Shown: positions 1 to 64,000, numbered from the stretch's first letter. The stretch: 64,000 bases of DNA from an uncultured Acidobacteriota bacterium (GCA_963843575.1 CAWJKZ010000009.1:1-64000); one strand, 5' to 3'. A program made the numbers and translations. Notes: generated by a model from the sequence alone, not told the origin.

Positions 1-920
1 GTTAAGTCAAGCGGCGGCGACCAGGTTCTCCCGCCGTCCTCAGAAATCTGAAGCTCTCGGCCCCCCACGCCCAATCCGCCCCAGATAACTCGGCCCAACT
101 GGTTCTTCTGGGCGAAATTGAAGAGCCTTGCGCCGCGGTGCCCGGAGGCTATCATCTCAGGCACACCCCAGTGGACGCCGTCGTCCTCCGAAGCAGAGCC
201 CCAAACGCCGCGCGCACCACCGGCGCCGCTACTGGTCTCAGCCCAACACGTGAGCAGCCGTCCCTGTTGGGTAGCGACGAGAGAGACACGATAGGGAAAG
301 TATGCGCCGTCTCCAGTCTGGCTTATCTGCACAGGTTGGACCAGTCGAGCCATCGGATGCGAGCCGAATATGGTCGACCGTGCGGTCGCGGGTTGTCACT
401 ACAATATGAATGCTGTCGTGCGCATCAATGGCGGCGGCAACCTCCAGGAGCGAGCTTGTCGCCATAGACTGCGACAGGCGCCTGCCAACTTCTGAGATCA
501 CTGGTCTTCTGCAAATGGACTCGGGTATGCCAGCACGGCATTCGTGTTCCAGATCACGTGCAGATAGCCCTGCGAATCCTCAACGGCCGACAACGTGGGT
601 GGTATTGCGCCGTCCGGCGTCACGAGGACATCAAGTGGCGTCGTCCAGCCGCCATCAACCCACCGGGCATAGTAGAGGGCCACCGGCCCGTCCGGATCGT
701 CCGCCGGTCTGCCAAAGAAAAGCAAATGCGTGTTATTGGAGGGTCCTGTGCACACGATGGGATTCGTGCCATTGTCGTCTGTCGGCCCCTCTAGAAGCAG
801 CTCGGCCTCGGACCAGCCTTCGGGGGTTCCTTGGGCCTGGGCTGGCTGTGGCATCGTTGCCAGCAGACTCAGCGCCAGCGCAAGCACCAGGAATGATGCT
901 GCCGCAATTCTACACAGCAT
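1..920 (-). CDS. Secreted BNR/Asp-box repeat (sialidase-like beta-propeller) protein; frameshifted, runs off the window
   Basis: Signal peptide MLCRIAAASFLVLALALSLLA..AQA in ORF 498..959; continues in ORF 238..501; Asp-box SEDGGRTW on the minus strand at ~20-50. Confidence 0.55.
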
Positions 921-2178
921 GGCTGATCTGCTTGAGACACGCGAGGGCAGAGCGAGCACAGATCGAAAGGAATCCTCGTTGCAGCAGGCGCTGGGGCGTG
1001 TGCCATGCCAGGGGCACGGCGCTCTGCAGAACCAAGCCCGGCTCGCCGAGCTTAAAACCTCCGTAGAAGCGCACTTGGTGATACTGATCCCACACTATGG
1101 ATTCGAAACGGCGCCTCTGTTCCTGCTCAATGGGCAACGTCACAAGGACAGCCCCGATCTGATCGACGCTCACAACGTGGTCCTCCAATGGTTCACGCAC
1201 CGTCCTTAGGGCTGCGGCCTGGGGTGCTTCCTCCAGGATATGGTACCGTTCGATGGCCTCCCGGAAGTAACAGCCCGCCTCAACCGCTTGCCCCGATCGC
1301 TGCAACATAACACCAGCCGCCCACACAAAACCACCCAGGATGCGGCGCTTGTCTTGCTCCGAGACCACTGAGGCATACGGCTCTACCTCCAGATAGTGGG
1401 CAAAGATCATCTGCGTTTCCTGGATCAGTTTCAGCTCCGAGAAGACGGTCTTGCTCTTGCCGTGCCTGCGGAAGGTGCTCATGACGCCCGGCACGTATTG
1501 GCATCGGGCGTGCGGCGCCACGCGCATCCAAAAATCGTTATCGGCCGAAACGTAGTATTGCTCGCTGACCGGGCCAGCCAGATCGTTCAGCCGTCGTTGC
1601 CAGAAGACGGACGGGGTGTGGATCATCCCGCCCTCCGCCATGGCAGCGAGGCTGAACTCCCTGGGCTGAAAGATGTCGCGCAGCTTGCCCATCTCGTCGG
1701 TATAGCGCACGTCGCCGTAGATCAGGTCCACGGCCTCCGGATGTGCCAGGTATGGGCCGAGCCGGGTCAACACGCCGGGGACATACGTGTCATCGGCGTT
1801 CAGCCAGCCCAGCCAGATACCGGTCGCGCGCTCAAAGCCCTTGTTGGTCGCGTGGCTTTGCCCGCGGTCCGGCTCACTGACCCAGGACGCTATCCAGGTC
1901 TCGTACTTGTGGATAAGACCCACTGTGCCGTCAGTGCTGCCACCGTCGATGACGATGATCTCCAGGTTGGGATAGCCCTGGAGCAGCGCCGAGCGCAGCG
2001 ATTCCTCAAAGAACTCCGCGGCGTTGAACGTCGCCATGATAACGCTGAGCTTCGGCCAAGGGGAGCCATCCGGCCTTACGTCCGGCAGACGCAGGCTTTC
2101 CTCGGTCCACGGCCAGCCGGTTTTGCCCGACGGAGGCGGGGGTAGGACTAGGCGCATTTCAGTTTTCTCGCTTTTCAT
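910..2178 (-). CDS. Family 2 glycosyltransferase
   Basis: GKTGWPW N-terminus, IDGGSTDGT, EPDRGQSHA, WLNADD motifs. Confidence 0.9.
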   Translation of the reverse strand: MKSEKTEMRLVLPPPPSGKTGWPWTEESLRLPDVRPDGSPWPKLSVIMATFNAAEFFEESLRSALLQGYPNLEIIVIDGGSTDGTVGLIHKYETWIASWVSEPDRGQSHATNKGFERATGIWLGWLNADDTYVPGVLTRLGPYLAHPEAVDLIYGDVRYTDEMGKLRDIFQPREFSLAAMAEGGMIHTPSVFWQRRLNDLAGPVSEQYYVSADNDFWMRVAPHARCQYVPGVMSTFRRHGKSKTVFSELKLIQETQMIFAHYLEVEPYASVVSEQDKRRILGGFVWAAGVMLQRSGQAVEAGCYFREAIERYHILEEAPQAAALRTVREPLEDHVVSVDQIGAVLVTLPIEQEQRRRFESIVWDQYHQVRFYGGFKLGEPGLVLQSAVPLAWHTPQRLLQRGFLSICARSALACLKQISHAV

Positions 2179-3329
2179 CGATTCTGCTGACGCGTCGGAT
2201 ACGTTCAGGCAGCCTGAGACGCGTCTTGACAATGAATGAGAGCACGCCACGATCACAGCCAGCCTGGGTCGAGCGAAAGCGCGAGTTTCAGGTCGCTCCA
2301 AGCGCTCAGGGGATTGTCACGATGTGTCTGGAAGAAACGCCTCATAGCAACGCGCGCTTGTGCTTGATCCAGATCGCGCTTGGGTATCACCATTTCTGGC
2401 GGCACGATGTCACAAAGCAGTTGCCGAGCATTCTGCCATCGCCCCGTGCGTTGTTGCGTGTACAACATATTCTCCCAGGATCCCTATGCAGCTTGGATGA
2501 AAAAAGCCCGGAGCCTGCTGAATCGCTTTGGCCAGGAACATGGAGGCAATGCTGCGCTGTTGAAACTCGATAGCCTGTAATGCCATAGACAGATACAGCG
2601 AAGCCGTTGCGCATGACTTGAGTCGAATGATCTCATTGTATGATCCCACATCGCAAAACTGACGCTCTAGTGCTCCATCGCTGCAGCCGTGTGACTCTCG
2701 ACAGAACGGGTTGAATTGCCTTCATGTCGGAGATAGTTGCAGACCGGCTGCGGTAATACCATCATAGGACAAGCCAGTCGCGCCAAACGCAGGTACAAGT
2801 CCCAGTCTTCTGCCGTTTCATACTCTCGATCAAATCCACCTGCGCGATCAAACCAGTCGCGCCTCACAAAGATGCTGCTGGGCACGCCATAGCAGTGCAA
2901 GAGCCAGCCTTTCAATGTAAGATCAGTCTGCGCCCCCAAGATGGATCGCTCGATGATATTCCCGCACCAATCCACCACGTTACGGCTACCGACAAGCATA
3001 CCGATGTCCGGAAATACCTTTGCCGCCGATCTTACCTTGTCAAAGGCGCTGGGAGTGTATGTATCGTCTGAATCCAGAAATCCAAGCCATCTCCCTTGCG
3101 CCAGGCGAGCGCCATGGTTTCGCGCTTCCGAGCGGCCTTGATTGCTCTGCCACACATACTTGACGCCTGCTCCCTGCACGTACGGCTCAACGACGGTTCT
3201 CGTTGCGTCAGTCGATCCATCGTCAACGATGATGAGCTCGTCAGCGTTTGCTCTCTGCACGAGGACGCTGTCGATAGCATCGGGCAACAGGTCCGATCGG
3301 TTGAATGTTGGGATGATAACGCTAATCAT
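2160..3329 (-). CDS. Family 2 glycosyltransferase, C-terminus split by frameshifts
   Basis: MISVIIPTFNR, VDDGSTD, FLDSDD, EDWD in ORF 2667..3329; helical C-terminal part in ORFs 2410..2649 and 2253..2468. Confidence 0.8.
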
Positions 3330-3418
3330 CGATTACTCCAAGACCATGCCTATCTAGCAATCTGACGAGGCGTCCACGGCAGCGCATAGCATGTGCCGCC
3401 CAGGGCGGTATGGTGAAA

Positions 3419-4531
3419 TCAGAATGCTGCCTGTCCCATCTCTGATTTGACAACTTCTAGGTAATCATGCCCAAAACGCTGATCAGGTTCCATGTAGTTG
3501 CCCTCGGCCCACTCATTCCACGCCTTTAGGAACACTAGCCGATGCTCGGGTCTGCGCTCTGCAACCAGCGTGATGGCTTCACGGAGGTGGGCGCGAAACA
3601 GCTCGGGGGATGAGCCTTGAAGCACGAGCCCGTTGGCGCCGGACCTGGGAGTGTTATCCCAGCTGGGCAACACGCAAGGGTAGAGGTTGGGATCGGCACG
3701 GTTGAACAAACGGAAGGCTAACTTGATCGCTTCGGAGTATGGCACGATCGTCGGCCCTGGGTGCTGGCCATTCTTTACGTACTTGAGAACCCGGTTGATC
3801 GCACGCCTCATCAGCGTCGTCTTTGGCGCAGGCCTCATATTCAACGCTGTCAATATGCTATTGGGGTGCTCGGGAACAAGGCCATCAAAACCGTAAGAAG
3901 CGTAGTCGAAACTGGGCGTGTCAGTCGCCAGGAGGTAGAGCCCCTTCAGCCCGACTGAATTGGCCAGGTCTCTCCACACTTCCGTGAACGCTCGGAGATT
4001 GGGAATCTCCTCTGGGAAGAATATCAGGAATAGCGGCTTCCCATCTACGCAGATATAGCGTCTATCGCGCAAGGCCGGTAGTACTGCGGCAAAATGACGC
4101 TCGTAGTCCTCCCGGTTGCTGGAGGTTTGCTCTATGAGGATTCTCTCTTGTTCACCGTACCACACGCCCGTCCATGATGGCACTGCCCAGGCCAGACAGA
4201 AGGGAAAGTTGGGCTCTCCCGATTCGAGCACTTCTTCGAATGGGCGTTGAAGGATACGGCGACCGCCAAACCAGTAATGCCAGTAACAAAAGCCCTCGAT
4301 GCCGTGCTGCCGCGCCAGGTCCGCCTGGGCAATTCGCGTCTCGGGCACCCTCAGATCATAGAAACCCAGGTCCGCGGGTAGATTGGGTTGATGATGACCA
4401 GGAAACAGCGGCTTCGCCTTTGCAACATTGGTCCACTCGGTGAATCCCTTGCCCCACCATTCGTCGTTTTCGGGGATTGGGTGAAATTGAGGAAGGTAGA
4501 AAGCGATCAGCCTGGCTGAAGAACTGGTCAT
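3419..4531 (-). CDS. WbsX-family / GH99-like polysaccharide biosynthesis protein
   Basis: IAFYLPQFHPIPENDEWWGKGFTEWTNV, WDNTPR, AWNEWAEGNYMEPD signatures. Confidence 0.9.
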   Translation of the reverse strand: MTSSSARLIAFYLPQFHPIPENDEWWGKGFTEWTNVAKAKPLFPGHHQPNLPADLGFYDLRVPETRIAQADLARQHGIEGFCYWHYWFGGRRILQRPFEEVLESGEPNFPFCLAWAVPSWTGVWYGEQERILIEQTSSNREDYERHFAAVLPALRDRRYICVDGKPLFLIFFPEEIPNLRAFTEVWRDLANSVGLKGLYLLATDTPSFDYASYGFDGLVPEHPNSILTALNMRPAPKTTLMRRAINRVLKYVKNGQHPGPTIVPYSEAIKLAFRLFNRADPNLYPCVLPSWDNTPRSGANGLVLQGSSPELFRAHLREAITLVAERRPEHRLVFLKAWNEWAEGNYMEPDQRFGHDYLEVVKSEMGQAAF

Positions 4532-4614
4532 GATAGCAGCCTCTTCCTGGAATTCCCCGCACAGCGTCGCAGTGCTCCTTGGTGCTCGACGTGCACCTTC
4601 CTTTGGACTAGGCA

Positions 4615-5963
4615 TCATCTCGCTAGAAACCCCAAAGCTCTGCGCAGTGCATCGGAGATCCGATGACCTAAGAACGCTTCGGACAGGATGGATAGGCTGC
4701 CCCAGTTCAGCATCCACGTGGGCCTAAGTCGGAGAATGAGGGCGGCTGATCTGCGCCCCCCCCGGTAGTCTCCGCGTTCGACGAGCTCGTAGAGGTAGGC
4801 CAAGTGGAGCTCCTCGCGAATCTGCCTCGCAAGATCGGCTGTGATGCAATGGTCCGACAGGCTTGGCCCGAGAACATGATGGAGGCACTGATCCAGCACG
4901 GTCACTGAGTGAGGCGGGGGGGCGCACTGTCGGCACCAGCCCGCGATGAGGTGGGCAAGCGCATCTCGGTCCGCGATGACAGTCGGATCGAGAGACAGAC
5001 CTCTGTGGAGCGTCCTCCCCACCCCCGGAGCATTTCCAGCCAGCGCCTCACATTCGGCCTCCGTAACGGCATGCCGTGCCCATGCACTATTAGCTACCTT
5101 TGCCGAGACGCTGCGTCTGCCTGGTTCCTGCAGATAGCGCGCGCGCACCGTCCTGTGCTCCTGCAGAACTCGCCGGCTGGCGAAGAGCATCTTGGTGGTA
5201 TTGGTGGGATGCACCCGATACAGAGCCAGAGGTTCCGGCACGCACCTGATGAGCGAGCGCTCTGCGATCTTGAGCCACATATCCCAATCCCCCGACCCCA
5301 GCAATGTCTCATCGAAGGGCCCGACCTGATCTAGTACGGAGCAACGAAAGACCGCGGTAGACGCAGGGATGTGGCACCATTTCAGCAACATTTCAAACTC
5401 CCTCGATGGGTCAGGTGCGCCCCTCCCGGACGGCTTGCCCCCATTCAGCCGCCCCCCAGATTCGTCGATGGCGATTACGAACCCATATACCAAGGCCGTG
5501 TCAGGGTGTCTGTCGAAGACCTCCATCTGACGCTCGAGCTTGTGCGGGAGCCAGACATCGTCCGAGTCAAGCAGCGCAATATAGTCGCCGGACGCGGCCG
5601 CCAGCCCAGCATTACGAGCAGCTGGGTGCCACTGTTCTGCTGGCAGATGAGGGTGATGGAATCGCCATATCCCCTGAGTATCTCCCGCGTCCCGTCAGTT
5701 GACCCATCGTCCACTACTACTGTTTCCACGAGCGGGTAGGTCTGGTGGAGAATGCTATCAATGCACTGCCTGATATATCCGACGTGGTTGTAGGCCGGGA
5801 CAATCACACTAACTAGCGGGGTCTCTCGCAAGGGTTGCTCTGGTGCTCGATGGGCATTGGTGATTTGCGCACCGCTCGGGCGCATGTTGTCCAGAGGGTC
5901 ATCGCTAGACACGTGTACCTGCCGGGGGCACCATGTCACCGGAGGAACCGCCAGATCTGTCAT
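4615..5963 (-). CDS. Family 2 glycosyltransferase (one frameshift near 5620)
   Basis: VSVIVPAYNH..VDDGSTDGT in ORF 5475..5981; DWDMWL..YRVH in ORF 4615..5526; ATG at 5963 overlaps the wzt stop (ATGA). Confidence 0.8.
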
Positions 5964-7234
5964 TGGGAATCGATCCTCCACCTTGAGCGCATCAGTATCG
6001 GTCCATAGACGGGCAGGTAGGGTTCACCGTTACCATAGTTGTTCTTCCACCCGACCTGAAACCAGCCCGCTTGCTCAACCACGTCGATGTTCTCTCGCTT
6101 TGTGCCAATATCAACGCTTATAGCATACCTTCCCGGCGCGAGCGGGAGTGCGTCGACCTCGCATCTCGCACGAACTCTAGCTTTTTAATCGGGTGGCACT
6201 CGTTCTCCTGGGCAAACGAACCGAGACTCATGATCCTTCGCCCATACGCATCCTCGACTGCGACTGTGATGCGAGGAAGCGCAATCTGGCCTACTGGCTC
6301 CAGAATGGACTCGGCTGTGAATCTCTCGTCTGGATAGAAGATAGAGGTCTGGTGCCCAGAAGGCGCGACTAGCCGAAGCAACTTGATGATCGGTGAAAAG
6401 CCAGATGGCCTTCCCTTGTGGTGCTCAAGGAAGAACACACTCGCTTCGGCAGCTTCACCCACGTTCAGATAGTCCACGACAACGCGTTCTGGCGCACCGA
6501 CCTGGCTCAAACGTCCCTGCTCAAATAGCAGTATAACTCGTCCGCACAATTGCTGCACCGCCGCCATGTTGTGGCTCACGAACAGCACCGTCCGCCCTTC
6601 CTTCGCCACGTCCCCCATCTTGCCCAGGCACTTCTTCTGGAACTCCGCGTCGCCCACCGCCAGCACCTCGTCCACCAGCAGGATCTCCGGCTCCAGGTGC
6701 GCGGCCACGGCGAAGGCCAGGCGCACGTACATGCCGCTGGAGTAGCGCTTGACCGGCGTGTCGAGGAACTTCTCGATCTCGGCGAAGGCGACGATCTCGT
6801 CGAACTTGCGGTCGATCTCGGCGCTGCTTCATGCCCAGGATGGCGCCGTTCAGGTAGATGTTCTCGCGGCCGGTCAGCTCGGGGTGGAAGCCGGTGCCCA
6901 CCTCCAGCAGGCTGCCCACGCGGCCGCGGATCTCGACCCGGCCCTCGGTCGGCTCGGTGATGCGGCGAGAGGATCTTGAGCAGCGTGCTCTTGCCCGCGC
7001 CGTTGCGGCCGATGATGCCCACCACCTCGCCGCGCTTGACCTCGAAGGAGACGTCCTTCAGCGCCCAGAAGTCGTCGTCGGACTGCGCTCGGCGACTGCC
7101 GCTTGCGCCAGCAGCCGAGCGCATCGAAGCGCGCGACGACCAGCGCGTCGCGCAGCGTGTCGTGGCGCTGCTGGCGCGCGCCGATGCGGTAGCAGCTTGC
7201 CCAGGTTCTCGACGCGGATGGCGATGTCGCTCAT
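5960..7234 (-). CDS. wzt: Polysaccharide ABC exporter ATP-binding subunit with C-terminal domain (several frameshifts)
   Basis: [25 protein letters not shown] (Walker A), YSSGM-VRLAF signature, [18 protein letters not shown], spread over several frames. Confidence 0.85.
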
Positions 7235-7241
7235 GATCAGC

Positions 7242-8080
7242 TTACATGACGTCCGCAAAGGTGCGCTCCGTGCGGCGGAAGAAGACAGGCCCGCTGACCA
7301 GCACGACCAGCGACGATGGCCGACGCGAGACGAGCAGCAGGCCGGGCGCCGCGCGTCGGCCAGGCGCTCGCCCAGCAGCGCCCAGCGGAAGCCCTCGACC
7401 ACGCCGGCCATCGGGTTCAGCGCCAGCAGCCAGCGGAACCGCTCCGGGATCAGCGTGCTGCCGTAGACGACCGGCGTCACGTACATCCAGATCTGCACCA
7501 GGAAGGGGACCAGGTAGTTGACGTCGCGGTACCGCACGTTGAGCGCCGCCAGCCACAGCCCGAAGCCCAGCGCCGTGGCGATCGCCAGCAGCAGGAACAG
7601 CGGGCAGCAGCAGACCACGGCCCAGGTGGGCGCGATGCCGTAGAAGACCATCAGCCCGACGAGCACGACGAACGCGACGGCGAAATCGACCAGCCCGGAC
7701 GAGCACGCCGGACAGCGGGATGACCAGCCGCGGGAAGTAGACCTTGGTGATCAGGTTGGCGCTGCCCACCAGGCTGGTCGCCGACGCGGGTCAGCGCGCC
7801 GGCGAAGTAGTTCCAGGGCAGCAGCGCGGCGTAGGCGAAGACGGGATAGGGCACGCCGCCGGACGGCACCTTGAGCAGCCCGCCGAAGAGCAGCGTGAAG
7901 ACCACCATGCTGACCACCGGCTGCAGGACGATCCAGGCCACGCCCAGCGCGGTCTGCTTGTAGCGCACCTTGACGTCGCGCCAGACCAGGAAGTAGAGCA
8001 GCTCGCGGTACTCCCACACGGCGCGCAGCTGCAGCGAGGCCAGGCCGCGGGTGGGCTCGATGACCAGGCGGTGGGGGGAG
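7242..8080 (-). CDS. wzm: Polysaccharide ABC exporter permease (frameshifted, 5' end cut off)
   Basis: YRELLYFLVWRDVKVRYKQTALG, NLITKVYFPRLVIP, RYRDV..TPVVY..LNPM, FRRTERTFADVM. Confidence 0.85.
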
Positions 8081-8998
8081 CCCACCTGGAGAAAGGTCCT
8101 TCGCCTCCCCGATCTTGAACAATCCAAAGATGCGGTCATCAACTCGCTCCCGGCCCGTACGTCTCAGGTTTCCTATCGCCACGCGATCGAAGAGTTCATC
8201 TCCTGGTACTGTTCTGAGCCACGACTCGCATTCAACAGGACGGTCGTGCTTCGATACCGGTTCTTCCTGGAACAGGCACGCCTCGCCCCGGCCACCATCA
8301 ATGTGCGGCTCGCTGCCGTGTGCCGGTTGGCCTACGAGGCTGCCGATGCCGGACTGCTGAGCCCAGAACTGGCGGCCGGAATTGCCAGGGTGAAGGGGGC
8401 GAAACGGCTGGGCGTTCGTGCTGGCAACTGGCTGACCGCAGAACAGGGCCAAGCCCTCCTACGAAGTTTTGCGAAAATCGATCTGCGGTCGTTGCGGGAT
8501 TGTGCCATGGTGTCTCTGCTGCTGGGTTGCGGGCTTCGGCGCTCGGAACTGGTGGCGTTGCACCTTGAAGACATCCAGTTGCGTGACGAGCATTGGGCGG
8601 TGGCGGACTTGGTCGGCAAGGGTCGGCACATTCGGACAGTGCCTATTCCGGCCTGGGCCAAACGAGCTCTCGACGACTGGACTTCTGCAGCCGAAATCAG
8701 GGCCGGAATCATCTTCCGGAGAGTGAGTAGGAAAGGGCGAATCTGGGGCGACAGCCTGACACCAAAGGCGGTGTGGCATGTGGTGCGGGATGTTGGACGG
8801 CTTGCAGGTATCCCGCAGATCGCCCCGCATGACCTCCGCCGCACCTGCGCCCGGCTGTGCCACCTGGCTGGCGGCGAGTTGGAGCAGATCCAGTTCTTGC
8901 TGGGGCACGTCTCGGTGCAGACGACGGAACGGTACCTCGGCTGTAAGCAAAGGCTTCGGCACGCAGTTAACGACCGACTCGGCCTGGAGGACGTCTGA
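8051..8998 (+). CDS. Tyrosine recombinase/integrase (native start probably missing)
   Basis: GCGLRRSE (R), GKG, HDLRRT (HxxR), LGH, TTERY catalytic residues. Confidence 0.9.
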   Translation: MGSMTRRWGEPTWRKVLRLPDLEQSKDAVINSLPARTSQVSYRHAIEEFISWYCSEPRLAFNRTVVLRYRFFLEQARLAPATINVRLAAVCRLAYEAADAGLLSPELAAGIARVKGAKRLGVRAGNWLTAEQGQALLRSFAKIDLRSLRDCAMVSLLLGCGLRRSELVALHLEDIQLRDEHWAVADLVGKGRHIRTVPIPAWAKRALDDWTSAAEIRAGIIFRRVSRKGRIWGDSLTPKAVWHVVRDVGRLAGIPQIAPHDLRRTCARLCHLAGGELEQIQFLLGHVSVQTTERYLGCKQRLRHAVNDRLGLEDV

Positions 8999-9142
8999 GC
9001 CGGGTCGACTGCCAGGGGCGACGCGAAGGAGTCATCTCCTCGAAGGCGACTTGAACTGAGCCGCTGCGCGGCGGACGCTTCGCGTGCGCGGTGATTCACA
9101 TCTGTGCCAGTGCGGTAGTGTGTGGGTCAACGGAGGTGTCCA

Positions 9143-10030
9143 ATGACCCACTTACGAAAGATGGTGCTCGAAGAGCTCGAGCGCCGCAACTATTCAGCCG
9201 CGACCAAAGAGTGCTACATCCACGCTATTGAAGATTTTGCCGGGTATTTCAAACGCCCTCCCGATCAGCTGGGACCCGAGCACATTCGGGAGTACCAGGC
9301 GCATCTGTTTACCAGCAAAAAACTGGCTCCGAACACCGTAAACCAGCGACTTGCGGCCTTGAGGTTCCTCTTCGTCAAGACTCTGAAACGGCGCTGGAAC
9401 GCTGACGAGACTCCCTACCCCAAGAAGGTGATTCGGCTGCCCATAGTGCTGAGCCGGGAAGAAGTCGCACGGCTCATTGACTCGGCTGTTCTTGATTTCC
9501 ACCGGGTCATACTGATGACCCTGTACGCGACTGGAATACGCCGGGCCGAACTGACCCGTCTGAAGGTCAGCGATATCGACAGCCAGAGAATGGTAATTCA
9601 CATCCGGGGAGGGAAAGGGCGCAAGGATCGCGACGTCATGCTCAGCCCGAAGTTGCTCGAAGTCTTACGCGAGCACTGGCGGCGTGTGAAACCGAAGGAA
9701 TGGCTCTTCCCGGGAAATCGCTGGCACACTTCCAGCAATCACATCAGCAGCAAGGTGGTCTGGCATGCTTGCCACAACGCGGCCAAGCGAGCAGGTCTCG
9801 AAAAAAAGGTGCACCCGCACATTTTGAGGCACTGCTTCGCCACCCATCTGCTGGAAGCCGGCACCGATCTGCGCAAGATCCAGATCTTGCTCGGCCACAG
9901 CGATCTGGAAGAAACTACGATTTATCTTCACGTCTCTCAGCTGCACGTCAGCAGGACAATAAGTCCGCTGGACGAGCTGTCCCTGTCAGGCACGGTTACA
10001 CCAGCAGTACCACCGACGGAAGCACCCTAG
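9143..10030 (+). CDS. Tyrosine recombinase with N-terminal SAM-like domain
   Basis: YATGIRRAE, GKGRKDR, HILRHCFATHLLE, LLGHSDLEETTIY. Confidence 0.95.
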   Translation: MTHLRKMVLEELERRNYSAATKECYIHAIEDFAGYFKRPPDQLGPEHIREYQAHLFTSKKLAPNTVNQRLAALRFLFVKTLKRRWNADETPYPKKVIRLPIVLSREEVARLIDSAVLDFHRVILMTLYATGIRRAELTRLKVSDIDSQRMVIHIRGGKGRKDRDVMLSPKLLEVLREHWRRVKPKEWLFPGNRWHTSSNHISSKVVWHACHNAAKRAGLEKKVHPHILRHCFATHLLEAGTDLRKIQILLGHSDLEETTIYLHVSQLHVSRTISPLDELSLSGTVTPAVPPTEAP

Positions 10031-11239
10031 ATGAGCCGGCCACTGCTGGAGGTGGCCGATATCATCCGGGCGGCGGGACAGGCATTCATCGAACGCAGCG
10101 CTCGATGGCTCACGGCGCAGCACCGCAAAGTGCTGAGGCATATCGAGAGCTGCCGAACGGCCGCTCTTGGCGGCCATCTGGATCAGTGTTCCCGGTGCGG
10201 GTATCGCGTCATCTCGTACAACTCATGTAGAGACAGGCATTGCCCAAAGTGTCAGGCCAAGGCCAGAGAGCGCTGGATCAGGGCGCGTGAAGCCGAACTC
10301 CTGCCCACCTCTTACGCTCACATCGTCTTTACGCTGCCCCGCCGCCTGGCTCCTCTCGCACTGCAGAACAAGAGACTGATCTACAACATGCTTTTCCGAC
10401 TCAGTGCTCAAACGCTGCTCGAGGTCGCTCGCAATCCCAAACGCCTCGGCGCCGAGATCGGCTTCTTCAGCGTGCTCCATACCTGGAGTCAGAAGCTGGA
10501 CCATCATCCGCATGTCCATTGCGTCGCTCCCGCCGGTGGACTCTCGCTCGATCACAAGAGCTGGGTCCATCCGCGTCACCGCTTCTTTCTTCCGGATAAA
10601 GCACTCGGGCTCGTATTCCGAGGCAAAATCAGGGAAGCTCTCGAGGACGCTTTCGCACAAGGCAAGCTCGGCTTCCACGGCGAGCTTCAAAATCTGGCGG
10701 ACCCGAAGGTCTTCCACTCCTTTGTCCGGCAGCTGTTCCGTCACGAATGGGTTGTACACTGCAAAGCCCCGTTCGGCGGTCCGGAACATATTCTCCGCTA
10801 CCTTGGCCGCTACACCCATCGGGTGGCCATTTCCAACCATCGCCTGGTTTCCCTCGCGGATGGCAAGGTCACATTCCTCTGGAGAGACCGGGCCCACGGG
10901 AACCGGCAGTTACCCATGACGCTCACTGCGCATGAGTTTCTGCGCCGCTTCCTCCTGCACCTGCTTCCAAAGAGATTCGTCCGCATCCGCAACTTCGGCT
11001 TTCTCGCCAACCGCAAACGCGCGATGCTGCTCCCTGTCTGCTTGCGTCTGCTCGGATGTGTCCGCGAGGCCTCGTACGACCAGGAACAAGCCGCCACCGA
11101 TGGTGTCGAGTCACTGGGGACGTGCCCCAAATGCGGCGGACCGATGATCATGATTATGCTGATAACCCCGGCGGATGTGCTGTTGCGTTCGCCGCCGGCA
11201 TTCATGTTTGTGGACTGTCACCCCGGTGCGCAGGTATGA
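10031..11239 (+). CDS. IS91-family (Y2, HUH) transposase with N-terminal zinc-binding domain
   Basis: CRT..CxxC..YNSCRDRHCPKCQ zinc domain, HPHVHC HUH motif, YLGRY (YxxxY), C-terminal CPKCGG. Confidence 0.95.
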   Translation: MSRPLLEVADIIRAAGQAFIERSARWLTAQHRKVLRHIESCRTAALGGHLDQCSRCGYRVISYNSCRDRHCPKCQAKARERWIRAREAELLPTSYAHIVFTLPRRLAPLALQNKRLIYNMLFRLSAQTLLEVARNPKRLGAEIGFFSVLHTWSQKLDHHPHVHCVAPAGGLSLDHKSWVHPRHRFFLPDKALGLVFRGKIREALEDAFAQGKLGFHGELQNLADPKVFHSFVRQLFRHEWVVHCKAPFGGPEHILRYLGRYTHRVAISNHRLVSLADGKVTFLWRDRAHGNRQLPMTLTAHEFLRRFLLHLLPKRFVRIRNFGFLANRKRAMLLPVCLRLLGCVREASYDQEQAATDGVESLGTCPKCGGPMIMIMLITPADVLLRSPPAFMFVDCHPGAQV

Positions 11240-11430
11240 CACTTACCCGTCTTCGGGCGGGATCAGTTATCGTATGCCTCGCCTGCGTGGAAATGCGAAG
11301 AGAGAGGACCTGAGGCGTTGAAACAAGATCGAAATGCACTACCTCTTTACCATGTAAAACTGCGCAGAAGCTCTCTGCAAATCTCCGCGCCCGTGCACTT
11401 CACATCCCCGCTCCGATTTAAAACCCATTA

Positions 11431-11555
11431 GCACGATCTGTGCCACCGCTCCGCGGCTCCCTTCAAGTCGGTGTATCGGGAGCGCACCCCGATGCATCGC
11501 ACGCGACTCCGGCTTTTTGCTCGTGGGTGCGCCCCCGATACACCTCTAGGACTTC
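11431..11555 (+). repeat. Structured IS91-end (ori-like) sequence, copy 1
   Basis: 20-bp stem 11470-11489/11525-11544; homologous inverted copy at 45076-45196. Confidence 0.8.
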
Positions 11556-11598
11556 CATGGACTGTGGCGTAAGTACGTGCCTCTCGACCTCCTATTGC

Positions 11599-12021
11599 TC
11601 AACGAAAAGGCCTGAAAACATCGCCGCACACGATCAACACTTTGGGCGCGGTATTTCCTTTCTGTTCAATTTCAATCAGCACGACGTAGCTGAACGGTCG
11701 ATAGCCAACCACGCCCCTTCTCACGCGAAAGCTGCTTGTTTCGGAAGCGCCCAGGACTTCAACAAAGTTCATACGCAGCAATCGCTCGTAAAGGCTCCTC
11801 ACCTCGTCCATGCTGCGCTGCGTGCTAAAAACACGCACGGTTCCAGACGGATCTCTGAAGTATGGGTCCTTTGAGAACTGGGCTTCATAACTACCGACCA
11901 GATGCGATAAGGCGATGCAACCGACGCGACGGAACACATCGAGCTTGTACAGAAATATCACCAGAGTCGAGAAGAGAACGGCTCCGATAACGAGCTTTGT
12001 CAGACTACGCCGGTCCCTCAT
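11599..12021 (-). CDS. Hypothetical protein with N-terminal membrane anchor
   Basis: Open frame with hydrophobic LVIGAVLFSTLVIFLY; family not recognised. Confidence 0.45.
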   Translation of the reverse strand: MRDRRSLTKLVIGAVLFSTLVIFLYKLDVFRRVGCIALSHLVGSYEAQFSKDPYFRDPSGTVRVFSTQRSMDEVRSLYERLLRMNFVEVLGASETSSFRVRRGVVGYRPFSYVVLIEIEQKGNTAPKVLIVCGDVFRPFR

Positions 12022-12331
12022 ACCGTATCCAAGGACCTCGAAGTATTTTAGTTTCAGGACCACTCAAGTATGCCGTATGTACGTTCTAATTTTATGGCAC
12101 AAATGGCTGTGGAGGCAACGTTTTACACGATCACACGGCGGCACGCTCCTAAGATACGGCGCTATGGGAAGTAATCACCTTGGACAGAGATCAAATCCCC
12201 TGTGCACAAGTTTACTTCCCAGATCGCGGGGGAGTAATTCCCGAAAATCCAGCTCGGGCCAAGCGGCGCGGAGCGATCATGAGGGCTTGACCGGTTCCAA
12301 AGCTATCCATTAGCGGAAGCGAGCCTCGGCT

Positions 12332-12490
12332 CTACTCTCCGGCAGTCTTGCTACGTGCGAGAAAGACAATCCCCAGGACTAGGAACGCCACGCCCACACC
12401 GATAAAAGAGCTTTGTCTTGACATTCCCAGCGATATGAATGCGATCCCGATTGCAAAGAATGCAATACCAACAGGTTTCTTTGATCTCAC
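12332..12490 (-). CDS. Small 52-aa two-helix membrane protein (not in the ORF track)
   Basis: GAGAGG RBS, GTG start, MRSKKPVGIAFFAIGIAFISLGMSRQSSFIGVGVAFLVLGIVFLARSKTAGE*. Confidence 0.6.
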   Translation of the reverse strand: MRSKKPVGIAFFAIGIAFISLGMSRQSSFIGVGVAFLVLGIVFLARSKTAGE

Positions 12491-13234
12491 ATTTACCTCT
12501 CAAGTTGTTTCGCTTCATCGAACGCCAAGGTCGACCCGCTACCAACAGTAGCGGGCAAAATAAGAGCGCAGCCCATGAATCCTCTCCACAAACCAAGGGG
12601 TGCGCACTCCGGATGAAGCACGGGAAGACCTTGAACCGGAATCGCCACCCTTGACCGGAGCCACCTCCTCCTGCATCTGTGCATCACCCGGGTGCTCTGG
12701 CATGCCGGGCGTCGCACCTGATGCAGTCGATATCTCAGCTTGGCCGATCTTGGGCTTTATAATGAGCTGGCGCAATTTTGGCTAGCTGAATCCGCAGGAC
12801 TTGCGGCAGTTTAGGGAGCCCAGACAGGCCAACTCCCCTGATACGCATTATGAAAGCCCGCCCCGCGGAATCGGGATGGGCACAGTAATGGCGGCTGTCT
12901 GGCGACAGGCGAGGGGCTCTGCCCCTGACCCCGGGATTTTCTGAGGCATGGCTCTGGTGGCCGATAGATTAGGTGAGGCATCTGATGAATGTCATATGTC
13001 AGAGGCCTGATGCACCATCGGCGCACCGTCGGCCTGACTATCCCTTGCCAGGTTGCGTCCCCGCAGAGCCTGACTCCGTTTCGCCAGGCGGGTTCAGTCT
13101 AGCACACAGGAAATTGCAGGTTGAAGAATCGGCGCGAGCTGTCGGGGAGATCCATTATGAAAAGAAGACGCTCCAACAGCGGTAAGATTGGTATCGGTGA
13201 AAAAAACCATTCCAAACCGTCGAAGGAGCGTCTG

Positions 13235-14290
13235 ATGAAAAAGTATATCGGCATGGATGTCCACAAAGCAACAACGGTGATAGCGGTCATCAGTGAATCG
13301 GGCAGGTGGATTATGGACACCGTTGTTGAAACGTCCCCACAGGAAATCCTCGATTTCATCAACGGGCAGCGCGGGACGCTGCATGTCACTCTGGAGGAGT
13401 GTGCACAGGCGGCCTGGCTTTACGACCTGCTCCGGCCGCACGTCGCGGACGTGTTGGTTTGCGATCCACGAAAGATCGCCAGGGCAAGCAACAACAAGGC
13501 AGACAAGTCCGACGCCATGCGGTTGGCGGAGTTGCTTCGCACCAATGCCCTGAGGCGGGTCTATCATGGCGAGCAGAGTACGCAGGGGTTGAAGGAACTG
13601 ACGCAAGGTTACACCTGCCTGATCTCGGACCGGACCCGCGTCAAAAATCGCCTGAAGGCTCTGTTCCGAGCCCGGGGAATCGCCTGTGAAGGCGCCGGAG
13701 TCTACAGCCTGGAGGAACGGGAACAGTGGCTGGCGAAACTGGACACGGCAGCGGTCCGTGCCCGGGCGGAGCGACTCTGCACTGAACTGGACTGCCTCGA
13801 GTGTCTGTCTATAGAGGCAGAGCAGGAAATGACGGCCGAGGCACGGAAACATCCGGCGGTAAGGATTCTTCGCACCATACCCGGAATCGGATTTGTCCGG
13901 GCAGCCGTCATTATCGGCGTGGCTGGCACTCCCCACCGTTTTCGAACCAAGAGGCAGTTCTGGAGCTACTGCGGCCTGGCGGTACGCACCGAGGCGAGTT
14001 CGGAATACAGGATCGTCGATGGGAAAGTCCTTCGATCCGGCAGGCGGCCACTTGTTCGAGGGTTGAATCAGAACTACAGCCGTCCGCTGAAGTCGGTATT
14101 CAAGAGTGCGGCCAGGACTGTCGCCTCGGGACCATGGCGGTCGTATTTCGAGGCCATGATCGGAAACGGAACACCCGAATCCCTGGCATACCTGACTCTG
14201 GCCAGGAAAATCGCTTCCATTACCCTGGCACTCTGGAAAAGAGGAGAACGCTATAGCGAGAAGAAACTGAAAATGTCGCACGCGGCATGA
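13235..14290 (+). CDS. IS110-family recombinase/transposase
   Basis: RuvC DEDD: YIGMDVHK, LEE, KADKSDA; TIPGIG and SYCGLA in the Tnp domain; AAGGAG RBS. Confidence 0.95.
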   Translation: MKKYIGMDVHKATTVIAVISESGRWIMDTVVETSPQEILDFINGQRGTLHVTLEECAQAAWLYDLLRPHVADVLVCDPRKIARASNNKADKSDAMRLAELLRTNALRRVYHGEQSTQGLKELTQGYTCLISDRTRVKNRLKALFRARGIACEGAGVYSLEEREQWLAKLDTAAVRARAERLCTELDCLECLSIEAEQEMTAEARKHPAVRILRTIPGIGFVRAAVIIGVAGTPHRFRTKRQFWSYCGLAVRTEASSEYRIVDGKVLRSGRRPLVRGLNQNYSRPLKSVFKSAARTVASGPWRSYFEAMIGNGTPESLAYLTLARKIASITLALWKRGERYSEKKLKMSHAA

Positions 14291-14690
14291 GGCGTCTCGA
14301 AGGCTGACTGCACAAGTCGGCAAGGGTATTCCGGTTGAAACCCGAACGAGACGCGAGGTCGAGGGTGAGTCTCAAGAACGCCGTTAGGCCCGGAGCTGGA
14401 GTCTCCCAGATACCATAGGCCCCCTCGCATGACCAAATAAAGCAATAGGCTTCCAAGTCTCAGATAGGACCATGGTCGGCAACATGGCCGCTGCGCTTTG
14501 AAAGTCTCGAACGGACCTGAATCCCGCTGCCCCTTACGCAGTCAGCTGCAATGACGGCAAGTGCAGGCGTCAATCCATGAAGTGGTAGTGCAGGTTCGGC
14601 GGGGCAGCATTAACGAGCGTTGGCTGGATGTCGTGCACCGACAAAAAGCGCCCCCGTGCCTGGGGCGGAGAGATTTGTCCTTGACATCCG
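14291..14690 (+). ncRNA. Putative bridge/seek RNA region of the IS1111-type element
   Basis: Non-coding right end with long-range complementarity (GCTGACTGC 14303 / GCAGTCAGC 14538; GCTGCCCC 14526 / GGGGCAGC 14601); position matches IS1111-group guide RNAs. Confidence 0.5.
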
Positions 14691-14836
14691 CTTTCATAGG
14701 ACGGCGTTCGCGTCAATCATCTCTGGCTGGACGAAGCGGGTTCAAATGGTAGTCATTCCCGCGAACACTATTTTTGCGAGCCAGCATGAGATTCTGCTTT
14801 TCTGGCATAGAACTCAGCCGGGTGCGGGTACGAGCT

Positions 14837-15547
14837 TCAGGCTCCGCTCGCCGAACCAGCGGCTTTCTCGGGATAGAGGCGGTCGAACTCGGGGTCGTAG
14901 CGCAGTATGGCCAGATCGGGATCGCGGCGCGCCCAAGCCGAGTCTTTGAAGCCTGATTCCCATGTCTTGCGAAGCGCGTCGATTGCTTCTTGCTTTCGGC
15001 CAAGACCGCAGTACAGGCAGGCGGCGTTATAGAGAATCGACGCTTCGTTCGCGCGCAAAGTCACCGCGAGGTTCAGTTCGCGCAACGCGTCATCGGACCG
15101 GCCGAGTTCAGCGTAATCGGCGCCCAGCAGGACTCGCGCACGCGCATCCTCCGGCAGCACCGTGCCGACGGAGAATATGTCGGTCCGCCCATCCACAAGC
15201 TGGCCTCGCGCCTGCTCCCGTGACATGTAGGTAATGGTGCCAATGGCGGAACCCGGAGACGTCAGTCCGGCACTGGCAGCCATTGTCTGCACCTCGGTCG
15301 CTTGCCCGAACCCAGCTTCCTCCACTGTGATCTTCGCCAGGCCAAAATCGAGGATCTTCAGTTGCCCGCGGTCCGTGACAAAGAGATTTTCCGACTTGAT
15401 GTCGCGGTGAACGATGCCCTTGGCGTGTGCCGATTCAAGCGCATCGGCCATTGCAGGCTCGAATCCGGCAACCCGCAGATGGCGACGGGCCGAGAGGTCC
15501 TGCCATAGTCCCGCCCCAAACATGGGGACGACTGGGCTTCTTCCCAC
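14837..15547 (-). pseudogene. Ser/Thr kinase-TPR protein remnant with internal deletion
   Basis: [28 protein letters not shown] joined directly to a TPR-like tail (LYNAACLY); N-lobe missing. Confidence 0.75.
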
Positions 15548-15595
15548 GTACGGACGTGGTCATTGCCGGATGGCGCGATCAGCCCGCCTCCGGAA

Positions 15596-16021
15596 TCACA
15601 GGCGGGACAACCACTCCACAACTATGAGACCGTCATCTTCGACCGTGCGGAACTCCGGATCGCCCGTAAGGAGCGCACAGTCGTAATATTGCGCCAGGGC
15701 TACGGCAAATGCATCGGCGTAGGAAATTGGATAACGTGCTCTTATGTGCGCAGCCGAGATCACCTCGGCTCTTGAGACCGGCACGATATGCAGCGGTAAC
15801 TGATCTATGGCAGCCAGCACACGCTGTGCAACAAAAAGGTCCCTTTCACGCTCTATTATGTACAGAACCTCCCCTACGTTGATGAGTGAGATATATAGGG
15901 AGCATTCCCCGGATGCCGCGTCACTCAACAGTTCTTTCACCCGTGGCCTGCCCGCCTCACCCTCCAGGTAAGCCAGCAAGGCGAAACTATCCAGTACAAA
16001 GGCAGAGGACTCAGCGGCCAC
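15596..16021 (-). CDS. vapC: PIN-domain toxin
   Basis: FVLDSFALLAYL, NVGEVLY, ISYADAFAVALA, LLTGDPEF. Confidence 0.9.
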   Translation of the reverse strand: MAAESSAFVLDSFALLAYLEGEAGRPRVKELLSDAASGECSLYISLINVGEVLYIIERERDLFVAQRVLAAIDQLPLHIVPVSRAEVISAAHIRARYPISYADAFAVALAQYYDCALLTGDPEFRTVEDDGLIVVEWLSRL

Positions 16022-16256
16022 GGATTTTCGCACGCCGCTTTTCCGTGCGGTGTTCCGCCAGCAGCGCGCGGCGGAGTGACTTGCGCCCTTTGAGCATTCC
16101 GGCGGTCTGCCGGACCGGATCCTGGAATTTGGGCACGATGGCCAGAACTCCGCCATAATCCACAACCTGCACTTCGGTGCCGGGATCAAGATGATGTTTT
16201 CGGCGCAGCTCGGCCGGAATCACCACCCAGCCCTTCTCAGAAACAACGACCGTCAT
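16011..16256 (-). CDS. vapB: AbrB/MazE-type antitoxin
   Basis: VSEKGWVVIPAELRRKHHLDPG; overlaps the toxin start. Confidence 0.9.
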   Translation of the reverse strand: MTVVVSEKGWVVIPAELRRKHHLDPGTEVQVVDYGGVLAIVPKFQDPVRQTAGMLKGRKSLRRALLAEHRTEKRRAKIRGR

Positions 16257-16343
16257 GTTCCCACTCCCTGTGAGTTATACAAATCAGCTGAAAAGTATAA
16301 CGCATGGGATAGGGTTGGAAACAATGGGGGGCATCCGATGCCT

Positions 16344-16520
16344 TTACGCTGCCAGGGACGATATCCAGATGGCGGCCCCAGGGTACTGGGCGTATGCGGC
16401 GGTGCCGAGGACCGCTCCCGGATGCGTCATCGCTTCTGTGATCGTCGGCGAGGGCATCTGGCCCGCGTCCGGCGGCCGATCGTGGAGTGCCCGCGCAAGA
16501 CCGAAATCGAGGATTGTCGG
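16344..16520 (-). pseudogene. Ser/Thr kinase fragment
   Basis: ILDFGLARAL...MTHPGAVLGTAAY only. Confidence 0.6.
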
Positions 16521-16625
16521 CGTCGTCGGCGACGCGATGAGGGTCGATCCCACGGCCGGGCTGCGCTTCGAGTAGCGCAGGGTGAGCCGGGCCGCCCCCT
16601 CTGCGGACCACAAGCAGCGGGAGTC

Positions 16626-17984
16626 TTACCTGTCTTCCCCCAGGGCTTTCGCGAAATCGATCCTGGCGTTCCAGGCCGACAGCAGGGCCTCCTGGTACTG
16701 GTGATTGGCCTGCTCGAGGCTGGTTTGCGACTGCAGGACGTCTTTGAGCAGGGAAGCTTCGGCCCGGTAGCGGTTGGTGGTGACACGGACACTCTCGGTC
16801 GACGATTCCTGCGTCATTTGAGCGATGCGCAGCAGCCGGCGGGTTTGCTGCAGTTTTCGGAACTTGTCGCCCACGTCGATCAGGACGGACGATTCGATCT
16901 CGACCAGCCCGTTCCTTGCCTGCTCGATGACCAGGTCCTTCTCGGCCAGCTCATGCTTCTTGCGCCCCCAGTCGAAGACTTCCCACTTCATCGTCAGTCC
17001 GAGGGCGGCGTAGTTTCTGGGGATGAGGCTGTTGAAGTTGCGCGGAGAGAAGTAGAGAAAACTCAGGCTGACGTCGGGTATGAACTCGGATCGTTTCAGC
17101 CGGCGATCGCCCTCGGCCTGCTTCACCCTGATCCTGGCCTCGTTCACCTCGGGGCGCTGCTCGAGAGCGCGTGCACGTGCCGCGGAGAGGTCCATCTCGT
17201 AGCCGGCGGGCTCGTCGGGCCGGCTCACGTCGAACTCGGTCAGCACGGGACGTCCCAGGAGCCGGTTTAGCTGTTCCTTCAGCCCGGCGAGCTGGTCGCC
17301 GCAGGTCAACGCGTCGTATTCGGCTTTGGCCAGGCGGATCTTCACCCCGAGGCTGTCGGATTTCAGCACGGCTTGCTGGACCACGTACTCGTCCGTCACC
17401 CGGTCGATTTCGCGATGGAGCTTGGTGACCTCGAGGGCGGCGTGCAGGCCGCTTTGAGCCTGGAGGATCGCGAAATACACCTGCCTCACGTTCTGTGCGA
17501 TCTCGTGCTCACTCTGGCGGCGTTCTTCCAAACGCAGGTCGCGATTCAGCCGCAGCTGGTTCAGGCCCAGGTGTATGCGGTACAGCTGCGACAGCGGCTG
17601 GTCCACCTGTCCGATGATAACGGCGGTGGGCGCGAGCCCGGTGCTGATGCGGGTGTCCCGGGCCGGTATGGGGCCGATACCCGGGTAGCGGCCGAAAACC
17701 CCGGTCAGAAAAGTGAAGTCGATCTGGTGGAGCTGCTGGGCACTGACGACGTTCAGGTTGAACGAAGGCAGCCGCCGGCTGCGCAACGCGGCCAGCTGCT
17801 GGTCCGCGATCTGGAGGCCGATCGAGGCGTTCCGAGCCAGACGGTTGTTCTGAAATGCCAGGGTGATCGCCTGCTCCAGCGAGAGCACCTCTCCGGCTGC
17901 GGACGCCGGCTGGTCGCTCTGGGCGGCCAGGGGCAGCGCGACGATCACGCAGAACAGAACGGTAAAGCACCCTTGGTAGCGCAT
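16626..17984 (-). CDS. TolC-family outer membrane efflux protein
   Basis: Signal peptide, LSLEQAITLA, two OEP repeats, WEVFDWG. Confidence 0.9.
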   Translation of the reverse strand: MRYQGCFTVLFCVIVALPLAAQSDQPASAAGEVLSLEQAITLAFQNNRLARNASIGLQIADQQLAALRSRRLPSFNLNVVSAQQLHQIDFTFLTGVFGRYPGIGPIPARDTRISTGLAPTAVIIGQVDQPLSQLYRIHLGLNQLRLNRDLRLEERRQSEHEIAQNVRQVYFAILQAQSGLHAALEVTKLHREIDRVTDEYVVQQAVLKSDSLGVKIRLAKAEYDALTCGDQLAGLKEQLNRLLGRPVLTEFDVSRPDEPAGYEMDLSAARARALEQRPEVNEARIRVKQAEGDRRLKRSEFIPDVSLSFLYFSPRNFNSLIPRNYAALGLTMKWEVFDWGRKKHELAEKDLVIEQARNGLVEIESSVLIDVGDKFRKLQQTRRLLRIAQMTQESSTESVRVTTNRYRAEASLLKDVLQSQTSLEQANHQYQEALLSAWNARIDFAKALGEDR

Positions 17985-18092
17985 AGGTGACCCTCTGCCG
18001 GTATGGAGTGCGGCGCCCGGCACCGGACCTTTCCTGATCCGCGTCAATCCGCGTCCGAAAAAAACACGTCATCACATCCGTGAATCTGCCCG

Positions 18093-21000
18093 CTACGTGT
18101 GCCGCAGTAGGCCGATCTCGGGTGACACCCGGCTTCGGATCTCGTCCGCTGCCGGCCCCCACTTCACGATCTTCAGATCCAGGACGAAGATGGCATAGAG
18201 CACCGGCACGAGCAGCAGCGTGACGAAGGTCGCCACGATCAGCCCGCCGATCTGGGCGTAGCACAGCGGCTCCCACAGCGGTCCGCCGTGCATCGCCAGC
18301 GGAACCAGCCCGAACACGGTCGCCCCGACCGTGATCATGACCGGGCGCAGGCGCACGATGCCGGCGTCGAGCAGGGCCTCCCGCAGCGGCTCCCCGTGCG
18401 CGTGCCGCTCCTCGATGAAGTCGAAGAGCACGATGACGTGGCTGACGATGACCCCGATCAGGCTGGCGATGCCCAGGAACGCCATGAAGCCGAACGGCGC
18501 GCCCATCAGGGCGAGAGCGCGCGAAGGCGCCCGCGACGCCGTAGGGGATCGCCGCGAACACGATCAGCGGTTTCACGGCGTTCCTGAACTGAACGACCAG
18601 CGCCAGGAAGATAGCACAGGATGGAGACGACCATCACGAGCGCCAGCTGCCGGAAGCCCTTCACCTGCTCCTCGTTCTCGCCGCCGATCTCGAGCCTGTA
18701 GCCGGGCGGGAGGTTGGCCGCCAGGTCCATCAGCGGCTTGTGAGCGGAATCGAGCACCTCCGACGGCAGCGCGCCGGGGACCGGGAAGCAGGAGACGGTG
18801 ATGGTCCGGAACTGGTTCCGCGCCGGAGTTTCTCGTTTTCCATCGGTACTCGAGAGACGACACCTGCGCAGCGGCACCTTCTGCGTTCCCTGCATGCGAG
18901 TAGACGTACAGGTTCTGCAGGTCGGACAGACTGGGCGCGCTCCTCCATGCGCAGCCGCGCCACGATCGGGATGATCTGGTTCGCCCTCCCGCAGGGTGCT
19001 GACCGGGTAGCCGTTCAGCGCGGCGGCCGAGCGAGACCGCGACGTCGAGGTTGGAGATGCCGGCCAGGTTGGCGCGATCGGGATCGACCTTCAACTTCAC
19101 CGCGAACGATCTCAGCCCCCCAGTCGTCCCGGACCCGGTCCGCGATCGGGATGGCGCGGAAGATCGCCTTTCACCTCTTCCGCCAGCGCGCGGAGCGGCT
19201 CGATGTCCTCGCCGGAGATACGCACCGCGACCGGGATCCCGACGGGCTTGCCCGATCTCGAGCTGCCGGACGTCGACCCGCGCGCCGACGATCTCCGCCG
19301 CAAGCGCCCGCTGTAGCGGCGTCACCAGCCCGTGCGTGTCGTGCTTGTCGGTCACCTTGATGACGACCTGGGCGTAGTTCAGCTGCTGCAGCTCCGGGAG
19401 CAGCGAGAACCAGAAGCGCGGGCCGCCTCCCCCGAGAAACGTGGTGAGCGAATCCAGCACCGCGCGCGGTTGCCCTTTCTCGTCCGGGTGCTCGTGTCCG
19501 TACTCCTCGGCGACACGGCTGATCACCCCCTCGACCCTCTGCGCCGCTTCATTGGTCGCCGAAAGCGGGGCGTCTTCGGGCAGCCAGACGTCGACGTAGG
19601 ACAGGTAGGCGAAGGTCCTTCGGGAAGAACTTCGGTCACCAGCGTCCTGGCCAGCAGCCCGCCCGCCACGAGGAACAGCAGGGAGACGCGAGAGGACGGC
19701 CCACCGGTGCTTCAGGGCCGCGCTCGCCGACCCGGTAGTAGAACCCGCCGAAGCCGCGGGTCCTGCGCTGCTCGACGGACATCTGGGGGCGTCGCCTTGG
19801 GCGGAGCAGGTAGTAGCTCGAGCAGCGGGATGAACGTCATGGACACGAGGCGCGACGCCACCAGCGCAGCAGGTCAGCACGACCGGCAGGCTGTAGATGA
19901 AATTCCCGGATGTCGCCGCGTCAGCAGCAGGAACGGCAGATAGGCGACGATGTTGGTGATCGTCGCGAAGAGGATCGCCGTGCGAGTCTTGGTCGGCCCG
20001 AGCCACGCGACGATCCGCGCGCGCGGGTGCGGCCGCTGTCGAGACTCGCGCTTGATCGCGTCGCCGGCGACGACCGGGTCGTCCACCAGCAGTCCCAGCG
20101 CGATGATCAGCGAGGCGATCGAGACCTGCTGCAGGTCGATGCCCAGCACGTGCATCATCCCGAAGGTCATCGCGAGCGTGATCGGGATCGAGAGCGCCAT
20201 CAGCATGCGCGGAGCGCCACTCCCAGAAGCCCACGAGGGCCACGAGGACGACCAGCAAGATCGCCTCGTAGAGGCTCTTCATGAACAGCCCGATGCTTTC
20301 CTCCACCTGCAGCGGCTGGTCGGAGACCCGGGCGACCACGAGGTCGTCGCGGGAGGCGTTTCTGCAACGGACGAGAGCGCCGCGTCGGCCGTTTCGCCGA
20401 ACTCGCCGATCTGCCCCCCGGACCGCATCTGCACGGCCAGGGTGATGCAGCGCGTGCGTTGCCAGTGACCGGCGGCGTCCCGCCAGTTGAAGAAGTTCAG
20501 AAACCGCGCGGGGCTTTCGTATTCGCGGCTGATGTCGACCAGGTCCCGCAGGTACACGGGCGTGCCGGATGCGGTCGCGGTGACGAGCACATCCCCGATC
20601 TCGTTTTCGTTCTTGAACTCGCCGGACGGGTCGGCCACGAGATTCTTGCCTTCCACCTCGAAGACGCCCCCCGGCAAGTCGATGTTGCGGGCATTGAGAA
20701 TCGCCCTTATCGCGCTGGGCTGAACGCCGTAGGAGGCGAGGCGCTCCTGCGAGTAATCCAGACAGATCCGCTCCCTGAGCAGGCCGAATCGTTCCACTTT
20801 CGACACGAGCGGGACCGTCTGGAGTGTCCGGGCCATCAGGTCCGTGAACTGCTCCAGGTCGGCGTAGCTGTACTTGTCCCCCGCCCCTTCCGTCAGCTTG
20901 CGCTGCGCGTCTGCGGGATTCCGGATGACGACCGGTTCCCAGAGGTCGGGGTGCATTTCGGACGCGCGCAGCCGCTCGCGCCGGATGGTGCGGAACGCCT

Positions 21001-21748
21001 CCAGGATGCCCGCGTCGTCCGGGCCGTACACGCCGTCGAGTCCCGCGAAGCCGGGCCCCTGGATCGTCCTGACATCCCGGGCCAACTTCCGCTCTTTGGC
21101 CTCGCCCGCAAAAATCCCGAGGTATCGGTCCAGGGGCCTGGTGTTGACCGAGCGCGGCAGGCACACGACCACGGTCGCGCGCTCACCGTCGCCGCCGGCG
21201 TCGCGGCGGACGTTCTCGATGCTTTGCCTGATGGCCTCCGCACGCAAGGCGATGTCCACCGGGTCGGCCTTCGGGCTGGCGACCGTCAACGTCAGGGCAG
21301 CGGTGTCGCCGAAATCCTTCAGGAACTCGATGGGCCCAGCCCCCTGGGGCAGGTCGTGGATGCCGTCCAGCTTCAGTTTGATGTCGTCAAACTGAAGGCC
21401 GATGTCCTGCGTTCCTTCCCGCAGCCAGATGTAGATGATGGAGACGCTCGTGCGGGTGACCGAGTCGATCTTTTCCACCTTGCTGTTTTCGGCGATCTTC
21501 TGTTCCATCTTGCGCGTGACGAGTTGCTCCACCTTGTCCGCGCTGATGCCGGGCCACCGGCAGACCGCGACCGCGACCCGTATCGGGATCTCCGGATCCT
21601 TCCGTTTCGGCATGGCGAAGTACGAAAACACTCCCCAGATGATGGTGCCGACGAGCAGAACCCACGAGATGTGACGGTTCTCCGTGAAGAACCTGGCCGC
21701 GTTGCGGGTCTGCTTGATGATTAGCGTGTCACTCAGCTCGTGCGCCAT
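18093..21748 (-). CDS. RND efflux permease (AcrB-like), many frameshifts between 18500 and 20400
   Basis: PKRKDPEIP..VEQLVT, LIIALGLLVDDPVV, RLRPVMIT, GGPLWEPLCYAQIGGL across several frames. Confidence 0.85.
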
Positions 21749-21848
21749 AGTCCGCCATTTGCACCGGCCGGAGCCGGCGGAAGCCCGGAGGTATTCTCCG
21801 GCGGGCGGGAACTCGTCCCATCATGACGTCGCACCTTCCGTTTGGTGC

Positions 21849-23042
21849 TCACGGGATGATGCGAACCGATTCGCCGTCCGCTACAATGGATGCGCCTGCG
21901 ACAACCACCTGATCGCCTGTTTTCAGCCCCGAAGCCGCCTCGATGGAATTTCCGAATACTGGCCCGAGCTTGACCTCCCTCAGCCGCGCGACGTGATCCC
22001 CCCCGACCACAAACACGCCATAGGAACCCGCCGCCCGACCCGAGCGGACCACGGCCGAGAGAGGAACCACCATGGGGCTGACCGGCGCCTCTTCCCCGAC
22101 CTGCAGGGAAACGACCATGCCAACCTTGAGCAGCCCGGACTCGTTCGGGATCGTGGTCTCGAAATCAAATAGGCGGCTTTTCGGATCCGCAGTGGGCGAG
22201 ATGCGGCTGATCCTGCCGCTCAGCTCCACGCCCGGAACTCCCTCGCTGGTCATGGCCAGCCGGTTCCCCACCTTGAGTTTCGGCATCGCGCGGTCGGGGA
22301 CCGCGAAAACGACCTTCACCGAAGAGGTGTCGGCGAGCACGAAGCTGACGGTGCCCGGCGCGACGAGAGAACCGGGCGTGATCATCTGCTTGAGCACGGT
22401 CCCCGTGATGGGCGCCCTGAGCGAGCAATCCTCCAGCGCGGTCCTGGCCTCCTGCAGGCCGGCGTTGGCCTGGGCGATCTTGGCAGTCACTGCCGAGACC
22501 TGCGCCGAGGCTTGCTTCACCTTGTCCAGGACCACGTCCAGCCTGGTCTTTGCCGCGTCGAACTCCGGCCGGGTCACGCTCCGGCTTTCGAATAGCATGC
22601 TCGCCCGATCGAAATCGCGTTTGGCCTGATCGCGGGTGGTCTCGGCCTCCGACAACAGAGCCTGTGCGCCCTGCAACGCCGCCTGCGCCTCGGCCAGCTG
22701 CGACTCGACCTGCTTCACCCGAGCCGCGTAGGTTGTCTCCCGGAGGCGCGCGAGAACCGCCCCCTTCGTGACGCGGTCCCCTTCCTGAATGTCCCGGGTA
22801 TGGCCCCCGCCCGCCTCGAGCTGCATCAGCGAGGCGACGTAGTCGCCGACGCGAAAGGCCACGAGCACCTGCTGGCTTGGCTGGACGTTTCCCGAAAAGC
22901 GCGACGGAGTGACAACCTGCGATTGCTGCACCGCCTGCACCTTTACGGGGACGAGGGGCTTTTGGTAGCCCTGTTCCTTGTGGCATGCGGCGATCAGCGT
23001 CGCCATGCCCAGCGCGGGCACGATGCCTGGAATGAGTTTCAT
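21849..23042 (-). CDS. RND periplasmic adaptor (MFP) lipoprotein
   Basis: Lipobox LIAAC, coiled-coil hairpin, LRAPITGTV, GRISRISPTAD. Confidence 0.9.
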   Translation of the reverse strand: MKLIPGIVPALGMATLIAACHKEQGYQKPLVPVKVQAVQQSQVVTPSRFSGNVQPSQQVLVAFRVGDYVASLMQLEAGGGHTRDIQEGDRVTKGAVLARLRETTYAARVKQVESQLAEAQAALQGAQALLSEAETTRDQAKRDFDRASMLFESRSVTRPEFDAAKTRLDVVLDKVKQASAQVSAVTAKIAQANAGLQEARTALEDCSLRAPITGTVLKQMITPGSLVAPGTVSFVLADTSSVKVVFAVPDRAMPKLKVGNRLAMTSEGVPGVELSGRISRISPTADPKSRLFDFETTIPNESGLLKVGMVVSLQVGEEAPVSPMVVPLSAVVRSGRAAGSYGVFVVGGDHVARLREVKLGPVFGNSIEAASGLKTGDQVVVAGASIVADGESVRIIP

Positions 23043-23470
23043 TCAAACCTCGCCCTGGAGGCCTTCAAGGCCGCGCCCTGGCCGGACAGCGCGAACGCGA
23101 GCATAGCTGGCGCCCGGCGGATGCCACTGCGCACCCTGCGCCGGCTTCAGAAGAACCGCTCGCCGGCCGGTCATTCCGGACTCCAGTTTCTGCATTCGTC
23201 TGCTGTGCAGAGCGGGCCTCGATGGCCACTGCCATGAAAAAGAGGAGGAAATCAGCGTTAGACGCTCACCCGAATTGGCGAAATCGTAGCTCACTCAAAA
23301 ACCAAAATCCAGAGGCAACACGCAGGTGCCGATCGCGCGCCACACACGCGTGAATATCACGTCAGGCAAAATACCGATTCTGTTTGGAGGCGCTGGAAAT
23401 CGCGGGACCCGTCGGACGAAAGGGCTTCGGACCGAGCGGTGCGATGCCGGGGCGGACCTTTACGGGCGGC

Positions 23471-24334
23471 TCAGCTCCCGGCTTTGGTCGCCAGCTCGCC
23501 TGCGGCGTCACCGGTCGTCTTCACCCTGGGCCGGGCGGTCTCCTGCCGCCAGTAAAGAACCCCCAGGGTCAAGGCGACCAGCCCGCAGATCACGCCGTAG
23601 GTCGGGCCGGTATCCAGGCCGGGTTTGTATTGTGAAAAGGTAAGAGCCCAGACTACGAACAAGGATGCCGAGTACACGATGAGCATCTGAACCCCCATTT
23701 TGATCTCGGCCCAGTCCCTGAGAAAATACATGGTCGCCGCCCACACGCCGCAGGCCGCCGGCCAGGCCGCCATCACCCGGGCGTCAAAAGGCTGCACGTC
23801 CCAAGGCCAGCGCGTGGTGGCGAATTCCGGGTTGATGAACAGGAAACCTCCGCCGGTGATGCCCAAGACAAAGACGACCGCCAGCGCGCGCTGCAGCCAG
23901 ATGGAAACCGGACCTTCGGAGGCTTCAACGGGCACAGGCCGCCTGCTGTCGGGACCGTGAGGCTCGGTCAACACGAGCACCAGCGGCTCGATGGTGTATG
24001 CGAGCACCCAGATGTGAGCGATGCCGGTGTGCAATCTCCAATTCATCTCGTTGAGGTGCCAGTAGGTCGCCAGGAAGAGCACCCCCAGAAACGTGTAGTT
24101 TCCCCACACGATCCAGCGCAAGCGATGCCAGTATTTTTCGTGGAACAGGTGGAAGCCCAGGAACACCCGCAGAATGAAGGAAGTGCCGATGAACATGGCC
24201 GAGAGCCGCTGCGGGATAGGCCAGGCGAACTGGGACCCGGTATCCGGCAGGAACAGGAGCCACACTACAAACACAGACGCGAGCAGAAACTGGACGATAC
24301 CGACGCCGTTGATGGAAGCGGGTTTTCTGAGCAT
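23471..24334 (-). CDS. Multi-pass integral membrane protein of unknown function
   Basis: GAGGAGGA RBS; about eight hydrophobic segments; internal duplication (FAWPIPQRLSAM / WPWDVQPFDAR). Confidence 0.8.
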   Translation of the reverse strand: MLRKPASINGVGIVQFLLASVFVVWLLFLPDTGSQFAWPIPQRLSAMFIGTSFILRVFLGFHLFHEKYWHRLRWIVWGNYTFLGVLFLATYWHLNEMNWRLHTGIAHIWVLAYTIEPLVLVLTEPHGPDSRRPVPVEASEGPVSIWLQRALAVVFVLGITGGGFLFINPEFATTRWPWDVQPFDARVMAAWPAACGVWAATMYFLRDWAEIKMGVQMLIVYSASLFVVWALTFSQYKPGLDTGPTYGVICGLVALTLGVLYWRQETARPRVKTTGDAAGELATKAGS

Positions 24335-24887
24335 CGCTTTCCTCCTCTGTAACCGAGCGCCGCATGCGGGCGCGCGCGCGGACGCAATGTCGATGCAATA
24401 TCGTTGAGCGCATTCGTGCCGAGGTTGCTGTATTCCTTCAGCAGGTGCTGCATGCCGTACCTGGCATTCCCACGGTTGCAGGCGAGAAGGGTCGGGGAGC
24501 GGAAAGTGCGGTGAAACAACCCTCCTAACCACCGAATTGGCAAACCGCTGTGTGATCAGTGTGACCCGAGGCTGTCTAGATTCTAGCGCGGCGCGGATGG
24601 TGCGGCAATCCCCCGGCCGGTCGTCGTCTGACCTGCCGTTGCGTTCGCCGCCGTGCGCGCGGGCGCGCCGGGGCTTCCGGTTAAAGGACGGGTCTCGGGG
24701 CGTTTGGCCGGGATTTGCATCACGCGGTCGAGTGCGATAGATTTTGCACAGTTCGGTTAAATGTATCGGCAAAATCGGGTGCCGTAGCCACCAGCCATTG
24801 GTCTCAAGTTCCGTGACGCTCCGACGTGCGCTGTCTTCAGCAGCACGCTTCGATGCGGGATTACTGCAGCTTCGTGCGGCGTGAGAG

Positions 24888-26462
24888 GTGCGTGCAATGT
24901 TCGCCCGGCTTCGCTTCTGGATCTACCGTCACATCGTGGGGCTCTTCACCTGGGTTTCGTTCCGGACGCAGCGTGTCGAGCCGCTGCAACCCCCGACCGA
25001 GACCAGGGTCGGGTTCCGCCCGCACGCGGCGTCGTTTCCCGACATGCCCATCGAGGGCCTGTTCGACACCACGAGCTTCCCTGCGTCGGATGCGCCCCGT
25101 CTGCGCCGCATGAGGCTTGCAAAGAAGTTGCTGTCGCTGGTGCGGCGTATCGCTCCGCCGGCCGCACCGCCCGTCCCCGATGACGAGCGCCGGTACCTGG
25201 CGGCGTTGTACCCCGCCTCTTTCCGCCGGGCTTGGCCTCTGGCGCCGCAGGTGCCGGCCGAGTTGAAGAAGAACAGGGCGGGTCCCGATCCCGATCTCAT
25301 CGCCGAGCTGGCGGTGGGCGGCCCGTTCGCGTGCTTCCTGCGTCGCGCCACGGACGATGAAGTCCGCGGCGGCCAGGCGGCGGCGGACTCGTATGTGATC
25401 GACCTTTCCTGGATGCTTGGCCACCCGGCCTTCCCGAACCTGGTGCGCCCCGGCGGCAAGGCCGTGCTGAAGGTGCAGGACGGGCGCCTGCGGACGGTGG
25501 GCCTGCACCGCCAGGACAAGTGGGTGCCGGCGGCCGAATTGCGCGGTAGGCGGCAGGAGAGCGAAGCGCTGCTGGCGGCGATGAACGAAGACGTCACCGT
25601 CTTCCGCCACTGCTTGTCGGTGCACCTGGCGACCCTGACCCCATTCGCGCTCGCAACGACGAATTGTCTCGGCCTGGACCATCCTGTCCGGCGCGTGCTG
25701 CACCACTGTTTTCACACGGTGCTGGTCGGGAACCACGAGGTTGCGGAATTCCAGCTCTCGGGCCCGCAAGGGTTCGCCGCCACGATCTTCTCCCACGACA
25801 GCCGCACGATCGCCCGCATGGCCGCCGAGCACCTCGGCCGGTACGACTTCTGGGAATTCGAGCCCGAAACCTGGTTTGCGCGGCAGGCGACCGCGGAAAC
25901 ACCGTTCGCCTACCCGTACCGCGACAACGTTCTCGAGCTGTGGGCCGCGACACGGGCTTACCTGGAAGCGTACGTGCGACTCTACTACGACGGCGACGCG
26001 GCCCTCCGCGCGGACACGGAACTCAAGGCCTGGATGATCGAACTCAACCGGCTCGTGCCCAACGGCATTCGGATTCCCGAGGGTGGACCCACGCGCGACT
26101 GGCTGTCGCGCGTGTGTGCGACGCTCATCCAGGTGTCCATAGTGGAGCATGACTACGTCGCCAACGTGGCGTGGAACTATTCGACCCTGGGGTGGATCGT
26201 GCCTACGGCGGTGCCGCTTTCCGGGGAGAGGATGGACCAGCGGCGCGCCTTCGATCTCATCGCTACCATGATCGTCACCTGGAAACCGTACAACATGCTC
26301 CTGACCGCCGACGTGCCCGCGCTCGCGCTCGACGAAGCCGGCAGGCGCGTGATGACCCGGTGGATCGCCGACCTCGGCCGGATTCAGCGGGAGATGGAAG
26401 CGCGAGGCCAGCGGCTGTCGCTCTCCTATCCCGCCAACCTCAACGTCAGCGTGTCCAACTGA
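24888..26462 (+). CDS. Lipoxygenase-family protein (compact, no obvious PLAT domain)
   Basis: RHCLSVH..PFALAT.NCL..DHPVRRVL (LOX His cluster), YPYRD, LKAW, EHDYVAN, C-terminus NLNVSVSN. Confidence 0.8.
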   Translation: MRAMFARLRFWIYRHIVGLFTWVSFRTQRVEPLQPPTETRVGFRPHAASFPDMPIEGLFDTTSFPASDAPRLRRMRLAKKLLSLVRRIAPPAAPPVPDDERRYLAALYPASFRRAWPLAPQVPAELKKNRAGPDPDLIAELAVGGPFACFLRRATDDEVRGGQAAADSYVIDLSWMLGHPAFPNLVRPGGKAVLKVQDGRLRTVGLHRQDKWVPAAELRGRRQESEALLAAMNEDVTVFRHCLSVHLATLTPFALATTNCLGLDHPVRRVLHHCFHTVLVGNHEVAEFQLSGPQGFAATIFSHDSRTIARMAAEHLGRYDFWEFEPETWFARQATAETPFAYPYRDNVLELWAATRAYLEAYVRLYYDGDAALRADTELKAWMIELNRLVPNGIRIPEGGPTRDWLSRVCATLIQVSIVEHDYVANVAWNYSTLGWIVPTAVPLSGERMDQRRAFDLIATMIVTWKPYNMLLTADVPALALDEAGRRVMTRWIADLGRIQREMEARGQRLSLSYPANLNVSVSN

Positions 26463-26606
26463 GACGCCCGCGGCCCGGAGGCGGGTACGGGACGGTGGAT
26501 GCCACATGACCGGTCAGACGACGGACGCTCCATCGCGGGAGAAAACCAGTCGCAGCGGCGCATACGGCTGCTGCAAACCGCGCAATCCTGACTCCGTGAG
26601 AATCCG

Positions 26607-28760
26607 ATGACCCTGAGCGTGCCCCCGCGAGTTCCTGGCAGGCCCCTGATCGGCAATACCCTCGACCTCCTGCGCGACCCCGCGGGATTCCTGGTCGGGA
26701 GTTATCGCCAATTCGGGCCGGTATTCCGGGTGAGCGCATTCGGCATGGCCTACACCGTGATGGCGGGCCGCGAGGCGATGCAATTTCTAACCACGACCGG
26801 TGAGAAGCATTTCAGCCGCGCGACGTTTTACCGGCGCTTCGCGCGCGAACTGGGCACGCGGGAATTCATCCTCGGGGCGCAGGGCGCCCGCCACGGCCAG
26901 CTGCGCAGGGTGATGAAGCTGGGCTTCTCCCGGCAGGTCGCCGAACCCCACATCCCGGCCATGGTCGACGGGGTGAGCAAGCGCGCCCGGGAGTGGTCCG
27001 CCGGCCAGCGCCTCAGGGTGCCGGAACTGATGGCGGACCTGGCGTTCGACGCCTACTGCCTCGTGATGGCCGGGACCCCGCTGCACGAATATTTCCGCGA
27101 GGCCCTCACCTATTCCGAGACCATCATGAGGGTGGGGGCGAAGGTGCGCCCCTCGGCCCTCCTCTTGCTTCCGCACTATCTCCGGGCGAAGCGGCGCGTC
27201 TTCTCGCTGATGCAACGGCTGCTCGAGGAACACCGTTACCATCGGGAAGATCCCGAGCGCGAATTCGATCTGTTTTATGCGCTCCTGGATGGGACCTCAG
27301 ACGACGGGGAGACGCTCGCGGACAGCGACATTGTCGCGTCCGCCCTCTACGGTTTCGTGGGCACCCTGGTCTACCTCAGCCGCGTTCTGGGGTACCTGTT
27401 GTACGAACTGCTCAAGAACCCGGCGCTACGGGACCAGGCGACCCGAGAAGCCGACGCGGTGCTGGGCGCCGGCACCGTGACTGCACAGGGTCTGCGGAGG
27501 ATGAATACGCTGCAGAATGCTTATCTCGAAACCCTGCGCTTCCACCCTGTCGCGCTGGGTTTGCCTTATCTGGCGGAGCAGGATTTCGAGTTCGCGGGAC
27601 GGCTGGTCCGCAAGGGGGCCCGGATCGTGCTCACGCCCCTGCCGGTTCACTTCTCATCCGACTTCTACAGCAGCCCGCACTGCTTCGACAGCGGGCGCTG
27701 CGCGGAGCCCCGCCGGGAGATACACGCGAGCGGGGCGTACGCGCCGTTCGGCTTCGACGGGCGGGTTTGTGCGGCGGCAGGCCTCGTCGAAATCATCAGC
27801 CTCGCCACCATCGCCGCGCTCCTGCACGCGGCCGACCTGCGTCTGCAACCTCCCGGCTACGACATCAAGACGGTGCTCAATCCGCTCCCCGGACCCGAGA
27901 AGGCGTTTGCCGTGCAGGTCGCCGGGCTGCGGACTCCGGGCACTGCTGCGCCGGCGCTCTCCCCCGTCGAGGGGCTCGGGGCGGCCACCGCGGAGTCGGG
28001 CTCGCCGCAATGGAACGAGCTGCTGTCACGTGTGACGACCGCCGACTACGAGGCGGCGGCCCTCATCATCCGGGAAGGGGAGGCCGCAACCCGCTTCTTC
28101 ATCCTGCAGGAGGGGACGGTGGAGGTCCTCAAGCGCCAGGAGTCCGGTCGGGAGAGGATCCTCGCCACGCTCGGACCAGGCGACTACTTCGGCGAGATCG
28201 GCCTGCTGAGGAGAATCCCGCGCACGGCGAGCGTGCGGGCTCGCTCCGCGGTGAAAACCCTGGTCGTCGACCGCGACACCTTCGTGGAAATGATCGCCGA
28301 ATCGGACCTCGTCAGCGAACAGATCGCCGGCACGATCCGGCGTCGGATCATGGCCGTCCGCCTCGCTGAAGCGCTTCCCCGGTTGACTCCGGATCAGCTC
28401 GCCCGCTTCCTGCCGAATTTCAGCCTCGCGCGTTATGCCCCGGGGGAGACCATCGTGCGCCAGGGTGATCCCTCCGACGCTTTCTTCGTGATCGTGAGCG
28501 GCCGCATCGAGGTGGTCAAGCACAGGGAAGGCGGCCGTGACTGGGTGCTGCAGGAAATGGGAGCCGGAGAGTGGTTTGGCGAAATCGGGATCCTGCTGGG
28601 CAAGCCGCGCAGCGCCACCGTGCGCGCGGCCGCCGGCGACGAAACCGAAGTGATGAGGCTGGCGCAGGAAGACTTCAAAACCCTGCTGGGCGAGTCGACC
28701 CCCACCACGACCGACATCTGGGGAGTGATGTCGCGGCGCCTGTCGGCCCTGAAGGGATAG
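26607..28760 (+). CDS. Cytochrome P450 fused to two C-terminal cyclic-nucleotide-binding domains
   Basis: PGRPLIGN start, ETLR (ExxR), PFGFDGRVC heme-Cys; two cassettes GDYFGEIGLL..PRTASV and GEWFGEIGIL..PRSATV. Confidence 0.9.
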   Translation: MTLSVPPRVPGRPLIGNTLDLLRDPAGFLVGSYRQFGPVFRVSAFGMAYTVMAGREAMQFLTTTGEKHFSRATFYRRFARELGTREFILGAQGARHGQLRRVMKLGFSRQVAEPHIPAMVDGVSKRAREWSAGQRLRVPELMADLAFDAYCLVMAGTPLHEYFREALTYSETIMRVGAKVRPSALLLLPHYLRAKRRVFSLMQRLLEEHRYHREDPEREFDLFYALLDGTSDDGETLADSDIVASALYGFVGTLVYLSRVLGYLLYELLKNPALRDQATREADAVLGAGTVTAQGLRRMNTLQNAYLETLRFHPVALGLPYLAEQDFEFAGRLVRKGARIVLTPLPVHFSSDFYSSPHCFDSGRCAEPRREIHASGAYAPFGFDGRVCAAAGLVEIISLATIAALLHAADLRLQPPGYDIKTVLNPLPGPEKAFAVQVAGLRTPGTAAPALSPVEGLGAATAESGSPQWNELLSRVTTADYEAAALIIREGEAATRFFILQEGTVEVLKRQESGRERILATLGPGDYFGEIGLLRRIPRTASVRARSAVKTLVVDRDTFVEMIAESDLVSEQIAGTIRRRIMAVRLAEALPRLTPDQLARFLPNFSLARYAPGETIVRQGDPSDAFFVIVSGRIEVVKHREGGRDWVLQEMGAGEWFGEIGILLGKPRSATVRAAAGDETEVMRLAQEDFKTLLGESTPTTTDIWGVMSRRLSALKG

Positions 28761-29013
28761 TCACAAAAAGGGGCGGCCGCGTCCGACAGGCACTCGAGCG
28801 GCTCCTCCGATTCCCGCGATGCGCGGCCCGCCCGGGGCGCGGCGGCGAGGCGGAAAGCCCGCGTGAATGCGGGCGTGCCGCGACCTTGACGCTCGTGTGG
28901 GGTTGAGATAGGATTTTAGCAAGCATTGGGTGGCTAATTCTCGGGTCACTACGTTTACGACCAATCGCAGTTACGTCGGGCTGTCACCGAGCATCGCACG
29001 GAGATCTGTCCGC

Positions 29014-31215
29014 TTGATTGATACGCTTGCATCACTGTCGGTGTTTCGCGATCTCCCCAAGTCCGACTTGCTCTGGCTCGCTTCCGAAGTCGAACAGGTC
29101 GACCTCCCGGCCGGGGCGGTGCTGTTCCGGCAGGGGGATCCCGGCGACGCGATCTATATCGTCCGTTCGGGGAGGCTGCAGGTTGAGCTGACCCTGGCCG
29201 GTGCCCCGGCCCAGGCGCTGGCCACGATCGAGACGGGCGAGGTTGTCGGCGAGATGGCGACGCTGTTCGAGCGGCCGCGGGCTGCGACCGTATCCGCTCT
29301 GTCGGAGGTCACGCTGCTCAAGGTTAGCGCGTCGAGCCTCGCCCGGCTGTTTACGCTCAATCCGTCGGCGCGGAAGCAGCTGCTCGAGGCCACGACGCGC
29401 CGCCTCCCGAGCCTGTACCTGGCCCGCGTGCCGATCTTCGCCGGGCTCGAGCCCGAGGCGTTCCGGGAGCTGGACCTCGAGTCCAATTGGGTGCGGCTCG
29501 CGGGAGGGCAGACCCTGTTCAAGCAGGGCGATCCCGCGGATTACCTCTATGTCATCGTGCAGGGCCGGCTCGAGGTGCTACTGGAGTGCGGCGGCGGGCG
29601 GCAGGAGATGGTCGATCAACTCGGCCAGGGCGCCTGCGTGGGCGAGATTGCGCTGCTCACGGGCGAGCCGCGCACGGCCACCGTCCGGGCCATCCGGGAC
29701 TCCGAACTCGTCCGCCTGTCGAAGGCGGACGTCTACCGCCTGGTCGAGCGCAATCCGCGCGGGGCCGTCGAGATGCTGCGGATCCTGGCGGGACGGGTGC
29801 GCCCGATCGCCCCGGCGGGCCGCCGCTCGGCGGTGGCAACGATCGCGGTGGTGCCGGCGGGCGAGCGCCCGCTGCCGCCCGGATGGACCGAGCGGCTGGT
29901 CGGGGCGCTCTCGCAGGCCGGCGGCCCCACGCTCCACGTCAGCCGTGACCGGATCGACGAGGCGCTCGGGGGACGCGCCGCTTCGTCGCTGCAGGACGAG
30001 ATAGCGCGGGTCCGGGTCGCGACGTGGCTGCGCGAGCAGGAGGATCGCTTCCGGTATGTCGTTTCGGAGTGCGATCCGGCCCAATCGCCCTGGACGGGTT
30101 TCTGCCTGCGCCACGCCGACCTCGTCCTGCTCGTCGCTCCCGAGGACGCCACGCCGTCGCGGGGCGAAGCAGCCCGGTGCCTCTTCGAAACCGACGTCGT
30201 GCCACGGTCGGTGGCCAGGGAACTCGTGCGGCTGCATGCCCCGGAGACCGCCCAGCCCGGCGGGACCGCGCAGTGGCTCGACGTCTTTCCGGTAGCCCGC
30301 CACCACCACGTCCGCGTCGATCGTGCGGAGGATTACGCCCGCCTGGCCCGGTTCATAGCCGGCAAGGCGGTGGGTCTCGCCATGAGCGGCGGCGGCGCGC
30401 GCGCCTTCGCGCACATCGGCGTGATGCGGGCGCTCGGTGAGACCGGCGTGCCCCTCGACGCGGTGGGCGGCGTGAGCGCGGGTGCTTTCAGTGCGGCGTT
30501 CGGCGCGATGCAATACGACACCGACACGATCAGCCGGATTACCCGCGAGTACATGGGGCAGTACCGTCTCATCAGCGACGCCACCGTCCCCCTCGTGGCG
30601 TTCCTGTCGAGCCGGAGAATGGTGCGCGTGCTCCGGAGCATGTTCGGAGAGGTCCGAATCGAGGACCTCTGGCTGCCGTTTTTCTGCATCTCCGCCAATC
30701 TCAGCACGGCGGAGGTAGTGGTTTTCGACCGCGGCCCGCTCTGGAAGGGAGTCCGGGCCACGACCTCCGTGCCCGGCATCACGCCGCCCGTATGCGTCGA
30801 CGGCGGGTTCCTGGTGGACGGCGGCGTGCTCAACAACCTGCCCGCCGACATCATGCGCCTCCGCTGCAACGGGACGGTGATCGCTTCGGATGTGGGCCTG
30901 GGAGGCGCTCTCGCCGCCGGGACCGAGGAGATAACCTCCCTGTCGGGATGGCCCCTGCTCTGGAGCAGGCTGAGCCCGTGGGGACAGAAGACGACGGTGC
31001 CCCACATCTTCGAGATACTCATGCGTACGGCTACTTTGAGCAGCACGCTGAACGCCGCCTCGGTGGCGCACAGCGCCGACCTGTACATCCGGACGCCCAC
31101 GGAGGGCGTCCCGACCTTCGACTGGAACGCCGGGACGGTCCTCGTGGAACGCGGATACCGTCTGGCGCTCCGGGAAATCGCCAAATGGCAAGACCGCGGA
31201 GGATTCCGACCATGA
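29014..31215 (+). CDS. NTE-like patatin phospholipase with two N-terminal cNMP-binding domains
   Basis: GEMATL..PRAAT and GEIALL..PRTAT cassettes; SGGGARAFAHIG oxyanion loop, GVSAG nucleophile, VDGG; ORF open from 28930. Confidence 0.92.
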   Translation: MIDTLASLSVFRDLPKSDLLWLASEVEQVDLPAGAVLFRQGDPGDAIYIVRSGRLQVELTLAGAPAQALATIETGEVVGEMATLFERPRAATVSALSEVTLLKVSASSLARLFTLNPSARKQLLEATTRRLPSLYLARVPIFAGLEPEAFRELDLESNWVRLAGGQTLFKQGDPADYLYVIVQGRLEVLLECGGGRQEMVDQLGQGACVGEIALLTGEPRTATVRAIRDSELVRLSKADVYRLVERNPRGAVEMLRILAGRVRPIAPAGRRSAVATIAVVPAGERPLPPGWTERLVGALSQAGGPTLHVSRDRIDEALGGRAASSLQDEIARVRVATWLREQEDRFRYVVSECDPAQSPWTGFCLRHADLVLLVAPEDATPSRGEAARCLFETDVVPRSVARELVRLHAPETAQPGGTAQWLDVFPVARHHHVRVDRAEDYARLARFIAGKAVGLAMSGGGARAFAHIGVMRALGETGVPLDAVGGVSAGAFSAAFGAMQYDTDTISRITREYMGQYRLISDATVPLVAFLSSRRMVRVLRSMFGEVRIEDLWLPFFCISANLSTAEVVVFDRGPLWKGVRATTSVPGITPPVCVDGGFLVDGGVLNNLPADIMRLRCNGTVIASDVGLGGALAAGTEEITSLSGWPLLWSRLSPWGQKTTVPHIFEILMRTATLSSTLNAASVAHSADLYIRTPTEGVPTFDWNAGTVLVERGYRLALREIAKWQDRGGFRP

Positions 31216-34200
31216 ACGACGCTGTGACGGCCAACCGGTTCGCTATCGTGGCCATTGGCTGCAGGTTCCCCGGAGGCGCCAACACCCCGGAGCAGTTCTG
31301 GAAGCTGCTGTGCGACGGCACCGACGCCATCACCGAAGTTCCACCCGAACGTTTCGACCTGGCGGAGCTGTACGATTCCGACCAGAGCCGGCCGGGCAAG
31401 ATCTACACCCGCTGGGGCGGGTTCGTCGACCACATGGACGAGTTCGACGCCGAGTTTTTCGGCATCTCGCCGCGGGAAGCCGTTCGGATCGATCCGCAGC
31501 AACGCCTCCTGCTGGAGGTGGTCTGGGAAGCGCTCGAAGACGGAGGACAGCCGCTAGAACGGTTTGCGGGCTCGAAAACGGGCGTGTTCATCGGCATCTC
31601 GACCCACGACTACTACGATCTGCAGATCAATCCTCACAACCGGCACCGGATCGACGCCTACGGGGGCACCGGCACCGCCTTGAGCATCGCGGCGAACCGG
31701 ATCTCCTACGCCTACGACCTGCGCGGCCCGAGCGTCGCCGTGGACACGGCGTGTTCGTCCTCGTTGACCGCCGTGCACCTCGCCTGCCGCAGCCTGAGGA
31801 ACGGGGACTGCGAGCTGGCGATCGCCGGCGGCGTAAACGCCTTTCTCAGGCCGGAGGTGGCGATCGGGTTCTGCCGGGCCTCGATGTTGTCGCCCGACGG
31901 ACGCTGCAAGACGTTCGACGCCAGCGCGAACGGATTCGTGCGCGGCGAGGGCGCCGGCGTCGTCATCCTGAAGCCACTGGCGGCGGCGGTCGCGGACGGG
32001 GACAAGATCTATGCCGTCGTGCGCGGCACTGCCATCAACCAGGATGGGAGGACGGTGGGCCTGACCCTTCCGAGCGCCGAAGCCCAGGAAGCCCTCATCA
32101 GCGAGGCCCTGCGCGACGGCGGCGTGCAACCCCATGCCGTACAGTATGTCGAAGCGCACGGCACCGGGACGCGCGTGGGCGATCCGATTGAGGCCGCGGC
32201 CATCGGTCACGTGCTCTCAACCGGCCGCAGCGCGTCGAAGCCCTGCGTGATCGGGTCGGTCAAGACCAACATCGGCCACCTGGAGGCGGCCGCGGGCATC
32301 GCCGGCCTCATCAAGGCGTCGCTCGCGCTCACGAACCGGATGATCCCGCCCAGTATTCACTTCCGCTCCGCCAATCCCGCCATCCCGTTTGACGACCTGC
32401 GGCTGCGGGTGGCGACCGAGCTGCAGCCCTGGCCGTGCAACGGCGGCCGGGCACTGGCGAGTGTCAACTCCTTCGGCTTCGGGGGCGCAAACGCCCACGT
32501 CGTGCTCGAAGAAGGCCCCCGGCCAGACGATGCCGTGAGTATCCGGGATCACGAGCCCCTCTGCATCCTACCCATCTCGGCCCGGCATCCGGGTTCCCTC
32601 CGGGAACTCGCCCGCCGTTACCGCGACCTCCTCGCCGGGGCCGACGCCCCGCCGCTCGCGGACCTGTGTTACAGCGCCGCGGTGCGACGCAGCCATCACC
32701 CGCACCGCGCCGCCTTCGTCGGGCCCGGCCGCGCGGAGATGATCGAGCAGTTGGATTCCTTCCTGTCCCGTGACGACCCCCCTGCGCCGGGACGCGGCGC
32801 CCGCGCCAGGGAACCGAAACTGGCGTTTGTCTTCACCGGCATGGGACCGCAGTGGTGGGGCATGGGACGCCAGCTCTTCGACACCGAACCGCTCTTCCGG
32901 GAGGCCGTCGAGGAGTGCGACCGGCTGTTTCGGGGCGTCGGCACCTGGTCGCTGATGCAGGCCCTCGGGGCCGACGAGCCGCACTCCCGGGTTCACGAGG
33001 CGGACGTCGCGCCCGCCGCGAATCTCGCCATCCAGGTGGGGCTCACACGGCTGTGGCGCTCCTGGGGGATCGTCCCCGACGCCATCGTCGGGCACAGCGC
33101 CGGGGAAATCGGCGCCGCGTGGGCGGCCGGCGCCCTCAGCCTCGAGGATGCCCTCAAGGTGGCATACCATCGCGGCCGTTTGCAGTCCCGCGCGGCTGGC
33201 TCCGGGACCATGCTCGCGGCCGGTGTCTCCGAGGATGACGCCGTCCGGCTCCTCGAGGGGCTGAGCGATCGAGTCTCGATCGCAGCCATCAACAGCCCAA
33301 CTTCCGTCACGTTTTCCGGCGAGCGCGAGGCGCTGGAGCGGATCGCGACGGAGCTCGCGCGCCGGCAACGCTTCAACCGCTTCCTGCCGGTGGAGGTGCC
33401 CTATCACGCGCCCTGTTTCGATGCCTTCCGGAAGGAGTTCGTCGAGCTGCTCGCGCCGCTCGAGCCCCGTCCGCCGGCGGTGCCACTCATGTCCACCGTG
33501 TCGGGCGCATGGCTCGACGGGGCGCCCGTCGACGAGAACTACTGGTACGAGAACCTCCGGCGTTCCGTGCGCTTCGCCGAAGCCGTCGATCGGCTCGTCC
33601 AGGATGAGTACGAGCTCTTTGTCGAGATCGGTCCTCACCCTGTCCTCGCGGCGTCGATCTCGGAGTGTCTCGCCGCCCGCGCCAAACCCGGTATGACCCT
33701 CCCTTCGCTCCGCCGTAAGGAGGAGGAGCGGCGGGTCCTGCTGCGTTCGGTTGCGGACATTTACAGTCGCGGCCGGCGCGTCGAGTGGTCCGGCGTCTGC
33801 GGAACCCGCAGGTTCGTTCCGTTGCCGCGCTATCCCTGGCAGCGGGAACGGTACTGGTTCAACGGGGAGGAGGGTTCCGCCCACGGGCCTTCGGGCACCG
33901 ACAGCGGGCACCCGCTGCTCGGATACCGCCTGCGGTCGGCGCGCCCCACCTGGGAGGTCGAGCTGGGCCGGCCGCAGCTCGATTACCTCGACGATCACAT
34001 CGTCCAGGGGAACCCCGTGTTCCCGGCTGCCGCCTACGCGGAGCTGGCACTGGCGGCCGCCCGCGAGATAGCGCCCGGTACCGTCCCGGTCCTGGAGGAA
34101 CTCGCGTTCCGGAAGGTGCTCTTCCTGACCGAGCGCAAGGAGGGGCTCCTCCAGTTTGTGCTCGACCCGCAGCGTTCCTCGTTCGAGATCCACGGCGCCT

Positions 34201-37200
34201 CCGGGAACGGCGGGGCCGCATGGACCCTGCACGCCGACGGCAAGCTGAGGACCCGACCGGCTGAGTCCGGGCCGCAGGCGGCCGACATCGCCGGGATCCG
34301 CGGGCGCTGCCCGGACGAGGTGCCTGCGGCCTCGGCCTATCAGGCCCTGGAAGCCAGGGGGCTCTGCTACCGGGGCGCCTTCCGCGGCATCGAGGCGCTC
34401 TGGCGCGGCGGCGGCGAGGCGCTGGCCCGCATCGGGTCGTTAACGGCAACCCAGCCGGATGCCGGCCCATACCGCATCGATCCGGCGCTGCTCGACTCCG
34501 CGTTCCAGGCCATGCTGGCGGCCGCCGAGTCGGCGGGTGCGGGCCGCATCAACGCGAGAGGCCTCCACCTGCCCGTGTCGATCCGGCGGCTGACGCTCTG
34601 GCGCGAGCCCGGACCAGGGTTCTGGAGCCATGCGAAGGTCACCCGGTTCGACACCGAGGTTCTCGAAGGCGACATCACGATCGCGGACGAGAAGGGGGAG
34701 GTCGCGATGGCGATCGAGGGCCTCCGGTGCAAAACCCTCGACAACAGCGCGAGGTCGGCGCGGACCGGACTGGACGATCTGCTTTACCAGCTCAGCTGGG
34801 AACGGGAGCCGCTCAAGAGACGGGCCGCCCGCGAGGCGATGGCGGTTCGGGGCGCGGCGGAGCTGGGGGCACGGATGCAGCCCGTGGCCGACCGCCTGGC
34901 GGCAGCAGAAGGGCGATGGTCGGAGCGGCTCGAGCACGAGCCTGAAGTCACTGCAATCGTCGCCCACTTCGCGCGGGCCGCCTTTATCGCCCTCGGGTGG
35001 AATCCCGGCACATCCCTGCCCAACGATGCCGAGGCCCTGTCCGCGCGCCTCGGCATCGCCGGCCGCCACCGCCGATTCTTCGGGCGGCTGCTCGAAATCG
35101 TGCGGGAAGCCGGCGGTCTGGGCGGGTCGGCCGACACGGCCGACTCGCAACGCCTCGCCGCCGAAGGACTGTGCACGCGCCTGCTGGAGGAGTTTCCCGA
35201 GTGCCGGGCGGTGGTCGATTTGCTGCGGCGCTGCGGCGCGCGTCTGGACGCCGTCCTGAAAGGCGAGCTGGATCCGCGCGAAGTGCTGTTCGCGCCGGAG
35301 GCGGTGTCGTCTTGGGCCCATTTCTTCATCGAAGACCCATTGTACGAATTCTATAACACGCTCGTCGCGGAGACTGTTGCCGCCGCAGTAAAGGAGGTCC
35401 CGCCCGACGCCCGGCTGCGGATCCTCGAGATCGGGGCCGGCACGGGCGGAACGACGGTGCCCGTGCTCAGTCGACTCGCGAACCGACACGTCGAATACCA
35501 CTTTACCGACGTGTCGACGTTCTTCCTGGCCGAAGCGCGCGACCGCTTCAGAGCTCAGTCGAACGTCCGCTTCAGCGCTCTCGACATCGAATCGGACCCG
35601 GTAGCTCAAATCGGGGCCGAGCCGTTCGACATCGTTCTCGCGGCCAATGTCCTGCACGCGACGGCCGACCTGCGCAGGTCGCTGAAACACATCCGCCAGG
35701 TGCTTGCGCCGGGAGGGCTGGTCATGCTGCTCGAGGCGACGCGCAAGATCGCCTGGGCGGATCTGATCTTTGGCATGACGGAAGGATGGTGGCGCTTCGC
35801 CGACCTCGATCTGCGTCCCGACTACCCCCTGCTCGAACCTCATCAATGGAAGCGGGTTCTCGGCGAGGCAGGCTTCGAGGAGGCAGCAGGGATCTCGGAT
35901 CCGAACAGCGACAACGGCTCCATGCAGACTGTGCTGCTGGCGACACTCCCGAAAAAGGCCGGACGGGCTGCCGACACTCGGGTGGCGAAGGGCTGGGTCG
36001 CCGTTGTCGACTCCTCGGGTTTCGGGGCGCGGGTCGCCGCGGCACTGCGAAGTCAGGGCGACCGCTGCGTCTGCGTCGCCGGCGGAGGAGACTACTCGCG
36101 CGATGGCGACACGGTGCGGATGGCGCTCGACCGCCCCGATCATGTGGCGCACCTCGTCGAAGAACTGGCGGCGGAGGGTTTCGAGATCCACGGCTTGATC
36201 CACGCGTTGAGCCTCGACATCCCCGGTCCGGCCGGGTTGAGCGCCTCCGAGGTGGTAAGCGCACCTCAGGCGTCGTGCGACAGCCTGATCGGCCTGGTCA
36301 AAGGCTTCGATCAGGCCGGACGGGCCTTGCCGCCCATATGGCTCCTCACCTCGGACGCCGAAGCGATCGAGCCCGGGCAAGCGGCGGCGAACCTGACCCA
36401 AGCCCCGCTCCGGGGTTTCGGCCGGGTGCTGGCAAGCGAGTTCTCAGGCATCCGCTGCCGGCTCGTGGACCTTGGTCCGCGGCCCGAAGAAGGCGAGGTT
36501 CAGGCTTTGCTCGACGAACTCGAAGCCGACGACGTCGAGGAAGAGGTGGCGCTGCGCGGGTCGGAACGGTACGTGGCCCGATTGCGCCGGAGGCGCCTTG
36601 ACGATCTCCATCCGGCCGATCGCGTCCGTGCGCTGTCGCCGGACGCGCACGGCTTCAGGTTGGACATCGACACGCCCGGTGCGCTCGAGAGCCTGATGTT
36701 GCGCGAGACGCCCGATCGGCGGCCCGGGCGGGGGAAGTCCTCATCCGCGTGTTTGCGGCCGGCCTCAACTTCCGCGACGTGATGCTGTCGCTCGGCATGC
36801 TGCCCCCGATGACGATCCCGGGGGCGGCCGGCAAGACGATCCTGGGCTTCGAGTGCGCGGGGGTGGTCGTCGAGTGCGGCGCGGGAGTGGAAGACGTCCG
36901 CCCGGGCGACGAGGTGATGGCCGTGGCGATCGGGGCTTTTGCCTCGCAGGTCGTCACCCGTGCCGAGCTCGTGGCGCGCAAGCCCGGACACCTGACCTTC
37001 GAGGAAGCCGCCACGATCCCGCTGGTGTTCATCACGGCCCACTACGGGTTGACCCATCTCGCGCGGCTTGCCGCGGGCGAGCGGGTGCTCATCCACGCCG
37101 CGACCGGCGGGGTGGGGCTGGCGGCGATCCAGCTTGCCCGGCGGGCCGGCGCCCGGATCTTCGCCACCGCCGGAAACCCCGAGAAGCGCGCCTACTTGAA

Positions 37201-39697
37201 GTCGATCGGGATCGACCACGTAATGGACTCCCGGTCGCTGGCGTTCGCCGACGAGGTGTTGGCGGACACCCACGGCGAGGGGGTCGACGTCGTGCTCAAT
37301 TCCCTGGCCGGGGAGGCGATTACGAAAGGGCTCTCCGTTCTCCGCCCGTGCGGCCGTTTCCTGGAGCTGGGCAAACGCGACATCCACGCGAACGCGCCCA
37401 TCGGCCTGCTCCCCTTCGACAAGAACCTCTCCTTCTCCTCGATCGCGCTGGACCGGATGTGCCTCGATCAGCCTGCCCTGGTCGGCTCCCTCCTGCGGGA
37501 GATCGCAGCGCTTTTGGAGGACGGGGGACTCCAGCCCATTCCCCACAACGCCTTCGACCTTTCCGAGGCAGAACAGGCTCTGCGCCTCCTGGCCCAGGCG
37601 AAGCACATCGGCAAGCTCGTGCTCACGGTGCGCGGGGCGGAGTACCCGGTGGGGCCGTGTCTCGACCGGCCCGCCTGCCGTCCCGACGCGACCTACGTCG
37701 TTTCCGGCGGGCTCGGCGGGTTCGGCCTGGCAGTTGCCAGCTGGATGGTCGAGAGAGGGGCGCGCCACCTGGTCCTGATGAGCCGCAGCGGCGCACCGTC
37801 GGTCGAGAACCGGCCGGCGTTCGACGCGCTTCGGGAATCGGCCGCGGACGTCGTGGTGTTCAAGGGCGACGTGGGCGACGAAGACGACGTGCGCCGCATG
37901 CTGGGCGAGATTCGAGAGAACCTGCCGCCGCTCCGAGGCGTCGTGCACGCCGCCATGGTCCTCGACGACGCGCTCCTGGCGCAGCTCAACGCCGAGCGGT
38001 TCCGCGCGGTGCTCTCGCCCAAGGTCGGCGGGGCGTGGAACCTGCATCGCCTGACGGCGGCCGACGAGCTCGACTTCTTCGTCATGTTTTCGTCCACCTC
38101 TTCGCTGCTCGGCATGAAGGGGCAGGCTAATTACGCTGCCGGGAACGCATTCCTCGACGCGCTCGCCCCCTATCGCCGCTCGCTCGGGTTGCCGGCGCTG
38201 ACCGTCAACTGGGGCGGTATCGCCGAGGTCGGCTATTTGTCGGTCCATCAGGACATCATGCAGCTCCTGAACCGCCACGGACTGGAGTCGATCACCCCGG
38301 CGGAGGCTACCGACGGGTTGGCGGAGGCCTTGCGGTCGGGGGTCCCCAGGTTGACGATCATGCGTGTCGATTGGGCCCGATATTCGTCGATAGATGAGGC
38401 TTCGGCGTTCGTGAAGAAGGCGCGGCGCCTGGCCCACTTCCTCTCCACAGAACAGGCCGCGGCCCCGGATGCGGCGGCCGGGCGCGGGTCGCTGTTGACT
38501 CTCCTGCTGGAGTCGGAGCCCGATCAGAGGCGAGCTCTGGTAGAGGGCCGGGTGGCGGAAAACGTGGCGCGTGTGCTCGGCACGTCTGTCAAGAAAATCG
38601 ACCCGGGTGCGCCACTCACCGACATGGGCGTCGATTCGCTGATGGCCGTCGAGCTGCAGACAATCCTCAAGCGCGACTTCGGGGTATTCCTGCCGCTCAC
38701 TTCTTTTCTCGAGAGCGTCTCGGTGGTACAGCTCGCGACCAAAGTACTCGGGCAACTCGCGGACGAGGCCACACCCGCACCGGGCGCGACGCCGGAGGCG
38801 GTCGCCCCGGCCGGGCCCGAAGAGGCAGGCGAAAGCACTCTGACGGCAAAAGCGCCGGCGAGGGCGCCGGACCTCCCGGCCGTCGAGGTGCGCAACTGTG
38901 CCCCGGTCGAGCCGTCGCCCGCAACACCCGAGTCGCTCCCTGCTGCCGCGGCAGCGAGGGTGGTCGATCCACCCAGCGATCCGATCATGCGGCGGCCGGA
39001 ACGCCCGGCAGGCCTTCCGGTCAAAACGGGCGGCTCCGAATCGATCGACGGCCGCTGGACCCCCATGGAGAAGTTCGTCAAGCGCGTGCTCTCGCTGGCG
39101 TTCGGGCTGCTGGCGCGCGTAGAGGTCACCGGTCTCGAGAATCTGCCGCGCTCGGGCCCCGTGCTGCTGGCCGTCAATCACCTCAGCATGATGGATCTCC
39201 CCCTGCTGGTCACAATCGTGCCGCGACGCGGTATTTGCCTGGCGGCCGACCGGCTGCAGGAGCAGCCGTGGGCCCGTTGGTTTCTCGATCTCGCCCACAG
39301 CATCTATGTCCGTCGCGGCGAGGCCGACCAGGATGCGCTCGACAAAGCACTGGCCGTTCTGCGGGCCGGGCGTCTGCTCGGCGTCGCGCCTGAAGGTACC
39401 CGAAGCCGCTCCGGTCTCGCACGGGGACACTCGGGACTGGCTTACCTGGCCGCCGCCGCGCCGGCCCCGATCCTGCCCGTTGCGGCCTATGGCCAGGAGC
39501 GGATTCCGGGCAACGCGAAGCGGTTGCGGCGCACGCGCGTGGAGGTGCGCATCGGGTCGCTCATTCAGGTCGAGCCAGGCGAGAAGGCCGCAGCCGAGCT
39601 CCGCCGCATTACCGATCGGGTCATGGAGGCGATTGCCGCCATGCTGCCCCCGGCCTACCGCGGCGTTTACGCCGGGGTGTCCGAACGATCTGCATAA
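31212..39697 (+). CDS. Type I highly reducing PKS KS-AT-DH-cMT-ER-KR-ACP with C-terminal PlsC acyltransferase; one frameshift near 36730
   Basis: DTACSSS/HGTGT/NIGHLE (KS), GHSAG (AT), DHIVQGNPVFP and DSAFQ (DH), LEIGAGTGG (MT), HAATGGVG (ER), GGLGGFG/LDD/YAAGN (KR), GVDSL (ACP), NHLSMMD and PEGTRS (PlsC); ATGA overlap with the patatin stop. Confidence 0.93.
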
Positions 39698-39916
39698 GTG
39701 GTCCGCCTCGGCCCGTCGGCCGGCACCGCTCTGTTGTCTCGGCGCTACGACCTGCAAGCTGGTTGATGTCCTCGCCATGCAGGACAAAGGAGGCGAATCC
39801 GCTACGGATTCAGTCAATCTTCCTTTCGGGCCGGAGAGGTCCTGATTTTCCGATCGGACTCAGGAAAAATCACAGAATAATTTAAGTTAAGTTAGGTGAA
39901 TAACGAGGATCTTAGG

Positions 39917-39963
39917 GACGGTTCTGTGGGAGGCGCCCTGGGCGACCAGGGCGCCTCCCCGAT
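39917..39963 (+). other. Hairpin resembling the 3' end (part of D5 plus D6) of a group II intron
   Basis: ACGGTTCTGTGGGAGG.. then a perfect 14-bp stem with GCGA loop, ending CCCCGAT. Confidence 0.45.
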
Positions 39964-40130
39964 CGGCGACGCTGCAGATGCCCCTCCCGCCGCCGCGCCC
40001 CGGAAGGCTGACGGCTCCGTGTTACCATGGCCGTAGCAGATGACAAGAGTGCCAAGAAAGGGAAGAGCAAGTATGAGTGCCTTTGAAGGACTAAAGCAGA
40101 ACCCATCCATGGTGGATAAAGTTGATCTTC

Positions 40131-40334
40131 ATGACGCTAGTCATTCGGGCTACTCTCGGCGTCCTTGGACTCACAGGGTTCTACCTCTGGTTTCTCTTCC
40201 CGGTGCAGAAGATCCGCGGTCTTAAGTATCTGGAAACTCCCCACTTGATCCTCTATCACGCCATCCTTGGTCTGCTGGATGTGGCTGGGATCATCCTGTT
40301 TGCGCAGCTGCTCTATTTTCGACGCGTTAACTAA
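40131..40334 (+). CDS. Small membrane protein
   Basis: Two hydrophobic segments; family not recognised. Confidence 0.4.
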   Translation: MTLVIRATLGVLGLTGFYLWFLFPVQKIRGLKYLETPHLILYHAILGLLDVAGIILFAQLLYFRRVN

Positions 40335-40773
40335 CGTGCATCCGTACGGATAGGTTTGCCTTCTCAGCAGAATCTGTGGATGGCGCAGGCCATCAAATCT
40401 GCGTAAAACCAACTGAGGAAAGACACCTTACTACCTTTGGGAAGCCGAAACTTCCCGGGGGTCAGAATAGAAAGGTAGAAAACTCCCTATGGCTTTGCCA
40501 CAGGCCGAAAGCAAGCTTTCCTTCAATCGTTTTTCCGCTCGATGCTAGGCACATGCCTAGTTGTCACCGTCGGTCGCCTTTGGTTATTGTGCCATTAGAA
40601 CCGATACGGGCCGCCGGTGATGTTTGTCTTGCTAACGCGCCACGATGACCCCAAGCCTGCTCTCCACGGCTAGCCGGTTTCTGACTGCTCCAACTTCGAC
40701 GGATGAGGTCAGACAGTACGCCTGAACCTTCTGGTGGAGGGCGCGGTGGCGAATCGCTTCAAGGGGGAGAGGG

Positions 40774-41367
40774 ATGTCGCGCACGCCTTGGCACCAAAGG
40801 GAATGGTTTGCCAGTACGCTCCGGAGCATCGGCGACGGCGTCATCGCCACGGACCGTGAGGGGCGGGTGACGTTCATGAACACGGTTGCGGAATCGCTGA
40901 CCGGGTGGAGCGAGGCCGAGGGGGCCGGTCGGCCTCTAGCCGAGGTTTTTTCGATCGTCCGCGCGGCCACGCGCGAGCCGGTTAGTGACCTTGCAGAGCG
41001 TGTCCTGAGGGAAAGCGCCATCGTCGTGTTCTCCAAGCCTTCGCTCCTTTTGGCGCGCGACGGAACCGAGCGGCCGGTCGACGACTCGGCAGCCCCGATA
41101 CGCGGCGAGAACGGGGAGACCATCGGCGTCGTGCTGGTCTTCCGCGACGTATCCGTAAGGGCGATCGCAGAGGCCGAGCGTGCCCAGTTCCTTGCCCGGG
41201 AGAGCGCCGCACTGCGCGAGGCCGAAACTGCCCGACTCGCCAAGGACACGTATCTCGCCACGATGGCGCACGACCTGCGCACTCCGCTCAACGCGATTCT
41301 CGGCTGGTCGAGCCTGCTACGCACCCGGAATCAACCTAGTCCTGTACGACTAGCGGATTTGGTCTGA
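40774..41367 (+). pseudogene. PAS-domain histidine kinase fragment (no ATPase domain)
   Basis: TLRSIGDGVIATD..PAS..VLVFRDV; HDLRTPLNAILGW, then ends. Confidence 0.8.
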
Positions 41368-41419
41368 TATGCTCTGCTCCGATGATCAACCCCGGGAAAT
41401 CGGATCCTCAGGGGTTGGC

Positions 41420-41827
41420 GTGAAGTGCTATCAAATCGTGCTCGCCGATGACTACCCTTTGTTTCGACAATGGGTCAGGGGGATCCTCGCCGGCACGAAG
41501 GATCTTGAGGTAGTCGCGGAAGTTGACGATGGCCAAGCCCTGCTCGACCTCCTGTTTGATGGTTCTATCACTCCTGATCTCATCATAGCGGATATCTCCA
41601 TGCCCAGGCTGGATGGACTCGGAGCCATGCAGCACATAAAAGCGCGCCACCCGCACGTCAAGACGCTGGTTTTAACCGGACACAGGGATGATGAGTATAT
41701 CGTCAAGGCCCTGAGCCTCGGTGCGGCTGGGTACCTGCTAAAAGAGGATGCAGACGCGGAATTGATGCCGGCGATCGGCAAGATTCGCCAAGGCGCGACA
41801 TATTTGTCGTCGCGTTTGACGGCTTGA
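41420..41827 (+). CDS. NarL-type response regulator receiver (no HTH)
   Basis: VLADD, ADISMPRLDG, VLT, YLLKE. Confidence 0.85.
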   Translation: MKCYQIVLADDYPLFRQWVRGILAGTKDLEVVAEVDDGQALLDLLFDGSITPDLIIADISMPRLDGLGAMQHIKARHPHVKTLVLTGHRDDEYIVKALSLGAAGYLLKEDADAELMPAIGKIRQGATYLSSRLTA

Positions 41828-41986
41828 TCGCCTCCCGCTGCAACTCTATGTTGCGGGATGCGGCTAAGCGCGGGCAGACAGTACTATCTTCGATAACGTC
41901 GGGTCCCTAATTTCCCGGTCGTCCGCCAGATACTTGTGCCGTATCATGTACCCGACATCTTCGTAGCGGGAGGTGACAGTCAAGTC

Positions 41987-43012
41987 ATGGCCAAAATCGC
42001 GGCGGCCGAGCAAAACCAGGAATCCCATCTGGCGCGAGCGAGATTCCTACAAAGGCCCACATTGCTCTTTGTCATTACAGGTGCGGGGATCTTCGCGGTC
42101 GAAGCCGGGCTCATGCTGGTTCTCGCAATTTTCCATGAACAATTGACGGTGTGGCAACAGGCCCTGATTGACGCACTGCTGCTGATCCTGGTTCTGTTTC
42201 CTCTTCTGTATCTCTTTTACCTGTTGACGTTTCGTCCACTGCGCCTGCATAACGCGGAACTACTCCAGTTCGGAAGGCAGCTGGAAGAACAGATTGCTGA
42301 ACGCCGCGAATCTGAAGCAGCGTTGCTGCAATCTGAAAAGCAGCTGCACTTGCTATCGGCGCAGCTTCTGACCGTGCAGGAAAAGGAGAGGCGACACGTC
42401 TCGCGCGAACTGCATGAGGATTTAGGTCAGTCTCTGATTGCGCTGAAACTGCGGCTGAGACTGCTGCAAGGCGCCATCAGCCAAGATCAGTCCGCCTCCC
42501 ACCATGAGTTACGGGTCGCGTCGGCGCAACTCGACGACATGGTTCGGCATGTCCGACGTCTTTCGCGCGATCTTAGCCCCGCGATTCTGGAAGATTTGGG
42601 ATTCACTACTGCTGCACGCCGAGTTGTTTCGGACTATGCCGGGGACTTCGGTCTGGACACAGCTGTGACAGTAGACGACGGCGTCGACTCTTTTTTTAAA
42701 GGGGCTGCGGGCATTCACACATACCGAATCCTCGAGGAGGCTCTGGAAAACGTCCAGAAGCATGCGGAAGCAACCCATGTATCCGTTTCCGTTAAGGACA
42801 GCAAGCGCGAACTCTCGCTTGTCGTGGAGGACAATGGCAAGGGCTTCGATTTCAACCGGGAGGAGGCCCGTGGGTTGGGGTTGGCAACGATGTACGAGCG
42901 AGCGCGGCTGCTGAACAGCTCGCTGGACTTGTGGAGTGAGTCCGGCAGAGGAACAAAGATAACGCTGAAGATTCCAAGACAATGCGATTCATGCAGCATG
43001 TCGACGGCATGA
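41987..43012 (+). CDS. Membrane histidine kinase, HisKA_3 type
   Basis: Two TM helices, ERRHVSRELHEDLGQ, EALENVQKHA, EDNGKGF, GLGL. Confidence 0.9.
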   Translation: MAKIAAAEQNQESHLARARFLQRPTLLFVITGAGIFAVEAGLMLVLAIFHEQLTVWQQALIDALLLILVLFPLLYLFYLLTFRPLRLHNAELLQFGRQLEEQIAERRESEAALLQSEKQLHLLSAQLLTVQEKERRHVSRELHEDLGQSLIALKLRLRLLQGAISQDQSASHHELRVASAQLDDMVRHVRRLSRDLSPAILEDLGFTTAARRVVSDYAGDFGLDTAVTVDDGVDSFFKGAAGIHTYRILEEALENVQKHAEATHVSVSVKDSKRELSLVVEDNGKGFDFNREEARGLGLATMYERARLLNSSLDLWSESGRGTKITLKIPRQCDSCSMSTA

Positions 43013-43105
43013 TCGCCTGCTCCACCCCGCAGTCGGAAAAAAGAATGCCTTTGGCTCGGGCAACGGGGGCGCAGTGGCGCCCCCAGCCAAACACGAAATC
43101 GGTCC

Positions 43106-44512
43106 TTACAAGCAACGCAGAAAGGCCACCAGATCCTTTTTCTCCTGTGGGGTCAAGTGGAGTTGCTGGAGAAGATTGAAGTATTCCACTGTGTCTTCAA
43201 GGGTGAAACAGCGACCGTCGTGCAGGTAAGGCGGGGAGTCCTTGATGCCCCTCAACGGGAAAGTCTTGATGCTGCCGTCGTGGGCCATCATCATCCCGTT
43301 CACCATCTCCTTCTTGTAGAAACGCTCCGCCTTGAGATCGTGCATGCTGTTGTCCGTATAGTAGGGGGCGGCGTGGCAGACGCCGCACCGGGCTTTTCCG
43401 CTAAAGATGGCCTCTCCGCGCAATTCGCTTTCGTTGACTTTGGCCCTGTCGAGCTCACCATAGATATTGAGTTTGGGTGCGGGAGGGAAATCCAGGATTG
43501 CCAGGAATTCAGCCATGAAATGAACTTGCGTGCTCCTCTCCAGGATGTTGACCCCCTTCTTGGCAGCCATGGCAATGTCGCCGTCGAAGTAAGCCGCGCG
43601 CTGCTCGAACTCGGTGAAATCCTCAACGGTCTTTAAAGCACGCTGGGAGCCGAACAGCCGCTGGATGTTCATGCCACGCAGGGACGGCGTGTTGATGCGG
43701 TGCCTGAATTCCTGGGGCCGGATGTCTCCCACGAGGTGGGTGGCCTTGTTTGTATGCCCGTTGGCGTGGCAGTCGAAGCAGGTAACACCGAGCATGCCGT
43801 CGGCCCGGTCGGTCCGGCGGTCTTCGGTCGCATTGAACTGCTGCTGGGGGAATTGGGTCAGCAGGAGACGCATCCCTTCGATTTGCTTGGGATTCAGGAT
43901 CCCGTTGAAGATTTCATAGTAATTGTTGATGGTAATGAGCCGTCCTTTGGCCACGTCCCCCAGGTCGGGCCGGGTTGTCAGGTAGATGGCCGGATTGGGG
44001 TCCGGGAGGAAGTGCTCAGGAAGATCGAAGTCCAGGTCAAATCGAACCAAGCGGGGCAGGGGCTTGGTGATCATTTCCGGGAACAGCATTCCGCCTTCGG
44101 CATGATCCGGGAAGGGCAGAGGCTTGTAAGGGAATAAACCCTTCTCTTTGATTTGTTCAGGCGTCATCTTATCGAGTTGGTCCCAGGTTGCCCCCTGCAG
44201 TTTGGCCGTTGGGCCCACAGGGATGGGTTTCCCGGCCGACATGGTGACCTCCATGGTCGTTTTCTTCGAAAGGTCATACCTGCTATTCAGCAGATTCATG
44301 TGCTCCTTGGCTAGGCCCGCCTTTAAAGCTGTGCGTGCCGCTTTGATTTGTTCGAAGGTCATATCCTGGTTTGTCGGACCGTAGCTCGACACGACTTTCC
44401 CCTGCTGAGCATAGACGATCACCCCAACGCACACCGCGACCACCAGGATGAAAACTCCGTTCAACAGAACATTGCGTTTAACTCGCTTGCTCATCTTGAT
44501 GCCCTCCGTCAT
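43106..44512 (-). CDS. Di-heme cytochrome c (CCP/MauG-like)
   Basis: Signal/anchor, CFDCH and CGVCH heme motifs, TPSLRG, PPYLHDG. Confidence 0.88.
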   Translation of the reverse strand: MTEGIKMSKRVKRNVLLNGVFILVVAVCVGVIVYAQQGKVVSSYGPTNQDMTFEQIKAARTALKAGLAKEHMNLLNSRYDLSKKTTMEVTMSAGKPIPVGPTAKLQGATWDQLDKMTPEQIKEKGLFPYKPLPFPDHAEGGMLFPEMITKPLPRLVRFDLDFDLPEHFLPDPNPAIYLTTRPDLGDVAKGRLITINNYYEIFNGILNPKQIEGMRLLLTQFPQQQFNATEDRRTDRADGMLGVTCFDCHANGHTNKATHLVGDIRPQEFRHRINTPSLRGMNIQRLFGSQRALKTVEDFTEFEQRAAYFDGDIAMAAKKGVNILERSTQVHFMAEFLAILDFPPAPKLNIYGELDRAKVNESELRGEAIFSGKARCGVCHAAPYYTDNSMHDLKAERFYKKEMVNGMMMAHDGSIKTFPLRGIKDSPPYLHDGRCFTLEDTVEYFNLLQQLHLTPQEKKDLVAFLRCL

Positions 44513-45075
44513 CCGTTATGTCGAACACAATCACCACTTCGCATCATCAGGCGGGTTTGTCTTGCAGGAAGGTACGCATCATCCAGGCTGTCTTCCCGTG
44601 CTTTTCGATCGATCCCTTCAGAAAGTTGTTGGTACGCATGCCTCCATATTTACGGGCCCAGGCACCCAGGTTTAAACCTGGCAATGCCGCCTGCGTGGGG
44701 CATGTGGATGGCGCCCCGGTTGTTCCACAAGAGGCGCGGCCTGTGAATATGCTCCTCGGCTTCTCTACCAACGTCAAAATCGCCATGCCCACGCGGAGTT
44801 CCTCAGGGATGGAACATTACTTCGCCTCTAACGCGTATTCGAGCGCCTTCCTGGTCCGTCGTGCTCTCCTCTATAATCGACTGACAATGACCGGGCAGAG
44901 TCCATCCGCCGGCACCATTGCGAAGATATACTCAGATGGAATCATTTGCGCGTCTGTTCCATGTTGCTCAGGCGGCTGGTCAAAACTGCTCATTTGTGAC
45001 TTGCCTGCAGCAGCGCGTCATCGACAGTAACCATGATGCATTCCGTCCATAGCGGAATGCGAGGATTCATCCCGC

Positions 45076-45196
45076 GAAGTCCGAGAGGTGTATCGGGGGC
45101 GCACCAAGAGCAAAAAGCTGGAGCGGCGCGCGCCGTAGCGTGGTACGCTCCCGATACGACTTGAAGGGAGCCGCGGAGCGGTGGTATGGATCGTGC
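45076..45196 (-). repeat. Solo copy of the IS91-end structured sequence (copy 2)
   Basis: Reverse-complement homolog of 11431-11555; no transposase next to it. Confidence 0.8.
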
Positions 45197-45299
45197 AACG
45201 CTGTTTCTCGGGACCTTGAATCCCATCAGCGTGTCCGGATAGCCGCAACCTCCCACATCGCGGACAACTCAGGATCAGCTTCTCACTCAAGGCAGGATT

Positions 45300-45765
45300 G
45301 TGACCACGCCATCCCCGCACGAAGTCACTCATCTGGTCCAGGCCTGGTGCGGCGGCGACCAGGCTGCCCTGGATAAGCTCGTCCCTCTGGTTTATGACGC
45401 ACTGCACAGGCTGGCGCATATCTACATGGTGCGCGAGCGGCCGGGCCACACGCTGCAGACCAGTGCCCTGGTCAATGAGGCCTATCTCCGGCTCATCGAT
45501 GCCAACCAGGTTCAGTGGCAGGACCGCACCCACTTTTTTGCCATTTCGGCCAACGTGATGCGCCGCATCCTGGTGCAATTTGCGCGCTCGCGCGGCTCCC
45601 GGAAGCGGGGCGGCGGCGCCGGGCGGGTCGACCTCGACGAAGCGCTCATTCCGTCGCCGGAACGCGATGCCGACCTGATAGCGCTGGACGACGCGCTGAC
45701 TGCGCTGGCCGCGATCGATCCGCGGGAGGCGAGGGTGGTGGAGCTGCGTTTTTTCGGCGGAACAG
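45300..45765 (+). pseudogene. ECF sigma factor (TIGR02999-like), C-terminus truncated
   Basis: EVTHLVQAW..LVPLVY..HTLQTSALVNEAYLRL..VVELRFFGG, then unrelated sequence. Confidence 0.85.
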
Positions 45766-45790
45766 TTCACTTCACTCGCGGGTCGTCAAC

Positions 45791-45907
45791 TCACGATATG
45801 TTATTGGACATCTTGACGATCACGACGACCAGCAGGACCACCAGCAGTACGCCGATCACCGTATAAATCCCCATCCCTCTGCCCATCCATCCGTATGTTT
45901 GGTTCAT
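45791..45907 (-). CDS. Small single-TM peptide
   Basis: AAAGGGGG upstream; MNQTYGWMGRGMGIYTVIGVLLVVLLVVVIVKMS. Confidence 0.45.
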   Translation of the reverse strand: MNQTYGWMGRGMGIYTVIGVLLVVLLVVVIVKMSNNIS

Positions 45908-46514
45908 CAAAAAGCCCCCTTTCGTTGCGCACGCGACTTGCCACGCCACTGGGCAATGCCGACCGTCAGCGGAGGCAGCAGTGTCATGTGAAACAGCCAC
46001 CACGGGACACCGCGTGAACTGCTCGTCGCGGGCGTCGTGGCGCAATCATTTCAGTTCTTTCGTCGTGTTACGCAGCCAGAGGATTCTCGCAGACATCTTC
46101 CTAATCTGAGCGCCGTAGCGCTCACTCTGTTTGGACTTCTGTTTGATATTCGACACAGGTGCTTCGAATCCAACAGGCCGCAGGTCAGCCAGGATCGCAG
46201 CCTCCGCAGGGATCCCGGACCCCTGCGCCGAGATATAAACTCGGCCGCGCCTCTCCACGAAAAAGAAGCTCAGCGCCCCAGTAAGTGCTCTATCGTAGGG
46301 CATTTGGCTTCGCCGCTCACCCGGGGGAACTCATCAGTTCCTATGTTATGATTTTGGTGAGTTGCACGCTTTATCCTTGTCCTATATAGCATTCGCGGTT
46401 CTTTGGGCCCCTCGATTGCACTTCTGAACAGCCTGTACGGATTTGGACGGGGTACGATCCTGGACGATCGAACCGACGACTTTTTTCGCTTTTCTTTAGG
46501 CTGGAGCTGGCGCC

Positions 46515-47877
46515 ATGCATCCTCCCGGAGTGCTGAGATTTGCGTTCTTGTTATCCTTAACCCTGGTTCTGTACCCTCGTCCCTCAGGGGCCATCCTCGC
46601 TGTGCCGCAGGAATCGAATCCTTCCAGGCCGGCAGATCAGCCGAAAGAGGAGTCAGTACGGCTCGACTCGTTGGTAGAAGAACTGCTCAAGTCGAATCCC
46701 GAATTGCAGGCGGCCCGGAAACGCTATGAGGCAGCCCTGACCCGTCCTGCGCAGGAAAGCGCATTGCCCGATCCTCGCATTACCGCGGGCTGGATCAGCA
46801 ACGGGTGGCCGTATCCCGGAGCGGGCCTGGGTGCGGAAGCCACGAGCAATATCGGCATTCAGGTCGCGCAGGAAATCCCTTTCCCCGGGAAACGGGCTTT
46901 AAAGGGCGGCATCGCACAAAAGGAAGCGGACAGCGAAGCGCAGGCGGTTCGCGCCACGGAACTGAGGCTCGTCGCTCAACTCAAGGAAAGATATTACGAG
47001 CTGCTCTATATTTATGAGGCCGTGGATCTGATTCACCGGAACCAGGAATTGCTGCAGCAAATGGCAAAGGTGGCCGAAGCCCGCTACTCCGCGGGGAAGG
47101 CGATGCAACAGGACATTATCAAAGCCGGCATAGAAGTCGCAATCCTCGAGAATCGGCTGATTGCCCTCGAGCAGAAAAAGCTCAGCATCAATGCCGAGAT
47201 CAATGCCCTCATTAACCGTCCGCCGGATGCAGGCCTGGGCCGTCCGGAAACGGTTTCGACCTTGCCTTCTCTCGAGCCTTTTGAATCCTTGCGCGCTCGC
47301 GCCCTGGAGGCGTCGCCATTGCTTCAGGGACAGCGAGCCGTCATCGACGGCCGGCAGCTGAACGTGCAATCCGCCCAGAAAGCCTACTACCCGGATTTCG
47401 ATGTCATGACGGGGTATTACAACCAGGGCGCCATGAAGCCGATGTGGGAATTCAAAGTGCAACTCAATATCCCGCTCTATTTCGGGAAAAAACAGCGCTA
47501 TGGGTTGGAGGAAGCCGGAGCCAATTTGGCTGAAGCGCAACGGACGTATCGCAACGAGCAGCAAGTGGCTGCTCTTCCGTTTGCGCGACCGTTATGTGGC
47601 TGCGGAAGCCGCTCTGAAGCTCATGGATCTCTATTCCCGGCAGGTGGTGCCGCAATCGGAACTTGCGCTCCAATCTTCGCTGGCCAGCTACGAGGGCGGC
47701 AGCGTCGACTTCCTGACGGTGCTCTCCAATTTCACCACCATCCGGGAATATCAAATGAATTACTTCGAACAGCGGGCGGAATACCTGAAGGCCCTGTCCG
47801 GACTGGAAGAATTGACGGGCATTCCAGGCGGCCCGGCCCCGAATCAGGGATTTCCCCAAAATGAGGTGCGGCGATGA
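46515..47877 (+). CDS. cusC: CusC/TolC-family outer membrane protein (frameshift near 47570)
   Basis: LPDP..QEIPFPGKR, OEP repeats; C-terminus in ORF 47500..47877. Confidence 0.8.
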
Positions 47878-49296
47878 GAAATTTCTTTATTGGATTTATC
47901 CTGGCCAGCGTTCTGGTCGAGCGGCGGTTACTGGATTATTTCAAGGCAGAACGCCGCTCAGGGGCCGACAACGTCCCAAAAGGTGCAGAAATACCATTGC
48001 CCCATGCATCCCGAATATGTTTCCGACAAGCCGGGCGATTGCCCCATTTGCGGCATGAAGCTGGTCCCGATGGAGAGCAAGGGATCTCCTGAAACGGCAG
48101 CCAAAGGAGAGCATGCCGGCCAGGAGACCGCCGGTGCGCCCGCCAAGAAGGAGCGAAAGATCCTCTATTGGACCGACGCCATGAATCCCGGCAACCGCTA
48201 TGACAAGCCGGGCAAGGCTCCCGACGGAATGGACCTGGTTCCCGTCTATGAGGAAGAATCCCCGGGCGCCGCCGGCCCGGGTGTGCCCGGGTACGCGCCC
48301 GTAAAGATCACACAGGAGCGGCTGCAGATGATGGGGGTCACAACGGAAAAAGCCCGGGTGATGAGCCTGGACCAGAGCATCCGGACCGTGGGGATGATCA
48401 CGGCGGATGAAACTCGCATCAGTCACATTCATACCAAGTTTGAGGGGTACATTGAGCAGATCTTCGTCAATTACGTCGGCCAGCAGGTGAGGGTAGGCCA
48501 GCCGCTCTTTTCGGTCTATGCCCCGGAACTGGTGGCGACACAAAAGGAGTACATCCTGGCCTTGCAGGCGCGCGATCAATGGGAAAAATCAGGGACCGAG
48601 GTGCGGCTGCCGGGAGTCGATCTGGTGGAAGCCGCCCGGCAGCGGCTGGCGCTCTGGGACATCAGTCCGGACCAGATCGCACGCATCGAGAAAACCCGCG
48701 AGCCGATCCGGGCTTTGATGGTCTACTCGCCGGTCAACGGGATCGTCAGCGCCAAAACCGCCGTCCAGGGCAACAGGGTGATGCCTTCGGACACGCTCTA
48801 TGACATTACGGATTTGTCCAGCGTGTGGGTTCTGGCGGACCTCTATGAAATCAATGTGCCGTTTGTGAAAATCGGGGACCCCGCCACGATCTCGCTGAGC
48901 TACGATCCGGGCCGCGTCTTCAAGGGACGAGTCAGCTTTATCAACCCCAATGTGGATGAGAAGAGCCGGACGGTAAAGGTTCGCATCGTGCTCGAAAATC
49001 CTTCCGGATCGTTGAAGCCGGACATGTATGCGGAGGTTGTTCTTGGCGGGCAATTGGGCCATGGAGTCGCCGTTCCCGACAGCGCGGTGATGGGAACCGG
49101 GGAGCGGGAGATGGTGTTCATCGCCAAAGGCGACGGCCTGTTCGAGCCGCGCGAAGTGAAGACCGGGGTCAAGGTGCGCGGTTTTTACGAGATCAAGAAG
49201 GGTGTGAAGGCGGGAGAAGATGTCGTGACCGGGGCCAACTTCCTGCTCGATTCCGAGTCCAAACTGAAGGCCGCGATTTCAGGCGCGGGGAAGTAA
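47874..49296 (+). CDS. cusB: CusB-family MFP with heavy-metal-binding domains (frameshift near the start)
   Basis: YHCPMHP..CPICGMKL, YWTDAMNP..DGMDLVP, LKPDMYAEV, FLLDSES. Confidence 0.9.
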
Positions 49297-49335
49297 GTCA
49301 TTCGCATCCTGCCGATACGTTCATGAAGGAACCGT

Positions 49336-52300
49336 ATGATTGAGAAGCTCATTGAGTTTTCCGCGCGTGAGAAGTACATCGTTCTTCTCTTTACCGCCGC
49401 CGTCGTGGCCTTCGGCATCTGGACGATGTACAACCAGCCCGTGGATGCCATCCCCGATCTTTCGGATACGCAGGTCATCGTGTACTCCAAGTGGGATCGC
49501 TCACCCGACATCATCGAGGATCAGGTCACGTATCCTATTACCACGGCGCTGCTCGGCGCGCCCAAGGTTAAAGCGATTCGCGGTTTTTCTGACTTCGGCT
49601 TTTCCTACGTGTACATCATTTTCGAGGACGGGACCGACATCTATTGGGCCAGGAGCCGCGTGCTCGAATACCTGAGCAAGGTGCTTCCTTCTCTCCCCGC
49701 CGGAGTCAAGACGGAGATCGGCCCGGACGCCACCGGCGTGGGATGGGTTTTTCAATACGCCCTGGTGGACGAGAGCGGCACGCATACGCTGGCCGATCTG
49801 CGATCCTTCCAGGATTGGAACCTGCGCTATGCGCTGCAGGCGGTCCCGGGCGTGGCCGAGATCGCCACGATCGGCGGTTTCCAGAACCAGTACCAGATCA
49901 CCGTGGATCGGGAAAAGCTGGCCGCCTACAACATCCCCCTCATGATGGTGTCGGAAGCGGTGCGCAATTCCAACGTCGAGGTGGGCGCAAGGCTGATCGA
50001 GTTCTCCGGCGCGGAGTACATGGTCCGCGGCCACGGATACATCAAGAACGCGCAGGACATCGAGCAGATCGTCGTCAAGACCAACGATCGCGGCACACCG
50101 GTCCTCCTGCGCGACATCGCCAGGGTCGAGCGCGGGCCCGAGATGAGGCGCGGCGTCGCCGACCTGGACGGAAAAGGCGACACGGTGGGCGGCATCGTGG
50201 TGATGCGGCACAGCGAGAATGCCGACAAAGTCATCCGCCGGGTCAAGGAGCGGCTCCAGGAACTCCAGCCTTCCCTGCCCAAGGGCGTGAAAGTCGTCAC
50301 CACCTATGACCGCTCGGAACTGATCGAGGGCTCCATCAACAATCTCAAAGAAGAGTTGATCCTCGAGATGATCATCGTCAGCTTTGTGATCCTGATCTTC
50401 CTCTGGCACATCCCGTCGGCCATCATCCCGATTGTCACGATTCCGGTGTCGGTGCTGCTGTCCTTCATCCCCATGCACTTGATGGGGCTGAACTCGAACA
50501 TCATGTCCCTCGCCGGCATCGCCATCTCCATCGGCGTGCTCGTGGACGGCGCCATCGTCGAAGTCGAGAATGCCTACAAGAAGCTGGAACTCTGGATCGA
50601 GGGAGGACGCCAGGGAGACTTTCATGCGATCCGGCTCGAGGCGCTCAAGGAGGTCGGACCGTCCGTGTTCTTTTCGCTGCTGGTGATCGCGGTCGCCTTT
50701 CTGCCCGTCTTCACGCTGGTGGATCAGGAGGGACGCCTTTTCCGGCCGCTGGCTTTCACCAAGAACTTCGTCATGGCCATTGCCGCCATTCTCGCGGTCA
50801 CCCTGGATCCGGCGATGCGAATGATTTTTGCCCGGATGGACTATTTCAAATTCCGGCCGCGCTTCGTGTCCTGGATAGTCAATCAGGTGGCGGTGGGAAA
50901 GTATTACAAAGAGGAGAAGCACCCGATCAGCCGCTTGCTGTTCCGGATTTACGAGCCTCCCGCGCGCCTGGTGCTGAAGCACCCGAAGACGACCATCGCC
51001 ATCGCCTTGATTCTGGTCGCGACCACCGTGCCGGTGTACCTCCGGCTCGGCAGCGAGTTCATGCCGCCGTTGAACGAAGGCACCATCCTTTACATGCCCA
51101 CCACGTTGCCCGGCATATCCGTCTCGGAAGCTCAGACGATCCTGCAACATCAGGACCAGATGATCCGGGCATTTCCCGAGGTGGAAAGGGTCTTCGGCAA
51201 AGCGGGACGGGCGGAGACTTCCACCGATCCGGCGCCGTTTTCCATGATGGAAACCACCGTCATGCTCAAGCCTCCGTCCGAATGGCGCTTCAAAAAGCAG
51301 TGGTATTCCAATTGGGCGCCCGATTGGTTGAAGAAACACGTCTTGAGCCGGATCGCACCGGAGCATATTTCCTGGGATGAACTGATCGCCGAACTCGATC
51401 AGAAGGTGCGCATCCCCGGCGTGACCAACGCATGGACCATGCCGATCAAGGCGCGCATCGACATGCTGTCCACCGGCGTGCGAACTCCGATCGGCATCAA
51501 GGTTCTCGGTCCGGACCTCGGCGAAATCGAAAAGATCGGCGCCCGCCTCGAAACGCTGCTGCGGAATGTGCCGGGAACGCGGTCCGTTTTTGCCGAACGG
51601 GTGGCCGGGGGCTACTTCCTCGATTTCGACCTGAGACGGGATCAGTTGGCCCGGTATGGTCTGACGGTAGCGGACGCGCAGAACATCGTCATGTCGGCGA
51701 TCGGAGGAGAGAACGTCACCACCACGGTCGAGGGGCGCGCGCGTTACCCCGTCAACATCCGTTATCCGCGCGAATTGCGCGACAACGTCGAACGGCTGCG
51801 CGAGGTGCTGGTGCCGACCCCCTCGGGAGCGCAGATCCCGATCGCGCAGATCGCGGACATCAAAAAAGTCACCGGCCCGTCGATGCTCCGCGATGAAAAC
51901 GGCATGCTCGCCGGTTACGTTTTCGTGGACCTTTCCTCCAGCGATATCGGCGGATATGTGGAAAAGGCCAAGGAGATCGTCAGTCAGGGGCTGCAGGTTC
52001 CCGACGGGGTATTCCCTCGTCTGGAGCGGCCAGTACGAAAACATGCTGCGCGTGCGCGAGCGGTTGAAGATCGTCATTCCCGTCACGCTGGTGCTGATTT
52101 TCGCGCTCCTGTACATGAACACCAAGTCGGCCATGAAAGCCTCCATTGTGATGCTCGCGGTGCCGTTCTCGCTGATCGGGGCGGTGTGGCTTATGTACGC
52201 GCTGGGATACAATATTTCCATCGCCGCCTGGGTGGGAATGATCGCCTTGATGGGGCTGGATGCGGAAACCGGCGTTTTCATGCTGTTGTTCCTGGATCTG

Positions 52301-52621
52301 TCGTATGAAGACGCCAGGCGCAAGGGACAACTGCGGAACAAAGGCGAATTGATCGAAGCCATCATTCACGGAGCGGTGAAGCGGGTCCGGCCGAAGGCGA
52401 TGACGGTGATGGCCGCATTTATGGGATTGATGCCGATCATGTGGTCGGCCGCCGTCGGGGCGGACATGATGAAGCGCGTGGCCGCGCCCATGGTCGGCGG
52501 ACTCGCAACTTCGTTCGCGCTGGAACTGCTGGTCTACCCCAGCATCTATTACCTGTGGAAATGGCGTGCCGAAGTCAAACATCAGACCTTCGGACCGCCG
52601 CGCGCGATCCTGGGACACTGA
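49336..52621 (+). CDS. cusA: CusA heavy-metal (Cu/Ag) RND pump (frameshift near 52000)
   Basis: DAIPDLSDTQVIV, GPDATGVGW, FMPPLNEG..YMP, APFSMMET, WTMPIKARIDML, RVRPKAMT. Confidence 0.93.
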
Positions 52622-52661
52622 TGTGGGCAAGGGATCTCACGGGATCATGAAGGAGGCCAAA

Positions 52662-53191
52662 ATGGCGGAGGATACCTCATCGCGGCATTCGAAGATCGGA
52701 ACGTTCGTCGGATTGGCTGTGATCTGCGCTGGCCGGCCTGCTCGGTTACTTTGTCTGGGCGGGCAGGATTGCCGGCGGGAAACCGACTTGTGAGGTGTGC
52801 AAACGGGTCATCCATACCGAGACTTCATTCAGGATCGCGCGGCCGGATGGCGTCGATGAAGGCCGTTTGTTGCCCGCGTTGCGGGCTGGCCGCGGTGATC
52901 CAAAACGGCGGGCGGGCTCTCGATGCGGTTGATTTCACCTCCAAAAAACGGATCGGGGCCGCCGAGGCGATCTATCTCGAAGGGTCGGACATCATGGAGT
53001 GCTGTTCCACCACCGGCTTCCGGTCCGATGAAGGCGCCTATCAGGAAATGGAGTACGACCGGTGCATGCCGAGCCTGCTTGCCTTCGCCCGGCGCGAAGA
53101 TGCTGAAATGGTGCGGCAAAAGCATGGCGGCCAGATTATCAGCTTTGAGGAAGCCAGGCAGAGCGTCGTGCGCCAACTGAAGAATCAATAA
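52662..53191 (+). CDS. NosL-like copper-binding membrane-anchored protein (frameshifted)
   Basis: AGGAGG RBS; TM, CEVC, CCPRCG, DF..KRI.A.EAIYLEGSD, PSLLAF..REDAE..HGG. Confidence 0.6.
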
Positions 53192-53316
53192 GAGGTCAGG
53201 CGAGAAGATGGATTCGAAAATCAGTTCCGGATCAAATGAAGAATTCCCAAAGCAAAGAGGCCCCTATTTCATCCGGCTTTTCTCATGAGTCCTGAATAGT
53301 TCCCCAGAGGTGTTTT

Positions 53317-54027
53317 ATGAAAAGAGTTGGTTTGAGTTTGTGGTTGGGAGGATTGCTGCTCGTTTGCTCCACACTCCAGGCGCAAGAAGTGCGGTTTCCC
53401 GTCCGGCACGATCGTCTGCTCCGGGACCGCACAGGAGAATTGATCTTCGGCGAAACCGGGATTGAGTATCGGACCAAGGACAAGGGGGACGCCCGCACCT
53501 GGAAATATGAGGACATCCAGCAACTCGGCCTGCTCAGCCCCAAGGAACTTACTATCCTCACCTATGAGGATAGCAAATGGAAACTCGGCAAAGACCTGTT
53601 CTATCGCTTCGAAATCACCTCAGGCGAAATAACTCCAGCGCTCTGGACCCAACTTCAGGCAAAGCTCAAACGGCCGGTGGTTTCAGCGCTCATCCCGCCG
53701 GACATCGCCCCGAAATTCACGATCCCGGTCAAACACCTGCGGGGATTCGGCGGCACGCAGGGGACGCTGGAGATTGGCGACCAGTACGTCATCTACAAAA
53801 CGGACGCGCCGAAGGACTCGCGCATCTGGCGTTACCAGGACATCTCCTCGGTCGGGACTACCGGGCCGTATCAACTGCGGCTCACTTCCATGGATCGCGC
53901 CGAAAATGAATCCGGCGGCGAGCGGAACTTCGTTTTTTCCCTGAAAGAGCGGCTCGCGCCCGAAGCCTACGATTTCATCTGGTGGAAGATCAACGGATCA
54001 CAAATATCTTCTTTCTCAAAGAAATAG
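53317..54027 (+). CDS. Secreted hypothetical protein with two tandem similar domains
   Basis: Signal peptide; FPVRH..GEL..Y..RTWKYEDI repeated as IPVKH..GTL..Y..RIWRYQDI. Confidence 0.8.
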   Translation: MKRVGLSLWLGGLLLVCSTLQAQEVRFPVRHDRLLRDRTGELIFGETGIEYRTKDKGDARTWKYEDIQQLGLLSPKELTILTYEDSKWKLGKDLFYRFEITSGEITPALWTQLQAKLKRPVVSALIPPDIAPKFTIPVKHLRGFGGTQGTLEIGDQYVIYKTDAPKDSRIWRYQDISSVGTTGPYQLRLTSMDRAENESGGERNFVFSLKERLAPEAYDFIWWKINGSQISSFSKK

Positions 54028-54510
54028 TCTTTTCTTGCCTTCTGGAGAGACAAACGGGCGTATTCCTGTCGGCGCTTCATGAAACCTATCGAAGGAGCAT
54101 CGCCATCCCGGGCAACATCCACAGCGGATAGGGAATACAAATTGCCTATGCCCACTTTATTAGTCATCGATGATGATCCGAGCCTTCGGCGCAGGCTACT
54201 TGACGACGACGGGGGAACGGAGCTGCGCCGGTGCCCGTTTCCGGCATAAGCTCCTGCCAGATCAGCCGATAGGCGGAATAGAGGCCCCTTTGCAATAAGC
54301 AGGGGTGTGCCCCAAAGCCATATCCGGGACCACAGATCAGGCGTAAAATGCGGCTGCTGCAACCGAGGCGCAGATATCACAGTCGAAAGAACGTCACTTT
54401 GAGCAGCTGCGGGAGGGCACGCACGGAGGGCGACTGCGGACGGATAAGAAGCCTGACGGGGAAGAGGCAGTTCATCCTTCTTATCCTCTGCTGAGACAAC
54501 CGGGGTCTCA

Positions 54511-54696
54511 GTGGCACAGAAACTGGTAATCCAAACTTTCGTGTTTGGTGACAGGGCTATTGTGAATGGCCTGGCGACCGACAAGAGCATCACGGCGGGC
54601 AAGGATACTAGTGGTCAGTATCGTTGGACCGACGTGTTCGTCAAGCGCGAAGGCCGGTGGCAGTGCGTAACGGGATACGCAAGCAAGGCGGAGTAG
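54511..54696 (+). pseudogene. NTF2-like/DUF4440 C-terminal fragment
   Basis: VFGDRAIVNG..SGQYRWTDVFVKREGRWQCV. Confidence 0.6.
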
Positions 54697-54959
54697 CTCT
54701 GCATAGAGCCTGGGCGAGAGCCTGTTCGTGAAAGGGTGTTTCCAAACACCCTGCGTTGGTGCTTGAACTGGTAAGTCGGCGTCTCTTAGCCGACATCGCA
54801 TGGCCAAAGAACCGCAGGGGCAACCCTATCCACTACATCATCGACGGCAAGGTCGACAAGGACACGATGACCGGGAGTTGGAGCCACGACAACCGCAAGG
54901 GTGATCGATCCATTGACATTGAAAAGCCGTATGCTCACGGTGCTGGAGGGCAACATCTT

Positions 54960-55055
54960 TGAGGGACTGACGGCGAGCCCGGACGGGAAGACCATACTCT
55001 ACATGCGATCGAAGGAATCGGGTACTGACCTGATGCTGGTGGAGAACTTCCGCTG
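54960..55055 (+). pseudogene. TolB/PD40 propeller C-terminal fragment
   Basis: GLTASPDGKTILY..GTDLMLVENFR*. Confidence 0.5.
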
Positions 55056-55516
55056 ACCGGTCGATTAGGAGGGTGGTTCCACGTGACTTCGCCCCGCGAC
55101 AATATCGGGTCCTACCTGCATCTCAGCCTCCACCCCAGAAGTTCGAGAGAGGTCTTGGTTATCACGCTGTCCCGAAGGCCCTTCGCGGACATAAATGCTC
55201 AGCGACCGATCCGCTGTTCGCTGAGCATCTTTGTGAAATCGGAGACCGGTGTCCAGGGACAGTCCCACGGCAAGTGAGGTTGTAACACATTAGAGAAGGC
55301 TAAAGTTACCAAGGTGTCCTGACGATTAGAGACCCAGCGTGTTTCCTGTCCGTTAATCCATCGGGGGAGCAATCGTCAAGAAACACGCTCCTCGGCACAC
55401 ACCGCACGTACTTCGGGATCCGCTGCAATTGAGGGGCCTGTATCTAACGTGAGGTGTGCGCCGGGCGAAACACTCGCCGATGTACTACCCTCCAGAACGT
55501 GTTCCGCTGAGCCCTC

Positions 55517-56227
55517 CTAAGGACGGATCCTCTCCTGCAACCAGTGCCGTTCCAAGGCACTCACAATGCATTGGAGTGCCGGAGGGGGCAGAAGTCTTTT
55601 TCCGTCAACCACATCCTGGAAGAAGACCCCGTAGGCGCTGCCCACTTGGCGTCTCACCTCTGCGGTGAGTGACGCGATGAACGAGTGCAGGATGAGCGTA
55701 ATGTGGATCAGAGTGCCGATCGGGAATACCGGCGCTGTGGCTCCGAAGTCGATCAACATACCTGTAACGCTCATGTCCAGTGCCTTGACGTCCCAGGCGC
55801 GTCCGTCGTCGTGGTAAACCCGAATGGTCATCGGACAATCCGGAGCGACCTTCACCCGATAAGCCATTCGAGCCTCTGCACTTACGATGCTTGAACCGAG
55901 TTTCAGGACCAGCTCCGGAGCGGGCGATTGTTCCGGGCGATACTCTAGGATCGTGGAAAAGAGGGCGCCCGAATCCCCCCGGTAGGTGAAGGATACCCAG
56001 CACGATGACCCTATCGTCGGAACTATCGTCAACAAGTGCTTTAGCTGGAGCGTGACCGTGCCCTCGGACAGGGCGGCCATCTGAGCGTGGAAGCAGGTTT
56101 GGACATTCTCCAGGGAGAGTATGAGCGCAGGGGCCCTGTTTTCGCAGCATTCCTTGAGAATGTCGGATTGATTCTGCCCGGTCGCCTGCCGCCAGACACG
56201 GTCCGGGTCAAAGAGAGGGGATGACAT
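55517..56227 (-). CDS. PilZ-domain (YcgR-like) c-di-GMP-binding protein
   Basis: RMAYR (RxxxR) and DMSVTG (DxSxxG). Confidence 0.8.
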   Translation of the reverse strand: MSSPLFDPDRVWRQATGQNQSDILKECCENRAPALILSLENVQTCFHAQMAALSEGTVTLQLKHLLTIVPTIGSSCWVSFTYRGDSGALFSTILEYRPEQSPAPELVLKLGSSIVSAEARMAYRVKVAPDCPMTIRVYHDDGRAWDVKALDMSVTGMLIDFGATAPVFPIGTLIHITLILHSFIASLTAEVRRQVGSAYGVFFQDVVDGKRLLPPPALQCIVSALERHWLQERIRP

Positions 56228-56903
56228 CAGAGGGACCTCCTGCCACACCTGTGTACTCTTCGGAGTTCTCAGCGGATCTCGCCCGGACTGGTGCCGCTCC
56301 TCGTCGGTCTCGGCCCTGGACGATGGCCGCTGGCCAAAAAACAGCCGTCACCCTTACAAGAACGCAAACTGACCGCCGGCGTCTCCTATAAAATAAGCAA
56401 ATACTAATAGTTTGCTAGCTGATGGTCCTCATATCGGAGGTCAACCCTGTTCGTACGATCGAGCATTCTTGTGGCACAGCTCGCACAGCGCGACGAGATT
56501 GTCGAGCGTATCAGGCCCCCCAACAATCCTCTGACGTACCTCCCAGAGGCCGGGGACAAGCAGTTCGGTGCAGGTGGCCACACCTCTCCATCTCGCATTC
56601 GCATCGGCCGTCGGCCCTGCCGTAAAGGACGTTCTTTATTAAAGGGGAAGACATTAGTTCTCCTCGGGATGCGGCGACACCACCCAAGCCATGCCCCTAC
56701 CATACAAGAACGCAATCCGGCCGGCGGCGTACACCATCAAATGGCAAAAATCTTCCTTTGAGGCATCTGCCGGCAGGCCGGGATTGATGCGAACCGCCCG
56801 ACAGATTGTCTGGAGATCGATTCTCGTCGCGCACCCTCGGACAGCCGGCGGCGATGCTCGCGACCTGGCGCAGGGTCGTTTGTGGCGGAACAGTGCGGAA
56901 CAA

Positions 56904-57671
56904 CTACGGGCGGTTCAGGTCGTAAATGATTCTTAAGCCGTCGAGGGTGAGCCAGGGGGCGACGATTCGGAAGATCGTGGTCTCGCGGGCGATGATCTCC
57001 GCCAAGCTACCCGTGGCGACAACCTTCATCGTCGGCCCAAGCTCAGCGCGGAAGCGGGCGACCATACCCTCAACAAGGCCTACATAACCGAAGAGGAGAC
57101 CCGACTGCAGCGAGTGGACGGTGTTCCTCCCGATCACCGACGGAGGCCGCTGCAGGTCGACTCGAGGCAGCTTCGCAGCCCTCTGGAACAGTGCATCCGC
57201 CGCGATCCCGATCCCAGGCGCGATAGCGCCACCGAGGTAATCCCCTTCCGCGGAGATCGCATCGAATGCAGTAGCCGTGCCGAAGTCCACGACGCACGCG
57301 GGTACGCCATAGAGGGCACGGACGGCTGCCGCATCGGCCACGCGGTCGGCGCCAACCTGCCTGGGATCTTCGTACTTGAGCCGCACTCCGGTTTTGACGC
57401 CGGCATCCAGTATGAGCGGATCACGCCCGAAGTAGTCGTGGCAGACCCGTTCGAATGTTCCGGTCAATGGCGGCACGACGGACGCTATCACCGCACCCTC
57501 CACGTCCGCTGGGATTCGCCCCTGGTGCCGGAAGAGTTGGGTGATCGTGATTCCGTATTCGTCGGGCATGCGCTCATGGTCTGTCGCCAGCCTCCAGCGC
57601 GGACCCAACGTGTCACCGTCGTACAGTCCCAGGGTAATGTTCGTGTTCCCGATATCGATTGCGAGCAGCAT
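56904..57671 (-). CDS. coaX: Type III pantothenate kinase
   Basis: MLLAIDIGNTN, VGADR, VDFGTATAFD, GGAIAPG, LTLDGL; GGAGG RBS. Confidence 0.95.
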   Translation of the reverse strand: MLLAIDIGNTNITLGLYDGDTLGPRWRLATDHERMPDEYGITITQLFRHQGRIPADVEGAVIASVVPPLTGTFERVCHDYFGRDPLILDAGVKTGVRLKYEDPRQVGADRVADAAAVRALYGVPACVVDFGTATAFDAISAEGDYLGGAIAPGIGIAADALFQRAAKLPRVDLQRPPSVIGRNTVHSLQSGLLFGYVGLVEGMVARFRAELGPTMKVVATGSLAEIIARETTIFRIVAPWLTLDGLRIIYDLNRP

Positions 57672-57724
57672 ACGCCTCCGAGCGCCGAAAACGGCTCGCG
57701 ACAGCCATGGGCCGCCGCGGGAAT

Positions 57725-58056
57725 TCACAGCAATAGGTTGTCTATTAGCCTCGTCCTCCCCATCGTCACCGCAAGAGACAGCAGGACACGATCCTGAACC
57801 TGGCTGAGTTCGACCAGAGCCTCCGGATCCGCTGCCGAGACATAGTCCTCGTGAACGAGCGGTTCAGCGGCGATCAGTGCGCGCATAGCAGTGCGGAGCA
57901 CCTCCGCATCGCGCTCGCCTGCCTCGTATCTTGCGCGCGCTGCGCTCAAGGCACGGTACAGGACAGTCGCAGCCCGCCGTTCCGCAGTCGTGAGATACGT
58001 GTTGCGGCTGCTCATCGCAAGCCCATCGGGCTCCCGGACCGTCGTACATATCCCTA
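57725..58056 (-). pseudogene. panC: Pantoate-beta-alanine ligase C-terminal fragment
   Basis: TVREPDGLAMSSRN..RLIDN; N-terminal half absent. Confidence 0.85.
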
Positions 58057-58120
58057 TGAGTCGGTCCAGGAGGTTTGTCGGGAGGGGGCCCACATTCGGG
58101 CGTTCCATGATGCCGTCGAA

Positions 58121-58444
58121 CTATGGCCTGAGGTTGATGTAGTGCCAGGAATCATAAGAGTCGTTCAGGAAGTCACCTCGAAAATCATCCATCCAGACCG
58201 CAATTGTGATCGGATCGTAAATATTCTCGCACCGGGAAGTGTAGTAGGTTGCGCAGAGGTGGATAAGCGGCATGCGCCCCGGTGCAGGAATGAGGAGTCT
58301 GTCGACTTCCGCCCGGACGGCCGGTGACAGCCGCAAATAGGCTATCTGTGCCGAGACCATGTGGCCGGTGTCGTGCCAGGCCGCAGCAGGTGCAGCTGCC
58401 AGGAGCACCAAGACGAAAACGAGCGTGAGTCGCACGGCTTTCAA
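58121..58444 (-). pseudogene. S1/P1 nuclease N-terminal fragment
   Basis: Signal peptide, then WHDTGH..AQIAY, WMDD.R, WHYIN; truncated. Confidence 0.8.
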
Positions 58445-58677
58445 TCGCTACCTCCAAACGTTTCGACTGCTGCGCCGGTAGGACAATCCTCAGAACCGGC
58501 ACGACAGTGTCACAAATCCCTATTGTATATGAGAGGTGCTCTCAGAAACCCTCGAGTTGAGCGTTCGCGCTCCTGAATTTCCGCTTGCGCCCCCGTGCAC
58601 CCTTCCCGATGCTCAGCTCCCGCAGCATCCGCAGAGTTGTCTCCCTATATACTGGGTTGGCTGGCCCGTTTCTGCCC

Positions 58678-61098
58678 CTATTCCGATCGCAGTAGTTCCA
58701 TAGGATCGACGCGGGCAGCCCGCCGGGCGGGGATAAAAGCGGAAAGCAACGCGACGGAGGCCAGCAGCGCGACTACTCCCACGAAAATGAAGGGGTCGGT
58801 GGGGCTTACACCGGATAGCTGACTTGAGAGCAGGCGCGTCAGCGCTAATGCTCCAGCGCCGCCGAGAGCTGTCCCTGCTGCGGTCAGAACCAGGCTGTTG
58901 CGCAGCACCATCACGAGAACTGTGCGGGGTCGTGCGCCCAGGGCAAGCCGGATGCCGAACTCGTGTCTTCGCTGGGCTACGGCATAAGTAACCACGCCAT
59001 AGATGCCGATCGCAGCGAGCGTGAGCGCTATGACGGCAAACACTCCCATGAGCAGCATGACGACACGCTGAGATGCGAGGTTGAGCGAAAGCACGTCTTC
59101 CAATGAGCGTATGTCAGCCACCGCTCCAGTGTCGTCCAGGGACTGAGCCTCCCGCCGAATGGTCGGCACCAGATTGAGAGGGTTCATGGCCGTGCGAACG
59201 ACGAGGTGCTTATCGCCGAGCGGCGTCTGGAGAAGTGAAAAGTAGTACTGCGGTTTTGGTGGGAACAGCAGTCCGTCCTGCCGGATGTCGCCCACTATAC
59301 CGACGATCGTTCGCGCTTTCCCGTCCGGATTAATGCGCTCGCCGAGTGGATCCTTGTCTCCCCAATACTTGCGCGCCATCGCCTCGTTGATAACAGCAAC
59401 GGGCAGGCTCTGATCCGCATCCTGATTGTTGAATGCCCTGCCACGCTTCACCGGGATGCCAAGCGTGCCGAAGTACTGCGGTGTTACAAACTGCACAACC
59501 TCGTTCGGTTCCCGACCCGGCGCTGGAGCAGGCCGCCCCTCGATCGTGAACGCCCAAACCCAACCCCCGTCGGAAGGGAGATTACTGGCGAGCGCTGCCG
59601 AATACACGCCGGGCAATGCGGTGACCCGGTCCACCAGTTGACGTATTGCCGCAGTCCTCTTCGGCCATTCCGGAAAGCGCGCGTTCGAAATAGGAACCGT
59701 CATTGTCAGAATTCCGTCCCTCCCAAAACCCGGGTCCAACCGCCAGACACGAATGAAGCTCTTGATCAGGAGCCCGGCTCCAACCAGGAGAACCAGCGAA
59801 ATGGCGATTTCTGAAATGACCATCAAGCTCTTCAGCCGATTATGACGCAATCCTCCCGACGTGCTGCGCCCGCCTTCTCTTAGTACCCGGCTGGTATCGG
59901 TTCCTGCGGCCTCCAGTGCCGGGAACAGGCCGAAAATGACTCCAGTCAAAAGGGAAATCGCTAAGGCAAACAGCAGCACGGTTCCGTCAACACCGGCCGA
60001 CGGCACATCAAGTCCGTTATTGGCGAGAAAGCCGTTGATCACCTTTGATCCGCCCACTGCGCTGACGATGCCGACAAGTCCGCCGAGCAAACCGAGCAGT
60101 AAGCTCTCAGTCAGTAGCTGACCGATGACCCTGAGGCGTGTCGCTCCAAGCGCGGACCGGAGCGCCAGCTCTCTCGAGCGGGCTCCGGAGCGAGCCAGCA
60201 GCAGATTGGCAACGTTGGCGCATGCTATGAGAAGTATGAATCCGACTGCTCCAAGCAAAGGCAGCAGAGTGGGACGCAAGTGCCCTGACAGGGAATCGTG
60301 AAGCGGCACGACAAGGGTGCGGAACCCCACGCAGTCGGGATACTGTCTTTCCAGGCTGCTCATTACGACGCTCACGTCCGCCTGGGCTTGTTCCGGCGTG
60401 ATCCCGGGCCTGAGCCTCGCGACAGCCATGAATATGTGATTGCCGCGGTGCGCCTGTTTGGACAGTTCAGGCGGAAAAGGGATCCAGATTTCGGGCGCCT
60501 TGTTGACGCGGGTGAATTTGAATGGAAGGCTGAAGTTCGGCGGCATTACTCCGACAACCAGGTACGATGCTCCGTCGATCCTGACTGCCTGGCCAACGAC
60601 ATCCACCCGGCCGCCAAGCGAGCGCAGCCAGTAGCCGTGGCTCACAACCGCGACCTGGAAACCCGTCGGGGAGGAATCCGCTGTTGTAAGTACTCGCCCC
60701 ATGAGAGGCTGAACTCCCAGGGTGGGGAAAAAGCCGTCGGTAACGCACGCGATCGTAACCTGCTCCGTTGCTCCGTTCGCCCGAACGCCGGCACTCCTGC
60801 CCGTGTAAGCAGTCATGTGCTCAAAAACCCGCGTCGAAGTGCGGAAATCGTTGAAATTCGGAATCGCGAGCGGGAGCTTTTCGTTCCCCAATGCATGCGG
60901 GTACTGATCCCAAAGTGCAATGAGGCGGCTCGGATCGCGGTAAGGCAATCGGCGGAGAAATGCAGCATTCACCGTACTGAAGATAACCGTATTGGCCCCG
61001 ATTCCGAGCGCAAGAGTGGCGACTACCACGAGGGAAAAAGCAGGATTTCGCAGCAAGAGACGGACCGCGTGGCGCAAGTTTTGATAAAGGATATCCAT
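58678..61098 (-). CDS. ADOP-type duplicated MacB/FtsX permease
   Basis: LALGIGANTVIFS, LIACANVANLLLAR, GIYGVVTYAVAQRRHEFGIRLALGA, PARRAARVDPM. Confidence 0.93.
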   Translation of the reverse strand: MDILYQNLRHAVRLLLRNPAFSLVVVATLALGIGANTVIFSTVNAAFLRRLPYRDPSRLIALWDQYPHALGNEKLPLAIPNFNDFRTSTRVFEHMTAYTGRSAGVRANGATEQVTIACVTDGFFPTLGVQPLMGRVLTTADSSPTGFQVAVVSHGYWLRSLGGRVDVVGQAVRIDGASYLVVGVMPPNFSLPFKFTRVNKAPEIWIPFPPELSKQAHRGNHIFMAVARLRPGITPEQAQADVSVVMSSLERQYPDCVGFRTLVVPLHDSLSGHLRPTLLPLLGAVGFILLIACANVANLLLARSGARSRELALRSALGATRLRVIGQLLTESLLLGLLGGLVGIVSAVGGSKVINGFLANNGLDVPSAGVDGTVLLFALAISLLTGVIFGLFPALEAAGTDTSRVLREGGRSTSGGLRHNRLKSLMVISEIAISLVLLVGAGLLIKSFIRVWRLDPGFGRDGILTMTVPISNARFPEWPKRTAAIRQLVDRVTALPGVYSAALASNLPSDGGWVWAFTIEGRPAPAPGREPNEVVQFVTPQYFGTLGIPVKRGRAFNNQDADQSLPVAVINEAMARKYWGDKDPLGERINPDGKARTIVGIVGDIRQDGLLFPPKPQYYFSLLQTPLGDKHLVVRTAMNPLNLVPTIRREAQSLDDTGAVADIRSLEDVLSLNLASQRVVMLLMGVFAVIALTLAAIGIYGVVTYAVAQRRHEFGIRLALGARPRTVLVMVLRNSLVLTAAGTALGGAGALALTRLLSSQLSGVSPTDPFIFVGVVALLASVALLSAFIPARRAARVDPMELLRSE

Positions 61099-61678
61099 GA
61101 CTTACTCCGCACTAATTACTATTACGTACGATTTTGGATATCTGTATGTTCCGACTGTTCGCGACGGAATGGAAATCGTTCGAAATCAGGTTAACGTGTG
61201 GGACGTCCCCGATTTCAATTGCTTCGGCTCGCTATGTTGGCTTCTGCCCTGGGCTACCCTGTGCCGCGCTTTCAGACCCCGACTCGCCCGTTTCAGAGGT
61301 GCCGCCAAGAGACGTGGAGAGGTACCGGAGTACGGTGTAGCTCTGATCGTGGTAGCTCCGGTTCAGGTTTCTGGCCCTCTCCATGGCAACGTCGAATTCC
61401 TTGCGGCTCAGTGCTGCCTCTCCGCGCCGTAGTTAGGACGATTGAGGGAACTATGGCGTCCAGTGAACCTTTAGGATAGTTGGCACGTGGATCTGTGGCA
61501 ATGGTTTGGGTTCCCAGATGCCCCCGCTGCAGCTCAGCGAGCCGCCGGCCGGAATCACAGACCCTGATTTATCGCATAGGAGTCCGTCTCGATGTCCGCG
61601 CTAGCTGCCTGCAGTGCTACTTCACGGAGTATTGGCGACACACAACGGCCAGGTACCTCAAGTTCACCGAGGCAGCCG

Positions 61679-62836
61679 CTAATCTGCGATCAGGTAGGTC
61701 GCGTTCCCGGAAGGTGGGATGTCGAGCAAGCCTTTGTGTGCAAGCCAATTGGTCACCGCCGAATAGAAGAAGTGATACCACCACATGAAAAACTCGTTGA
61801 AGGTCGTCTCTTCCCTGTAGGGCGAGCGCCTGTGCACGTCCGCCAATCCGGCTCGATTACGTTCCAGCAAGCCCAGCAAAGCAGGGGTGATTATTGCGGC
61901 TACGCCGCCCAGTTCCATGGTTTCGGCACGACTGAATACGGTCACACGCAGTACGCCATTTTCGAACAATCCCAGTTCTTCCAGCCCTGCCTTCTGCCTT
62001 GCGATCAGGTGATCTTCCCCCGTCCGCGCGAACGAAATCATACACTCGAGCAGGGAGGCGACTTCGGCTTTGAGATCTGCTTGCGGCGGGAAGTCGAACA
62101 GCCGTATGAACTGTTCTCTTCGCAGGGAATACAGCGTGCTTCCGTCATACCTCTGGTTCCCGTAAACACACAACTGAATCCCGCGGAGAGTCAATCCCCC
62201 GTTTCCGTAGATGCCGAACGCTTCCTTCCGCTGACCGGCTGGTTTCTCAAAAACTGCGTAGTAATACCTGCGGCCGTTGCGCAACGGTCTTTCCGCCTTC
62301 AGGAACTCCCCTTCCACATTCCCGATCTGCCAGTTATCGAGAAGAACGTCGCTCAAAATGAGGAAGGCATTTAGGGAGAATCCGGCCCGGCGGATTGCCG
62401 GGACCGACTCCGCCCGAACCCGGATATCCGGAAGCCTGTCCGCGATGAGGCGGCCGGTTGCTTCAACTATGCCTGCCGCCGGGGCCATCCATTTGGCATC
62501 CTCGAGCGTGACGACCATGCATGTCGGAAGGAACTGGCCGGAGAGCGATTCCCTGACCAATCCCTCGGCAACCAGAGAATCGATCCGGCCTCGAAGTTCT
62601 TCGGGTGAGACCCCGAGATCGCGCCCGATCAGCGCCAGGTCCTTCCGGCGGTGCAAAGCCACGCAAATCTCGATCAGCCGGTTTGCCCTGATGTTGAGAG
62701 AAGGGTAGTTGTCGCCGGCTGAGATCAGCTTGGTTTCGAAAGTGGTCTCCCGCTGACAGAACCCGCTGCGGGCGAGCAACACACCCGCCCCGATGCCGGC
62801 TGCAAAGGGCGTGAGAAAGTTCCGGCGTGTCCACAT
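61679..62836 (-). CDS. Hypothetical exported protein (Tat-like signal)
   Basis: TRRNFL twin-arginine motif; 385-aa frame. Confidence 0.7.
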   Translation of the reverse strand: MWTRRNFLTPFAAGIGAGVLLARSGFCQRETTFETKLISAGDNYPSLNIRANRLIEICVALHRRKDLALIGRDLGVSPEELRGRIDSLVAEGLVRESLSGQFLPTCMVVTLEDAKWMAPAAGIVEATGRLIADRLPDIRVRAESVPAIRRAGFSLNAFLILSDVLLDNWQIGNVEGEFLKAERPLRNGRRYYYAVFEKPAGQRKEAFGIYGNGGLTLRGIQLCVYGNQRYDGSTLYSLRREQFIRLFDFPPQADLKAEVASLLECMISFARTGEDHLIARQKAGLEELGLFENGVLRVTVFSRAETMELGGVAAIITPALLGLLERNRAGLADVHRRSPYREETTFNEFFMWWYHFFYSAVTNWLAHKGLLDIPPSGNATYLIAD

Positions 62837-63112
62837 GCCTGTTCATACGCAAGAGCCGCGCTCCCGGTTCCCTTCTTCCATACATTAATTACTTTGGCCT
62901 GATTCTCCGGGTCGGGATTCAGCCAAGCGAGTGAGGGCTGGTAGTCGAACGACAACTGACGCGTGAGTTTCCGCTGGAATCTCGCCCCCATAGGCACGCA
63001 GGACCCCCGTCCTCGTATGACGGGCAGTGATGGCGGCAGTCCGTTGTATTCCTATTGCCGCATAATCTGGCCTCCACTCGGCCGTGTCTTGTCTCCGTAG
63101 TATCATGCCTCT

Positions 63113-63886
63113 ATGGAAACGATGCGGATCCTCGTATGTGCCGTGCTGGCGGCCTCGGCCGTCGCGGCCGCCCCTCCGGACAAGCTGAAGCCATTGGGAG
63201 GAGATTTTCAGATCCGCCGCGAACGTCCGCGGCTTTACCTGAATGCAGGCGACCGCGACCGGGTTCGGAGCCGGATCGGAACGAGTCACAGGGAGGAATG
63301 GCAGAGTGTCGTACGCGCCAGACAGAGCCGGGATCTCACTCAGCGTATGCTCGCCAACGCCTTTTCGTACCAGGTCACCCAGGACCCGGCTCACGCGCGT
63401 GCCGCGATCGATGCGGCATTGCAGCTGTCGGGCACGGACTTGGACCGGGTCGATGACGACCTGGGGCTCGCCTACCGCGTCTGGCCCGAATCGGTGGCGT
63501 ACGATTGGTGCTACGATCACTTCAAGCCGGAGGAGCGTCATGTGCTGCTGACTAACGTGCGCGCGCAGCTGGCCATAGCCGGCGGAAAAATTCTTGAAAC
63601 AGAGCCGCCCCACGCCGGTCACCTCGTCAACCATCTGGCCGACGCACACATTCCGGCAGGCATCGCCTTCTACGACGAGGACCCGTCCATCTTCGAACGG
63701 GCCCTCAAAGTCACGCGTTCCCAGATCGCAGCAAAGAACCTGTTCTACCGATATGGGGCTTCGAGCCAGGGCAACTCCTATGGCGTCACTCATGTCAACG
63801 GCGACTACCGCATCCTGATAATGCTGTGGAAGGCGACCGGGGTCGACCTCTTCGCCCGATTCCCTTTCTACCGGGACGCTATGTGA
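63113..63886 (+). CDS. Heparinase II/III-like (DUF4962) alpha-helical protein, probably truncated
   Basis: Signal peptide, RPRLYL, AYDWCYD..EER, QGNSYG. Confidence 0.6.
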   Translation: METMRILVCAVLAASAVAAAPPDKLKPLGGDFQIRRERPRLYLNAGDRDRVRSRIGTSHREEWQSVVRARQSRDLTQRMLANAFSYQVTQDPAHARAAIDAALQLSGTDLDRVDDDLGLAYRVWPESVAYDWCYDHFKPEERHVLLTNVRAQLAIAGGKILETEPPHAGHLVNHLADAHIPAGIAFYDEDPSIFERALKVTRSQIAAKNLFYRYGASSQGNSYGVTHVNGDYRILIMLWKATGVDLFARFPFYRDAM

Positions 63887-64000
63887 GATAAGCTCTTCAA
63901 GTGGATACATTTACATCCGCCAGCCACTATTACATCTCCACATCCCAAGTCCACGTCCAAACCCACGTCCACGCCGAGGTCCAGGTCCGGGACGGACAGC

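What the first reader, a model, noticed from the sequence alone, without database searches (positions are those of the whole stretch)
24888..39697. Candidate cyclic-nucleotide-gated bacterial oxylipin (eicosanoid-like) pathway: LOX + P450-cNMP2 + cNMP2-patatin + PKS-acyltransferase
Seen: four co-oriented genes, with patatin and PKS coupled by an ATGA overlap; two of them carry tandem cNMP domains. Established: in animals and plants a phospholipase frees an acyl chain, lipoxygenase makes a hydroperoxide, and CYP74/prostanoid-type P450s rearrange it; PlsC domains acylate lysophospholipids. Inference: the PKS builds a dedicated acyl chain and esterifies it into membrane lipid, a cNMP signal activates the patatin to release it, LOX oxygenates it, and the cNMP-controlled P450 converts it to a signal or toxin. 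I know no described bacterial system with this combination.
Basis: partly seen in the sequence, partly recalled or inferred. Interest (0 to 1): 0.92.

Follow-up and report, generated by a model that had tools for sequence, protein, structure and literature searches.

The report
Lipid-remodelling genes beside orphan LOX, P450
The four lipid genes are real, but comparison with other genomes shows only the phospholipase and the polyketide synthase-acyltransferase as a recurring unit, most likely swapping a custom acyl chain into membrane lipid under cyclic-nucleotide control, while the lipoxygenase and the P450 normally occur elsewhere without each other.

Summary
Four co-oriented genes lie at 24888-39697: a mini-lipoxygenase-like gene, P450-cNMPx2, cNMPx2-NTE-patatin, and a KS-AT-DH-cMT-ER-KR-ACP-PlsC synthase joined to the patatin by an ATGA overlap. 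The PKS reading frame is split by one 1-nt frameshift near 36731-36737. Essential rpoC is also split in this assembly, so the shift is probably an assembly error.

The single-pathway reading is not supported.
- 0 of 20 P450-cNMP loci from other genomes have a LOX, patatin domain or PKS nearby.
- 0 of 14 genomes that carry such a P450 have this LOX family.
- 0 of 44 LOX loci have a P450, patatin or PKS.
- Instead, 22 of 24 LOX loci with at least 900 nt of upstream flank carry an animal-haem-peroxidase gene, which this genome lacks.
- The P450 is CYP51-like, not CYP74-like.
- The PKS is fully reducing and has no FabA-type isomerase, so its product is an unlikely LOX substrate.
- The window's LOX is the only 1 of 120 with Ala at the canonical Asn iron-ligand position.

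What is supported is the patatin + ACP-PlsC link. 4 of 4 other Acidobacteriota genomes with an ACP-PlsC homolog have the operon FAAL - cNMP-patatin - ACP-PlsC. Best reading: a cNMP-gated phospholipid acyl-exchange module, with an unrelated cNMP-P450 and an orphan LOX beside it.

The parts
24897..26462 (+). Divergent mini-lipoxygenase-like gene (521 aa from ATG 24897; the ORF opens at GTG 24888). It lacks its family's usual haem-peroxidase neighbour.
   Evidence: PF00305 at 39.9 bits. The family profile hits the Cyanothece mini-LOX 5MED at E 7.5e-23. FRHxxxxH and EHD are present, but the window has EHDYVAN where 116 of 120 family members have N at His+4.
26607..28760 (+). Cytochrome P450 fused to two PKA/PKG-type cyclic-nucleotide-binding domains (717 aa).
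   Evidence: Pfam. Both phosphate-binding cassettes are intact: FGE..PRTA and FGE..PRSA. The nearest solved relatives are CYP51 and CYP120. In the I-helix, G252-T253-L254-V255-Y256 aligns to the canonical A-G-x-D/E-T. The AlphaFold2 model has pLDDT 87.2.
28930..31215 (+). cNMPx2 - NTE P-loop-like - patatin phospholipase (761 aa as listed; the true start may lie further downstream).
   Evidence: Pfam. GGGARA, GVSAG and DGG are present. The family is very large: 3713 representatives at E<=1e-30.
31212..36737 (+). PKS, first reading frame: KS-AT-DH-cMT and the linker before ER. The ATG overlaps the patatin stop (ATGA).
   Evidence: Pfam. Motifs DTACSS, HGTGT, NIGH, GHSAG, HxxxGxxxxP and ILEIGAGTGG are present. 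Colinear with P0187/P0188.
36725..36737 (+). Single 1-nt frameshift inside the ER N-terminus, in a G/C homopolymer-rich run. Probably an assembly error.
   Evidence: rpoC is split into at least 3 frames and most RND genes are fragmented in the same assembly.
36731..39697 (+). PKS, second reading frame: ER-KR-ACP-PlsC/AGPAT acyltransferase.
   Evidence: Pfam. GGVG, LDD, GVDSL, NHLSMMD and PEGTR are present. NCBIfam: Pks2-like at 2.7e-132 (below cut-off), TIGR00530, and the Aas-type PRK08633 at 3e-16. 33 single-chain homologs with PF01553 exist, 32 of them 2651-3098 aa and one 2129 aa.

Best explanation
The locus is a juxtaposition of three units, not one conserved pathway.

(A) The last two genes form a working unit, a cyclic-nucleotide-gated phospholipid acyl-exchange module.
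- The NTE-type patatin removes an acyl chain from a membrane phospholipid and leaves a lysophospholipid. Its activity is presumably switched by cAMP/cGMP binding to its tandem cNMP domains.
- The single-module, presumably iterative, fully reducing and C-methylating type I PKS builds a dedicated acyl chain on its own ACP. The chain is probably saturated and methyl-branched.
- The terminal PlsC/AGPAT domain passes that chain from the ACP straight onto the lysolipid.
- This is a PKS-fed version of the operon FAAL - cNMP-patatin - ACP-PlsC found in other Acidobacteriota.

(B) The P450-cNMPx2 belongs to a small family that stands alone in other genomes. It has a CYP51-like fold but no acid-alcohol pair in the I-helix, and its substrate is unknown.

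(C) The LOX-like gene belongs to a family that normally sits beside an animal-haem-peroxidase gene. Here it is an orphan with a changed iron-ligand position.

Shown: domain content, motifs, the gene overlap, and co-occurrence or its lack. Inferred: the direction of acyl flow, the product type, cNMP activation, and iterative PKS action.
For: Patatin-PKS link:
- ATGA overlap with a Shine-Dalgarno-like GGAGGA.
- ACP-PlsC homologs were found in G241, G843 and G884 (3 of 151 genomes in G241's order) and in G007 (1 of 136 other genomes of the window's own class).
- All 4 of 4 show FAAL -> cNMP-NTE-patatin -> ACP-PlsC on one strand, adjacent or overlapping.
- Patatin relative P0302 and PKS-PlsC P0199 both sit on an NCBI contig of 18,593 bp. 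That is 1 match among the 20 top patatin representatives looked up.
- In a quick tree the PKS-linked patatins and the FAAL-operon patatins fall in two different well-supported clades, so the association is seen in two lineages.
- The PlsC part hits Aas-type acyl-[ACP]-phospholipid acyltransferase models.
- In myxobacterial Pfa3 an AGPAT domain is presumed to acylate 1-acylglycerol-3-phosphate (PMC6731297, passages read).

LOX and P450 not tied in:
- 0 of 20 P450(-cNMP) loci have LOX, patatin-domain or PKS hits, and no neighbour is shared beyond close kin.
- 0 of 14 P450-cNMP genomes have this LOX family, with G000 as positive control at 9.6e-258.
- 0 of 44 LOX loci have P450, patatin or PKS hits; 20 of them have at least 2.5 kb downstream.
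- 22 of 24 LOX loci with at least 900 nt upstream carry An_peroxidase, 1 has a weak hit and 1 has none.
- G000 has no An_peroxidase by tblastn.
- Apart from the window's own 253,015-bp contig, no contig length is shared between the LOX, P450 and PKS hit tables (compared by eye).
Against: - Four lipid genes, two with the same uncommon regulatory module, are co-oriented with gaps of only 144 and 169 nt, no terminator-like site between them, and matching GC3. This could be a newly assembled but functional pathway.
- The P450 family lacks the I-helix acid-alcohol pair (V255-Y256, with Tyr invariant in 28 of 28). As I recall, peroxide- or hydroperoxide-using P450s show such a loss.
- The comparison material is limited. 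Many metagenome contigs are short. The nearest relatives are only 56-65% (P450), 58-61% (LOX) and 68-70% (PKS) identical. The contexts of the full-length PKS-PlsC homologs could not be fetched.
- There are no expression or biochemical data.
Confidence: 0.55

Rival explanations
1. LOX and P450-cNMP form a two-enzyme oxylipin pair. The Thr-less P450 has taken the place of the haem peroxidase that normally accompanies this LOX family. It converts a LOX-made hydroperoxide of some unsaturated lipid that the PKS does not make. The patatin/PKS-PlsC module next door is independent, or supplies only free fatty acid.
For: The LOX family almost always has an adjacent haem enzyme (22 of 24), and here the only adjacent haem enzyme is the P450. 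The I-helix lacks the acid-alcohol pair. No redox-partner gene is seen in the window. The gap is 144 nt with no terminator-like site.
Against: 0 of 14 P450-cNMP genomes have this LOX family. 0 of 44 LOX loci have a P450. The P450 fold and sequence are CYP51/CYP120/BM3-like, with no CYP74, CYP8A or CYP5A among the 50 listed structural matches. 5 of 17 P450-cNMP loci sit by isoprenoid-type genes. The window's LOX has Ala at the canonical Asn ligand position.
Confidence: 0.2
2. The PKS chain is esterified into lipid. cNMP-activated patatin releases it. LOX oxygenates it. The cNMP-controlled P450 rearranges the hydroperoxide into a signal or toxin.
For: Adjacency, a common strand and shared cNMP modules. 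An intact PlsC domain and the ATGA coupling. An adjacent RND efflux system that could export a product.
Against: There is no co-occurrence of the parts anywhere else that I could examine. The PKS has a complete KR-DH-ER loop and only a PKS-type DH, with no FabA-like isomerase, so a skipped cis-diene is not expected. The LOX's usual partner is a peroxidase. The relatives' operon uses a FAAL in place of the PKS, with no oxygenase.
Confidence: 0.1
3. Part of the locus is decaying. The PKS frameshift is real, the LOX is inactivated, and the neighbouring RND pump is broken, so the block is a relic in a region rich in mobile elements.
For: The frameshift at 36731-36737. N->A at the LOX ligand position, unique among 120 members. 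RND fragments at 18186-21697. Integrases and IS91 and IS110 transposases lie at 8-14 kb.
Against: Essential rpoC is also split into at least 3 frames, and most RND genes genome-wide are fragmented, so indels are an assembly property. All catalytic motifs of the patatin, the PKS and the P450 Cys loop are intact. There is only one shift in 8.5 kb of PKS.
Confidence: 0.08
4. The adjacency of LOX, P450 and patatin is an assembly or binning chimera.
For: This is a MAG-like genome (27 contigs, 88% complete, 3.3% contamination). The block is absent from the same-genus genome G001. The flanks are full of repeated elements.
Against: GC3 is homogeneous at 0.82-0.94 from 16.3 to 39.7 kb and lies within the genome's range. 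The patatin-PKS joint is a precise ATGA overlap. The PKS is colinear with its homologs.
Confidence: 0.05

Closest known systems
Myxobacterial PUFA synthase subunit Pfa3 with a C-terminal AGPAT domain (Aetherobacter, Minicystis; PMC6731297, passages read)
   Same: A PKS-like megasynthase ends in a 1-acylglycerol-3-phosphate acyltransferase domain, which is presumed to load the finished chain from ACP straight into a glycerolipid.
   Different: Pfa synthases are multi-subunit, have tandem ACPs and FabA-like DH/isomerase domains, and make PUFAs. Here there is one KS-AT-DH-cMT-ER-KR-ACP module with a C-methyltransferase and only a PKS-type DH. It is coupled to a cNMP-patatin that is not part of the pfa clusters (the last point is recalled).
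Aas / AasC + LPAT lysophospholipid re-acylation (E. coli Aas, recalled; Chlamydia CT775/CT776, PMC5693948, search listing and abstract only)
   Same: An acyl-ACP made by a dedicated AMP-ligase is used by a PlsC-type acyltransferase to re-acylate lysophospholipid. The relatives' operon FAAL + ACP-PlsC has the same logic, and the PlsC part hits Aas models.
   Different: Here the acyl source is a whole PKS fused to the ACP-PlsC, and a cNMP-binding phospholipase is encoded inside the operon.
NTE/PNPLA6-7 family lysophospholipases with cNMP-binding domains, and their bacterial homologs
   Same: The same architecture: cNMP domains, an NTE P-loop-like domain and patatin with GxSxG and DGG. The family is very common in bacteria (3713 representatives).
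   Different: The animal enzymes are ER membrane proteins not linked to an acyltransferase gene. The CBDs were reported as not essential in the truncated abstract start of PMC9319352 (search listing only). Regulation in bacteria was not tested here.
Mycocerosic-acid-synthase-like iterative PKSs (mycobacterial Mas, Pks2) and fungal highly reducing PKSs
   Same: A single fully reducing module. The ER-KR-ACP part best matches the Pks2 model (2.7e-132). The domain order with cMT matches fungal HR-PKS (recalled).
   Different: The score is below the NCBIfam cut-off (442 against 2400). Release is by a fused PlsC rather than by a separate PapA-type acyltransferase. The methyl branch probably comes from the cMT, not from methylmalonyl-CoA: the AT motif VPYHAP is ambiguous.
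LOX followed by a hydroperoxide-converting haem enzyme (plant LOX-CYP74, coral and cyanobacterial catalase-like AOS-LOX fusions, fungal DOX-CYP fusions; PMC13049297, abstract seen in search listing only)
   Same: A dioxygenase gene lies next to a haem enzyme. The P450 lacks the I-helix Thr.
   Different: The P450 is CYP51-like by sequence and fold. Its Cys loop has normal spacing. The pairing is found in no other locus examined.

Membership tests
Lipoxygenase (PF00305) | Significant match to the family model or to solved LOX structures | tested here: met
   PF00305 at 39.9 bits against a cut-off of 23.6, over residues 238-391 only. The family profile hits 5MED at E 7.5e-23.
Lipoxygenase (PF00305) | First two iron ligands, H-x4-H in the long helix | tested here: met
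   FRHCLSVH in the window. FRHxxxxH is present in 107 of 120 family members and aligns to HLARTH of 5MED.
Lipoxygenase (PF00305) | Third His followed by an Asn/His ligand at +4 | tested here: not met
   His421 is present, but position +4 is Ala (EHDYVAN). 116 of 120 members have Asn there, and the window's protein is the only one with Ala. Asn426 at +5 is invariant. Whether it can substitute was not tested.
Lipoxygenase (PF00305) | C-terminal Ile carboxylate as iron ligand (recalled definition) | tested here: inconclusive
   The protein, like 95 of 120 family members, ends in ...SISN. The ligand is the main-chain carboxylate, so the side chain may not matter.
CYP74 / prostanoid-type (hydroperoxide-rearranging) P450 | Nearest relatives by sequence or fold are CYP74, CYP8A or CYP5A | tested here: not met
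   The top PDB hits are CYP51, CYP120, CYP3A and BM3. Among the 50 Foldseek matches listed there are CYP51, CYP204A3, CYP120A1, BM3 and CYP184A1, and no CYP74/8A/5A.
CYP74 / prostanoid-type (hydroperoxide-rearranging) P450 | Loss of the I-helix acid-alcohol pair | tested here: met
   The canonical A-G-x-D/E-T aligns to G252-T253-L254-V255-Y256. Y256 and R259 are invariant in 28 of 28.
CYP74 / prostanoid-type (hydroperoxide-rearranging) P450 | Insertion in the Cys-ligand loop (CYP74; recalled) | tested here: not met
   The loop APFGFDGRVCAAAG has ordinary spacing, with F at C-7 and R at C-2.
CYP51 sterol 14-alpha-demethylase | Closest fold and sequence, plus the CYP51 I-helix His-Thr signature | tested here: not met
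   CYP51 is the closest fold (TM 0.86 to 6MCW), but identity is 21-22% and the I-helix has V-Y where M. capsulatus CYP51 has H-T. It resembles CYP51 without being a member.
NTE-type patatin phospholipase | cNMP domain(s) + NTE P-loop-like domain + patatin domain with a Gly-rich oxyanion motif, GxSxG and a catalytic Asp | tested here: met
   Pfam. SGGGARA, GVSAG and DGG are present.
PlsC/AGPAT acyltransferase | HX4D and (F/P)EGTR motifs | tested here: met
   NHLSMMD and PEGTR. PF01553 at 2.5e-27. TIGR00530 at 2e-19, below its cut-off.
Highly reducing / MAS-like iterative type I PKS | A single KS-AT-DH-(cMT)-ER-KR-ACP module with intact catalytic motifs | tested here: met
   Iterative use cannot be tested with these tools.
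PUFA synthase (Pfa) | FabA-like DH/isomerase domains and tandem ACPs | tested here: not met
   Only PS-DH/PKS_DH_N and one PP-binding domain were found.
Conserved four-gene oxylipin operon | The gene set recurs together in other genomes | tested here: not met
   0 of 20 P450 loci, 0 of 44 LOX loci, and 0 of 14 P450-cNMP genomes with this LOX. It is absent from 40 relatives.
FAAL/PKS - cNMP-patatin - ACP-PlsC operon (defined here) | A patatin gene directly beside a gene or domain pair ACP-PlsC, with a dedicated acyl-loading enzyme | tested here: met
   Window: the patatin overlaps the PKS-ACP-PlsC gene. G241, G843, G884 and G007 have FAAL-patatin-ACP-PlsC.

The most novel reading that the evidence does not exclude
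A cyclic-nucleotide signal switches on a newly assembled bacterial eicosanoid-like cascade. It opens a patatin/PKS-PlsC acyl-exchange in the membrane. At the same time it activates a P450 without the I-helix Thr, which has replaced the haem peroxidase as the partner of a LOX. Lipid release, oxygenation and hydroperoxide conversion would then answer to a single second messenger. Even without the LOX link, the P450-cNMP fusion (Tyr in place of the I-helix Thr) would be the first allosterically cNMP-gated P450 that I could find, and the patatin-PKS-PlsC pair would be a second-messenger-controlled bacterial Lands cycle that writes a polyketide chain into phospholipid.
Probability: 0.12. Interest if true: 0.85.

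Novelty: new variant of a known kind. Interest (0 to 1): 0.5.

Why it matters
If the patatin/PKS-PlsC reading is right, bacteria have a signal-controlled way to cut one acyl chain out of a phospholipid and write in a custom chain made on the spot. That would be a Lands cycle with its own chain factory. The module comes in two forms, FAAL-fed and PKS-fed. This gives a direct handle on how unusual (methyl-branched) membrane lipids arise in Acidobacteria, a group whose lipids are used as environmental proxies; any link to those proxy lipids is pure speculation. Three families surfaced that the papers I could search do not describe. They are a P450 fused to tandem cNMP domains with Tyr replacing the catalytic Thr, the FAAL-patatin-ACP-PlsC operon, and a tight LOX + animal-haem-peroxidase gene pair. 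The last is the better candidate for a real bacterial oxylipin system than the locus in this window.

Tried and rejected
- **GC island.** The window profile shows 0.64-0.70 over about 16-40 kb against 0.57-0.60 in the flanks. Genome-wide the mean is 0.641 with sd 0.024 per 10 kb, and the GC3 of long ORFs has median 0.74 and 95th percentile 0.88. The cluster (GC3 0.82-0.86) is high but within range. It is the flanks, full of mobile elements, that are low. I therefore do not use composition as evidence of foreign origin.
- **Reads.** No RNA holder is listed, and no run holds more than 0.14 of the sampled words. Laying X1-X4 gave only short fragments of other organisms over conserved PKS parts. 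Neither the frameshift nor a chimeric join could be checked.
- **PF00305 family search.** The search of 10 P450-cNMP genomes found nothing, but the control rang nowhere, so it is uninformative. I replaced it with the A2 profile, using G000 as positive control.
- **Phylum search around G042.** This search returned the same sample. It only told me that G000 shares its phylum with the Terriglobia-titled record, and it cost 400 genomes.
- **Plasmids.** There was no ACP-PlsC match. There was one Planktothrix P450 at 35% identity, which I did not follow.
- **Synteny with L010.** The closest P450 locus in the genome-contig scan is L010. The two membrane-fusion proteins are only 26% identical, and the unknown 433-aa protein has no match there.
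- **Other blanks.** Rfam over 14-46 kb gave no family. The window has no tRNA. The Atlas, Pfam and NCBIfam gave nothing for the 433-aa ORF at 23471-24772.
- **Patatin tree.** The tree is the quick tree only; the careful search did not finish. The PlsC-linked patatins do not form one clade, and the window's paralog on C17, which has no PlsC neighbour, sits in the same 14-row clade as the window's patatin. The tree therefore gives no orthology argument. One row (G843) was dropped because my ORF extraction returned 27 aa.
- **Contig-length matching.** Used as a proxy for co-location, this found 1 of 20 patatin representatives on a PKS-PlsC contig. A near-match, 16,694 against 16,693 bp between a P450 hit and a patatin hit, I treat as coincidence.
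- **Context of the PKS-PlsC homologs.** I could not fetch the contexts of the full-length homologs P0187-P0219.
- **Literature.** I found no paper on a P450-cNMP fusion, on a LOX + haem-peroxidase gene pair (and the review PMC13319228 searched by terms), or on a FAAL-patatin-ACP-PlsC operon. This covers only the held library. I did not ask for any paper's supplements.

Full report
**What is there**

The window is the first 64 kb of a 253-kb contig of a 6.68-Mb, 27-contig genome that is 88% complete. Its phylum-level sample coincides with that of a record titled Terriglobia, so I take it to be an acidobacterium.
- a lipoxygenase-like gene;
- a P450 with two cNMP-binding domains;
- a protein with two cNMP-binding domains, an NTE P-loop-like domain and a patatin domain;
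- a type I PKS with KS, AT, DH, C-methyltransferase, ER, KR, ACP and a PlsC-type acyltransferase.

The patatin stop and the PKS start overlap as ATGA at 31212-31215, behind a GGAGGA. The gaps LOX-P450 and P450-patatin are 144 and 169 nt. They hold no terminator-like site, and one weak promoter-like site lies before the patatin.

**The broken PKS**

The PKS is two ORFs here. Single-chain homologs of 2770 and 2839 aa align to the DNA at 68-70% identity without loss. They change from frame 3 to frame 2 between 36731 and 36737, in the run cccgggcggggg at the start of the ER domain. 33 database proteins carry the full domain set with PF01553; 32 of them are 2651-3098 aa and one is 2129 aa. The same assembly splits the essential rpoC gene into at least three frames and fragments most of its RND transporter genes, including the one next to the cluster. 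The frameshift is therefore most likely an assembly indel, not a pseudogene. I could not confirm this with reads, because no served run holds the stretch.

**Do the four genes belong together?**

- **P450 side.** The P450-cNMP fusion is a small family: 47 of the 66 listed hits carry both domains, the window's own included. A scan of species genomes gave 17 full-length and 3 partial loci in Verrucomicrobiota, Acidobacteriota, Rokubacteria, Latescibacterota, Halomonadaceae and others. In 0 of these 20 loci did tblastn find a LOX, a patatin domain or a PKS within the stored flanks. No neighbour is shared beyond close kin.
- **Genome side.** With a profile of the LOX family, and the window's genome as positive control (E 9.6e-258), 0 of 14 other P450-cNMP genomes hold such a LOX.
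- **LOX side.** A metagenome scan gave 44 loci, and 0 have a P450, patatin or PKS hit. Of the 44, 20 have at least 2.5 kb downstream and 15 have at least 2.5 kb upstream.

In addition, 40 relatives, the same-genus genome included, lack both the LOX and the fusion P450. The same-genus genome has almost no DNA match to 16-40 kb. Apart from the window's own contig, no contig length is shared between the three hit tables (compared by eye). Within what I could reach, the combination is unique to this genome.

**What the LOX family normally does**

The LOX belongs to a family of proteins of about 500-520 aa, with more than 120 clusters. Named members come from Acidimicrobiales, Mumia and Pseudonocardiales. 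Its profile matches the Cyanothece mini-LOX (5MED, E 7.5e-23), with H-x4-H and the third His aligned.

Its conserved neighbour is an animal-haem-peroxidase (PF03098) protein of about 610-870 aa.
- It is clearly present in 22 of the 24 loci with at least 900 nt of upstream flank. One more locus has a weak hit and one has none.
- Fragments of it lie at the contig edge in 2 further loci.
- In most loci it lies directly upstream. In three near-identical loci it lies 2.6-2.8 kb away on the other strand.
- Several loci are near-duplicates, so the counts are not independent.
- One database protein is a LOX-peroxidase fusion (P0077).

The window's genome has no such peroxidase. Its LOX is also the only 1 of 120 with Ala instead of Asn four residues after the third His, which is the canonical fifth ligand position. 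116 of the 120 have Asn there. This LOX is thus an orphan, possibly with altered or lost iron binding.

**What the P450 is**

By sequence the P450 domain is nearest to CYP51 and CYP120. An AlphaFold2 model (pLDDT 87.2, pTM 0.83) is nearest to Methylococcus CYP51 (TM 0.86). Other CYP51s, CYP204A3, CYP120A1, BM3 and CYP184A1 follow, and no CYP74, CYP8A or CYP5A appears among the 50 listed matches. The Cys loop is ordinary.

Alignment to CYP51 and to canonical P450s places G252-T253-L254-V255-Y256 on A-G-x-D/E-T. The oxygen-activating acid-alcohol pair is therefore absent, and a Tyr invariant in 28 of 28 sequences takes the place of the Thr. That is unusual and keeps a peroxide-type chemistry possible.

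The neighbours of 5 of 17 family members are isoprenoid-type genes: squalene/phytoene synthase in two Halomonadaceae, squalene epoxidase in a Rokubacteria MAG, and geranylgeranyl-reductase-like or FAD enzymes in two others. This fits the CYP51-like fold. The tandem cNMP domains are PKA/PKG-like, with intact phosphate-binding cassettes. I found no paper on such a fusion.

**What the last two genes are**

The cNMP-NTE-patatin architecture is very common: 3713 representatives at E<=1e-30. Its motifs are intact. The PKS motifs are also intact. Its ER-KR-ACP part is most like the mycobacterial Pks2 model, and its PlsC part hits AGPAT and Aas-type models.

Searching the ACP-PlsC part gave these hits:
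- 1 other genome (G241) among 400 of the phylum;
- 3 of 151 genomes in G241's order;
- 1 of 136 other genomes (G007, same family as the window) in the window's own class.

In all 4 of these 4 genomes the small ACP-PlsC gene is the last gene of the operon FAAL -> cNMP-NTE-patatin -> ACP-PlsC. They represent at least three families and two classes. One patatin relative (P0302) shares its 18,593-bp NCBI contig length with a PKS-PlsC protein (P0199).

The window therefore carries a variant of a recurring module in which the acyl-loading FAAL is replaced by a whole PKS fused to the ACP-PlsC. The logic is that of Aas-type lysophospholipid re-acylation and of the AGPAT domain of myxobacterial Pfa3, with a phospholipase added. 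The simplest mechanism has three steps, all inferred:
1. The patatin makes the lysolipid.
2. The PKS makes the chain on its ACP.
3. The PlsC domain joins the two.

cNMP gating of the first step is also inferred.

**Why the PKS product is a poor LOX substrate**

The module has KR, a PKS-type DH and ER, plus a C-methyltransferase, and no FabA-like dehydratase/isomerase. Established PUFA-synthase chemistry needs the latter for skipped cis double bonds, and LOX needs a cis,cis-1,4-pentadiene. This is an inference, not a test.

**Surroundings**

Upstream on the other strand lie an unknown, membrane-like 433-aa ORF with no family and an RND efflux set of MFP, a fragmented RND gene and an OMP. Further out are two integrases, an IS91-type and an IS110-type transposase and a PIN gene. 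The 2.5-kb integrase + IS91 unit is multi-copy in the same-genus genome. A 40-nt inverted copy of its end lies at 45157-45196. Downstream are two-component genes, an ECF sigma factor and a Cus-like RND system. The setting is a rearrangement-prone region, which fits a recent juxtaposition.

**Verdict**

The genes are real. The integrated cNMP-gated oxylipin pathway is not supported, though it is not excluded. The patatin + PKS-PlsC pair is a sound and interesting unit.

Noticed in passing
L107-L150 (e.g. L107:7571-9952 + with LOX at 10001-11560; L132:639-2936 + with LOX at 2942-4438): This mini-LOX family has a conserved neighbour, an animal-haem-peroxidase (PF03098) protein of about 610-870 aa, often with an N-terminal TPR region. 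It is clearly present in 22 of 24 loci with at least 900 nt upstream. One database protein (P0077, 734 aa) is a fusion of the two. It looks like a genuine bacterial two-enzyme oxylipin system, and I found no paper on it.
   Followed up: partly
L154:9708-14196 (-), L158:5339-9791 (+), L159:5275-9705 (+), L165:10135-14739 (-): A conserved three-gene operon, FAAL (AMP-binding + DIP2-like C-domain) -> cNMP-NTE-patatin -> ACP-PlsC, is present in 4 of 4 Acidobacteriota genomes that hold the ACP-PlsC gene.
   Followed up: yes
window 26607-28760 and loci L009-L025: The P450-cNMPx2 family has an invariant Tyr where P450s have the I-helix Thr, and an invariant Arg three residues later. 5 of 17 loci have isoprenoid-type neighbours: squalene synthase (L018, L024), squalene epoxidase (L014), and GGR-like or FAD enzymes (L019, L010).
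   Followed up: partly
G000:C24:257298-261310; window 18186-21697 (-): The assembly carries many frameshifts. rpoC is split into at least 3 frames, and most RND transporter genes, the one beside the cluster included, are in pieces. Any apparent pseudogene in this genome needs checking.
   Followed up: partly
window 9048-11555, 11431-11470 and 45157-45196: A 2.5-kb unit with a tyrosine integrase and an IS91-type (Y2) transposase is present at 91% identity in two places in the same-genus genome. A 40-nt inverted copy of its end lies 33.7 kb away, so the two bracket the RND genes, the cluster and the two-component genes.
   Followed up: partly
window 23471-24772 (-): A 433-aa ORF divergent from the LOX, with hydrophobic stretches and GC3 of 0.74. 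It has no Pfam, NCBIfam or Atlas match.
   Followed up: partly
window 40774-41367 (+): A PAS + HisKA fragment of 197 aa ends inside the HisKA domain and is followed at once by a response-regulator gene. It is truncated or frameshifted.
   Followed up: no
L117:1099-2550 and 4547-6061: One metagenome contig carries two LOX-family genes, 27% and 55% identical to the window's, flanking the peroxidase gene.
   Followed up: no
G000:C17:212695-214842: A second cNMPx2-patatin paralog (39% identical) lies in the same genome with no PlsC gene beside it.
   Followed up: partly
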